A stretch of DNA of 35,433 nt. It comes from an uncultured Bacilli bacterium (lineage in GTDB: Bacteria > Bacillota_I > Bacilli_A > RF39 > UBA660). The stretch lies in the NCBI GenBank assembly GCA_947623705.1, contig CANQHT010000002.1, forward strand, positions 1 through 35,433, written 5' to 3'. This document shows, one piece after another, positions 1 through 35,433 of this stretch. Below the pieces are notes generated by a model that had not been told where the DNA came from, ran no database searches, and worked only from the letters and a program-made list of their open reading frames with translations. Positions within the stretch are counted from its first letter, which is position 1. Every line of letters starts with the position of its first letter. Made by a program: the position numbers and the translations under genes.

Positions 1-1
1 T

Positions 2-1174
2 CCATATCAATATTGTTTTAGAAATGGAGATAGTGGAAACTTTGAATGTGGAACAAGTAAAACAAAAGAATATACAGTAACATCTGGGGAAACATATACA
101 ATATATGCTTATGTAATGGATAAAGCAGGAAATGTATCAAGTACATTAAATAAATCTGTAACACCAAAAAATCCAGAAATGACTCCATTAGAATTAGTTG
201 CTAAAAAACCACAAGGATTAACTCAAAATCTAGTTGGAGGAATGTATAGATATCAAGGAACGGATAATGTACCAAATTGGATATGCTTTGGAACAAAAAA
301 TCAAAATCAATGTAAAAGTGAATATGATAAATATATGTATAGAATCATAGGAATAACTCCAGAAGGACAAATGTATTTATTAAAAGAGACAACCCTAAAA
401 GAGGAAAATACGAAAAGATTTAGTTGGGATACTCAATACAAACTAACAGGCCCGGAATATAGTAAATGTACAAATGGAATTTGTCATGAATGGAATGAAG
501 CAAACATATTTCAAAGAATAAATGGAATTTCTAATGGTACACAACCAGGAGAAAGCTCATATTTTACTGGTACTAATTATACAGGTACTGACATTTTTGT
601 AGATAGCACATATTATGATTATTTAAAATCAGGGGATAAAATAAATGGTGAAGAAAAAGAAAGCGATTGGTATAAGTTAATTAATACTCACTCTTGGTAT
701 TATGGAGATACTACTGAATTAGATAATTTATATAATGGTGACTATATGTATGCTATAGAAACAGGCAATGCAAAAACAACCCATTATATTCAAAAGCCAG
801 TTGGTTCAACAACTATAGTAGAAGAAAAATATCAGTGGACTAAAACAGTACCAGCCAAAATAAGTTTAATGTATGTTCATGATATATTGTATGCTTATCC
901 TGGAGGAAATCCAAGTAGTGCTGAAGACAGAAAAAATTGTTGGATTGCTACTTTAAAGGATGGATATGATAATTATACTTGGGAAAACTTAAGTACGCGA
1001 ACTGGTTGGGATGATGAGGGTTTAGGAGTAGGCGCGATGGCATTTAATAAAGGTTATATTGAAGACAACGCTACTTATAATCCTGGAGGTGTACGTCCTG
1101 TCTTCTATCTGACATCCGAGGCAAGAATAACGGGAGGAGAAGGAACACAAAGTTTACCGTACATCCTCGGTTAA
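2..1174 (+). CDS. Secreted/surface protein, C-terminal portion (5' end outside the window); paralog of 29237..30529
   Basis: The frame is open from base 2 (PYQYCFRNGDSGNFECGTSK..YAYVMDKAGNVSS, an Ig-like D-x-AGN-x-S strand) into tracked ORF 116..1174. It shares blocks with the 430-aa ORF at 29237 (MYRYQG, YMYRIIGI, HSW-YGD, YNGD-Y-IE-GN, RPVFYL, GEGT). No family name recognised. Confidence 0.6.
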   Translation, partial: PYQYCFRNGDSGNFECGTSKTKEYTVTSGETYTIYAYVMDKAGNVSSTLNKSVTPKNPEMTPLELVAKKPQGLTQNLVGGMYRYQGTDNVPNWICFGTKNQNQCKSEYDKYMYRIIGITPEGQMYLLKETTLKEENTKRFSWDTQYKLTGPEYSKCTNGICHEWNEANIFQRINGISNGTQPGESSYFTGTNYTGTDIFVDSTYYDYLKSGDKINGEEKESDWYKLINTHSWYYGDTTELDNLYNGDYMYAIETGNAKTTHYIQKPVGSTTIVEEKYQWTKTVPAKISLMYVHDILYAYPGGNPSSAEDRKNCWIATLKDGYDNYTWENLSTRTGWDDEGLGVGAMAFNKGYIEDNATYNPGGVRPVFYLTSEARITGGEGTQSLPYILG

Positions 1175-1222
1175 GCGAAAAGAAATAATTATGTGGTGAA
1201 GCCCTTTTTTTGGGTATTTAAT

Positions 1223-1260
1223 AAATAGAGAGTATTCATCAAGTTCTCTATTTATTTTTA
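1223..1260 (+). terminator. Rho-independent terminator after the surface-protein gene
   Basis: A 9-bp stem aaatagaga/tctctattt with a 13-nt loop, followed by a T-rich run. Confidence 0.5.
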
Positions 1261-1295
1261 TATAAATTTAGCATCTATTTTTTTCTATAGTTAAA

Positions 1296-1325
1296 TTTAC
1301 AATAACCAATATTCTATGGTATAAT
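1296..1325 (+). promoter_or_regulatory. Sigma-A type promoter for the rplI operon
   Basis: TTTACA, then an 18-bp spacer containing TGg, then TATAAT (extended -10 tggtataat). It sits ~25 nt upstream of the GGAGG RBS of rplI. Confidence 0.5.
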
Positions 1326-1349
1326 ATATTAAATGTTTTAGGAGGATAT

Positions 1350-1790
1350 ATGAAGGTTATTTTACTAAAAGATGTTAAAGGGCAAGGCAAAAAAGATGAT
1401 ATTATCGATGTCAGTGATGGTTATGGTAATAATTATTTAATTAAGAATAAATTGGGAGTAAAATATACTAAAGGTAGTAAAGATGTTTTAGATAAAGAAA
1501 TTAAAACAAGACAAGATAATGAAGATGCTTTAGTAAGTGATTTAGAAAAAATAAAAAATAAACTTGCTAATCAAAATATCAAATTTAAAGTTAAAACTGG
1601 TAAGAATGATAAAGTATTTGGAAATATTTCCACTAAACAAATATGTGAAGAACTTAAAAATAAAGGATTTAATATTGATAAGAAATGTTTAAAATTAGAT
1701 GGTAATATTGATTCTTTAGGAGTTCATAAAGTAGAGATAGAATTACATAAAAGAGTTAAATTTAGTATTAATATAGTTGTTGAAAAGTAG
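1350..1790 (+). CDS. rplI: 50S ribosomal protein L9
   Basis: The N-terminus MKVILLKDVKGQGKKDDIIDVSDGYGNNYLI is the classic L9 signature. It is 146 aa, has a GGAGG RBS, and sits immediately upstream of dnaB as in most Bacillota. Confidence 0.93.
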   Translation: MKVILLKDVKGQGKKDDIIDVSDGYGNNYLIKNKLGVKYTKGSKDVLDKEIKTRQDNEDALVSDLEKIKNKLANQNIKFKVKTGKNDKVFGNISTKQICEELKNKGFNIDKKCLKLDGNIDSLGVHKVEIELHKRVKFSINIVVEK

Positions 1791-1800
1791 GTGATTTAAT

Positions 1801-3144
1801 ATGGCAGGAAGAGTTATGCCATCTAATAAAGAAGCAGAAATGAGTGTCCTTGGTGTTTGCTTTTTAGATAATAGTAAAATTGAAGATATATGTGATGAAG
1901 TAAATGCCGATATGTTTTTTGATGAGAGAAATAAATTTTTATTCGAGGCAATTTCTGAATTACATAAAAATAATGTTCCCATTGATATTAAAATGGTTAA
2001 AGAGGAACTAGATAAAAAGAAAAGATTAAATGCTGTTGGTATGCCATATATTAGTGAAGTTATTGATTCAGTGATAACGACAGCCAATTTAAATCATTAT
2101 ATAAAATTAATTAAAGAGTATGCGACAAGAAGAAATATCATTAATACAGCGACCGAAATTGTAACAGAAGCCTATGAAGAAGATGATGTAACAACTCTTT
2201 TAGATGATGCGGAAAAGAATATTTTAAATGTTATTAAGGCAAGAACTGTTAAAGAGTTTGTACCCATTCAAGAAATACTTAGAAGAGCCCAAGCGAAATT
2301 AGAAGAACTTGCTAAAAGTAAGAAATTAGTAACGGGATTAGAAACCGGATTTTATGATTTTGACCGGATTACAACTGGGTTTCAACCTGGTGAACTTATT
2401 ATTTTAGCGGCCCGCCCTGGTATGGGTAAAACAGCCCTTGCTTTAAATATGGCGACTTATGCGGCGACTACAACTAAAAAAGCCATTGCGATATTCAATC
2501 TAGAAATGCCTGCGGAACAACTTGTTAACCGGATTATTAGCGCCTTAGGTAATATCGATAATAATAAATTACAAACTGGTAATATGCTAGAAATGGATTG
2601 GAAAAGATATACCGAAGCGATGAATACTTTAGCGGAAACTAATCTATATATTGAAGATAATTCGGGAATAACTGTTTCTGAAATAAAAGCTAAATGTCGG
2701 AGACTTGCTAATATGCCTGAAGGTTTAGGTTTAGTAGTTATCGATTACTTACAATTAGTTACTACTGGTAACAAAAGAATAGAATCAAGACAAGTGGAAG
2801 TATCCGAAATATCTCGTAGTTTAAAGTTAATGGCGCTAGAACTAGGTGTTCCGGTTATTGCTTGTGCCCAACTTTCGAGAAATGCTGAGCGAAGAGAATC
2901 AAATATGCCAATGCTTGCTGATTTAAGAGAGTCAGGTTCAATTGAACAAGATGCCGATATCGTTTTATTTATTAACCGGAAAGATTATTATGAAGCAAGA
3001 AAAGACCAAAAAGAAAAAATTGTTCCGGCCGAGCTTGTTATTGCAAAGCATAGAAAAGGAAATAATGGTACTATTGATTTAATGTTTGAAAAGAATTTAA
3101 GTGCTTTTAGAAATGTAGCACATGATGTTGGTGATGAAGAATGA
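1801..3144 (+). CDS. dnaB: Replicative DNA helicase DnaB
   Basis: Walker A GELIILAARPGMGKTALALN, Walker B VVIDYLQL, and the IACAQLSR / ADLRESGSIEQDADIV motifs. 447 aa. Confidence 0.95.
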   Translation: MAGRVMPSNKEAEMSVLGVCFLDNSKIEDICDEVNADMFFDERNKFLFEAISELHKNNVPIDIKMVKEELDKKKRLNAVGMPYISEVIDSVITTANLNHYIKLIKEYATRRNIINTATEIVTEAYEEDDVTTLLDDAEKNILNVIKARTVKEFVPIQEILRRAQAKLEELAKSKKLVTGLETGFYDFDRITTGFQPGELIILAARPGMGKTALALNMATYAATTTKKAIAIFNLEMPAEQLVNRIISALGNIDNNKLQTGNMLEMDWKRYTEAMNTLAETNLYIEDNSGITVSEIKAKCRRLANMPEGLGLVVIDYLQLVTTGNKRIESRQVEVSEISRSLKLMALELGVPVIACAQLSRNAERRESNMPMLADLRESGSIEQDADIVLFINRKDYYEARKDQKEKIVPAELVIAKHRKGNNGTIDLMFEKNLSAFRNVAHDVGDEE

Positions 3145-4649
3145 AAAATAAGTTAATTGGGTTTCTTTTATGTGCAATTGTTTTAACTATATATTTTATT
3201 AGTAATACTTATCAAAATATGACCGAAGTAAATAGATATTATAATGTTTATTTAGATGGGAAAATTATTGGGAGTATTAATGATAAAGATGAATTATATA
3301 AATTAATTGATGAAAAACAACAAGGTATTAAAGATAAATTTGGGGTAAATAATGTGTATCCCCCAAGTAGTTTACAAGTTATTGAAACATATTCTTATAA
3401 TCCCACGATATCATCTTTAGATACCGTTTATAATAAAATTGAAGAAATGCAAGATTTTACAATTTTAGGTTATGAAATTGAAGTAACTAAAGAAAAAGAT
3501 GATTCTAATGAAGCGAAAGATTTTAAAATATATGTGTTAGATAAAGAAGTTTTTGAAACAGCTTTAAGAAGTTTTATTTTAGCTTTTATCTCTGAAGAAG
3601 ATTTAGATGATTATTTAAATGGTACTCAAGAAAATCTTAATGATATTGGAAAATACTATGATGAAATGAAAATTTTAGAAGATATAACTATTAGAAGAAA
3701 AAGAATTAGCGTTAATAATAAAATTTATGAAAGCAGTGAAGAACTAGCTCAAGAATTATTATTTGGTTTTAATTATGAAGAAAAATTATATACTATTAAA
3801 AGTGGGGATACTATTGAATCAATTAGTGAAGCCAATACTTTAAATACCCAAGAATTTTTAATTGCTAATCCAAAGTATTCTTCAAAAGATGCTTTGCTAG
3901 CGATTGGTGATCAAGTTAATATTACCTTAATTGATCCGGAATTATCATTTTCTTATACGATATCTGAGCGAAAAGAAAACGAATATAAATTTGAAGAAAT
4001 TGTTGATCACCGAGATAATACTCAACCATCTAGTTATAAATCCATTTTAAGAGCGGGTGTTACCGGTATATCTATTGAAACAAGTCACTATAATGTTGTT
4101 AATGGGGAACCAAATAACGAAGTTGTAATCGATCCTAATCCAGAAATTGTTCGGGAAAAAATTGATCAACTTGTTGTAAGAGGAAGAGAAACATCCTTTG
4201 GTAATTCTTATGAAGTTGATACAGGTGAAGGTTGGAAGTGGCCAACCCAAAGTCCATATTTAATTACAAGTGAATTTGCACCGCGTTGGGGTAAACATCA
4301 CAATGGTATGGATATCTCTGGCCCAGGTGAAGGAAGTAATATTTATGCCGTAACTGCCGGTCAAGTTATTACTGTAGTTACTGATTGTCCTAATTATGGT
4401 ACTTATGGTAGTCGTTGTGGTAGTGGCTATGGTAATCACGTTGTTATTGATCATGGTAATGGATTATATACGACTTATGCCCATATGAGTGATGATGTCC
4501 CAGTAGTGGTTGGTCAAATGGTAAGTCGTGGTACTATTTTAGGTCATATGAATAGAAGTGGTTCATCAACTGGTGTTCACTTACACTTTGGCGTTTCTAT
4601 TGGAAGCCCTGAAAACTATGTTAATCCAAGGAGTTATTTGTTCCGATGA
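3141..4649 (+). CDS. Membrane-anchored LysM-domain M23 family metallopeptidase
   Basis: N-terminal TM helix, a LysM-like segment (YTIKSGDTIESISEANTLNTQEFLIANP) and M23 motifs (HNGMDISG, GNHVVIDHGNGLYTTYAHMS, GVHLHFGV). ATGA overlap with dnaB. Confidence 0.85.
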   Translation: MKNKLIGFLLCAIVLTIYFISNTYQNMTEVNRYYNVYLDGKIIGSINDKDELYKLIDEKQQGIKDKFGVNNVYPPSSLQVIETYSYNPTISSLDTVYNKIEEMQDFTILGYEIEVTKEKDDSNEAKDFKIYVLDKEVFETALRSFILAFISEEDLDDYLNGTQENLNDIGKYYDEMKILEDITIRRKRISVNNKIYESSEELAQELLFGFNYEEKLYTIKSGDTIESISEANTLNTQEFLIANPKYSSKDALLAIGDQVNITLIDPELSFSYTISERKENEYKFEEIVDHRDNTQPSSYKSILRAGVTGISIETSHYNVVNGEPNNEVVIDPNPEIVREKIDQLVVRGRETSFGNSYEVDTGEGWKWPTQSPYLITSEFAPRWGKHHNGMDISGPGEGSNIYAVTAGQVITVVTDCPNYGTYGSRCGSGYGNHVVIDHGNGLYTTYAHMSDDVPVVVGQMVSRGTILGHMNRSGSSTGVHLHFGVSIGSPENYVNPRSYLFR

Positions 4650-5410
4650 AAGTATGTATATTAGCAAGTGGTTCTAAAGGCAATTCCACTTATATTGAAA
4701 CTAAAAACCATCATATATTACTTGATATGGGGAAAACAAAAAAATATATAGTGGAAGCCTTAAAACAAATTGATGTGGACCCCAAAAGTATTGATATAAT
4801 TTTAATTAGTCATTTACATAGTGATCATATCTCGGCTTTAGAAACTTTTATTAAGGCTTATCCCGCTACAGTTTGTATGCCCGAAGAAATGTTTTTGAAT
4901 TTGCCATCAATTAAAAATTATGACCATATTAAAATCTATGATGATGAAATTAATTTTGATGATTTAAAGATTTATGCGCTTAAATCTAGTCACGATTCAC
5001 CAGGTTCTAGAAACTTCATTATTGAAGAAGATGGGCATTCTTTAGTGCAAATAACGGATACGGGTTATATAAAAAATAAATATTTTAAATTACTGCAAAA
5101 TAGAGAAGTCTATTTTATGGAAAGTAATCACGATGTGGAAATGTTAACGCACGGTCCCTATCCGGAAATGACTAAACGAAGAATTTTATCTGATGAAGGC
5201 CACTTATCTAATCAAGCCTCTGGTTTTTACCTTGCCAAATTAATCGGCGATAAAACGAAAAAAGTTTACTTAATGCACTTAAGTGAAACTAATAATAATC
5301 CAAAGATTGCTTTAAAAACGGTAAAAGATACTTTAAAAGAATATAATGTAGAATTTAAAGATATAAAAGTTGCTACTCAAAATGAGATAAGTGAAGTGAT
5401 AAATATATGA
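4646..5410 (+). CDS. MBL-fold metallo-hydrolase (YycJ/WalJ-like)
   Basis: HxHxDH motif (ISHLHSDHISAL), 254 aa, and a position directly upstream of rlmH as for yycJ in Bacilli. ATGA overlap with the preceding gene. Confidence 0.8.
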   Translation: MKVCILASGSKGNSTYIETKNHHILLDMGKTKKYIVEALKQIDVDPKSIDIILISHLHSDHISALETFIKAYPATVCMPEEMFLNLPSIKNYDHIKIYDDEINFDDLKIYALKSSHDSPGSRNFIIEEDGHSLVQITDTGYIKNKYFKLLQNREVYFMESNHDVEMLTHGPYPEMTKRRILSDEGHLSNQASGFYLAKLIGDKTKKVYLMHLSETNNNPKIALKTVKDTLKEYNVEFKDIKVATQNEISEVINI

Positions 5411-5844
5411 TTAAAATAATTTGTTTTGGTAAAATAAAAGAAGAATATTTGAAAGATTTGATTAATGATTATTTAAAAAGAATTAATAAATATCATAAGA
5501 TAGAAATAATTGAACTTAAAGATAATGAGGATATTACTAAAGAAACCGAAGAGTTATTAAAAATATTAAATTTAAAAGAATATAATATTGCTTTAACAAT
5601 TACTGGTAGTTCTTATACTAGTGAAGACTATGCTAAACATTTAGATAATTTATTTAATTATCATAGTAATATTAATTTTATAATTGGTTCCTCTAATGGG
5701 TTAAGTAATGAAGTAATATCTAAATGTAATGAGGAGATAAGTTTTTCTAATTTGACATTTCCTCATGGACTATTTCGGGGCATTTTGCTAGAACAAATTT
5801 ACCGAGCCTTTAAAATAAATAATAACGAGCGTTACCATAAATAA
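5407..5844 (+). CDS. rlmH: 23S rRNA (pseudouridine1915-N3)-methyltransferase RlmH
   Basis: SPOUT-family signature across the whole length. The C-terminus ISFSNLTFPHGLFRGILLEQIYRAFKINNNERYHK is typical RlmH. Confidence 0.92.
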   Translation: MIKIICFGKIKEEYLKDLINDYLKRINKYHKIEIIELKDNEDITKETEELLKILNLKEYNIALTITGSSYTSEDYAKHLDNLFNYHSNINFIIGSSNGLSNEVISKCNEEISFSNLTFPHGLFRGILLEQIYRAFKINNNERYHK

Positions 5845-5856
5845 AAAGGAGGATTT

Positions 5857-7128
5857 ATGACTATTAAAGAATTAACAGAATTATTTTTAGAAAAAAGCCA
5901 AAAATATCGCAAGGAAATATTTTACTTACACGATGAGATTATTAAGTATGAAGAAATAATTGAGGAGTTAAATAATAAAAATATAACTAAAGAAGCAATT
6001 AATCTGTTATATGATAAATATCGTTTCTTACTTAATAAAAAGAATTATGAAACTTATTTACCGACCCTTAAAGCCGATTTATTTGTTTTAAAAGAAAGAC
6101 TTAAAATATTTGAAGTTAAGTATAAAAATGCTTGGGATGTATTTAAGTTATTAAAATACCATCAAGTTGTAAGTCCTAGTTTAATTTGTTTTGTTAAAGA
6201 AGAATTAACTTTAGATGGCTATAGTGATGTGAATATAATAAAAGCTAATGAAAAAATAAAAATATATAATACAAATCAAACCGTTAAAACAACGGGTGCT
6301 TTAAAAAGCAAAGATTTATATTTAATCTCTAATTTAATTGATCACGGTTTTTATGATTACCGGATAAAGAAGCCTTTAGATAATGAAAAAGAACTTATGA
6401 AAGTTGCGGATAATTATATTAAATTATATCAAAATAATGATTTTGAAATGGCTGATAAAATAATTAATGCTGATTTTGAATATTATAATCCTAAAGAAAT
6501 AGAGCATATTTACTTACATATGTTAGATTATTATCAAGAGAAAATATATTCTTTAAATGAAGTAGTAAGAGATAAAGATTATTATTTTGATATTACAATA
6601 CTTAATGATATAAAAGAAGACTATAAAAAGATAATCCCAGTATATGAACATGTAAAAAACAATTTTGATAATTTAAAAATAGTTAAAAAGGAAGAACAAT
6701 TAGAAGAAGAAATTGTTGAACCTTTAGAAGAAAAACCTGAAGAAAACAAATTATATTATTCTACTCAGAGTGAGGATGCTGATAAATGCTATTTTATGCG
6801 AGATTTAGTTACCTTAAGAAAAGAAGGTTTAGATGATATTCTAACAATGCTAGATGACTTTAAAAATGGTGGAAAAAGATTTATTAAAACAATTAATTAT
6901 GGTTATATTGAACTTAAAGACGATCAAATTAGAATCATTTTAAAACCAATGGGTAATAATAATTATTCTGTTATTGGAACATTTATTAAAAAAAGTGATA
7001 ATTTAATGACTATGTACAAAAAGATGTATGATAGACCTTTAGCAGAAATAAATGATGAGTATTCAAAAGAGGTTGAAGAAGCATATATAAATTATATTTC
7101 TGAAAATGGTCGTAAAGGAACAAGATAG
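5857..7128 (+). CDS. Hypothetical protein: helical N-terminal region, acidic linker, C-terminal domain with a RelE/Gp49-like sequence pattern
   Basis: AAGGAGG RBS and a long clean ORF. Linker EEQLEEEIVEPLEEKPEE. C-terminal GYIELKDDQIRIILKPMGNNNYSVIGTFIKKSD resembles the ELR..iRi.y...vil..F.KK pattern of HigB/Gp49-type toxins (pattern recall only). Confidence 0.6.
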   Translation: MTIKELTELFLEKSQKYRKEIFYLHDEIIKYEEIIEELNNKNITKEAINLLYDKYRFLLNKKNYETYLPTLKADLFVLKERLKIFEVKYKNAWDVFKLLKYHQVVSPSLICFVKEELTLDGYSDVNIIKANEKIKIYNTNQTVKTTGALKSKDLYLISNLIDHGFYDYRIKKPLDNEKELMKVADNYIKLYQNNDFEMADKIINADFEYYNPKEIEHIYLHMLDYYQEKIYSLNEVVRDKDYYFDITILNDIKEDYKKIIPVYEHVKNNFDNLKIVKKEEQLEEEIVEPLEEKPEENKLYYSTQSEDADKCYFMRDLVTLRKEGLDDILTMLDDFKNGGKRFIKTINYGYIELKDDQIRIILKPMGNNNYSVIGTFIKKSDNLMTMYKKMYDRPLAEINDEYSKEVEEAYINYISENGRKGTR

Positions 7129-7143
7129 TAAGGATGTAAAAAA

Positions 7144-7803
7144 ATGATTGGTAATGATTGGGATAAAGTTTTAGAAGTGGTTGAAAATAGTGTGGGTTTT
7201 AAAAAATTTTTACAAATGATTAATGAAAAATATAATACTAGTACGGTATATCCCCCTAAAAATTATATTTTTAATGCTCTAAAATTAACCAGTTTTAAAG
7301 ATGTTAAAGTCGTAATTATGGGGCAAGATCCTTATCATGGTGAAGGAGAAGCGCATGGGCTTTCTTTTAGTGTTCAAAAAGGTATTAAGATTCCACCATC
7401 ATTACAAAATATCTATAAAGAATTAGAGGATGATTTAGGTATTAAACCGAGCGAATATGGTGATTTAACTAAATGGGCTAAAGAGGGAGTGCTTTTGCTT
7501 AATGCGGTTTTAACTGTCGAAAAAGATAAGCCGGCATCGCACCGTAACTTGGGCTGGGAACTATTAACTGATTATATAATTAAAGCTGTTAATCAAAAAG
7601 AAGAACCAGTTGTCTTTATATTATGGGGAAATTTTGCCAAAGAAAAACAAAAGTATATAACTAATCCTAAACACCTAGTTTTGACTAGTTCGCATCCCTC
7701 ACCATTCTCTGCTAGTTATGGCTTTTTTGGTTCAAAACCTTTCTCTAAAACAAATGAATTTCTAATCAAAAACAATATGAAACCAATTGATTGGCAATTA
7801 TAA
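7144..7803 (+). CDS. ung: Uracil-DNA glycosylase
   Basis: Family-1 UDG motifs VVIMGQDPYHG and HPSPFSA. 219 aa. Confidence 0.95.
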   Translation: MIGNDWDKVLEVVENSVGFKKFLQMINEKYNTSTVYPPKNYIFNALKLTSFKDVKVVIMGQDPYHGEGEAHGLSFSVQKGIKIPPSLQNIYKELEDDLGIKPSEYGDLTKWAKEGVLLLNAVLTVEKDKPASHRNLGWELLTDYIIKAVNQKEEPVVFILWGNFAKEKQKYITNPKHLVLTSSHPSPFSASYGFFGSKPFSKTNEFLIKNNMKPIDWQL

Positions 7804-7806
7804 AAA

Positions 7807-7847
7807 AACCGATAAGGAATTAAAATGTTTCTCCTTCATCGGTTTTA
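7807..7847. terminator. Bidirectional terminator between convergent ung and lemA
   Basis: Stem aaccgataagga / tccttcatcggtt (one bulge), flanked by an A-run upstream and a T-run downstream. Confidence 0.5.
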
Positions 7848-8356
7848 TTATTTATTGAGGTATAATAACTTCTAATTTTAAAATTGGCAACTTTACTCAT
7901 TAAACTATAAGGGAATGTTTTTAAGAGTTGATTAGATTGTAAAGCATTTTGATTAAATAAATTTTTAGATGCTACTAATACTTCATCTACTTCTCTTAAG
8001 TGTTGATAATTTTTCATAAATTCTTTATCACTATTAATTTCGGTAAAATCTTTCATAAGTTCATTTATAAGTCTTACAGCTTCTTCTAACTTTAAATCTT
8101 TTTCAATATTAGTAGTTATCATATCTTTTAAATTAGTATAATCTTTTAAATAATCTTTTTTACCAGTAACTTTTTTTATTTGACTATTCATGGCAATTAT
8201 TAAATCAAATTTTTTATCCAGATTTTCTTCAATTAAACTTTCGGCCTTTTCCATCTTTTCTTTATAACCTTTTAATTTACTATAACTGGCAACATAGATT
8301 AAGGCTAAAATAGCAATTACTGCAAAAACAATGGAAATTACTAAATAGATATTCAT
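7820..8356 (-). CDS. lemA: LemA family membrane protein
   Basis: N-terminal TM helix, then Y..L......KAES.I...L.KKFDLI, and the C-terminal FNQNALQSNQLLKTFPYSLMSKVANFK pattern (YN..v..yN..i..FP). 178 aa. Confidence 0.75.
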   Translation of the reverse strand: MNIYLVISIVFAVIAILALIYVASYSKLKGYKEKMEKAESLIEENLDKKFDLIIAMNSQIKKVTGKKDYLKDYTNLKDMITTNIEKDLKLEEAVRLINELMKDFTEINSDKEFMKNYQHLREVDEVLVASKNLFNQNALQSNQLLKTFPYSLMSKVANFKIRSYYTSINNKTDEGETF

Positions 8357-9978
8357 TTTTTATCCCTTTTCTTTCTAATCTTTTTACTTAAATCTTTACC
8401 AAATATTTTATTAATGGCGTCTTTATTAATCGTGTAATAGATAACTAAGAAGACTATACCAATAATCGCCATTATAAATATTAATCTAAATCTACCATCT
8501 ACATTATTTATTATACCACAAGTTATTAAAGATAAAACAATCATAATTACATAACTAAATAATAATCTAGGCAATTTTTTCAATGTTTCTTTATATTCTA
8601 AATGATATTTATTTTTTAAAGCCACAAATGGAATAAATAAAGAAATTATATAACCAATTAAGGTAGCAGTTATCGTACCATAATAAGGATATAGACCTAA
8701 ATCATTAAAGATAAACATTAAAGGTAAATCTAATATTAAATTTAAACTTAAACCCAATAAAACGGATTTATAAATTAGTTTAGTTTCATTAAGACCTTGT
8801 AAACCATTACAAATCATAATATATAAAGCATCAACTGCCGCGATAATAATGGAATATCTTAAAATAGTTGTTCCTAAAGTACTTGGACTAATAAAGATTG
8901 CATAGACTTGGTTAGCAAATATACTCATAAATATCGCTAAAGGAAGAGCAATATATAAAAATATTTGAATGGTTTTATTAAATTTATCATTAATATCTTG
9001 ATAATCTTTTTGAGCTTTACTTTTAGCAAGAGTAGGCACTAAACTTAAGGCAATTCCGGTTGCAATACTAGTAATAATCGTATTCATTTTACTTATGTAG
9101 GTTGTAAACATGCCACTGATGGTCGTAATTTCAACTGGACTATATTTTAAATAATTTAAACCTCTTATTAATAAAGATAAATCGGTAATCGAATATAAGG
9201 AATTAGCCACATTAATAACAATAAAAGGAATGGCATATAATATGACTTTTTTAATAATTTTTTTCTTTTCATTTATTTTTAATTCTTTAGGTTTAGTCTT
9301 ATCCTTTTTAAGTTCCTTCATTTTAATAAATAGATAGATATACGCTACTAAAGCCCCAAGAAAAGCTCCGAAAACAGCAATACCTATGGTAAACTTTAAA
9401 CTTAAATGTAACATTTTATAACAAATGAAACTACCCATTAATATAACTATAACTCTCACTATTTGTTCAATTACTTGGCTAAAAGATGATGGAAACATAA
9501 AGCCACTACCTTGAAAGTATCCTCTTACAACAGACATCAAAGGCACTACTAAAATAGCAAAAGATACACATCGAATAACAAAAGCAATTTCCGGAATAGT
9601 ACTTAAAACGGAATCTTTAGTACCAACTAATATTTTAGCAATAGTGGGAGCAAATAAAAAACAAATTAGAAAAGATATAAGAGAGAAAATAAAAATAAAT
9701 TTTTGACTAGCTTTTAACATGTAATTTTTTTCATTTACTTTACCTAAAGAATTATATTCACTAGTAAGCTTACTAATAGCAAGAGGAATACCCGCAGTTG
9801 ATATAACTAAGAAAAAATTATAAATTTGATAAGCATAACCATATAATGCTCCACCTTCATAACCAACAATACTATGAAAAGGAGTTATATAAATAATTCC
9901 AATAAATTTTGAAATAAAGATTGCTAAAGTGGCAATTATTGCACCTTCAATAAAACCATTCTTTTTCATCTTAATCAC
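8353..9978 (-). CDS. MOP-superfamily flippase (MurJ/SpoVB-type polysaccharide/lipid II flippase)
   Basis: 541 aa and highly hydrophobic with about 14 TM segments. The N-terminus FIEGAIIATLAIFISKFIGIIY..P is typical of the SpoVB/MurJ group. 4-bp overlap with lemA. Confidence 0.8.
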   Translation of the reverse strand: MIKMKKNGFIEGAIIATLAIFISKFIGIIYITPFHSIVGYEGGALYGYAYQIYNFFLVISTAGIPLAISKLTSEYNSLGKVNEKNYMLKASQKFIFIFSLISFLICFLFAPTIAKILVGTKDSVLSTIPEIAFVIRCVSFAILVVPLMSVVRGYFQGSGFMFPSSFSQVIEQIVRVIVILMGSFICYKMLHLSLKFTIGIAVFGAFLGALVAYIYLFIKMKELKKDKTKPKELKINEKKKIIKKVILYAIPFIVINVANSLYSITDLSLLIRGLNYLKYSPVEITTISGMFTTYISKMNTIITSIATGIALSLVPTLAKSKAQKDYQDINDKFNKTIQIFLYIALPLAIFMSIFANQVYAIFISPSTLGTTILRYSIIIAAVDALYIMICNGLQGLNETKLIYKSVLLGLSLNLILDLPLMFIFNDLGLYPYYGTITATLIGYIISLFIPFVALKNKYHLEYKETLKKLPRLLFSYVIMIVLSLITCGIINNVDGRFRLIFIMAIIGIVFLVIYYTINKDAINKIFGKDLSKKIRKKRDKK

Positions 9979-10048
9979 CTATAATTATTATATTTTGAAT
10001 AAGCGTATTTTACAAGAGCAAAAAAATAAAATTATGAAAGAGGTAATT

Positions 10049-10066
10049 TTTACAATATATTGTAAA
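10049..10066. promoter_or_regulatory. Perfect 18-bp palindrome TTTACAATATATTGTAAA in a divergent intergenic region
   Basis: Read directly. It lies between the flippase gene (-) and 10141 (+). Confidence 0.3.
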
Positions 10067-10140
10067 TAGAAAATGTAAAATATAAATTAAAAAGTTGTAT
10101 TCAAAAATAAATTATTGTACTATGAATAGGTAAGGTAGGG

Positions 10141-10617
10141 ATGATGATAATGCTTCCAAATGACAATAATAATCAAAATAAAATAGTATTTGAAATTGGT
10201 AAAGGATTAAGAATATTTATGTTAGTGGTTTCTATAATATTTTTTATTCCTGCCATTGTATTTTTGATTCAAGCAATAAAAAATGCTAATATGGGTGAAC
10301 TTATTGGGGTATTAATTTTTGTAATATTGGCGTTAATTAGTTTATACTTATATTTATTATTTAATAAAAAAGTTGTATATGAAAATAATACTTTAACGAT
10401 TTATAATATTTTTGGTAAACATACTTCTATTAATGTTAAAGATATAAAACAAGCAATTGAAATGCCATTAGATGGAATGAAATTAATTTATGATGATAAT
10501 AAATATATTAAAATTGATGTACAAATGAATAACTATGCAAAGATTAAAGATATTTTAGAAAAAAACAATATATCTTATGAAGATAAAAATGGCAATAACG
10601 CTCCGAAGGGATGGTAA
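10141..10617 (+). CDS. Small membrane protein, unknown function
   Basis: Two predicted TM helices (LRIFMLVVSIIFFIPAIVFLIQAI; LIGVLIFVILALISLYLYLLF) and an upstream GGTAGGG RBS-like sequence. Confidence 0.55.
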   Translation: MMIMLPNDNNNQNKIVFEIGKGLRIFMLVVSIIFFIPAIVFLIQAIKNANMGELIGVLIFVILALISLYLYLLFNKKVVYENNTLTIYNIFGKHTSINVKDIKQAIEMPLDGMKLIYDDNKYIKIDVQMNNYAKIKDILEKNNISYEDKNGNNAPKGW

Positions 10618-11033
10618 TAAATATGGGAAAATTTTGTTTATATTATAAGAAAAATGGTAATTCATTACTTGGTGATGTCTTAAAGGTAAAAATAGATGAT
10701 AATGAAACTTTTGAAGTTAATAAAAACGAAGTATATGTGGTAGAACTTACTAATGGAACTCATAATTTTAAAATGTATTATGAAGGCTGGTCTAGTGAAG
10801 AATTAGTTGGTTATATAGATGAAAATATAGAAATAAATGGAGATACATATTATATTTATAAAGATCCTAAAACCATATATGGAAAAGGTAGTTTAATAAG
10901 AAAAAATTCTAAAAGTCCTGAAGAATTTACTAAAAATGTTAAAAAATCTAATATAACTTCAGCAGTTTTAGGATTGTTATTTATTATATTATTGTTTATT
11001 ATTGTCATTGTATTAGAAATAGTCACTGAGTGA
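10611..11033 (+). CDS. Hypothetical protein with C-terminal TM anchor
   Basis: Overlaps the previous ORF by 7 nt. C-terminal AVLGLLFIILLFIIVIVLEIV. Confidence 0.5.
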   Translation: MVINMGKFCLYYKKNGNSLLGDVLKVKIDDNETFEVNKNEVYVVELTNGTHNFKMYYEGWSSEELVGYIDENIEINGDTYYIYKDPKTIYGKGSLIRKNSKSPEEFTKNVKKSNITSAVLGLLFIILLFIIVIVLEIVTE

Positions 11034-11084
11034 TTATTAAATTAATAATGGTATTTTTTAATTAAAAAATGTGTAAAATTAACT

Positions 11085-11258
11085 ATGAAAAGAAATTTTT
11101 ATGTTATTTTTACTTTTTTTATATGTACTTTAATTTTATATTCTTTAAAAGTGGAAGCCGTACTACCTTTGACCGGTAAAACTATTGTCATTGATGCGGG
11201 ACACGGGCGATACTCTTATACCAAGACAAATAAAATAAGTATGTTAGAGCTGAAATAA
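11085..11258 (+). pseudogene. cwlD: 5' segment of a CwlD-type N-acetylmuramoyl-L-alanine amidase gene, interrupted after codon 41
   Basis: MKRNFYVIFTFFICTLILYSLKVEAVLPLTGKTIVIDAGHG is a TM/signal anchor plus the start of Amidase_3 (D-x-GHG). It is followed by 16 unrelated codons (RYSYTKTNKISMLELK) and a stop. Not in the ORF track because it is only 57 aa. Confidence 0.85.
11185..11225. repeat. attL (cwlD half-site + core ACACGG + element arm GCGATACTCTTATACCAA)
   Basis: The element arm at 11208..11225 is the imperfect inverted repeat of the right-end arm at 20368..20387. Confidence 0.7.
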
Positions 11259-11336
11259 TGCAATAAAACGGTATTGAATATCGTTTTTTTTTAAAATCGT
11301 GTTATAATTAAATAGAAAGATATAGAGGTGAATTTT

Positions 11337-11768
11337 ATGACATATGAAGAACAAAGAAAAGAAGCAATTTCTAGAATACAAGAATTAACAAAAAAATTTA
11401 ATCTTAATAATAATATGCTAGAATTTTTTCAAAACGGAAAAATTTACGGACTTGATTATGCAGATGTGGAAGATAAAAAGAAAGAAGATAGAAGTAAATT
11501 AATTTCTAATATTATAGAAAAGTGTCAAAAAGAATATAATTCAGTAGTTTACTATTTTAATATTGTTGATGTTAACTTTGAAGGGTATGATTTAGATATA
11601 TTAAGTATATTTTATGTTGGACAATATAAAGAAGATTGGGAAAATGAAAGACTATCAGAAAATAATGAGATGTATATACTAACTTATGACCTTAATACTC
11701 CAGAATATCCCGAGTTAGGTTTTGTAACAGTAACTTCCAAAGATGGAAACCTAATAAGAGCTTCATAA
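11337..11768 (+). CDS. Element cargo protein, unknown function (paralog of 13767..14195)
   Basis: ATG at 11337 lies 6 nt after the AGAGGTG RBS (the track starts at GTG 11328). It has its own extended -10 promoter (tgttataat) and is preceded by a hairpin plus T-run at about 11264..11292. Shares QRKEAI..L.K.FNLN..LE.F..GKI with the second copy. Confidence 0.65.
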   Translation: MTYEEQRKEAISRIQELTKKFNLNNNMLEFFQNGKIYGLDYADVEDKKKEDRSKLISNIIEKCQKEYNSVVYYFNIVDVNFEGYDLDILSIFYVGQYKEDWENERLSENNEMYILTYDLNTPEYPELGFVTVTSKDGNLIRAS

Positions 11769-11791
11769 GAATTTAAAACGACTAGTAAATA

Positions 11792-11998
11792 CTAATCGTT
11801 TTCTTTTTCGCCTCTAGTTTCTTTATTTTTAAGATTATCTAGGGCATACCTTATACATTGATTTATTAATTCATTTCTACTTACATCAATTTGTCCTGCA
11901 AGTTTGTCAATTTCTTCTAATGTTTCAATATCAATTCTTATTGTTGCAACTATTTTTTCGCTAGTTGTTGGTTTTTTATAAGGTTCAAATTCTTTCAT
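11792..11998 (-). CDS. Ribbon-helix-helix (CopG/MetJ-type) DNA-binding protein
   Basis: 68 aa. IVATIRIDIETLEEIDKLAGQIDVSRNELINQCIRYALDNL fits the beta-strand/helix/helix RHH pattern. RBS AGAAAGGGCGG. Confidence 0.65.
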   Translation of the reverse strand: MKEFEPYKKPTTSEKIVATIRIDIETLEEIDKLAGQIDVSRNELINQCIRYALDNLKNKETRGEKEND

Positions 11999-12112
11999 TT
12001 TAACCGCCCTTTCTACATATATATTGTAATAACTTTTAGAATTTATTCATATACTTAAATCTAGAAGCGACTATAGATTATAAAATATAATCATAAATAT
12101 AATCAAAAGTGT

Positions 12113-12141
12113 ATTGACAGCGAAAAATAACTATGTTAGAA
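12113..12141 (+). promoter_or_regulatory. Near-consensus sigma-A promoter
   Basis: TTGACA (12113..12118), a 17-bp spacer ending in TGt, then TAGAAT (12136..12141). Confidence 0.6.
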
Positions 12142-12147
12142 TTATAT

Positions 12148-12262
12148 TGTCGGTAATGAAGTGCTAAAATCCGACATTGTAGTAATTGTTGGTTGTAGTA
12201 TGTAGTTAAGCCAACAATAGCAGTATCGGAACACGGCAGTATCATGTGTTCCTTTTTTATTT
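12148..12262 (+). ncRNA. Candidate structured small RNA or cis-acting leader/attenuator (about 115 nt)
   Basis: It lies downstream of the promoter. Hairpins are tgtcgg/ccgaca (12147..12175) and ttgttgg/ccaacaa (12186..12217). An intrinsic terminator ggaacac-11 nt-gtgttcc plus TTTTTTATTT (12228..12262) ends 55 nt before the lipoprotein ATG. No riboswitch class recognised. Confidence 0.4.
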
Positions 12263-12316
12263 GATACAAGCATTGTTAAAATGTTTGAACATAAATTTAA
12301 AATGAGAGGTGTTAAA

Positions 12317-13333
12317 ATGAAAAAATTAAAATGTTTAAGTTTAGTTATGTTAGTAGCTTTAATGTTAACTGGTTGTGGTGGAAAAGATAGTGTTAGTAAT
12401 CTTAATAGTCCCGAAAAAGTTGTTGCTCGTTATTGTGATATACTTGTTAATGGAAATTATGGTGATATATTAGATATTGCTGATTTACCAGAAAGCGAAT
12501 TTATAACAAAAGATATAATTAACGGAGCAAAAGCCAATTTTCGTGAAAGATTTTTAGAAGAAAATGAAGAGGCAATTTCTTGTACTTATACTATGGCAAC
12601 TGAAGATGATGAAAAAGTATCTTATAAACTTGTAATAAACGAAAGTAGTACTAAAACGTTAGATATTAAGAAAAGCAATAATAAAGCTATAATAGATGAT
12701 ATTTATGTAGAAGCTAATATTTATAGTCCTTTAGGTTCAAGTGTAACTGTGGACAATATAGATATTTCAAAATATAAGATTTCCGAAACTTCTAATATAT
12801 ATGATAATTCAGCTGTAGAACATTATACTATAACAGTATTAAGTGATTACAATTATAGTGTTAAATCATCACACCCATTACTTTCAACTTCTCAAGAAGC
12901 AAATTTTACTGATGATGAAGAAGGACTATTAGTATTCTTTTCATACTATGTTGGCTACAAAAACTCTCCAGAGAAAAATGGATATGGAGAAAATATGACT
13001 GAAATTACAATTAAAGAAAAATATTATAATGAAATTGAAAAATTCGTTGATGAAACTATTGTACCAATTATTAAAGATGTTTCTGATAATAAAGATATTA
13101 GTAAGTATAATCAATATTTTGTAGATGGTGATGCTACTATTTTATCTAACAAAATAAACCCAAAATATTTAAGTGATAGTTTCCCAATTGAAACGATTAG
13201 TTTATATGGCGAAAATAAAGTAGAAATATTAATTCGTTATGCACACTCATCTAGTAACGGTGGTAGCGACTTCCATTGCAATTTAATGATTATTAGAAAT
13301 GGTGATAATTGGAAAATTGAAAGTGTGAGATAG
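12317..13333 (+). CDS. Lipoprotein, NTF2-like/DUF4878-like ends, unknown function
   Basis: MKKLKCLSLVMLVALMLTGCGG is a canonical lipobox. ATG 12317 follows RBS GAGAGGTG (the track start 12281 is an upstream in-frame extension). N-terminal SPEKVVARYCDILVNGNYGD and C-terminal LMIIRNGDNWKIESV look NTF2-like. Confidence 0.75.
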   Translation: MKKLKCLSLVMLVALMLTGCGGKDSVSNLNSPEKVVARYCDILVNGNYGDILDIADLPESEFITKDIINGAKANFRERFLEENEEAISCTYTMATEDDEKVSYKLVINESSTKTLDIKKSNNKAIIDDIYVEANIYSPLGSSVTVDNIDISKYKISETSNIYDNSAVEHYTITVLSDYNYSVKSSHPLLSTSQEANFTDDEEGLLVFFSYYVGYKNSPEKNGYGENMTEITIKEKYYNEIEKFVDETIVPIIKDVSDNKDISKYNQYFVDGDATILSNKINPKYLSDSFPIETISLYGENKVEILIRYAHSSSNGGSDFHCNLMIIRNGDNWKIESVR

Positions 13334-13589
13334 TACTATTAATAAATTATTATATGAGAACAATAGTAAAAGAAGTTAAACAAAACGAAGATATTTATAT
13401 TTTACATAGTATTATTGAATTATGTATTTGCATTATATTGATAAAGTACCAAAAAGCATTGTTAAACGATTATATAATTTATATAAAGAAACACTTAAAG
13501 AAATAGAAAAAGATTACGAAGATTTAGACATTAAAGATTATGAAATTATAGAAAGAATTATATTTGAAGATAAAAAACATTAAAAAAAG

Positions 13590-13633
13590 CAGAATGTTGG
13601 ATCATAAATAAATGTTCCAATGTTCTGTTTTTT
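13590..13633. terminator. Strong bidirectional rho-independent terminator
   Basis: A 12-bp stem cagaatgttgga / tccaatgttctg (two G-U pairs), with an A7 run upstream and a T6 run downstream. Confidence 0.65.
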
Positions 13634-13654
13634 GAATTTACCTAAAATAATTTA

Positions 13655-13690
13655 AAAAATACCATTTTAAATCTCTACAAATACCATATT
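13655..13690 (+). promoter_or_regulatory. Two direct copies of the AAATACCAT operator-like motif, 21 bp apart
   Basis: aaaaATACCATttta and acaaATACCATattt lie upstream of the 13767 gene. The same motif occurs three times at 14856..14912. Confidence 0.45.
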
Positions 13691-13766
13691 TAGTTATGAT
13701 ATCATTTACTCATCAACGAAATACTAGTTAATTGTTGAAAAAATAAATTTGAAAGGATATATTATT

Positions 13767-14195
13767 ATGAACGAAAAAAAACTTAAAGAAGCTCAAAGAA
13801 AAGAAGCAATTAAAAAATTAAAGAAATTAGAAAAATTATTCAATTTAAACCCAAAAGTGTTAGAAGATTTTGAATTAGGAAAAATTAATACTAGTTTATT
13901 TGACAAAATTGTTGAAACCCAAAACATAAAAAATCTTGATAAAATTATTACAGATTTTGAAAAAGAAAATAATGCATTAGTTTATCATTGTATAGGTGGT
14001 TACTTTAATTTAGTGTTTTTATTATTTGTCAACGAAGAATATCCTTCGCCATTGTATGATTTAGGTGATAAAAAATTTGCAATATTTTCTTATCGTACTA
14101 GTCTTACAAAAAATTGCACTTATTATAATATTATGGGTTTAGCAACTTTGGATAGTAATAAAGGAGTATTGACAGTAAAAAATTGGTTTTGCTGA
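13767..14195 (+). CDS. Element cargo protein, unknown function (paralog of 11337..11768)
   Basis: ATG 13767 follows RBS GAAAGGA (the track starts at TTG 13749). The N-terminal helix LKEAQRKEAIKKLKKLEKLFNLNPKVLEDFELGKI matches the first copy. Confidence 0.65.
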   Translation: MNEKKLKEAQRKEAIKKLKKLEKLFNLNPKVLEDFELGKINTSLFDKIVETQNIKNLDKIITDFEKENNALVYHCIGGYFNLVFLLFVNEEYPSPLYDLGDKKFAIFSYRTSLTKNCTYYNIMGLATLDSNKGVLTVKNWFC

Positions 14196-14243
14196 AAAAT
14201 AAAAAATTATAGATTTAAAGTGGTCTATAATTTTTTTGAATAA

Positions 14244-14840
14244 TTAATTATTATCAATTCTTGTACAATTATAATTTGCAATTTTTACTGATGGAGATAC
14301 AATGATTTTATAATACTTCTCTCTTAAATTCTCAACTTCAAAATCAAATTCATCTTGTTGGATATCTCCATTATTCTTTTTTTGTTCTAATAATTTTTTG
14401 TTATAAAAGTATTCTAATAAATATTCATTTGTAGAAAAATTTAATATTAACATAGGGTCTTCCTTATCATCACATAACGGAAATTCAATATCAAAAATTT
14501 GTTCAAAAGCAATTTCGGCTGTAATTTCTTTTTCATTAATATAATCACTAATACCAAATAAATAATCTAAACTAACATTAAATTTTTTAGAAATTTTTAA
14601 TGCTTTATCTAATGTTAAGCCACTATTTCCTTTTTCAATAGAATATAATGTTTCAACACTAAAACCATTAATATCTTTTACAAAATCTTCAGCTTTCAGT
14701 CCTAAATTTTTTTGTAAAGCTTTTACACGATTTCTAGCAATTTCTTTTACTTCGGTATTTTCACTAAAATTGTCTGCTTTTTTTTCTTTGTCTTCATCAA
14801 ATATTTTTTGTATCTTTTCATCTCTTTTAATTTCTTTCAT
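14244..14840 (-). CDS. XRE-family HTH transcriptional regulator (probable element repressor)
   Basis: HTH_3 pattern VKALQKNLGLKAEDFVKDINGFSVETLYSIEKGNSGLTLDKALKISKKFNVSLDYLFG. It is divergent from the transfer operon. RBS AGAAAGGAAA. Confidence 0.8.
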   Translation of the reverse strand: MKEIKRDEKIQKIFDEDKEKKADNFSENTEVKEIARNRVKALQKNLGLKAEDFVKDINGFSVETLYSIEKGNSGLTLDKALKISKKFNVSLDYLFGISDYINEKEITAEIAFEQIFDIEFPLCDDKEDPMLILNFSTNEYLLEYFYNKKLLEQKKNNGDIQQDEFDFEVENLREKYYKIIVSPSVKIANYNCTRIDNN

Positions 14841-14855
14841 AATTTTTCCTTTCTC

Positions 14856-14927
14856 ATAAATACCAAATTTTTTTAAATAAATACCATTTCAACATAATTT
14901 ATTTACCATATTATTTTGTAATATAAT
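14856..14927 (+). promoter_or_regulatory. Divergent control region: three operator-like repeats plus a -10 for the transfer operon
   Basis: ataaATACCAAattt, ataaATACCATttca and ttatTTACCATatta (20 and 23 bp apart), then TATAAT at 14922..14927. The last repeat overlaps the -35 position. A downstream 8-bp inverted repeat tcaagaga/tctcttga (14970..15016) lies in the leader. Confidence 0.5.
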
Positions 14928-15049
14928 GTTCTTACTCAAGCGAGATATAGGCCTATAAAAAGCTTGATTTCAAGAGATATTATATCATATATAAATTTGT
15001 GACACAATTCTCTTGATTTTAAAAAATTTAACGAATAGGAGGAAAAACT

Positions 15050-15370
15050 ATGATTTTCAAAATTAATGATATTGTGGTAGATTTTAAAGCCACCTTTGGA
15101 AATAATTTTGGTCTTGTGAACGTAGAAGAAAAGCGAAAATATGTAGATGGTGCTAGAACTGATGAAACATATTTTGTAAATACGATTGTTTGTTTTGATA
15201 AGCGTTTACGTACTTTTCAAATTAAGACAGATAAACAATTTGTATCTGCTCCACAAGAGGGCGACATTGTTGGTGTTGCTTTAGTTGGTGCTGTTGCTAA
15301 ACCTTATGTAATGAATAATCAGCTAGGGTTTACGGTAACAGTAGATGATATTAAAGTTATTAAAGAATAG
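15050..15370 (+). CDS. DUF961/HelP-like protein (Tn916 Orf22/23, ICEBs1 HelP family helicase processivity factor)
   Basis: 106 aa. The TFGN..F near the N-terminus and the V.LV....Y......GFT....DDI pattern near the C-terminus match my recollection of Tn916 Orf23-type proteins. It is the first gene before the FtsK-like gene, as in Tn916/ICEBs1. Strong AGGAGG RBS. Confidence 0.6.
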   Translation: MIFKINDIVVDFKATFGNNFGLVNVEEKRKYVDGARTDETYFVNTIVCFDKRLRTFQIKTDKQFVSAPQEGDIVGVALVGAVAKPYVMNNQLGFTVTVDDIKVIKE

Positions 15371-15410
15371 GAGAGCTTAATTGCTCTCGTCCCTACGGGG
15401 ACAGAAAGGA
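15371..15410 (+). repeat. Intercistronic double hairpin + RBS, copy 1
   Basis: gagagc-ttaatt-gctctc, then gtccc-tacg-gggac, then AGAAAGGA. The same architecture recurs at 15770..15809. Confidence 0.5.
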
Positions 15411-15416
15411 CTAATT

Positions 15417-15761
15417 ATGGTATATATTAAAAAAGATATGAATATAAAGAATAAATTAGATGAGATTTTTAATAAAGCTGAAAATTTTAGAAAAGATGGT
15501 GAGATAGCTAAAGCTTTATCAAGCTATAATGAATTCTTAAATGTCGGAGAAATGGTAAATGATTGCTCTAGACATCACGAGGCATATTGGGGTATGTGTT
15601 TAACTTGGTATCTTCACTCAAGAAATTGTAATAAATGGCATACCTTAATTGAATATTTATATGATATGACTATGGTTTATGCACCTATTGAAAAGAAAGA
15701 AGAATATAGCAAATTTTATAATGATAATATGCTTCATTTTAAAGAAGAAGTTACTAGCTAA
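15417..15761 (+). CDS. Hypothetical Cys/His/Trp-rich protein of the transfer operon
   Basis: ATG 15417 follows RBS AGAAAGGA (the track start TTG 15381 would run through the hairpins). Contains DCSRHHEAYWGMCLTWYLHSRNCNKWH. Confidence 0.55.
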   Translation: MVYIKKDMNIKNKLDEIFNKAENFRKDGEIAKALSSYNEFLNVGEMVNDCSRHHEAYWGMCLTWYLHSRNCNKWHTLIEYLYDMTMVYAPIEKKEEYSKFYNDNMLHFKEEVTS

Positions 15762-15769
15762 AATTTTAT

Positions 15770-15809
15770 GAGAGATTAAATTCTCTCTTCCCTAAATTGG
15801 GAGAAAGGA
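15770..15809 (+). repeat. Intercistronic double hairpin + RBS, copy 2
   Basis: gagaga-ttaaat-tctctc, then tccc-taaatt-ggga, then GAGAAAGGA, 8 nt before ATG 15817. Confidence 0.5.
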
Positions 15810-15816
15810 AAAATTT

Positions 15817-17052
15817 ATGAAAAATAATATTTTAAAAAAAATTAATCATATTAATTTAAAAATAATATTTATATTGTTATATATTGTATTAGCACAATTA
15901 ATATTTCATAGAGCTGAATATATTTTAATTAACTTTATGGAATTGAAACAAAATTCAATATTATATTATGTATATAAATATGGTCTTGGTATAATTTTAA
16001 CTTTAATTTTAATAGCACTAATAATAACTTTAAAAAGATTTAAGATTAACAAAAAGAAAGAAACAAAAGGTATGGAAGATATTAAATTAAAAAATGGAAA
16101 TAATGAATTTATGAGATGTGTTGATATTATTAAAGGAACAGAAGAAAACCAAAATATTTATGTACTAGAAACGAAAAATATTCCATTATCTATAATTAAA
16201 GAAAATAAAGACAAATTAGAAATGATATACGATATTAAAATAGATTATATAGAATATAAAAATGGTACTACTAAATATGTAAATGTTTATGGTACACCAA
16301 TGAAATATATTAAACCTAAATTATTTCAAGTGAATACGGAAGACCAATTTATGGCTAATTTTCAGTCGCTCCTAGTAGTTGGGACATCTGGGTCGGGTAA
16401 GACATATTACACTTATCAGCAGTTAGTTAAGCTGATATTAAATGTATCCAAAAGTAAAAATAAAAATAAAAATGAAAATGAAGCAAATTTTGAAAAGGTA
16501 TTAGTCTTTGTTAATGACAGAAAAAACGAAGATTTTATACAATTTAAAGATTGTCCTAATTATTATGGAATTAATGCAATAGATGGTATTAGAAAGGTAC
16601 ACGAGATATTTATGGAAAGGTTAAATAGTGGAGAAAGTAGCGAAGATAAACCTACTATTATATGTCTAATAGAGGAATATGCTGTTTTGTTAAATTCTCT
16701 AGATAAAAAAGAGGCAGAAGAAATAAAAGATAAAGTTGCAGATTTATTATTTGCTGGCCGTAGTAAAAAGGTCATACCTATTGTATCATTACAAAGGTGT
16801 GATTCTTCTTATTTTGTTAGGGGTAGCCGTGAACAGTTTAAGCGAATAGCTATATTGGGAAACAATTCTCCTATTTTATTAGATATGATATTAGGAAAAG
16901 ATTTGCAAAGTCAAATTACTGAAAATAACCCACAAGGTTATGGTTATCTTTACGAAGATGGTAACCCTAAATTGACCCGTTTTAAGGTTGGTAAAATTAC
17001 AGAAGAAGAAAAAGAAATGTTTGATAATGTTATAAGGAGCAAAATGTGTTAA
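15817..17052 (+). CDS. FtsK/SpoIIIE-TcpA-like DNA translocase (conjugative coupling protein, ConQ/Orf21-like)
   Basis: Two N-terminal TM helices, Walker A LLVVGTSGSGKTY and Walker B PTIICLIEEYAVLL. 411 aa. Confidence 0.8.
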   Translation: MKNNILKKINHINLKIIFILLYIVLAQLIFHRAEYILINFMELKQNSILYYVYKYGLGIILTLILIALIITLKRFKINKKKETKGMEDIKLKNGNNEFMRCVDIIKGTEENQNIYVLETKNIPLSIIKENKDKLEMIYDIKIDYIEYKNGTTKYVNVYGTPMKYIKPKLFQVNTEDQFMANFQSLLVVGTSGSGKTYYTYQQLVKLILNVSKSKNKNKNENEANFEKVLVFVNDRKNEDFIQFKDCPNYYGINAIDGIRKVHEIFMERLNSGESSEDKPTIICLIEEYAVLLNSLDKKEAEEIKDKVADLLFAGRSKKVIPIVSLQRCDSSYFVRGSREQFKRIAILGNNSPILLDMILGKDLQSQITENNPQGYGYLYEDGNPKLTRFKVGKITEEEKEMFDNVIRSKMC

Positions 17053-17135
17053 CGTGGCCGTACGGCGAAACGAAGTGGAAGCCAGTACGATCCACGTAGC
17101 CACTCGTAGAGTGGCGATATTGACTTGATATCTTA
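17052..17135 (+). promoter_or_regulatory. Candidate oriT (origin of transfer / double-strand origin)
   Basis: A GC-rich island in AT-rich DNA. It has a long imperfect hairpin acgtgg..cgtac..ggc / gcc..gtacg..ccacgt (17052..17097), a perfect hairpin gccactc-gta-gagtggc (17099..17115) and gatat-N7-atatc. It sits between the coupling-protein and Rep genes, where oriT sits in Tn916 and ICEBs1. Confidence 0.5.
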
Positions 17136-17162
17136 TAACACAAAAACATATTATTTAATTTT

Positions 17163-18053
17163 ATGAAGATAGAGAAATTAAAAGATAACCCTAAAATAGG
17201 TTTAAATGCTGAAAGTCAAGTAACGGTTAAAGAAACTGGAAATCAAACAGAGGTTAAGTATGCAATTAATAAAACTGGTGGAAATATTGTTAAATTAAAT
17301 AGCAAAGAGTATATGGTAGTAACTAGTGGAGAAATTAAGTGTTTTTCAAATTCTGCCACTTCTAGAAAAGACAATAAATCAAGTATTAAAAGAACTATGA
17401 AAAATTTACGTGATATTATTAATACTAATATAACAGATTATAAGAAAGTTCTTTTTATTACATTAACTTATAAAGAAAATATGACTAATGCAGAACAATT
17501 ATATCAAGATGTAAGAAAATTCCATCAAAAATTTAAGAGATATTTAAAAACAAATAATCTACCTTATGAATTTGAATATATTTCAGCTACAGAGTGTCAG
17601 TCAAGAGGTGCATATCATCAGCATAATCTTTATATATTTAACACAAAAGCTCCATTTATAAAAAATGATATATTAACTAAAATATGGGGTCACGGTTTTA
17701 CAAAAACTAAATCTCTTAAAAACGTTGACAATATAGGTATGTATTTAACGGCATACTTAACAGATTTAGATTTAAGCGAAGATTTAGAAAAAGAAACTGG
17801 AAAGAAAGTTAATAAAGCTATTATTAAAGGTGCAAGATTAAAACTGTATCCTAAAGGTTTTAGAATTTATCGCACAAGTAAAAATATTAAACGCCCTAAC
17901 GTATATACAGCTACCGAAGATGAAATAATGCAAAAGCTAGGTAATTCCGTTTTAACTTATGAAAAAACTTTACGTATATCTAATTATGATAATAAAACAA
18001 TAAATATCATCAATTATAGAAATTATAATAAACTTGTTAAAAACAAAAAATAA
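17163..18053 (+). CDS. HUH-superfamily rolling-circle Rep-like protein (probable relaxase/replicase)
   Basis: Three RCR motifs in order: VLFITLTYKEN (motif 1), GAYHQHNLYIF (H-u-H), and GMYLTAYLTD (Y-x-x-x-Y catalytic tyrosines). Confidence 0.75.
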   Translation: MKIEKLKDNPKIGLNAESQVTVKETGNQTEVKYAINKTGGNIVKLNSKEYMVVTSGEIKCFSNSATSRKDNKSSIKRTMKNLRDIINTNITDYKKVLFITLTYKENMTNAEQLYQDVRKFHQKFKRYLKTNNLPYEFEYISATECQSRGAYHQHNLYIFNTKAPFIKNDILTKIWGHGFTKTKSLKNVDNIGMYLTAYLTDLDLSEDLEKETGKKVNKAIIKGARLKLYPKGFRIYRTSKNIKRPNVYTATEDEIMQKLGNSVLTYEKTLRISNYDNKTINIINYRNYNKLVKNKK

Positions 18054-18118
18054 TAACTTGTTAAACTACTAGGGAAAGGTAAGGTGTAACCTCAAATTTT
18101 TAAGGAGAGTGATACACT

Positions 18119-18268
18119 TTGAAAAAGTTAACACAAGTATATACAAATAAATTAAGTAAAAAAGATATATACATAAAGAAATTTAACAAAACGGCAATTA
18201 TTGAAGAAGATTTTCATATTCACAAATACCATAACATACTTTTTATTAAGGGGTTAAAATATGACTAA
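18119..18268 (+). CDS. Small ORF (49 aa), possible accessory/RDF candidate
   Basis: TTG start 9 nt after TAAGGAGAG. Too short for the ORF track. Contains another AAATACCAT motif (18224..18232). Confidence 0.3.
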   Translation: MKKLTQVYTNKLSKKDIYIKKFNKTAIIEEDFHIHKYHNILFIKGLKYD

Positions 18269-18401
18269 ATATGATATAGTGGTATCTAGTGAATTTGTAA
18301 CCGATACAAAAACAGAAGAAGATTTTATAACACTTTTTAATCAAAAATTAGCTACTTTATTTTTGATAATAGAGCAAAAGGATAATTTGGGACTAAAATA
18401 G
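18261..18401 (+). CDS. Small acidic ORF (46 aa), possible accessory/RDF candidate
   Basis: ATG overlaps the previous stop (tATGacTAA) and is preceded by AAGGGG 7 nt upstream. MTKYDIVVSSEFVTDTKTEEDFITLFNQKLATLFLIIEQKDNLGLK. Confidence 0.3.
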   Translation: MTKYDIVVSSEFVTDTKTEEDFITLFNQKLATLFLIIEQKDNLGLK

Positions 18402-18470
18402 TATGAGTATTTATGATATAATTTACTTGTATTATTTCAGTTCAACATATAATTAAGAAAGGAAAATTAT

Positions 18471-20366
18471 ATGTTTGAAGAATTAAAAGGTGGTGAAACT
18501 TCTTCTTATAATAATACACAAGATTATAATATTAAAAATGTTTCGGTAGAAGATTATACAAGTTCGGTAGAGTTCAAAGCAATAAAAGAATTGCTAGTAG
18601 AGGATAACCTAATATATGTTACAGAATTTATAAGAAAGCTACTTGATATTAAAAAGCCAAATGATACAACTTGTTTTACGTGTGGAAATGGTAATAAAAT
18701 AGTATATAAAAATGGTTATGGTAAAAGAGCGATTTTATATCTTCGTTTATCAGTTGAAGATATGCAAAAGAAAGATACAACACCTAGTAAAAGTATTCTT
18801 AATCAATTATTATTACTTTTACAGTATTGTAAAGAACACGAAATAGAAGTAGTTGGAATATTTTACGAAGAGGGTATTAGTGGTGCTGATGAGAATAGAC
18901 CAGAGTGGAATAAATCGCTAGTCTTCTGTGAAAAAGGACATTGTGATATATACATTACAAAAACTCAAGCCCGTTTTGCAAGAGATGTTGAGATGATAGA
19001 AAGATATTTACACAAAAGATTTATTGAGTGGAATATAAGGTTTTTAAGCATTGTAGACCATAGCGATACATCACAAAAGGGTAATAAATTACAAAGGCAA
19101 ATAACGGCTATTGTAGATGAAAATAAATTGTCCGAGCAGTCAATAAACACAAAAGCAACTTTGAGAGGTAAAAATCAAGCTGGACAATGGACAGGGTCAT
19201 TTGCTTGTTATGGTTATATAGAAGACCCAAACGATATGTATCATTTAGTACCAGACCCACCAGCTGCTAAAATAGTACAAAAGATATATGAACTATATGC
19301 AAATGGTACGGGTTACTTTAAAATATGTAAGTATCTTAACGAACATAATATACCAACACCAAGTAAATATAAGAAATTGCAAGGGTCAAAGTTTAAATGT
19401 TGCAAAGCTCCAAATGGAAGTGAATTTTGGAATATTGATACCGTACGAAAGATACTAAAAGATGAAACTTATGATGGGTTACTTATTCAAAATAGAACAG
19501 AAACAATATCTTATAATATTAAGAAAGCAAGAAAACTACCAAGAAGCGAGCAAACAATAATTGCTTGTGCTCACGAAAGAATTGTTGACCCAGTTATTTC
19601 AAGAATTGTAAGACAAAAATTTGAGGCAAGAACAAATGCAACTTGTGATAATATAGATACTATTCATACTAGACCAAAACCCGACAAAAACGGCGAAGTA
19701 CATATTTTTAGTCAAAAAGTATATTGTGCAGAGTGTGGAAAGATTTTTCAAAAAACTACTGCTAAAAGTGGACCTCGTAAAAACCCTACTAAAAAAGATT
19801 ATTTGCATTGTAAAACGAATAAAAGAACTTGTCAAACTGGTTGTACTAATAATTCATCAATTCGTATTGAAGTATTGGAACAAGTTGTTTTAGAAGAAAT
19901 AAACAAACAAATTGACAAATATTATAATGAAGAAAAATTTAATAAAAGTTATTATGAGAAAAAAGTTAACACCAATTATGAAAATGAAATTAAGGCATTA
20001 CAAGAAGAAAAGATAATGTTAGATAAAAAAATTAAAGATAATACAAATCGCTTTACCTTACTTTATGAAGATAGAGCAAACGAAGTTATAACTACACAAG
20101 AATTTATACTATTAAAATCAAAATATAATGATGAGATAGAACGTTTTAATAATCGGTTAAGAGAAATAGAAGATTTAATTATTTCTTTTAATAATAAGAA
20201 ACAACAACAATTAAATGAACAAGAGATATTTAAAAAATATAAACATATTGATAAGTTAGATAGATTAGTTGTTGAAACGTTTATATCAAAAATCATTATG
20301 GGAAAAGTTGATAAAGAAACTAAAAAGAGAACTATAAATATCGTTTGGAATATTTGTAGTTCCTAA
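18471..20366 (+). CDS. Large serine recombinase (integrase) with ~80-aa N-terminal extension
   Basis: Resolvase catalytic domain (RAILYLRLSVEDMQ, Ser at about residue 94; ITKTQARFARD), a recombinase domain, a zinc ribbon (CAECGK..HCKTNKRTCQTGC) and a C-terminal coiled coil. RBS AAGAAAGGAAA and an extended -10 (tgaTATAAT, 18414..18422). Confidence 0.9.
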   Translation: MFEELKGGETSSYNNTQDYNIKNVSVEDYTSSVEFKAIKELLVEDNLIYVTEFIRKLLDIKKPNDTTCFTCGNGNKIVYKNGYGKRAILYLRLSVEDMQKKDTTPSKSILNQLLLLLQYCKEHEIEVVGIFYEEGISGADENRPEWNKSLVFCEKGHCDIYITKTQARFARDVEMIERYLHKRFIEWNIRFLSIVDHSDTSQKGNKLQRQITAIVDENKLSEQSINTKATLRGKNQAGQWTGSFACYGYIEDPNDMYHLVPDPPAAKIVQKIYELYANGTGYFKICKYLNEHNIPTPSKYKKLQGSKFKCCKAPNGSEFWNIDTVRKILKDETYDGLLIQNRTETISYNIKKARKLPRSEQTIIACAHERIVDPVISRIVRQKFEARTNATCDNIDTIHTRPKPDKNGEVHIFSQKVYCAECGKIFQKTTAKSGPRKNPTKKDYLHCKTNKRTCQTGCTNNSSIRIEVLEQVVLEEINKQIDKYYNEEKFNKSYYEKKVNTNYENEIKALQEEKIMLDKKIKDNTNRFTLLYEDRANEVITTQEFILLKSKYNDEIERFNNRLREIEDLIISFNNKKQQQLNEQEIFKKYKHIDKLDRLVVETFISKIIMGKVDKETKKRTINIVWNICSS

Positions 20367-20367
20367 T

Positions 20368-20415
20368 TTGGTATAACAGTATCCAGCACACGGTTCGAAA
20401 GATGTGGGTACTAGT
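20368..20415. repeat. attR (element arm TTGGTATAACAGTATCCAGC + core ACACGG + cwlD half-site)
   Basis: The arm starts 2 nt after the recombinase stop codon and is an inverted repeat of the attL arm. Confidence 0.7.
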
Positions 20416-20916
20416 TATGGTAGTATTTATGAAAAAGATATTAATTTAAATATTGCCTTATTTTTACAAAATGAATTAGGGGCCTTGGGGGCAACTGTCT
20501 ATATGACAAGAGATGGTGATTATGATTTATCCACTCCTAAAGCAAATTTTCGCAAGAAAAGTGATTTTGACAACCGCATTAAATTAATTAATGAAAGTGA
20601 TGCTGACCTTTATTTAAGTATTCATATTAATTATTTATCTAATGCTGCTTATTCGGGTCCGCAAGTGTTTTATAACAAAGATAATGAGAACTTAGCTAAA
20701 GTCATGCAAGAAGTGATGAATAAAAATTTAAAAGGAGACCGGGAAGTTAAAAAAATTCCTAGTACAACCTATATGTATAATAAGTTAAAAGTACCAGGAG
20801 TTTTAATTGAATGTGGTTTTTTATCTAATGGGGAAGAAAGAAAAAAATTAGTCACTGAAGATTATCAAAAAAAGATTGCTAAAACTATTGCTGAAGGAGT
20901 TCTGGAATATTTTTAA
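20377..20916 (+). pseudogene. cwlD: 3' segment of the CwlD-type amidase gene
   Basis: The frame opens at 20377 (QYPAHGSKDVGTSYGSIYEKDINLNIALFLQ..). The remainder of Amidase_3 is present (YMTRDGD, DLYLSIHIN, VLIECGFLSN). There is no SD before the tracked GTG 20404. Confidence 0.85.
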
Positions 20917-21781
20917 GTTCAATTAATCTTACTAATTTTAGAAATTCTTCTAAATCGGTATTATTGTGTAAAACTTCATAAGCTAAAGTATTCATTTTAA
21001 TACATAAATCAATTGTTATTTTAAATAAATCTTCTAAAGAATAAGTATATTCTTCATCCTTTTTAGGATGTTTCCATTTGTTATGATCTTTATTTAATAA
21101 TCTCTCATCAAAACTCGTAATATAATAAGTATTATCACTAAATGTTTCATCTTTTTTTACTAACTTATCGACAATTTTATAAAAATGCCTTTTAATACCT
21201 TTATTATCTAAAACAAAATATCTATGGATATAATAACCATTCCGTATAGAGCCAGCCATAATTTTACCAATATTATCTTCATTATAAGCCTCTTTAAAAG
21301 CATAAGTAACTAAATTACTTAAATCTTTAGTAAACTTTATTTTTGGTAACATTATTTTATAATCATGGCCTTGTAAATTTCTCTTCTGTAAATAATTACT
21401 TAAAGCATAATCGAGCATATATTCAATTCTAGAATGTTTAATAACTAAATTTTTAACTTGAAAGTTTATATACGGGTGTAATAAAGTATCAGTTATATAA
21501 TGATTAAGAAAGCCATAAATAATACTATAATCATTATCTAAATTATTCATCTTTATATATTGAATTAAACTTTTAAAAAAGATATCAACATTATTTTTAT
21601 GGGCCTTTATTCCAAAATTCTTATAATATTCCCAATGTTTATGGTAATAATATAAATTATCAAATCCTTGATTAAAAATATAGTAATAATTAATATTTTT
21701 TTGAATATTTTCTTTTAGAGGTTTATCTAATTTGTCTAAGACTTTCTTCCCTATTTTATAATGCGTATATAATGTCGGCAT
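20885..21781 (-). CDS. Zinc-dependent phospholipase C-like family protein
   Basis: MPTLYTHYKIG.. N-terminus and the GFLNHYITDTLLHPYIN pattern, as in PF00882-like proteins of Clostridia. The 3' ends overlap cwlD convergently by 32 nt. Confidence 0.55.
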   Translation of the reverse strand: MPTLYTHYKIGKKVLDKLDKPLKENIQKNINYYYIFNQGFDNLYYYHKHWEYYKNFGIKAHKNNVDIFFKSLIQYIKMNNLDNDYSIIYGFLNHYITDTLLHPYINFQVKNLVIKHSRIEYMLDYALSNYLQKRNLQGHDYKIMLPKIKFTKDLSNLVTYAFKEAYNEDNIGKIMAGSIRNGYYIHRYFVLDNKGIKRHFYKIVDKLVKKDETFSDNTYYITSFDERLLNKDHNKWKHPKKDEEYTYSLEDLFKITIDLCIKMNTLAYEVLHNNTDLEEFLKLVRLIELKNIPELLQQ

Positions 21782-21798
21782 TTTACCTTCCTTTAATC

Positions 21799-22404
21799 TT
21801 ATAATTTATCTATAGGATAAATATTTTTTCCGAAATAGCTATTTTTTTCTTTTTTATTAATTGGTATATTTAAAGTGTTTTCAATATTAAAAGCAATTTT
21901 TTCAGGATCACTATCAAGTTCACTTAAATTAATATAGATAAGCTTTTGATCATTTCTAATGCGGAATATTTTTAATAAATTTCGATGTCTTTGATTAATT
22001 TCTTGATTAGTAACTATTCCTAAGTATTTATTTCTAATAATGTAATCATCTCGATGAATAGTAGGATATATTTTAATTATATTTTCTTTATTTATGGTAA
22101 TTTTACCATTCATAAAACTATCATAAATTATTGAATCATTAGTAACTGTCAATATTTCTTTTTTATTATAAAGAAGAATTCTTATATTTAAATATATTAC
22201 TATTAAAAGACCAAGACCACCAGTAAATAGAACATAAGCCGGTATATCAATAAGTAATAATAGCGCAATAGTTTTGACTTTTTCTGTATTAGTTGAATCT
22301 AAATACATCAGAATTGTTAATATAAGTAAAATAATAAAGATAAGTTGAACACCAATTACTTTAAAAACTCTTTTAGTATTTAAATTGTATTTCATATAAA
22401 TCAC
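21799..22404 (-). CDS. Membrane protein, unknown function
   Basis: Two N-terminal TM helices followed by a soluble ~120-aa domain. No family recognised. Confidence 0.5.
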   Translation of the reverse strand: MIYMKYNLNTKRVFKVIGVQLIFIILLILTILMYLDSTNTEKVKTIALLLLIDIPAYVLFTGGLGLLIVIYLNIRILLYNKKEILTVTNDSIIYDSFMNGKITINKENIIKIYPTIHRDDYIIRNKYLGIVTNQEINQRHRNLLKIFRIRNDQKLIYINLSELDSDPEKIAFNIENTLNIPINKKEKNSYFGKNIYPIDKL

Positions 22405-22572
22405 TCTTTTCTTAGATATTTTTATCTTAACTATATTATAAAATAATAATTATTTAGTTGCAATATATTAAATATTTCACTTAATTATCACAAAAATTAT
22501 ATTAAAAATACAACAAAAATAGATATATTTAAATCACTTCTTATGGTATAATTGAATTTAGGTGAATAAGAT

Positions 22573-23502
22573 ATGGGGTCTAAGACATTTAAAAATTTAG
22601 ATGAGCAAATTGAAATATTACAAGGAAAAGGCCTAGTTATTGATGATATTGATTATGCTAAAGAAGTCTTACTTAGAGAGAACTATTTCTTTTTAAGTGG
22701 TTATAGGCATTTATTTTTAAGAAAAGATGGGAGCAGGAAATTTTTATCCGGAACCAATTTTAGAGAAATCTATGGTTTATTTAATTTTGACCGGCAGTTA
22801 AGAAATATTCTTTTCAAAAATATTTTAATTGTGGAAAACAACTTAAAAAGTATTCTTTCCTATGTAATGAGTAAAAATCATGGTTTTAAAGAACAGAACT
22901 ATTTAAATGCGGATAATTTTGTTAAAGACAGTAGTAAAACTAGACAAATCAATGATTTACTTAGAAAGATGAAACGCCAGATAAGTGTTAATGGTAAACA
23001 GCACGCAGCGACTAGCCACTATATTAACAATTATGGTTATATTCCGTTATGGATTGTAGTTAAAGTTTTATCTTTTGGCATTGTTGGGGAGTTATATTCA
23101 ATTTTACAAAGAGAAGATCAGGAGGAAATTGCGAATATTTATGGCATTAGAGTTCATGAATTAGTGGATTATTTACCAATACTAGCTAATTATCGTAATC
23201 TATGTGCTCATGAAGATATTTGCTATAATAATCATACTCATAAGAAAATTGAACACACAAAATATCACGACATTTTAAATATTCCAATGGATGAAGAAGG
23301 CGAGTATATATATGGTGTAAGTGATTTATTTGCTATTATTATAATACTTAAACAAATCTTAAAAGAAGAAGATTTTATTATGATGATGAATGAAATAAGT
23401 TATGAATTAGATGTTTTAGATGGTAAATTAGTAGCCATTGAAATAAAAGATGTTTTAAATGAAATGGGATTCCCATTAAATTATAAGGAGATAGTGAGAT
23501 AA
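22573..23502 (+). CDS. Abi_2 family (AbiD/AbiF-like) HEPN-domain abortive-infection protein
   Basis: N-terminal LDEQIEILQGKGLVIDDIDYAKEVLLRENYFFLSGY and the HEPN R-x4-H motif in LANYRNLCAHED. Extended -10 promoter tggtataat upstream. Confidence 0.8.
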   Translation: MGSKTFKNLDEQIEILQGKGLVIDDIDYAKEVLLRENYFFLSGYRHLFLRKDGSRKFLSGTNFREIYGLFNFDRQLRNILFKNILIVENNLKSILSYVMSKNHGFKEQNYLNADNFVKDSSKTRQINDLLRKMKRQISVNGKQHAATSHYINNYGYIPLWIVVKVLSFGIVGELYSILQREDQEEIANIYGIRVHELVDYLPILANYRNLCAHEDICYNNHTHKKIEHTKYHDILNIPMDEEGEYIYGVSDLFAIIIILKQILKEEDFIMMMNEISYELDVLDGKLVAIEIKDVLNEMGFPLNYKEIVR

Positions 23503-24605
23503 TGAAACAAAGTTCAAGTAAAAAAACAAGAATGGTAGTATATACCTTATTTATATTATTTTTAGGAATATTTTTAGCTTATGGAATTATTTATAAGTTC
23601 CCGGCTTTATTTAAAGAAACAATAACGAAAATTGAAAAAGATGTTACCGTTACGGATGAAGGAATTGCGGATGCGGTTGAAAAAGTATATGATTCAGTGG
23701 TAATTGTTACTAACTATAAAGGAGATACTGCGAGATCATTTGGTAGTGGGTTTGTTTATAAAGTAGAAAAAGATAAATTTTATATTATAACTAACCATCA
23801 TGTTATTGAAAATGGGGATAATTTTAAAGTTACTTATAGTGATGGTGAAGTAGTTACAGCGAAACTTTTAGGTAGTGATAAATATGCCGATATTGCTTTA
23901 TTAGAAGTTGAAGAAAAAGAAGGAATAAAACCTGTTGAAACTGGTAAAACGGAAACTTTAAGAGTAGGCGATACTACATTTACCGTAGGTGCCCCTTTAG
24001 ATAATGTTTACTCATGGACAGTCACAAGAGGAATTATTTCTGGTAAAGAAAGACTTGTCGAAGTACCAGTTGATAATGATGACTTTATTATGAATGTTTT
24101 ACAAACAGATGCTGCTGTTAACAGTGGTAATTCCGGTGGACCTTTATGTAATTCTAATGGTGATGTTATTGGGGTAATCTCTGCTAAGATAAGTTCTACT
24201 GGTGTTGAAGGAATGGGCTTTGCTATTCCAATTGAATCTGCCGTTGAAAAAGCCGAAGAGATTATTAATGGTGAACATAGTGAATTCCCTTATTTAGGTA
24301 TTTCTAGAATTGATGTCGAAAGTAAAATGTCTGATTATCGTTATTATAATTTCTTTAAAGAATATGATATAACGGAAGGTGTCTTTGTTGCAGGGGTAGA
24401 AGAAGGTAGTGCAGCTGAAAAAGGTGGTATTAAAGTTGATGATGTTATTATTGAAATAAATAATACTAAGATTAGTAATGCCGCTTATTTAAGATATGAA
24501 TTATATAAACATAAAATTGGCGATACAATTAATGTTAAAGTTAACAGAAGAGGTAAAGAAGTTACACTAAAAGTTAAATTATCTTCTAGTTTACCACAAA
24601 ATTAA
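23502..24605 (+). CDS. htrA: HtrA/DegP-family membrane-anchored serine protease with PDZ domain
   Basis: TM anchor, catalytic His (ITNHHVI), Asp (DIALLEV) and Ser (GNSGGPL), and a PDZ segment GVFVAGVEEGSAAEKGGIKVDDVIIEINN. The start shares one base with the Abi_2 stop (TAATG). Confidence 0.9.
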   Translation: MKQSSSKKTRMVVYTLFILFLGIFLAYGIIYKFPALFKETITKIEKDVTVTDEGIADAVEKVYDSVVIVTNYKGDTARSFGSGFVYKVEKDKFYIITNHHVIENGDNFKVTYSDGEVVTAKLLGSDKYADIALLEVEEKEGIKPVETGKTETLRVGDTTFTVGAPLDNVYSWTVTRGIISGKERLVEVPVDNDDFIMNVLQTDAAVNSGNSGGPLCNSNGDVIGVISAKISSTGVEGMGFAIPIESAVEKAEEIINGEHSEFPYLGISRIDVESKMSDYRYYNFFKEYDITEGVFVAGVEEGSAAEKGGIKVDDVIIEINNTKISNAAYLRYELYKHKIGDTINVKVNRRGKEVTLKVKLSSSLPQN

Positions 24606-24613
24606 GGATCAAT

Positions 24614-25231
24614 ATGGAAAATAGTGTTAAAGTTAGTAAAAGAATATGTGCTTATTTATTAGATATATTATTTGTCTATGTTGTAATTAGTTTAATTGTG
24701 GGTATTAAATTTTTAAACCCAACTTATGATAAATATATGGAATATATGGAAAAATATAATACCGTAGCGGAAGACTTTTATAATGGTGATATAACTAGTG
24801 AAGAAATGTTAAAACAAAATAATGATAATTTCTACTATGTTACTAAATATAGTGTTAGTTATAATGTTGTTATTGTTCTTTGTATAATTGGTTATTTTGT
24901 AGTTTTTCAAAAATTTAATAATGGTCAAACGCTAGGTCGAAAAATTATGAAGATTAAATTGGTTAGAGAAGATGATGAACCAGTAACTTTACTAGATACT
25001 TTTAAAAGATGTTTAAGTATGTATTATGTTTATCTTGGAAGTATTATTCCTCTCATATTAAATAGTATTTTAGTCTTTATAATTCCTAAAAGTAAATTCT
25101 TATATGTTAATATGGGAATAACTTATATTTTTGCAGGTATAGCGATTGCTTCTTTAATAATGATATGGGTAAGAAAAGATAAAAAAGGATTACAAGATAT
25201 TATAAGTAAAACTAAAGTAGTTGAAGAATAG
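24614..25231 (+). CDS. RDD family membrane protein
   Basis: Multi-pass hydrophobic profile with GQTLGRKIMKIKLVREDDE, the typical RDD-family loop. It starts 8 nt after htrA. Confidence 0.7.
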   Translation: MENSVKVSKRICAYLLDILFVYVVISLIVGIKFLNPTYDKYMEYMEKYNTVAEDFYNGDITSEEMLKQNNDNFYYVTKYSVSYNVVIVLCIIGYFVVFQKFNNGQTLGRKIMKIKLVREDDEPVTLLDTFKRCLSMYYVYLGSIIPLILNSILVFIIPKSKFLYVNMGITYIFAGIAIASLIMIWVRKDKKGLQDIISKTKVVEE

Positions 25232-25249
25232 TTTTTAATAACAAAGAAT

Positions 25250-25276
25250 AAGTGATTTTTTCACTTGTTTTTTTTG
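25250..25276 (+). terminator. Rho-independent terminator of the Abi_2-htrA-RDD operon
   Basis: aagtga-ttttt-tcactt followed by a T8 run. Confidence 0.55.
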
Positions 25277-25290
25277 AAAGTAAATTTTTT

Positions 25291-25378
25291 TGTCACTTTT
25301 TGCTGCTTTTTTGCCGCTTTTTGCTACTTTTTTGCCGCTTTTCGCCACTTTTTTGCCGCTTTTCGCTATTTTTTTTGA
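25291..25378. repeat. Helically phased array of eight GC cores separated by T4-T6 tracts (three 21-bp higher-order units)
   Basis: Cores GTCAC, GCTGC, GCCGC, GCTAC, GCCGC, GCCAC, GCCGC and GCTAT begin at about 25292, 25302, 25313, 25323, 25334, 25344, 25355 and 25365 (spacing 10/11 alternating). TTTTTTGCCGC recurs exactly every 21 bp. Confidence 0.8.
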
Positions 25379-25421
25379 AAAATTGCAGTAAAAATTAAAA
25401 AATTTCTTTTTCTTTTTTCTT

Positions 25422-25449
25422 TTGATTTTGTTGTTTATTAATTTATAAT
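25422..25449 (+). promoter_or_regulatory. Sigma-A promoter of argS
   Basis: TTGATT, 16 bp, TATAAT (25444..25449). It lies ~45 nt upstream of the argS ATG with an AGAGGAAA RBS. Confidence 0.5.
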
Positions 25450-25493
25450 TTGTTAAAATACAAGTAGTTAGTTTCTAGGAAAAGAGGAAATGT

Positions 25494-27233
25494 ATGAAAA
25501 GTATATATAAAATATTAGAAAATAAAATAAGTAATGCTTTAGAAAAATGTCATTATGAAGTAGATAATGTTGTAGTTAATGAAGGTAATTTAAAAGAACT
25601 CGGGGATTATCAATTTAATGGCATTATGCCTCTTGCTAAAGTTTATCATAAAAATCCTGTTGAAATTGCGAATGATGTTGTTAATATTTTAAAAGAAGAT
25701 AAATTTTTTAAAGATGTCAATGTTGCTGGTCCCGGTTTTATTAATTTAAAAATAAGTGATGATGCCTTAATTGAATTTACAAATATAAACGATTATAATT
25801 ATCCAAAGAAAGATAAATTAATTTTTTTAGATTATGGTGGAGCGAATGTAGCTAAAAGTTTACATGTTGGGCATTTAAGAAGTGTTAATATTGGCGAAGC
25901 CTTAAAAAGATTATGTGAATTTTTAGGTTATAAGACTATTTCCGATACCCATTTAGGGGATTGGGGTCGTCCTTTAGGACTAGTTATTTTAGAATTATCA
26001 AAAAGATATCCGGATTGGCCATTTTTTAAAGAAGATTATAATGGTGGATATTTTAAAGCACCAATAACCAATGCTTTACTAGAAGAAATTTATCCTTATG
26101 CATCAGGACTGGCTAAAGAAGATGAAAATTATTTAAAAGAAGCTCAAGAAATGACGAAAAGATTACAAAATAAAGAAAAAGGTATCTATGCTTTATGGGA
26201 ACAAATTATGGCTGTATCTAAAGCCGATATTAAAAAGATATATGATCGTTTAAATGCGAGTTTTGATTTATATAAAGGGGAAATGGATGCTGAAGGGATA
26301 GTTCCAGAACTTCTTAATTATTTAGATAAATTAAATATTGTTTATGAAAGTGAAGGGGCCAAAGTTATTGATGTTTCTAAAGAAGATGACAAACTAGAAA
26401 TTCCTCCAATGTTATTAATTAAATCTGATGGTGGTATTCTTTATAGTACAACCGAACTTGCTACAATTTATGACCGAGTAAAAAATTATAACCCTGATGA
26501 AATATGGTATATTGCGGATAAAAGACAAACACTTCACTTTACTCAAGTTTTTAGAGCTAGTGAAAAGGCCAATATTTCACCAAACACTAATTTAGTTTTT
26601 GCGGGTTTTGGTACCATGAACGGTAAAGATGGGAAACCATTTAAAACTAGAGATGGTGGAGTTATGAATCTTGTTACTTTACTAGATGAAGTAAAGGCAG
26701 AATGTTTAAAAAGACTTAATGCTAATGTTTTAGATAGTGAAGAAGAAACAAGAAATGATATTGCTGAAAAAATTGCCATATCAACCATTAAATATGCGGA
26801 TTTACTACCAGTAAGAGAAACTGATTACAATTTTGATTTAGATAAATTTTGTGATTTAGATGGTAAAACGGGACCTTTTATTTTATATTCTACGATAAGA
26901 ATGAAATCTCTTTTAAATAAAGCTCATGAAAATAATATAGAATACAATGAAATAAAGGTAATTGCTAATGAATATGATAGGAATGTTATTTTAACTTTAA
27001 ATAATTTAGATAAAATATTAATGAGTGCTTTTAATAGTAAATCTTTAAATGATATAACCGATTATTTATATAAATTAACTACATGTTATAATCGTTTCTA
27101 TACCGAAAATATTATTTTAAAGGAAGAAAATAAAGATAAACAAACCTCCTGGTTATACTTAACTAAGATAGTTTACGAAGTAAATATGTTACTTTTAAAT
27201 ATTTTAGCTATTAATGTTCCAAAAAAAATGTAA
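25494..27233 (+). CDS. argS: Arginine--tRNA ligase
   Basis: AGPGFINL, the class I HIGH motif (SLHVGHLRS), the N-terminal Arg-tRNA-synthetase additional domain pattern and a C-terminal DALR-type anticodon-binding region. 579 aa. Confidence 0.9.
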   Translation: MKSIYKILENKISNALEKCHYEVDNVVVNEGNLKELGDYQFNGIMPLAKVYHKNPVEIANDVVNILKEDKFFKDVNVAGPGFINLKISDDALIEFTNINDYNYPKKDKLIFLDYGGANVAKSLHVGHLRSVNIGEALKRLCEFLGYKTISDTHLGDWGRPLGLVILELSKRYPDWPFFKEDYNGGYFKAPITNALLEEIYPYASGLAKEDENYLKEAQEMTKRLQNKEKGIYALWEQIMAVSKADIKKIYDRLNASFDLYKGEMDAEGIVPELLNYLDKLNIVYESEGAKVIDVSKEDDKLEIPPMLLIKSDGGILYSTTELATIYDRVKNYNPDEIWYIADKRQTLHFTQVFRASEKANISPNTNLVFAGFGTMNGKDGKPFKTRDGGVMNLVTLLDEVKAECLKRLNANVLDSEEETRNDIAEKIAISTIKYADLLPVRETDYNFDLDKFCDLDGKTGPFILYSTIRMKSLLNKAHENNIEYNEIKVIANEYDRNVILTLNNLDKILMSAFNSKSLNDITDYLYKLTTCYNRFYTENIILKEENKDKQTSWLYLTKIVYEVNMLLLNILAINVPKKM

Positions 27234-27252
27234 CTAATTAAATAGTTACTTT

Positions 27253-28497
27253 TTATTTTAAATTGTCTTTATTGAATATTTTAGCTAAAGTTCCCTTTCT
27301 TAATAAATAATCATACATTCTTTTATTAATAATAAAATCAAACTCGCCAATAAATTCAAATACTTGCGGATTAAAACCTAATTTGAAACGATTTAATCCC
27401 TCATAAGGATTTTCTTTCGTAAAGTCTCCGGTTATCCCATTTAAATCTAAAATATCATATTTATCTTGATAATATTTAATAATACTATAATGTAAGAAAT
27501 AATTGGGTGCAAATCTTTTATATTCTTTATCATAAGCACTAGAAACAATCGTTACCATATTATTATGTTTAATAACTAAGGCTCCTGCTAAAAAGATTTT
27601 CTTATCATCTGTCATGCCTTTACTAGCTTCCATAATATCATTTTTATATGAAAGAAGGATCCGATCACTATTCATTTTCGCATTAATATATTTTTCGCCG
27701 TTCTTTTGAGTAATCCGCTTATTTAAATTAGCATTTCTTTCTAATTCCTCATTATAAACATATTCACTATTTTGTAAAAATTCATTATAATCAATACTTA
27801 CTAAGAATAAATCTATAGAACTATCTCGATCAAATACAGTATAAAAATCTTGATAATAAAATTCATTGTGTTCAGCATCTTTATTTTTAATAATGTTATA
27901 AAATTCAGAGATATATTCTTTAGAATAAACATCACAAGTTAAACCTTTTCTAATGCCTTTTTTAATTTTATTTTTAGTATTCTTACTTAAATTCTTACTA
28001 TTAAAATTTTTTAAATTAATATAAGCATTAAATCTCGGAAGTTGGGCTTCAAAATATAAATTATCAATTAATTTTTTACAATCATTTCTTAAAAATAAGT
28101 TAACAAAGTTTTTGTTTTCATTATATTCCGTAGCAAAAGTTTTTTTATTAACTTCCCCAATAGGTAAATTAGGATTTATTTTAATAAAAACCACATTTTT
28201 AGAAGCATAATATTTTTTTAATTCTTCAATAAAAGTTTTAAATAAGGCTTCATTACTATAATCAATTAAAAATCCTCTTGGAGCATAGCCATAATAAGTT
28301 TTTAAAGCAATTTGTTTGGTTAGAATAACTGAGGCAGCAAGAATGTCATTATTTTCATTAACTAAACCAATTAAATCATAATCGTAGTTACTTTCCGCTA
28401 AAAGCATGGCGTAATTAACTGTTTGATAATAACTACTTAATGGATGATTTTTTTCAAAGTTAGTAAACTCTTCAATAGTTAAAGATTTAATATGCAT
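27253..28497 (-). CDS. FemAB-family peptidoglycan interpeptide-bridge aminoacyltransferase
   Basis: 414 aa. The N-terminal F..F......S.YQT..YA pattern, a central coiled-coil insert and the C-terminal APNYFLHYSIIKY..DKYDILDLNGI are typical of FemA/FemB/FemX. Confidence 0.8.
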   Translation of the reverse strand: MHIKSLTIEEFTNFEKNHPLSSYYQTVNYAMLLAESNYDYDLIGLVNENNDILAASVILTKQIALKTYYGYAPRGFLIDYSNEALFKTFIEELKKYYASKNVVFIKINPNLPIGEVNKKTFATEYNENKNFVNLFLRNDCKKLIDNLYFEAQLPRFNAYINLKNFNSKNLSKNTKNKIKKGIRKGLTCDVYSKEYISEFYNIIKNKDAEHNEFYYQDFYTVFDRDSSIDLFLVSIDYNEFLQNSEYVYNEELERNANLNKRITQKNGEKYINAKMNSDRILLSYKNDIMEASKGMTDDKKIFLAGALVIKHNNMVTIVSSAYDKEYKRFAPNYFLHYSIIKYYQDKYDILDLNGITGDFTKENPYEGLNRFKLGFNPQVFEFIGEFDFIINKRMYDYLLRKGTLAKIFNKDNLK

Positions 28498-28587
28498 AAT
28501 CCACCTCTTTCTATAAGGAGAAATATTATAACATAAAAATCTTGATTAAGGAAGAAAAAATTAGTATAATTTAAGTGGTGATAGTAT

Positions 28588-29139
28588 ATGATAGAAAAAT
28601 TTTTAGGAAAAGTTGAAGGAATATTTAATTATGTAACTCTAATTGATATGGGAATATCTCTTGTTTATGTTATTATGGGCTTAGTGTTTTATTTTTTGCC
28701 TGATATGAGCAATTTAATAGCATCTATTCTTACTGGTCTTGTCTTAATATTGAGTGGGGCTAATCAAATATATTCATTTATTAAAAGAGATAAAATTCAT
28801 TTATTTAATAACAATTTAATATATGGTATTATTTTAGTAGTTGTTGGTATACTAGCGATGTTCTTAGGTAATGTATTATCCATTGTTTTAGGTATTTACT
28901 TTATTGTAAGTGGAGCCCAAAAAGTTAATTATGGTATTTTATTCAAAAAGTTTAAAGAAGACTCTTGGTTATTAAATGTTGTTATCGGTGTTTTATTCTT
29001 AGCCTTAGGTATAACGAGTTTCTTTGCCAAAGGAAGAGCCGTTATTGGTACGGTTGGTCTTGGTTTAATTGGTCTTGGACTTATCAATATTGTTGATGAT
29101 CTTCTTATTAGAAAAAAATATAAAAAATTATTAAAATAA
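28588..29139 (+). CDS. DUF308/HdeD-like membrane protein
   Basis: Six hydrophobic helices with repeated G..L.l.G....... pairs (GLVLILSGANQIY, GIYFIVSGAQKV, LFLALGITSFF). Confidence 0.65.
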   Translation: MIEKFLGKVEGIFNYVTLIDMGISLVYVIMGLVFYFLPDMSNLIASILTGLVLILSGANQIYSFIKRDKIHLFNNNLIYGIILVVVGILAMFLGNVLSIVLGIYFIVSGAQKVNYGILFKKFKEDSWLLNVVIGVLFLALGITSFFAKGRAVIGTVGLGLIGLGLINIVDDLLIRKKYKKLLK

Positions 29140-29150
29140 TTCAAAAGGGG

Positions 29151-29173
29151 CAATCAAATTTGATTGTTTTTTT
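29151..29173 (+). terminator. Rho-independent terminator
   Basis: caatcaaa/tttgattg palindrome followed by a T7 run. Confidence 0.55.
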
Positions 29174-29182
29174 AATTTTAGG

Positions 29183-29209
29183 TTGACTGGGGGGGTAATA
29201 TTTTATAAT
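29183..29209 (+). promoter_or_regulatory. Promoter of the surface-protein gene with a G7 tract in the spacer
   Basis: TTGACT (29183..29188), GGGGGGG (29189..29195), taatattt, then TATAAT (29204..29209). The spacer is only 15 bp as read. Confidence 0.5.
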
Positions 29210-29236
29210 AAATTCATAGGATAGAAGGTATGTCTT

Positions 29237-30529
29237 ATGAGATTAAATAGTAAAAAAATATTGATAACATTTTTACTTGTGGTTGAATTAATAATGGGTA
29301 GTTTAACATACCAGTCTTTTTTACATAAAGAAATAAATAAAGAAGAGAATAAAGTAGAAAAGAAACAATTTGCTATGTTTATAAAAGAAGATAATGAATA
29401 TGTTGAATATAAAGGGGATAGTTTGTTTCCTGAAGGATATTATGTAAATAACAATTTAAGTAAGTGTGTTGATGAAAATGATAATCTTATTGAAAATGCC
29501 ATAAATAGTATGGGTAATAGGATAACCATAACAAGTAGTAAAACAGTATATTGCACACTTTATTTTGATAAAAATATAAATTTAGAATATTTAAGGAGTA
29601 AAGATACAATAAATGCTTTAAGCAAAAATATAGTTGGAGATATGTATCGATATCAAGGAATATATACTGATGACATAAGAAATTATATATGTTTAGGAGA
29701 TAATTGTTGTAAGACTGAAGAATGTAATGCCGATACGAATGATGATATGTATCGAATTATTGGTATAAATGAAAATGGAGAATTAAAAGTTATAAAGAAA
29801 ACGGCTTTAACTGAATCAGTTAAATGGTGGAGTGATCTTCAAATAGATATCAATTGGCCCCAAAGTTTAATTTATCAAAAATTAAATGGTAAAAGTGAAA
29901 ATTCAACAGAACCAAATTTAAATGATACAAATTCATATTATTATAGTTTAAATGAAAATCTAAAAAGTATAATAGTTAATAATCACTCCTGGTTATATGG
30001 AGATAGTTATACATTTTCTGAGGTATATAATGGAGATAAAGTATATGAAATCGAAAGTGGAAATAATGAAGCAGTATATAATAAAAAAACAGAAGAAGAA
30101 AGTGAAATCGTAAGAGAAAAATGGAGTGATAGAATAGAAGCCCCATTAGGATTAATGTATATATCAGATTATATGTATGCTTATAAAACGAATGAAGAAG
30201 ATGCAGGAAATCCAGAAAATAAAGAGTATGCAATAAATGGTTGGATACATTTAAATAATAATGAAATAACTCATCCAAGTCTGACTGCCAATAAAATTTA
30301 TGAAGGTTACGAATTTACAATTGGTCGCTTTGGATTTCGCCCAACACGAAACAATTATGGTGCGTGGCGCATTGCTGCAGATGGTAGTAGTGGTCACTAC
30401 AATTTGGATGTTCAAAGTGCAATTCGACCTGTATTTTATCTATCCAACAAAATTGAATTAAATGGTGAAGGAACACTATCTGAACCGTTTGAAATTGATT
30501 ATGCAAAAATAGAAGCAAATAAAAATTAA
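29237..30529 (+). CDS. Membrane-anchored/secreted surface protein, paralog of 2..1174
   Basis: N-terminal hydrophobic anchor KKILITFLLVVELIMGSL. Shares blocks with ORF 1 (VGDMYRYQG, DMYRIIGI, HSWLYGD, YNGDKVYEIESGN, LMYISDYMYAY, IRPVFYLS, NGEGTLSEPF). Confidence 0.7.
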   Translation: MRLNSKKILITFLLVVELIMGSLTYQSFLHKEINKEENKVEKKQFAMFIKEDNEYVEYKGDSLFPEGYYVNNNLSKCVDENDNLIENAINSMGNRITITSSKTVYCTLYFDKNINLEYLRSKDTINALSKNIVGDMYRYQGIYTDDIRNYICLGDNCCKTEECNADTNDDMYRIIGINENGELKVIKKTALTESVKWWSDLQIDINWPQSLIYQKLNGKSENSTEPNLNDTNSYYYSLNENLKSIIVNNHSWLYGDSYTFSEVYNGDKVYEIESGNNEAVYNKKTEEESEIVREKWSDRIEAPLGLMYISDYMYAYKTNEEDAGNPENKEYAINGWIHLNNNEITHPSLTANKIYEGYEFTIGRFGFRPTRNNYGAWRIAADGSSGHYNLDVQSAIRPVFYLSNKIELNGEGTLSEPFEIDYAKIEANKN

Positions 30530-30632
30530 TTTATAATTATATAAATTTTAAAGTAAAGAGATGTGTAAAGCATCTTTTTTTATATTGTTAAATTATTTTA
30601 AGTTGGTTATACTAAAATTAGGTGGTTGTAAA

Positions 30633-31874
30633 ATGAATATAAAAGATATTTATGCTCGTGAGATACTTGATAGTCGGGGTAATCCTACAGTGGAAGTAGA
30701 GATGGTTTTAGCAAATAATATAAGGGCTGTTGCTAGTGTACCAAGTGGGGCATCAACTGGTTCTAAAGAAGCTTTAGAGTTAAGAGATAATGATAATACA
30801 AGATATTTTGGTAAAGGAGTTTTAAAAGCAGTCGAAAATGTTAATACGACCATAAGAAATGCTTTAATTGGGCAAAAATTAGATCAAGTTATGGTTGATA
30901 AAACTTTATTAAAATTAGATGGTACTCCTAATAAAAGTAATTTAGGAGCTAATGCTATGTTAGCGGTTTCTCTTGCTTCTTTAAAATGTTTAGCTAAACT
31001 TCAAAATAAAGAATTATATGAATATATAACTTATGGTAAAGTAAGTTTACCAATTCCGATGGTTAATATTATAAATGGGGGAGTACATGCTGATAATAAT
31101 TTAGATGTCCAAGAATTTATGATTGTACCTATTGTTAAAGGGGAAGCTAAAAGAATTGAAGCCGCATCAGAAATATTTTATACTTTAAAAAGTATTTTAA
31201 AGAAAAAAGGACTATCAACAGGAGTTGGTGATGAAGGTGGTTTTGCTCCGAATTTAAGTAAGACTACTGATGCCTTAGATTTAATTATGGATGCCATTAA
31301 TGAATCTAACTATCATCCTGGAAAAGATGTTTTAATTGCCTTAGATGTAGCAGCTAGCGAATTATATGATAAAGATAAAAATGTTTATCATATCGATAAT
31401 CAAGAATTAAATGCTAATGATTTAGTCAAATATTATTTAGATTTAATTAGAAATTATCCAATTATTAGTATTGAAGACCCATTTGAAGAAAATGATTTAG
31501 AATCTTTAGGAGTTCTTACGGCTTTAGTTGGTGATAAAATAATGCTTGTTGGTGATGATTATTTCTGTACTAATGCTGCCCTTTTAGAAAAAGGTATTAA
31601 TCAAAGAGCAGGTAATGCTATTTTACTTAAAGCCAATCAAATTGGAACAATTTCCGAAATGACAAAAACAATTATTACCGCGAAAAAGAATAATTATAAA
31701 ACTGTAATTAGTCATAGAAGTGGCGAAACAGAAGATACTTTTATTGCAGATTTAGCAGTTGGGTTTGGTATACCTTTTATTAAAACTGGTTCAGTTTGTC
31801 GAGGAGAGAGAATTTCTAAATATAATCGGCTTATGAAAATTGAAGATAGATTAAATAAAAAAAATATTGACTAG
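30633..31874 (+). CDS. eno: Enolase (phosphopyruvate hydratase)
   Basis: MNIKDIYAREILDSRGNPTVEVE, SHRSGETED and the full-length enolase pattern. The start is taken at the internal in-frame ATG after RBS AGGTGG; track start 30561 adds 24 implausible residues. My hand count of this start may be off by 1 nt. Confidence 0.93.
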   Translation: MNIKDIYAREILDSRGNPTVEVEMVLANNIRAVASVPSGASTGSKEALELRDNDNTRYFGKGVLKAVENVNTTIRNALIGQKLDQVMVDKTLLKLDGTPNKSNLGANAMLAVSLASLKCLAKLQNKELYEYITYGKVSLPIPMVNIINGGVHADNNLDVQEFMIVPIVKGEAKRIEAASEIFYTLKSILKKKGLSTGVGDEGGFAPNLSKTTDALDLIMDAINESNYHPGKDVLIALDVAASELYDKDKNVYHIDNQELNANDLVKYYLDLIRNYPIISIEDPFEENDLESLGVLTALVGDKIMLVGDDYFCTNAALLEKGINQRAGNAILLKANQIGTISEMTKTIITAKKNNYKTVISHRSGETEDTFIADLAVGFGIPFIKTGSVCRGERISKYNRLMKIEDRLNKKNID

Positions 31875-31890
31875 TAAATCTAGTCTTTTT
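31869..31890 (+). terminator. Rho-independent terminator of eno
   Basis: gactag-taaat-ctagtc followed by TTTTT. It overlaps the stop codon. Confidence 0.5.
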
Positions 31891-31917
31891 ATTTTATAAT
31901 TTAAATAGGTGATTATA

Positions 31918-34900
31918 TTGAAAAAACAAGTTGATGGCAATTTAGCCTGTAGTAAGATAGCGTATTTTTTTAGTGAATTATGTAGTATTTATCCAATTAC
32001 ACCATCTAGTCCAATGGCGAGTAATGTGGATTTATTAACGCATACTGATTTAAAAAATTTATATAATAGTAAACCTAAAGTTATTGAAATGCAAAGTGAA
32101 GCAGGAGCTGCTGGTACTTTTCACGGCGCTTTACTTTCAGGATCTTTAGCTTCTACTTTTACCGCTAGTCAAGGACTTTTGTTAATGATACCTAATATGT
32201 ATAAAATTGCTGGTGAATGCTTACCGGGGGTTATGCATGTGGCAAGTAGAACTGTGGCAACGCATGCTTTATCAATTTTTGGCGATCATTCCGATATTTA
32301 TGCAACTCGTGATACGGGATTTTGTATGCTTTCATCATCTAATGTTTTTGATGCCCAAAATCTAGCTGCTGTTGCGCATTTATCAGCAATAAAAGGAAGT
32401 TTACCTTTTGTGCATTTCTTTGATGGCTTTAGAACTAGTCATGAGTTAAATACTATTGAAGAGTTAGATGAAAAAGAACTTTTAAAATTAATTCCTTGGG
32501 ATAGTTTAAAAGACTTTAAAGATATAAGTTTAAATGTTGGCTGTAATAAACAATATGGAATGGCCGAAAATGAAGATATTTATTTTCAATCTGTAGAAGC
32601 AAGAAATGAACTATATAATAAAATGCCCGAAATAGTTAATGGTTATATGCAAAATATTAATGAAATAATGCATACCGATTATAAACCATTTAATTATTAT
32701 GGTGATGAAATGGCCGAAAATGTTATTGTTGCTATGGGTAGTGTTACGGATACCATTAAATTAGTTATTGATGATTTAAATAAAAAAGGGCATAAATTAG
32801 GTTTAATTAATGTTCATTTATATCGTCCTTTCAGTGTTAAATACTTACTTGATGTATTACCAAAGACAGTTAAAAGAATGGCAGTTTTAGATCGAACTAA
32901 AGAGGCCGGTAGTATTGGGGAACCTCTATACTTAGATATTGTTAGTGCTCTAAAAGATAAAGATATTACGATTGTTGGTGGTCGTTATGGTTTATCTAGT
33001 AAAAATACGACACCAAGTCATATTTATAGTGTCTTTAAAATGCTTGAAGAAAGTCCTAAAAATAATTTTACAATTGGTATTACAGATGATGTCACGAATC
33101 TTTCTTTAAAAGATGAAAATTATGAAATAACTTTAGATTGTAAAGAAGCCAAAATATTTGGCTTTGGATCTGATGGCATGGTTAGTGCTTCTAAAGAAAT
33201 GTTAAAAATAATTGCTAGTTATGATAATTATGTTCAAGGTTATTATGAGTATGATTCTAAAAAAAGTGGCGGAGTTACGGTATCTAATTTAAGATGGAGT
33301 GATAAAGTTATCAATGCACCTTATTATGTTTTAAATCCCGAATTAGTGGTCGTAACCAAAGAAGAATATTTTAAAAAGTTTAATATTTTAGATAGTATTA
33401 AAAAAGATGGAATATTATTAATTAATACGAGTAAAAGTGGCGAAGATTTAAATAATTTCTTACCTAATAAAGTAAAAGAAGTAATAAATAAAAAGAATAT
33501 AACTGTATATTATATTGATGCTTCGAAGATTGCTTTAGAAAATAATATTCCCGGTAAAATAAATAAAATAATGGAAGTTATTATTTTAAAACTTTTAAAT
33601 ATTGAAAATGGTTATGAAAAGGTATGTGAACTAGTTAGAAAAACATTCTTAACTAAGGGAGAAGATGTTATTAATAATAATTTAAATGCTTTAAAATCTT
33701 CTTTAGATAATTTACAAGTTTTAGATAATATTACCACCAATAGTAATGATGAAGAAAAAGATTATAATATCTTTGATAAAATAAATAGAAGAGAAGGCAA
33801 TACTTTAAAAGTTAGTGAACTTATTCCTTATAGAAGTGGGGCTTTTCCAACGGATTTAACTAAGTATGAAAAAAGAAATACGGCTTATCAAGTACCAGTT
33901 TGGGATTTAGAAAAATGTATTGAATGTGGGCGTTGTAATATTTTCTGCCCACATGGAGTTATTAAACCTTTAGTTTTAAAAGAAAATGTTGGTAAAGAGT
34001 TAATTACTAACAAAGAATATCATTATTATTTAGCGATAAGTGAAAGTGATTGTACTGGTTGTGGAGTTTGTATTAAAAATTGTCCAACCAAAGCCTTAAG
34101 TTTTGGTAATGGTAGTGAAGAAAATAGAAGGATGGTTGAAAAATATTTTGATAGTTATGAAAATCCAGAAGTACTTGATAAATTTACTTTGAATGGAGCA
34201 AGTTTAAAAAGTGCGAAATTTAAGTTTAGTGGGGCTTGTGCTGGTTGTGGCGAAACGCCTTATATCAAACTTTTAACCCAATTATTTGGGGATGAATTAG
34301 TAGTAGCTAATGCAACGGGTTGTTCATCTATTTATGGTGGTAGTGCTCCTTCAACTCCTTATAGTATTCCTTGGGCTAATTCCCTATTTGAAGATAATGC
34401 CGAATTTGCTTATGGTATTCATTCATCATATAGAAATAAAAGAAATAGAATTAAAGAAATTATGGAATTAAGTCTTGATTCCGTTAAAGATGATGTTAAA
34501 GAACTATTTAATCTTTGGTTAAATAATATGGATAATCATGAAGTAACTAGAAAAGTTTTTAATGAATTAAAAGATAAAGAGATACCTAATGATTTACAAG
34601 ATTTATTAGAATATATTCCATCACGAGTTGTTTGGGCTTTTGGTGGTGATGGTTGGGCTTATGATATTGGCTTTGGGGGTCTTGATCATGTCTTGAGTCA
34701 AAATGAAAATGTTAAATGTTTAGTTTTAGATACTGAAGTATATTCTAATACAGGTGGTCAATCTAGTAAATCAAGTAAAATGGGAGCTGTTTGTGAATTT
34801 GCTGATGCTGGTAAGAAAACATTTAAAAAAGATTTATTTAAAATTGCGATGTGCTATCCTAATTGTTATGTCGCTAGTATTTCTTTAGGCAGTAATCCAA

Positions 34901-35253
34901 TGCAAGCTATTAAAGTTATGAAGGAAGCGATGAATCATCAAGGACCAGCCATTATTATTGCTTATTCACCATGTGTAGAACATGGTATAAAAGATGGTAT
35001 GTCTTGTTCAATTAGCGAAGAAAAATTATCAGTAGATGTTGGTTATAATATTTTAATGCGTTATGTACCAGAAGAAGATAAATTATATATTGATAGTAAA
35101 GAACCAGATTTTGATCGGTATGAAGAATTCTTAGATAATGAAGTAAGATTTAAAGCCTTAAAGATAAAAGATGCTAATTTGGCTAAAGAATTACTTGAAA
35201 ATCAAAAAGAGAACGCAATTAGAAGATATAATTATTATAAAAAATTAGTTTAA
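31918..35253 (+). CDS. nifJ: Pyruvate:ferredoxin (flavodoxin) oxidoreductase
   Basis: N-terminus (M)KKQVDGNLACSKIAYFFSELCSIYPITPSS, two 4Fe-4S motifs (CIECGRCNIFCP, CTGCGVCIKNCP) and TPP-binding GGDGWAYDIGFGG. A likely TTG start at 31918 lies 5 nt after AGGTGA (the track starts at GTG 31909). Confidence 0.92.
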   Translation: MKKQVDGNLACSKIAYFFSELCSIYPITPSSPMASNVDLLTHTDLKNLYNSKPKVIEMQSEAGAAGTFHGALLSGSLASTFTASQGLLLMIPNMYKIAGECLPGVMHVASRTVATHALSIFGDHSDIYATRDTGFCMLSSSNVFDAQNLAAVAHLSAIKGSLPFVHFFDGFRTSHELNTIEELDEKELLKLIPWDSLKDFKDISLNVGCNKQYGMAENEDIYFQSVEARNELYNKMPEIVNGYMQNINEIMHTDYKPFNYYGDEMAENVIVAMGSVTDTIKLVIDDLNKKGHKLGLINVHLYRPFSVKYLLDVLPKTVKRMAVLDRTKEAGSIGEPLYLDIVSALKDKDITIVGGRYGLSSKNTTPSHIYSVFKMLEESPKNNFTIGITDDVTNLSLKDENYEITLDCKEAKIFGFGSDGMVSASKEMLKIIASYDNYVQGYYEYDSKKSGGVTVSNLRWSDKVINAPYYVLNPELVVVTKEEYFKKFNILDSIKKDGILLINTSKSGEDLNNFLPNKVKEVINKKNITVYYIDASKIALENNIPGKINKIMEVIILKLLNIENGYEKVCELVRKTFLTKGEDVINNNLNALKSSLDNLQVLDNITTNSNDEEKDYNIFDKINRREGNTLKVSELIPYRSGAFPTDLTKYEKRNTAYQVPVWDLEKCIECGRCNIFCPHGVIKPLVLKENVGKELITNKEYHYYLAISESDCTGCGVCIKNCPTKALSFGNGSEENRRMVEKYFDSYENPEVLDKFTLNGASLKSAKFKFSGACAGCGETPYIKLLTQLFGDELVVANATGCSSIYGGSAPSTPYSIPWANSLFEDNAEFAYGIHSSYRNKRNRIKEIMELSLDSVKDDVKELFNLWLNNMDNHEVTRKVFNELKDKEIPNDLQDLLEYIPSRVVWAFGGDGWAYDIGFGGLDHVLSQNENVKCLVLDTEVYSNTGGQSSKSSKMGAVCEFADAGKKTFKKDLFKIAMCYPNCYVASISLGSNPMQAIKVMKEAMNHQGPAIIIAYSPCVEHGIKDGMSCSISEEKLSVDVGYNILMRYVPEEDKLYIDSKEPDFDRYEEFLDNEVRFKALKIKDANLAKELLENQKENAIRRYNYYKKLV

Positions 35254-35259
35254 AAAAAT

Positions 35260-35293
35260 ATGGTGTAATCTATAAAAGGTTACATCATATTTT
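35260..35293 (+). terminator. Rho-independent terminator of the PFOR gene
   Basis: An 11-bp stem atggtgtaatc / ggttacatcat (two G-U pairs) with a 7-nt loop, followed by ATTTT. Confidence 0.5.
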
Positions 35294-35433
35294 AATTTAA
35301 AATAAATTACTATGACTACCAGTATCCATTAAAAGAATGATTAACTCATTATCTTGTATAATAGGAAAGTCATACAACAAAAATATTGCTAAAAATAAGC
35401 GAACAAATGTCGAAGAAGAAAGAACAAGCAAGC

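Follow-up and report, generated by a model that had tools for sequence, protein, structure and literature searches.

A probable 9.2-kb integrative element in a predicted CwlD-type amidase gene of an uncultured Bacilli bacterium

In the window, that is, the whole stretch of 35,433 nucleotides analyzed here, a cell-wall amidase gene of the spore-cortex (CwlD-like) type is interrupted at the codons of its zinc-binding GHG motif by an integrative element of 9.2 kb (11207-20387). The best overall explanation, to which a probability of roughly 85% is assigned, is that this element inserted in a CwlD-type gene at GHG, with a probable crossover at CA, and that its recombinase belongs to a clade targeting Amidase_3 genes. 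Relatives of the element interrupt amidase genes at this position in dozens of gut bacteria, and cwlD may therefore be added to the sporulation genes that mobile elements split and can rejoin. In agreement with the earlier note, no paper naming cwlD as a target was found in the searchable literature.

The 5′ fragment (11085-11206, forward strand) encodes a membrane anchor and ..GKTIVIDAGH(G), corresponding to residues 1-41 in a tblastn search with the joined protein, and its frame, a 57-codon ORF (11085-11258), continues into the element to a stop at 11258. The 3′ fragment (20394-20916, forward strand) carries EKD, SIHIN and IECGFLSN, was aligned to the CwlD structure 7rag, and lacks a promoter, start codon and membrane anchor of its own. 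Both frames were found as the earlier note had described them. The repeat ACACGG that it had reported at both breaks is also present, but the left copy lies at 11201-11206 rather than 11202-11207, and its spacing to the right copy (20388-20393) is 9,187 bp rather than 9,186 bp. Joining 11085-11206 to 20394-20916 yields 645 nt, or 214 codons plus stop, reading ..IDAGHGSKDVGTSYGSIYEKD.., which confirms the proposed in-frame rejoining and supports the idea that precise excision would restore the gene. The 6-bp repeat alone is not significant: it occurs three times in the window where 1.95 occurrences would be expected, and at least three times in 30 of 100 shuffles. The split is real on four other results: an intact ortholog, homologs of matching length, an attP palindrome (see below) and an independently assembled junction. 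An uninterrupted gene on an independent contig (L001) can be aligned gap-free with the joined ORF, from which it differs by 34 synonymous and 5 nonsynonymous codons, and the genes downstream of that intact gene are those at the split locus. Among 6,785 homologs of the joined protein, the top one covers the full length at 98% identity, and a length of 214 aa is shared by most of the best 120. In addition, an independent ENA assembly (L084) contains the identical left junction inside 7.7 kb at 100% identity.

What kind of amidase is split? The joined protein matches the CwlD model TIGR02883 over positions 1-189 of 189 (E 8.7e-57), and among solved structures C. difficile CwlD (7rag) is the best match (2.2e-32), with LytH (7tj4) at 1.1e-15. 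At 192.3 bits the model match falls short of the NCBI curated cut-off of 221.55, as does that of a relative named CwlD by NCBI (P0044, 185 bits). All 10 cwlD sequences scanned align to the model through position 189, and the alignments of eight bare 3′ fragments start at position 9. With the caveat of the sub-threshold score, the full-length profile match and the structure match uphold the earlier assignment, and the split gene is best regarded, from these similarities, as a CwlD-type, membrane-anchored Amidase_3 gene.

The insertion point is the zinc-binding GHG codons. The attL core ACACGG (11201-11206, forward strand) is followed by the left-end arm of the element, GCGATACTCTTATACCAA (11207-11224, forward strand), which is an inverted repeat of the right-end arm, TTGGTATAACAGTATCCAGC (20368-20387, forward strand), and the attR core ACACGG, located by sequence, follows at 20388-20393 (forward strand). 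The left end also occurs behind six other amidase 5′ fragments, and the right-end arm is identical in two further copies (L002 and L003), where it adjoins other amidase genes. The sole metagenome match to the left end was an unrelated chance match. Because targets of the CAT type have no more than ACA..GG in common with the element ends, the crossover dinucleotide is probably CA, with which the GHG His codon begins. The reconstructed attP, joining right end to left end, is an imperfect palindrome (17 of 29 positions) centred on this CA; of 20,000 random joins, 31 (0.15%) score as high.

The element carries a large serine recombinase gene (18471-20366, forward strand; 631 aa), as the earlier note had claimed, with Resolvase, Recombinase, Zn_ribbon_recom and DUF4368 domains and an 86-aa N-terminal extension; R92 and S94 are invariant across the family alignment. 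In relatives from Bacilli hosts, a small ORF, here of 46 aa (18261-18401, forward strand), always lies directly upstream of the recombinase gene. Besides the identical copies L002 and L003, homologs of 41-59 aa were found there in 18 fetched loci (L004-L016, L023, L173-L176), at 70-100 bp where measured and amid differing cargo. The ORF has no Pfam match; by its conserved position only, it is a candidate recombination directionality factor. A predicted rolling-circle replication initiator of the HUH type (17163-18053, forward strand) matches Pfam REP_ORF2-G2P (4.4e-19) and a PHROG family for rolling-circle replication initiation (2.6e-17). Upstream of it, a 411-aa membrane-anchored P-loop ATPase (GTSGSGKT; 15817-17052, forward strand) is a putative DNA translocase or coupling protein. 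Its FtsK/SpoIIIE-like assignment is weak: one PHROG match (2.6e-8) was obtained, with no match in Pfam, NCBIfam or PDB, and an equivalent in L175 that matches Pfam FtsK_SpoIIIE aligns weakly with it (E 5e-4). Two predicted regulators are encoded on the reverse strand, a ribbon-helix-helix (CopG/Arc-like) repressor (11792-11998; Pfam RHH_1 4.4e-5, PHROG repressor families) and an HTH_3 (XRE/cI-type) regulator (14244-14840; Pfam HTH_3 1.8e-6, PHROG transcriptional regulator 2.9e-11). The remaining forward-strand genes encode two paralogs of 143 and 148 aa (11337-11768, no Pfam or PHROG family match; 13749-14195; 42% identity), a 350-aa predicted lipoprotein read from the translation as cargo (12281-13333; lipobox ..LTGC; no family match), and two small ORFs of 106 and 126 aa without families (15050-15761) that are shared with L007 and L015. 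No phage structural genes were detected in the element by PHROG search.

At least six further Amidase_3 genes carry near-identical copies of the element, every time at the GHG codons. The left junctions there end in ..DIVIDPGH, MSLKVIIDPGH, MALKGVVIDPGH, MDERTTKKVVIDPGH, ..DPGH and ..PAHG, and the right junctions open with HGGEDPGAVANG.. and HGGVDSGAVGNG... The element DNA joined to these other fragments is 99.3-100% identical, which points to recent mobility. Among 51 related loci, defined by a recombinase at least 35% identical, the targets are cwlD-like genes (29), other Amidase_3 genes (16), yabG (2), AA_kinase genes (2, one element counted twice) and two unresolved; none of 104 distant relatives (recombinase <33%) shows amidase-gene targeting. 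The attB of this recombinase clade was shown to be the coding sequence for (I/V)-I-D-x-G-H-G-G, entered in either orientation according to subclade. Because this sequence is conserved in Amidase_3, the same element can enter cwlD and paralogous amidase genes of many hosts. Recombinases 94-97% identical occur in cwlD of hosts whose CwlD proteins are just 41-73% identical, indicative of horizontal spread. Cargo varies across relatives, and the recombinase and small ORF are retained. They are the sole mobility genes in L010 (5.7 kb, with an ORF read from its translation as tyrosyl-tRNA-synthetase-like), L009 (5.7 kb) and L067 (8.3 kb, sugar-metabolism genes). Most Oscillospirales elements are known from one junction, their left ends lying beyond the fetched 10 kb.

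Integration would have occurred by recombination of attP with attB and produced a null allele, whose 5′ piece holds the anchor only and whose 3′ piece lacks the start codon, the anchor and the first zinc ligand. Excision would recombine attL with attR through the recombinase and a directionality factor, possibly the 46-aa ORF product, rebuilding the gene exactly and freeing a circle that the Rep and FtsK-like ATPase could replicate or transfer. The occasion may be transfer only, or the sporulating mother cell as well.

Sporulation-timed excision is plausible. In its full form, a skin-like switch would keep the element in the germ line, the forespore chromosome, and remove it solely from the mother cell as that cell differentiates terminally, with the recombinase or directionality factor under the control of sporulation sigma factors, so that cwlD is rebuilt in time for muramic delta-lactam in the cortex. 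This full form is rated as rather unlikely. In its favour, the target is CwlD-like, and B. subtilis cwlD belongs to the sigma-E-controlled mother-cell genes required to form the cortex (PMC517825), so that a copy in the mother cell could be enough. The small loci L010, L009 and L067 resemble domesticated intervening elements in their few mobility genes. The relatives L020 and L050, nested inside the same recombinase clade, split yabG, a published sporulation-gene target whose element excises during sporulation (PMC10747680), and this bears out the earlier parallel with sporulation genes split by such recombinases. In Marasmitruncus massiliensis, a spore-former available in culture, cwlD is likewise broken at this codon beside a related recombinase gene, and at least 27 species-representative genomes keep the fragments of split cwlD as intact ORFs. 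A CATA motif recurring upstream of the small ORF faintly resembles a sigma-E/K-type −10 element, but this hint is ambiguous in DNA of 27% G+C. Against the switch, cwlD is not the sole target of the element: it also has copies in other genes, including Amidase_3-LysM genes, so the target is chosen by DNA sequence and not by sporulation function. Recent horizontal spread means that intact fragments need not reflect long-term selection, and the Rep and FtsK-like genes would give excision a transfer purpose. The attP junction was not found in IMG/VR, no excision junction was seen among metagenome matches, the exact rejoined protein is absent among 15 billion proteins, and the host is possibly non-sporulating.

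The same sequence-driven choice among amidase paralogs, together with the recent spread, would suit a plain insertional knock-out, in which excision is rare and serves element transfer only and carriers live without CwlD. Such a loss would be tolerated because the gene matters for nothing but the germination of spores or because the genome has another copy. No assembly holds a rejoined allele of this strain, the intact alleles coming from a different strain lineage. Null mutants of cwlD form spores that cannot complete germination, CwlD being linked to muramic delta-lactam. Germination failure would be costly for a spore-transmitted gut anaerobe, yet split cwlD recurs across the genomes counted above, and serine-recombinase excision is precise by design; a simple knock-out is rated as rather unlikely.

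The lineage is uncultured low-G+C Bacilli, listed as Mollicutes or Tenericutes in public records. If it were asporogenous, the amidase could act in turnover of the vegetative wall, as LytH does in S. aureus, and the interrupted gene would be a wall-enzyme allele of the loss-of-function or phase-variable kind. The sub-threshold CwlD scores of the joined protein and P0044 and the detectable relationship to LytH are consistent with this, no sporulation-specific genes were found within the window or the syntenic 20-kb locus L171, and RF39, RFN20 and ML615J-28 contain non-sporulating species. However, these groups include predicted sporulators too, CwlD is by far the top family and structure, 17 orders of magnitude above LytH, and 1.1 kb upstream there is a gene for a SpoVB-like flippase (TIGR02900 2.8e-47, below cut-off, vs MurJ 3e-10); the vegetative-wall explanation is likewise rated as rather unlikely. 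An assembly chimera is highly improbable: the window probably comes from a metagenome assembly, and the several contexts of the element in related samples can confuse assemblers, but the left junction recurs in L084, both junctions hit one and the same codon, in-frame rejoining of the halves gives a product with 98% identity to intact orthologs, and dozens of relatives share the architecture.

How does the proposed cwlD-splitting element compare with known systems? Published sporulation-gene elements include yin in yabG (PMC10747680), alongside skin in sigK (SpoIVCA), SPbeta in spsM (SprA/SprB), vfbin in spoVFB, vrin in spoVR and gin in gerE. In common with these, the element has a large serine recombinase gene at one end and breaks a sporulation-type reading frame that precise excision would rebuild; some of its relatives are minimal cargo islands like gin, and L020 and L050 share the yabG target of yin. 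Unlike them, it targets cwlD/Amidase_3 at the GHG zinc-ligand codons, which is not among the published targets found, it enters several paralogous genes, and this copy is neither phage-like nor defective and has a Rep and an FtsK-like gene. TndX (Tn5397), TnpX (Tn4451) and CcrB of SCCmec, the last weakly matched by the recombinase in NCBIfam, have the same domain set including DUF4368 and can also use several sites with a common short core, whereas the target here is a defined protein-coding motif of ~20-40 bp in one enzyme family and not a loose site. Actinomycete AICEs (e.g. pSAM2) and streptococcal IMEs (Rep-type relaxases, TcpA/FtsK-like coupling proteins) combine an integrase, a rolling-circle Rep and an FtsK-like translocase. 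A similar set with repressors is predicted here in ~9 kb, but the integrase is a large serine recombinase instead of the tyrosine type usual in AICEs, the FtsK-like assignment is weak, and transfer is putative, as deduced from the gene set. Phage, skin and ICE of B. subtilis contain exchangeable site-specific recombination units (PMC6957869). The small ORF and recombinase, the sole conserved part amid unrelated cargo, fit such a portable unit, although exchange here is deduced from comparative data. Overall, the kind of element is known, and cwlD would be a target not described for it before.

The CwlD-type amidase gene of the window is carried in two pieces, a 5' fragment at 11085-11206 and a 3' fragment at 20394-20916, which together form 645 nt encoding a 214-aa protein in one open reading frame that reads ..GKTIVIDAGHGSKDVGTSYGSIYEKD.. 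across the junction. As described in the earlier note, the 57-codon ORF at the 5' break was found to encode a membrane anchor and the GHG motif before passing into foreign sequence (stop at 11258), and EKD, SIHIN and IECGFLSN are all located in the 3' frame. The hexamer ACACGG is also present at both breaks; its left copy lies at 11201-11206, one base off the coordinate first assigned to it, and the outer copies are 9,187 bp apart, instead of the 9,186 bp claimed to be removed on rejoining. ACACGG occurs three times in the window (11201-11206, 12231-12236 and 20388-20393), a number that is by itself not significant (1.95 expected; at least three copies in 30 of 100 shuffles).

At E ≤ 1e-10, 6,785 homologs of the joined protein were recovered, and intact 214-aa proteins make up the majority of the best 120 of them. 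The best homolog, P0001, shares 98% identity across 100% of the length, and its contig, L001, represents an empty site. In the alignment to uninterrupted orthologs that had been proposed as a check, the joined ORF was collinear with the intact orthologs and with L001, where the comparison is gap-free and the codon differences comprise 34 synonymous and 5 nonsynonymous changes. L001 and the window also share the downstream order of a 298-aa protein (minus strand), Abi_2 and HtrA, and the same downstream synteny was observed in L171/L172, a relative with a 71% identical CwlD. The left junction recurs in L084, an independent ENA assembly, inside 7.7 kb at 100% identity. That an assembly artefact joined the element to the gene halves is very unlikely because of these intact orthologs, the empty site of L001, the shared synteny and the junction in L084. 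The observation of a split, rejoinable gene is thus confirmed: the element sits within a protein-coding gene, and its exact removal would restore one reading frame.

Upstream of cwlD, the DNA of the window (two small ORFs, 10141-11033) differs from that of L001 and L171. A MOP-family flippase gene (8353-9978, minus strand), 1.1 kb upstream of cwlD, matches SpoVB TIGR02900 at 2.8e-47 versus MurJ at 3e-10, far below the SpoVB cut-off, and is a possible, not decisive, hint at cortex synthesis genes. On the downstream side, a 692-bp stretch at 21782-22473 with a 201-aa ORF (21799-22404, minus strand) is replaced by 29 bp in L001. The Abi_2 gene (abortive-infection-like; 22573-23502) is kept one or two genes from cwlD in the window, L001, L171 and L172, and in two further loci, L009 and L010; a Zn_dep_PLPC-like gene on the opposite strand accompanies it near cwlD across the lineage.

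CwlD proteins contain a membrane anchor and one Amidase_3 domain in about 210-240 aa, with H/E/H zinc ligands and a catalytic E, and CwlD starts muramic delta-lactam synthesis in the spore cortex, so that it decides whether the spore can germinate. The joined protein shows this architecture, with a hydrophobic N-terminus/membrane anchor followed by a single Amidase_3 domain, and contains GHG (H40), EKD (E54), SIHIN and IECGF. The CwlD-type assignment made in the earlier note holds as far as the top match and the best structure are concerned: TIGR02883 (spore_cwlD) aligned over the whole profile (1-189 of 189; E 8.7e-57, 192.3 bits), more than 40 orders of magnitude ahead of the next family (4.5e-15), and the best solved structure was C. 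difficile CwlD (7rag; 2.2e-32, over residues 25-213 of the joined protein), with S. aureus LytH (7tj4) matching at 1.1e-15. However, the score of 192.3 bits lies below the NCBI curated equivalog cut-off of 221.55; relatives score 171-205 bits. The break leaves the remainder of the Amidase_3 domain without the anchor and without its first zinc ligand, the GHG histidine, and since these are split off, the integrated state of cwlD should be a null allele.

The inserted element (11207-20387) has a G+C content of 25.8%, versus about 27% in the flanks. It encodes a 631-aa large serine recombinase (18471-20366) with matches to the Pfam families Resolvase (5.4e-18), Recombinase (3.8e-18), Zn_ribbon_recom (2.8e-11) and DUF4368 (7.5e-6). 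The catalytic Arg and Ser, the recombinase domain, the zinc ribbon and the C-terminal region expected of such an enzyme are all present, and R92 and S94 are invariant among 16 aligned relatives. A 46-aa ORF (18261-18401) is located directly upstream of the recombinase gene. The element also encodes a rolling-circle Rep (HUH; 17163-18053; PF23343 4.4e-19, PHROG rolling-circle initiation 2.6e-17), as in integrative conjugative/mobilizable elements of the Rep + FtsK type, and a 411-aa membrane-anchored P-loop ATPase (15817-17052). The ATPase, which contains a Walker A motif and has membrane segments at its N-terminus, is tentatively called FtsK/SpoIIIE-like from a PHROG match (2.6e-8) and gave no match in Pfam, NCBIfam or PDB; the gene at the equivalent position in another element, L175, was assigned to Pfam FtsK_SpoIIIE. 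A lipoprotein is predicted from ORF translation at 12281-13333, and several other ORFs were assigned no function in family searches. Two ORFs (11337-11768 and 13749-14195) are paralogs with 42% identity, and after each comes a small repressor gene in the opposite (minus) orientation, for a ribbon-helix-helix (RHH) repressor (11792-11998) and an HTH_3 regulator (14244-14840), respectively; the element seems to hold a duplicated or composite regulatory module. Identification of the element as a prophage was rejected: a PHROG scan of ten element proteins matched only regulators, Rep and the ATPase, with no phage capsid, tail, portal, terminase or lysis gene among them, and IMG/VR contains no close relatives (best match, 35% identity).

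Joining of the right end of the element to its left end gives TTGGTATAACAGTATCCAGCA-CA-CGGGCGATACTCTTATACCAA, an imperfect palindrome (17 of 29 positions) centered on the CA of the His codon. Its palindrome score was equalled at only 49 of 35,353 window positions and in 31 of 20,000 random joins (0.15%). With this imperfect inverted repeat around a central dinucleotide, and with only a short core (3-6 bp) common to attB and the element ends, the joined ends look like a serine-integrase attP; the putative sites were reconstructed as GATGCGGGACACGGTTCGAAAGATG (attB) and GGTATAACAGTATCCAGCACACGGGCGATACTCTTATACC (attP). Left ends were sought by inverted-repeat score, which succeeded for the window (17) and for a related element in L067 (19) and failed in most Oscillospirales loci, probably because element length there exceeds the 10-kb flank.

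The third ACACGG, at 12231, was rejected as an internal att site, being not palindromic, differently spaced and within a terminator-like hairpin, and is treated as a coincidence, although two contigs end there. The hairpin (12225-12260; GGAACAC-N11-GTGTTCC and a T run) is located between the RHH and lipoprotein genes. The two Logan contigs, L087 and L088, both stop at window position 12233, and L087 lacks window positions 11891-12089; this region may be a module boundary in element variants.

Is the element confined to cwlD? In contigs from other samples, element DNA 99.3-100% identical to that of the window was found joined to other genes at the same codon. The left end follows ..EDHKYEYDIVIDPGH in L085, MSLKVIIDPGH in L087, MALKGVVIDPGH in L088, ..DPGH in L089, MDERTTKKVVIDPGH in L090 and ..TFPIPAHG in L086, and the right end precedes HGGEDPGAVANGLKEKDYTL.. 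in L002 and HGGVDSGAVGNGIIEKD in L003. The non-cwlD target, where it could be reconstructed from relatives, consists of an Amidase_3 domain that lacks a signal peptide and precedes LysM repeats; in the one Amidase_3-LysM protein scanned, four LysM stretches were scored. Because the same element occupies the same codon of different amidase genes, the recognized site is the DNA encoding (I/V)IDxGHGG, not cwlD as such, and the element is recently mobile and not specific to cwlD.

A second break point was observed in Amidase_3-LysM genes directly after SNH(I/L)NAGGG(D), the second zinc ligand motif, in L175 (~11.9 kb), L176 (~3.8 kb), L013 (~2.6 kb, minus strand), L009 (~0.96-1.23 kb, minus strand) and L007 (~12.4 kb). 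The intact relatives L006, L015 and L023 continue after this motif with ..GDGAE(I/V)IYALRN, and the broken copies L176, L009 and L007 continue into a common foreign end (..HCVT../..RCVT..). In L176, this end is followed by an ORF, MNISYTKKGDYLLPDL.., which looks TnpV-like. These breaks suggest that a second family of elements is directed at a different catalytic motif of this Amidase_3-LysM enzyme.

The recombinase clade was surveyed with the 16 aligned relatives, 80 loci fetched from species-representative genomes, loci from exact protein look-up and 80 viral contigs. Recombinases at least 35% identical to that of the window were present at 51 loci, with cwlD-like junctions at 29 (27 in the orientation of the window and two inverted), other or partial Amidase_3 junctions at 16, yabG junctions at two, AA_kinase junctions at two (one element in two samples) and no target assigned at two. 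None of the 104 loci with a recombinase less than 33% identical had a junction of the amidase, yabG or AA_kinase type. Ten cwlD sequences were scanned, comprising eight bare 3' fragments, the rebuilt L010 gene and the intact P0044; TIGR02883 aligned through position 189 in all ten and started at position 9 in all eight bare fragments, that is, at the same break point. In a rough neighbor-joining tree, the recombinases targeting yabG and AA_kinase are nested within the amidase-targeting clade, and one subclade is inserted oppositely, with the recombinase gene adjoining the 5' fragment.

In L020 (~11.96-12.4 kb) and L050 (~8.84-9.2 kb), recombinases 39-40% identical to that of the window adjoin the 3' half of yabG (about positions 158-276 of the Peptidase_U57 profile), broken between TGHD and G. 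In the literature, the yabG element is presented as unique to a single strain of C. botulinum (PMC10747680), but the junctions here occur in two uncultured Clostridia. The aspartokinase-like AA_kinase gene of L173/L174 (5.3-12.6 kb) is split between ..KKVVAVVSAHG and GKKTNKLIEEE; the recombinase is 69% identical to that of the window, the left end is similar (GYSYNRLN read-through) and a homolog of the 46-aa ORF is present. In L039 (9.4-11.7 kb), a cwlD-like 5' fragment ending ..RIIILDAGHG stops about 550 bp before the recombinase start, and the recombinase stop is followed by ..CCAGCACATGG and then AGGAGTTCAATGG.., which is not amidase sequence; this locus could be a minimal, nested or tandem element.

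In twelve Acutalibacteraceae or related genomes, the recombinases are mutually 94-97% identical, whereas the CwlD 3' fragments are 41-73% identical. Given such near-identical recombinases beside divergent host CwlD proteins, the spread is horizontal, and the element has entered many species recently, always at the GHG site. Old vertical inheritance, suggested by co-divergence of recombinase and CwlD, was rejected: the overall r of 0.72 reflects deep clades only, and the vertical reading fails inside the Acutalibacteraceae group, where the recombinases are nearly identical and the host CwlD proteins are not. Where both ends are in hand, element length is 5-10.6 kb, and the cargo is unrelated between elements: a tyrosyl-tRNA-synthetase-like ORF (from translation) in L010, sugar-metabolism genes and an AraC regulator in L067, and Rep and an FtsK-like gene in L175 and the window. 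In clades from Bacilli hosts, just two parts are constant: the recombinase and, upstream of it (by 70-100 bp where measured), an ORF of 41-59 aa with the motif ..TNAxxEEDxIxxFNxKLAT... The 46-aa ORF of the window had no match in Pfam; from its position, it is proposed as a candidate recombination directionality factor.

The earlier note suggested that the split could be a skin-like developmental switch, in which cwlD is rejoined by excision in the sporulating mother cell. This interpretation is partly supported; a tentative probability of about 0.3 is given to the reading that elements of the cwlD-splitting clade, with the GHG codons serving as attB, excise in the mother cell during sporulation, which would make cwlD a so far overlooked sporulation gene split and rejoined by mobile elements. 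The target gene is CwlD-like, and in B. subtilis, cwlD is expressed in the mother cell under sigma-E control and is required to form the cortex (PMC517825). Minimal islands resembling the gerE element gin occur among the relatives, and yabG-splitting relatives belong to the same recombinase clade; the published yabG element, yin, is excised as sporulation starts (PMC10747680). In Marasmitruncus massiliensis Marseille-P3646 (L036), described as spore-forming (PMC9584879), cwlD was found to be broken at the same codon and to adjoin a related recombinase gene. However, target choice is set by sequence, with non-cwlD amidases also used, and since the spread is recent, intact fragments are no proof of selection for rejoining. 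The window copy, moreover, has putative replication and transfer genes of its own. Searches gave neither an attP junction nor a rejoined allele: a 40-mer spanning the exact attP junction, with Y in the wobble position, had no match in IMG/VR, and exact look-up found neither the rejoined window protein nor that of L010 in the protein collection. Intact alleles in the same 90% cluster as the rejoined protein belong to the L001-like strain lineage. The element left end (20-mer) had one match in JGI metagenomes, L177, which was rejected as a chance match with no further similarity to the window. No sporulation-specific gene was found in the window or in the syntenic L171. The host probably belongs to a group of uncultured Bacilli that bear the label Mollicutes or Tenericutes; the orders RF39, RFN20 and ML615J-28 mix sporulating and non-sporulating species (PMC10868615). 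Promoter hints are ambiguous: a weak CATA motif is found repeatedly ahead of the 46-aa ORF and, in relatives, ahead of cwlD, and was rejected as evidence of a sporulation-type promoter because TATAAT-like readings are equally possible at 27% G+C.

If excision in the mother cell does occur, a mobile element would determine, in many gut Clostridia and Bacilli, whether the spore obtains muramic delta-lactam and hence can germinate, and incomplete excision could leave spores germination-incompetent or super-dormant, with bet-hedging as a side effect. For a direct look at programmed excision, M. massiliensis Marseille-P3646 (CSUR P3646 = CCUG 72353) offers a type strain that is in culture and forms spores. 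Annotation pipelines will miss cwlD in genomes of this kind, which may be wrongly scored as lacking part of the sporulation/germination gene set.

How does this system compare with those already known? Published targets of gene-splitting elements are sigK, spsM, spoVFB, spoVR, gerE and yabG, and the known elements that split sporulation genes are mostly from Bacillus, with a few from clostridia. The earlier note took cwlD not to be a described target, and the freely readable literature bears this out: searches there for cwlD with "intervening element", with serine recombinase and excision, or with attB or prophage disruption, and for amidase genes as serine-recombinase integration sites, returned nothing relevant. 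As a target, cwlD is found again in dozens of gut species, uncultured and belonging to two classes. Overall, the cwlD element shares with the skin/SPbeta/gin/yin class an interrupted protein-coding gene and in-frame restoration on precise excision, and cwlD is apparently a new target, with a well-populated group of elements that is likewise new, in this known kind of system. Two features are added: the landing site is the catalytic-motif coding sequence of a whole enzyme family, which accounts for the broad host range and multiple targets of this integrase clade, and one element uses several paralogs.

Follow-up and report, generated by a model that had tools for sequence, protein, structure and literature searches.

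The window analysed here, a stretch of 35,433 bp from an uncultured Bacilli bacterium, carries an insertion of mobile DNA within an amidase gene of spore germination. We regard it as an integrative mobilizable element (IME), probably transiently replicating, of the kind that combines a TcpA-like ATPase with a rolling-circle relaxase, in this case with a serine integrase, and we give this reading a probability of roughly 60%. As the element encodes no mating channel, it would most likely hitch-hike on other conjugative elements.

Insertion in a cwlD-type gene

The insertion comprises 9,187 bp (about 11207-20393; 26% G+C) and runs from a left ACACGG core to the same core on the right. A sequence-only reading of the window had placed it at 14244-20366; the genes and motifs listed there are present, but this range is the right two thirds of the insertion and omits the left 3 kb with four further genes. 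The ends are as follows:

11085-11206, plus strand: 5' part of the cwlD-type amidase gene, from a signal-like N-terminus to the Gly-His-Gly codons; attL-side core ACACGG at 11201-11206
11209-11224: left terminal inverted-repeat arm, half of an attP-type site; 15/16 bases complementary to 20368-20383
20368-20383: right terminal inverted-repeat arm, the other attP-type half, complementary to the left arm
20388-20916, plus strand: attR-side core ACACGG (20388-20393) and 3' part of the amidase gene (PF01520 Amidase_3, 3.9e-38)

The amidase gene is broken at its Gly-His-Gly codons. Its 3' part matches TIGR02883 (spore_cwlD) with 2e-50 and 171.5 bits, staying below the cut-off of 221.55 because it is a fragment. 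Intact congener genes read ...ID(A/P)GHG... at the insertion point, and excision would restore the reading frame. The site is an insertion hotspot in the genus: among 27 judgeable congeners it is occupied at the same codon in 12 and intact and empty in 15, and cwlD is also interrupted in the genome G053. A 75-bp element end is nearly identical across nine species, next to cwlD sequence that has diverged. The host assembly (85% complete, 122 contigs) contains spo0A; a further copy of cwlD was not found there.

This setting could suggest a skin-like intervening element of a sporulation gene, inherited mainly vertically and excised by the serine recombinase when the cell sporulates, which would let the amidase be made; its mobilization and replication genes would then maintain the excised circle or be leftovers of its origin, which is compatible with an IME. 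The exact position at the Gly-His-Gly codons, the restorable frame, the presence of spo0A, the lack of a second cwlD among the assembled contigs and the recurrent interruption in congeners fit this view, as does the hypothesis, put forward in the accessible part of PMC7563491, that intragenic serine-integrase elements excise upon induction of the target gene and then persist by replication. We nevertheless consider it the less probable explanation, though the strongest of the alternatives. The nearly identical 75-bp end beside diverged cwlD argues for recent horizontal spread rather than for a domesticated switch. In Bacillus, cwlD is expressed in both compartments, which suits excision in the mother cell only less well. 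No contig with an excised junction was found across four public runs, a result that is uninformative because these are contigs at about 5x depth. The name cwlD does not appear in the accessible parts of four papers about such intervening elements (PMC5595907, PMC5025042, PMC5499854, PMC4191935).

Genes of the left third and regulators

Upstream of the processing operon the element encodes:

11328-11768, plus strand: 146-aa protein without Pfam, NCBIfam, PHROG or PADLOC match
11792-11998, minus strand: 68-aa ribbon-helix-helix (CopG/Arc-like) DNA-binding protein (PF01402 RHH_1, 4.4e-5, above cut-off)
12281-13333, plus strand: 350-aa predicted lipoprotein, cargo (signal peptide and LTGC lipobox; no family match)
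13749-14195, plus strand: 148-aa protein, paralogue of the 146-aa protein, with a weak homologue in the related locus L018
14244-14840, minus strand: 198-aa XRE-family HTH regulator (PF01381 HTH_3, 1.8e-6; phrog_8, 2.9e-11)

The 146-aa protein shows 42% identity to its paralogue and 71% to a gene in the elements L011 and L012. The ribbon-helix-helix protein matches PHROG repressor families and has homologues in the elements L008 and L018. The language-model neighbours of the lipoprotein are hypothetical proteins from phages and from Bacillota, among which NTF2-like similarity is a lead only. The sole free-standing hydrophobic small ORF of the element lies at 13354-13506. The XRE gene is divergent from the processing operon, as had been noted from the sequence.

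Processing module and integrase

The processing and recombination genes follow in the order:

15050-15370, plus strand: 106-aa OB-fold protein, remote DUF961/HelP-like relative (AF2 pLDDT 88.7)
15381-15761, plus strand: 126-aa protein (TTG start; 114 aa from the first ATG) without credible family match
15817-17052, plus strand: 411-aa membrane-anchored TcpA/Orf21-like FtsK-superfamily ATPase, putative coupling protein (Walker A GTSGSGKT)
17053-17162, plus strand: origin region, dso/oriT candidate (hairpins 17053-17096 and 17099-17115; CTTGATA 17124-17130)
17163-18053, plus strand: 296-aa rolling-circle initiator of the two-tyrosine HUH type, putative relaxase and replicase (PF23343, 4.4e-19)
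18119-18268, plus strand: 49-aa ORF without family match
18261-18401, plus strand: 46-aa ORF, candidate directionality factor, conserved directly 5' of related cwlD-targeting serine recombinases
18471-20366, plus strand: 631-aa large serine recombinase, the integrase (Resolvase 5.4e-18, Recombinase 3.8e-18, Zn_ribbon_recom 2.8e-11, DUF4368)

The 106-aa protein had been called DUF961/HelP-like, which holds as remote kinship and not as Pfam membership. The profile of its family aligns with an Orf22-type DUF961 protein (hhalign 87.9%, E 3.3e-6) and gives no hhalign match to an Orf23-type protein; weak PF06125 matches occur in 6 of 148 relatives, and the protein itself has no Pfam match at all, to DUF961 or otherwise. 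The best VIA match of its model is 2k5d (Z 6.9), level with SSBs, and 2k5d is also matched by a DUF961 protein. It is a remote DUF961 relative outside the Pfam family. The 126-aa protein, listed before as a 114-aa protein at this position, is 53% identical to the same-position gene in L018 and is absent from L016 and L017.

The ATPase has two predicted N-terminal membrane segments (hydrophobic residues 8-34 and 48-78); TcpA likewise carries two N-terminal membrane helices. In a Foldseek search with its AF2 model (pLDDT 83.3), ranks 1-6 are pCW3 TcpA (E 9e-15 to 5e-13), followed by FtsK motors at about 1e-11, and the family profile aligns with a Tn916-type Orf21 homologue (hhalign 98.4%, E 4.5e-15). 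Pfam FtsK_SpoIIIE gives weak matches in 14 of 21 family members and none for the window ATPase itself, while PHROGs return an FtsK/SpoIIIE-like match (2.6e-8) and a weaker one to a terminase large subunit (phrog_2666, 5.1e-6). The proposed FtsK-like coupling ATPase is thus TcpA-like by fold and Orf21-type by profile. Within the genus its module is rare (3 of 42 genomes).

The serine recombinase, also matched by the integrase family phrog_95 (3e-80), is complete; the three anticipated domains were found, and DUF4368 in addition. The two tiny ORFs before it are likewise in place; the elements of G047 and G053, which encode neither the ATPase nor the Rep, have ORFs 35-37% identical to the 46-aa one at the corresponding place.

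Rep, origin and related loci

The Rep motifs FITLTY, H-x-H (HQH in the sequence-only reading) and YLTAY (Y-x-x-x-Y) are invariant in 7/7 aligned relatives. Besides PF23343 it matches phrog_3419 (2.6e-17) and, below the cut-off, Rep_1 (4.7e-6). The protein belongs to PF23343 and not to Rep_trans/MobT, the family used by Tn916 and ICEBs1, and it has no PF02486 match; it stands as a two-tyrosine HUH initiator and putative relaxase. Members of PF23343 come from inoviruses and from small plasmids that replicate by rolling circle, and the nearest relatives are Rep proteins of 1.5-2.7-kb plasmids and of an inovirus. Of the plasmid records with these relatives, 65/96 were scored non-mobilizable; because the nearest Reps are mostly replication proteins of such plasmids, homology does not imply relaxase activity, and we infer that the Rep may also act as relaxase.

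The GC-rich structured region announced before rep is borne out. The first 63 bases of the 110-bp intergenic stretch (17053-17162) have 60% G+C, and its predicted DNA fold (-18.8 kcal/mol, z = -4.2) was equalled by none of 200 shuffles. The origin is kept in L016, L017 and L018, where a stem change preserves the pairing. A hairpin and CTTGAT directly 5' of rep are also found in the small plasmids pEXIG02 and pBAW301 and in the inovirus 'bajarodino virus 9', whose Reps of the same family are 31-40% identical (alignment A4).

The block of OB-fold protein, ATPase, origin and Rep recurs in other settings. In L016 and L017 it lies in a different target gene and is joined by a serine recombinase of 38% identity; in L018 its partners are a tyrosine integrase and a Xis of the Tn916 type, and in L068, where the contig ends, an HTH_17 Xis-like gene. 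Four further loci (L002, L004, L008, L015) combine the same ATPase family with a Viral_Rep (PF02407), a Tn916-type Xis and an integrase. The ATPase family accompanies three unrelated Rep/integrase combinations. The hosts of the element and its kin are uncultured gut Bacillota with small genomes.

An integrative, non-conjugative rolling-circle plasmid, in which Rep and origin replicate the circle and the ATPase serves segregation or membrane-linked DNA handling, would account for a Rep family typical of tiny plasmids that have rep as their only large gene, and for the lack of a helper in the host assembly and of FA-type pores among the genus genomes (see below). It is improbable in our view: the ATPase is nearest in fold to TcpA, a proven conjugative coupling protein, and by profile to Orf21, it travels with three unrelated Rep/integrase sets like the ATPases of streptococcal IMEs (described in the accessible part of PMC5357655), and small plasmids of the rolling-circle type have no need of an ATPase like this one. 

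Less probable still is that the element is a prophage or satellite of a single-stranded DNA phage, filamentous (inovirus-like) or other. Among phages the Rep is matched best by an inovirus (35% identity) that has a Zot ATPase gene, hairpin with CTTGAT and rep in the same order, and 14 Rep-family loci lie in viral contigs; yet ATPase and Zot share the P-loop alone (probability 8.9%), with no Zot Pfam match, the ATPase family has no relatives in 2.9 million viral contigs (IMG/VR), a series of small coat-like membrane ORFs is missing apart from the lone hydrophobic one, and PHROGs give no capsid match and a terminase match weaker than the FtsK/SpoIIIE-like one.

Pore genes and potential helpers

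Mating-pore, capsid and terminase genes had been stated to be absent, and searches of the element ORFs with Pfam, NCBIfam and PHROGs agree: no T4SS or capsid families and no terminase genes were found, phrog_2666 on the ATPase being the sole packaging-type match. None of these genes occurs in the related loci with scanned proteins (0/7), so that adjacent T4SS genes are not a regular companion of the homologues. A resident helper of the Tn916/ICEBs1 class, which the sequence-only reading had called for, was not found in the 85%-complete, 122-contig host assembly: for VirB4-type proteins AAA_10 gave nothing above the cut-off and P-loop_TraG no match, and TrbL_4, TpcC and Rep_trans gave none either. 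The single helper-type match is an orphan 441-aa VirD4-like gene without T4SS neighbours. Across the genus, TpcC (marker of the Tn916-class, FA-type pore) was found in 0/42 genomes and Rep_trans in 2/42. ICEs do exist in congeners (G014:C7 and G015:C2, both of VirD4/MobL type), and 4 of the 10 genomes that harbour relatives of the element encode VirB4-sized proteins. According to a proposal in the review PMC5704250, IMEs with RCR-type relaxases depend on helpers that have both TcpA and a pore of the FA type.

Self-transmission without a type IV pore, with the FtsK-like ATPase moving DNA alone as Streptomyces TraB does, would suit the pore-less loci with this ATPase (0/7), the missing helper class and the relatedness of TcpA, FtsK and TraB (PMC5704250, in its accessible part), but is very unlikely, since the HUH nickase and the OB-fold single-strand-type protein point to single-strand processing rather than double-strand pumping and no TraB-type system is known outside mycelial actinomycetes (PMC5704250).

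Proposed mechanism

What the analysis shows is which genes are present, how the att sites are built, that the origin is conserved, that pore genes are missing and that the element's relatives spread in modular fashion; for the IME reading we infer the following cycle of excision, nicking, replication and transfer. The recombinase, which may have its directionality factor in the 46-aa ORF, would excise the 9,187-bp element within the ACACGG core, yielding a rebuilt cwlD and a circle. The Rep would nick the hairpin and CTTGATA origin upstream of its own gene and remain on the 5' end, while the OB-fold protein may help a host helicase to unwind the DNA. Rolling-circle replication of the nicked circle could keep the excised element in the cell, and the TcpA-like membrane ATPase would pass the Rep-bound single strand to the mating pore of another conjugative element. 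In the recipient, the recombinase would use the His codon of cwlD as the site of reinsertion.

Comparison with known systems

Skin (in sigK), SPbeta (in spsM) and gin (in gerE) are likewise large serine recombinase elements within the frame of a sporulation gene that excision can rebuild. They are prophage-like or minimal and without mobilization genes, and developmental excision was shown for them, whereas it is a prediction for the element described here. Tn4451 and Tn4453 of Clostridia are mobilizable and moved by the large serine recombinase TnpX; their Mob protein TnpZ is a canonical relaxase and, unlike the present element, they are not known to have a TcpA-like ATPase or RCR Rep. Neither the plasmids pEXIG02 and pBAW301, which are free replicons, nor 'bajarodino virus 9' has an integrase or a TcpA-like ATPase. 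pCW3 TcpA of C. perfringens (PDB 6o1w-6o1z) resembles the ATPase with TM scores of up to 0.60 (query) and 0.68 (target), at 13-15% identity; the window ATPase is shorter (411 aa) and not accompanied by tcp pore genes.

Tn916 and ICEBs1 (helP-conQ-oriT-nicK) share with the element the order of OB-fold/DUF961-type protein(s), membrane FtsK-like ATPase, origin and HUH initiator, and its layout equals the annotated YdcP-YdcP-FtsK-MobT order of an Enterococcus Tn916-like segment (orf23/22-orf21-oriT-orf20). The likeness claimed at the outset holds for the gene order, with these differences: Rep_trans/MobT stands there and a PF23343/Rep_1-like two-tyrosine Rep here, one OB gene replaces two, pore genes are absent here, and a serine recombinase takes the place of the tyrosine integrase.

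The closest counterparts are the streptococcal IMEs with TcpA and RCR-type relaxases, described together with the mobilization of Rep_1 plasmids by ICEBs1 in the accessible parts of PMC5357655 and PMC5704250. They have a compact coupling ATPase, an RCR-type 'relaxase' and recombination genes, no T4SS, and freely exchanged integrase, relaxase and TcpA modules; L002, L004, L008 and L015 match them closely. Their relaxase classes are given there as Rel_PHA00330, Rel_PF02407 and Rel_PF01719 (Coluzzi et al., 2017, PMC5357655; Guedon et al., 2017, PMC5704250); the PHA00330 model and PF23343 may coincide. The present element differs in its target inside a sporulation gene, the OB-fold DUF961-like gene in its module and its hosts among uncultured gut Bacillota. 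In the accessible parts of the surveys of 144 IMEs (PMC5357655) and of 167 IMEs/dIMEs (Table 1), IMEs with RCR relaxase and TcpA always have tyrosine integrases, and serine integrases occur solely beside canonical relaxases. On the IME reading, the element would belong to a known kind but use a large serine recombinase instead of the usual tyrosine integrase.

Architecture and Boundaries of the Element

The cwlD-type amidase gene of the window is present in two parts, a 5' part that runs to the Gly-His-Gly codons near 11206 and a 3' part that begins at 20394 and is matched by Amidase_3 (3.9e-38) and spore_cwlD (2e-50). The sequence ACACGG is found at both ends of the intervening DNA, at 11201-11206 and 20388-20393, which gives an insertion length of 9,187 bp. 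Just inside the ends, 11209-11224 and 20368-20383 form a pair of 16-bp arms with complementary bases at 15 of 16 positions, and such inverted arms are how the attP site of a serine integrase would be expected to look after it was split by integration. The element has a G+C content of 26%, compared with 27% in both flanks, and it is present once in the host assembly. The sequence-only reading had placed the insertion at 14244-20366; this range lies inside the insertion and covers only part of it. The genes and motifs that had been listed for this range were all recovered by ORF listing and family scans:

14244-14840, minus strand: XRE/HTH_3 regulator, divergent (family scans)
15050-15370: 106-aa ORF, encoding the OB protein (ORF listing)
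15381-15761: ORF of 126 aa from TTG or 114 aa from the first ATG (ORF listing)
15817-17052: 411-aa ATPase with the Walker A motif GTSGSGKT (ORF listing)
17053-17162: 110-bp spacer
17163-18053: 296-aa Rep (family scan and motif alignment)
18119-18268 and 18261-18401: two tiny ORFs (ORF listing)
18471-20366: 631-aa large serine recombinase (Resolvase, Recombinase, Zn_ribbon_recom, DUF4368)

The serine recombinase is complete, with Resolvase, Recombinase and zinc-ribbon domains, and matches phrog_95 at 3e-80. The left third of the element contains a pair of paralogous genes of unknown function (146 and 148 aa), together with genes for a ribbon-helix-helix protein and a lipoprotein of 350 aa. The products of the paralogous pair (11328-11768 and 13749-14195) are diverged copies with 42% identity over 80 aa, and a 71%-identical copy of the duplicated gene is found in the loci L011 and L012, which are elements with an unrelated Rep. 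The language-model neighbours of the lipoprotein and the 146-aa protein were unnamed phage and Bacillota clusters only. Among the 12 ORFs of the element no type IV secretion system (T4SS) families were found in Pfam, NCBIfam or PHROGs. PADLOC returned only noise for these 12 ORFs, and a defence-system cargo was dropped as all matches were below the threshold. A promoter and terminator scan was uninformative, as it yielded 73 promoter-like sites with 71.8 expected.

Rep and the Putative Origin

Rep is matched by PF23343 (REP_ORF2-G2P) with 69 bits at a cut-off of 27.8, and its Rep_1 score is below the threshold of that family. No Pfam match to Rep_trans/MobT (PF02486) was obtained for Rep, compared with 1.6e-73 for a Tn916-type MobT used as control. 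The motifs FITLTY, H-x-H and Y-x-x-x-Y are kept in all seven aligned relatives, with T100/T102, H152/H154 and Y194/Y198 invariant throughout (7/7). The relatives of Rep form two groups. The first comprises 96 plasmid records (65 non-mobilizable, 29 conjugative and 2 mobilizable), the best-covering matches being mostly plasmids of 1.5-2.7 kb; the second comprises eight phage records, of which the best is the inovirus 'bajarodino virus 9' with the gene order Zot, origin, Rep.

The spacer at 17053-17162, upstream of rep, has 60% G+C in its first 63 bases, folds into three hairpins (z = -4.2) and carries CTTGATA at 17124-17130. The same arrangement separates the ATPase gene from the Rep gene in the related loci L016 and L017, where the second stem has one pair fewer with the pairing kept and the motif lies in a stretch of 28 identical bases, and looser versions are present in the loci L018 and L068. 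Immediately upstream of rep in the small rolling-circle plasmids pEXIG02 and pBAW301 and in the inovirus, a hairpin is likewise followed by CTTGAT. As hairpin and CTTGAT(A) are conserved upstream of rep in these relatives, the spacer is a candidate for the cognate nick site of Rep. The two-tyrosine motif together with the CTTGATA nick motif is probably that of the phiX174/pC194 group, and a spacer between the genes for coupling ATPase and initiator is also the oriT position in Tn916 and ICEBs1. The gene order tcpA-relaxase with oriT in between is stated in a survey of streptococcal elements (PMC5357655).

The ATPase Resembles TcpA in Fold

The 411-aa ATPase itself has no match in Pfam, including PF01580 (FtsK_SpoIIIE), and in PHROGs it is assigned to an FtsK/SpoIIIE-like family at 2.6e-8. 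There are 59 full-length homologues with 42-63% identity, almost all of them without annotation. Weak FtsK_SpoIIIE matches (best 4.1e-6) are seen in 14 of 21 aligned members and weak HerA (DUF87) matches also in 14 of 21, and a relative in genome G012 exceeds the PF01580 gathering score (30.7 bits). The family profile aligns over the entire ATPase domain with an FtsK/SpoIIIE protein encoded in a Tn916-like segment of an Enterococcus plasmid (probability 98.4%, E 4.5e-15). In the AlphaFold model (pLDDT 83.3) long helices span residues 11-31 and 48-88, and two hydrophobic segments N-terminal to the ATPase domain (8-34 and 48-78 by hydropathy) are predicted to be transmembrane. Foldseek ranks 1-6 among PDB matches of this model are all pCW3 TcpA (E 9e-15 to 5e-13), followed by FtsK motor domains and then by type VII EssC/EccC and HerA; searching the PDB by sequence with the ATPase and with Rep was uninformative. 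From profile alignment and model we conclude that the ATPase is TcpA/Orf21-like. It is below the Pfam threshold by which the streptococcal surveys defined TcpA, namely PF01580 over the gathering score (PMC5357655), and is therefore filed here as TcpA-like by fold and not as a profile-defined member.

The 106-aa OB Protein

The 106-aa protein has no match in Pfam (E <= 0.01), NCBIfam or PHROG. A word-based search returned five homologues only, and an exhaustive profile search returned 205 proteins at E <= 0.001, mostly of 100-115 aa. When 148 of these relatives were scanned by Pfam, two long repeat proteins being left out, weak DUF961 (PF06125) matches were seen in six, one of them slightly above the cut-off, and no other recurring families were found among them. 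By hhalign, a profile of 131 sequences matched an Orf22-type DUF961 protein over 103 columns (probability 87.9%, E 3.3e-6), and with an Orf23-type DUF961 protein it reached 0.7% only, with no alignment.

The model of the protein (pLDDT 88.7) has an OB fold. Its top match by VIA is 2k5d (SAG0934) with Z 6.9, ordinary SSBs being tied at Z 6.8; 2k5d is also matched by sequence by the Orf23-type protein (E 0.0016), and Foldseek places ICESt3 OrfM at rank 7. A PDB search with the family profile was uninformative. The protein had been called DUF961/HelP-like from sequence inspection. With the remote Orf22-type match and the OB fold, this name is probably fair as a statement of remote kinship and fold, and it does not extend to membership of PF06125.

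Related Loci and Exchange of Modules

Scanning 185,579 species genomes yielded 17 loci of the ATPase family, all of them in metagenome-assembled genomes of uncultured gut 'Bacilli', 'Tenericutes' or similar. Their builds were derived for seven of the 17 loci by tblastn and a Pfam scan of 94 proteins. In the first build (L016, L017), OB protein, ATPase, origin and PF23343 Rep are combined with a serine recombinase that is only 38% identical to that of the window. In the second (L018), the block of OB protein, ATPase, origin and Rep is joined to a Tn916-type Xis and a tyrosine integrase. The third (L002, L004, L008, L015) contains a circovirus-type Viral_Rep (PF02407), the ATPase and a Tn916-type Xis and integrase. 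None of the seven scanned loci carries T4SS genes, so that the earlier concern that such genes were merely lost from the element found no support. Locus L068, on a contig of a congener, has the genes for an XRE regulator, two surface Ig-like proteins, the OB protein, the ATPase and Rep, together with a Xis-like gene of the HTH_17 type.

Most relatives of the ATPase travel with Viral_Rep (PF02407), one of them with an RNA_helicase match, and L006 and L011 do likewise by gene sizes; a sigma-70-like gene or a sortase is present in some of the Viral_Rep-type elements. The sister element in L016 (3696-10919) and L017, with a Rep 72% identical to that of the window, apparently splits an ABC-transporter ATPase gene, as it is flanked by an N-terminal ABC_tran fragment on one side and a C-terminal one on the other.

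cwlD as Insertion Site

Thirty cwlD loci of congeners were examined (L037-L048, L097-L114). Fifteen are intact and read ID-x-GHG, twelve (window included) are interrupted at the His codon, and three are cut off by a contig edge, so that their state could not be told. The gene is likewise interrupted in genome G053, and cwlD-splitting elements occur in at least 13 of the 42 species of the genus. cwlD is an insertion hotspot across the genus. The insertion lies in a catalytic-site codon of a spore-germination gene, and roughly every second related species carries an insertion at this site.

Related att arms and recombinases with 50-60% identity were found by tblastn and alignment in three of the twelve interrupted loci (window, G016, G047). 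The elements of G047 and G053 have the recombinase gene at the opposite end and in opposite direction, and their cargo lacks ATPase and Rep. These two elements (L069 on G047:C5, 4717-12343, and L070 on G053:C10) are about 7.5 kb long, with a 717-aa recombinase of 59-60% identity, and encode an unknown protein of 960 aa as well as one that is SIMPL-like. A 75-bp element end is almost the same in nine species, beside cwlD genes that are only 65-78% identical in protein. This suggests that one element has recently spread between species; in each of the nine, the contig breaks off about 90 bp upstream of the part of cwlD.

Large serine recombinase homologues are found in 28 of the 42 genus genomes, with up to seven matches per genome. 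Near-identical pieces of the element (0-1 differences; window 10600-21000) are present in animal gut metagenome contigs. In four public runs from three studies (X1, X5, X6, X7), neither 11206 and 20394 nor 20393 and 11207 are joined in any contig, which at a contig depth of about 5x is uninformative either way; the joints listed in run contigs have sides of 20-30 bases and are apparently spurious.

Potential Helper Elements

By the sequence-only reading the element would need a resident conjugative element, and a Tn916/ICESt3/ICEBs1-class helper was to be looked for in the host. None was found: in the assembly (1.15 Mb, 122 contigs, 85% complete) nothing scored over the cut-off for AAA_10, and P-loop_TraG, TrbL_4, TpcC and Rep_trans had no match. 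The host contains one orphan 441-aa VirD4-type gene (L033, G000:C6:10241-11566; T4SS-DNA_transf 119 bits), which directly follows the rpoA-rplQ cluster, is followed by three unknown genes and has no T4SS neighbours.

Integrative conjugative elements (ICEs) that encode VirD4 and a VirB4-like ATPase are present in the two congeners examined (G014, G015). The ICE on G014:C7 further includes genes for a TrbL-like protein, a MobL relaxase and a serine recombinase, and G014 also hosts a Viral_Rep-type relative of the element. At the end of the ICE on G015:C2 (L079, 147-2138) a 663-aa serine recombinase shows a LysM match (residues 321-363) inside its recombinase domain. VirB4-sized matches (>= 775 aa) were obtained in four of ten other genomes hosting relatives; matches of about 600 aa were left uncounted, as they look like a core HerA-like gene. 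The FA-type marker TpcC was found in none of the 42 genus genomes and Rep_trans in two. A review proposes that elements of this kind depend on helpers that combine TcpA with an FA-type pore (PMC5704250). The genus apparently lacks the pore type expected for such elements, which raises the question of which pores are usable, and the failure to find a helper is the main weakness of reading the element as an integrative mobilizable element (IME).

Interpretation of the Element

The element is probably mobilized by an IME mechanism, to which we assign a probability of roughly 0.6. It has its own serine integrase, an att core with arms and empty sites in 15 congeners, and an HUH Rep is present together with the conserved hairpin/CTTGATA candidate origin.

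An additional developmental role is less probable. The cwlD-type gene is split in frame at the GHG codons, and the host has spo0A. In sporulating cells, the serine recombinase, with a 46-aa ORF product as directionality factor, would excise the element and rebuild cwlD, the rolling-circle Rep would maintain the excised circle and the TcpA-like pump would hand it to a passing pore or help to place it in the forespore. It is only tentatively suggested that the element combines excision, replication and transfer or forespore placement as a mobilizable replicon and developmental switch in one. If true, cwlD-splitting elements would constitute a new class of sporulation-gene intervening elements, and that of the window would be the first one built from an IME. 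The cwlD site, with its insertion in a catalytic-site codon, is also a natural test case for the question whether serine-integrase elements inside genes are excised on cue and persist by replicating.

An inovirus or prophage, which the related Rep of the inovirus might suggest, was rejected, as the ATPase is not Zot-like (the P-loop alone aligns with inovirus Zot; probability 8.9%), no coat-like ORF set is present, no capsid family was matched, the sole terminase-type match is a weak one to the ATPase, and the ATPase family has no relatives in the viral contigs of IMG/VR, which contain 14 loci of the Rep family.

Comparison with Known Systems

IMEs are thought to outnumber conjugative elements and have been catalogued almost only in streptococci. 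Among described systems, the streptococcal IMEs that combine TcpA with an RCR-type relaxase come closest, and in the surveys these always have tyrosine integrases (PMC5357655, PMC5704250, PMC7563491). Unlike these, the element of the window has this block joined to a large serine recombinase and lies inside a sporulation gene. In a literature search with little coverage of subscription journals, no description was found of a TcpA/RCR block with a large serine recombinase inside a sporulation gene or of an intervening element in cwlD. Together with its 17 related loci, the element extends the toolkit of TcpA-like ATPase and rolling-circle Rep to uncultured small-genome gut Bacillota. There the toolkit is freely combined with integrases of the serine or tyrosine type, and its Rep comes from at least two families unrelated to each other.
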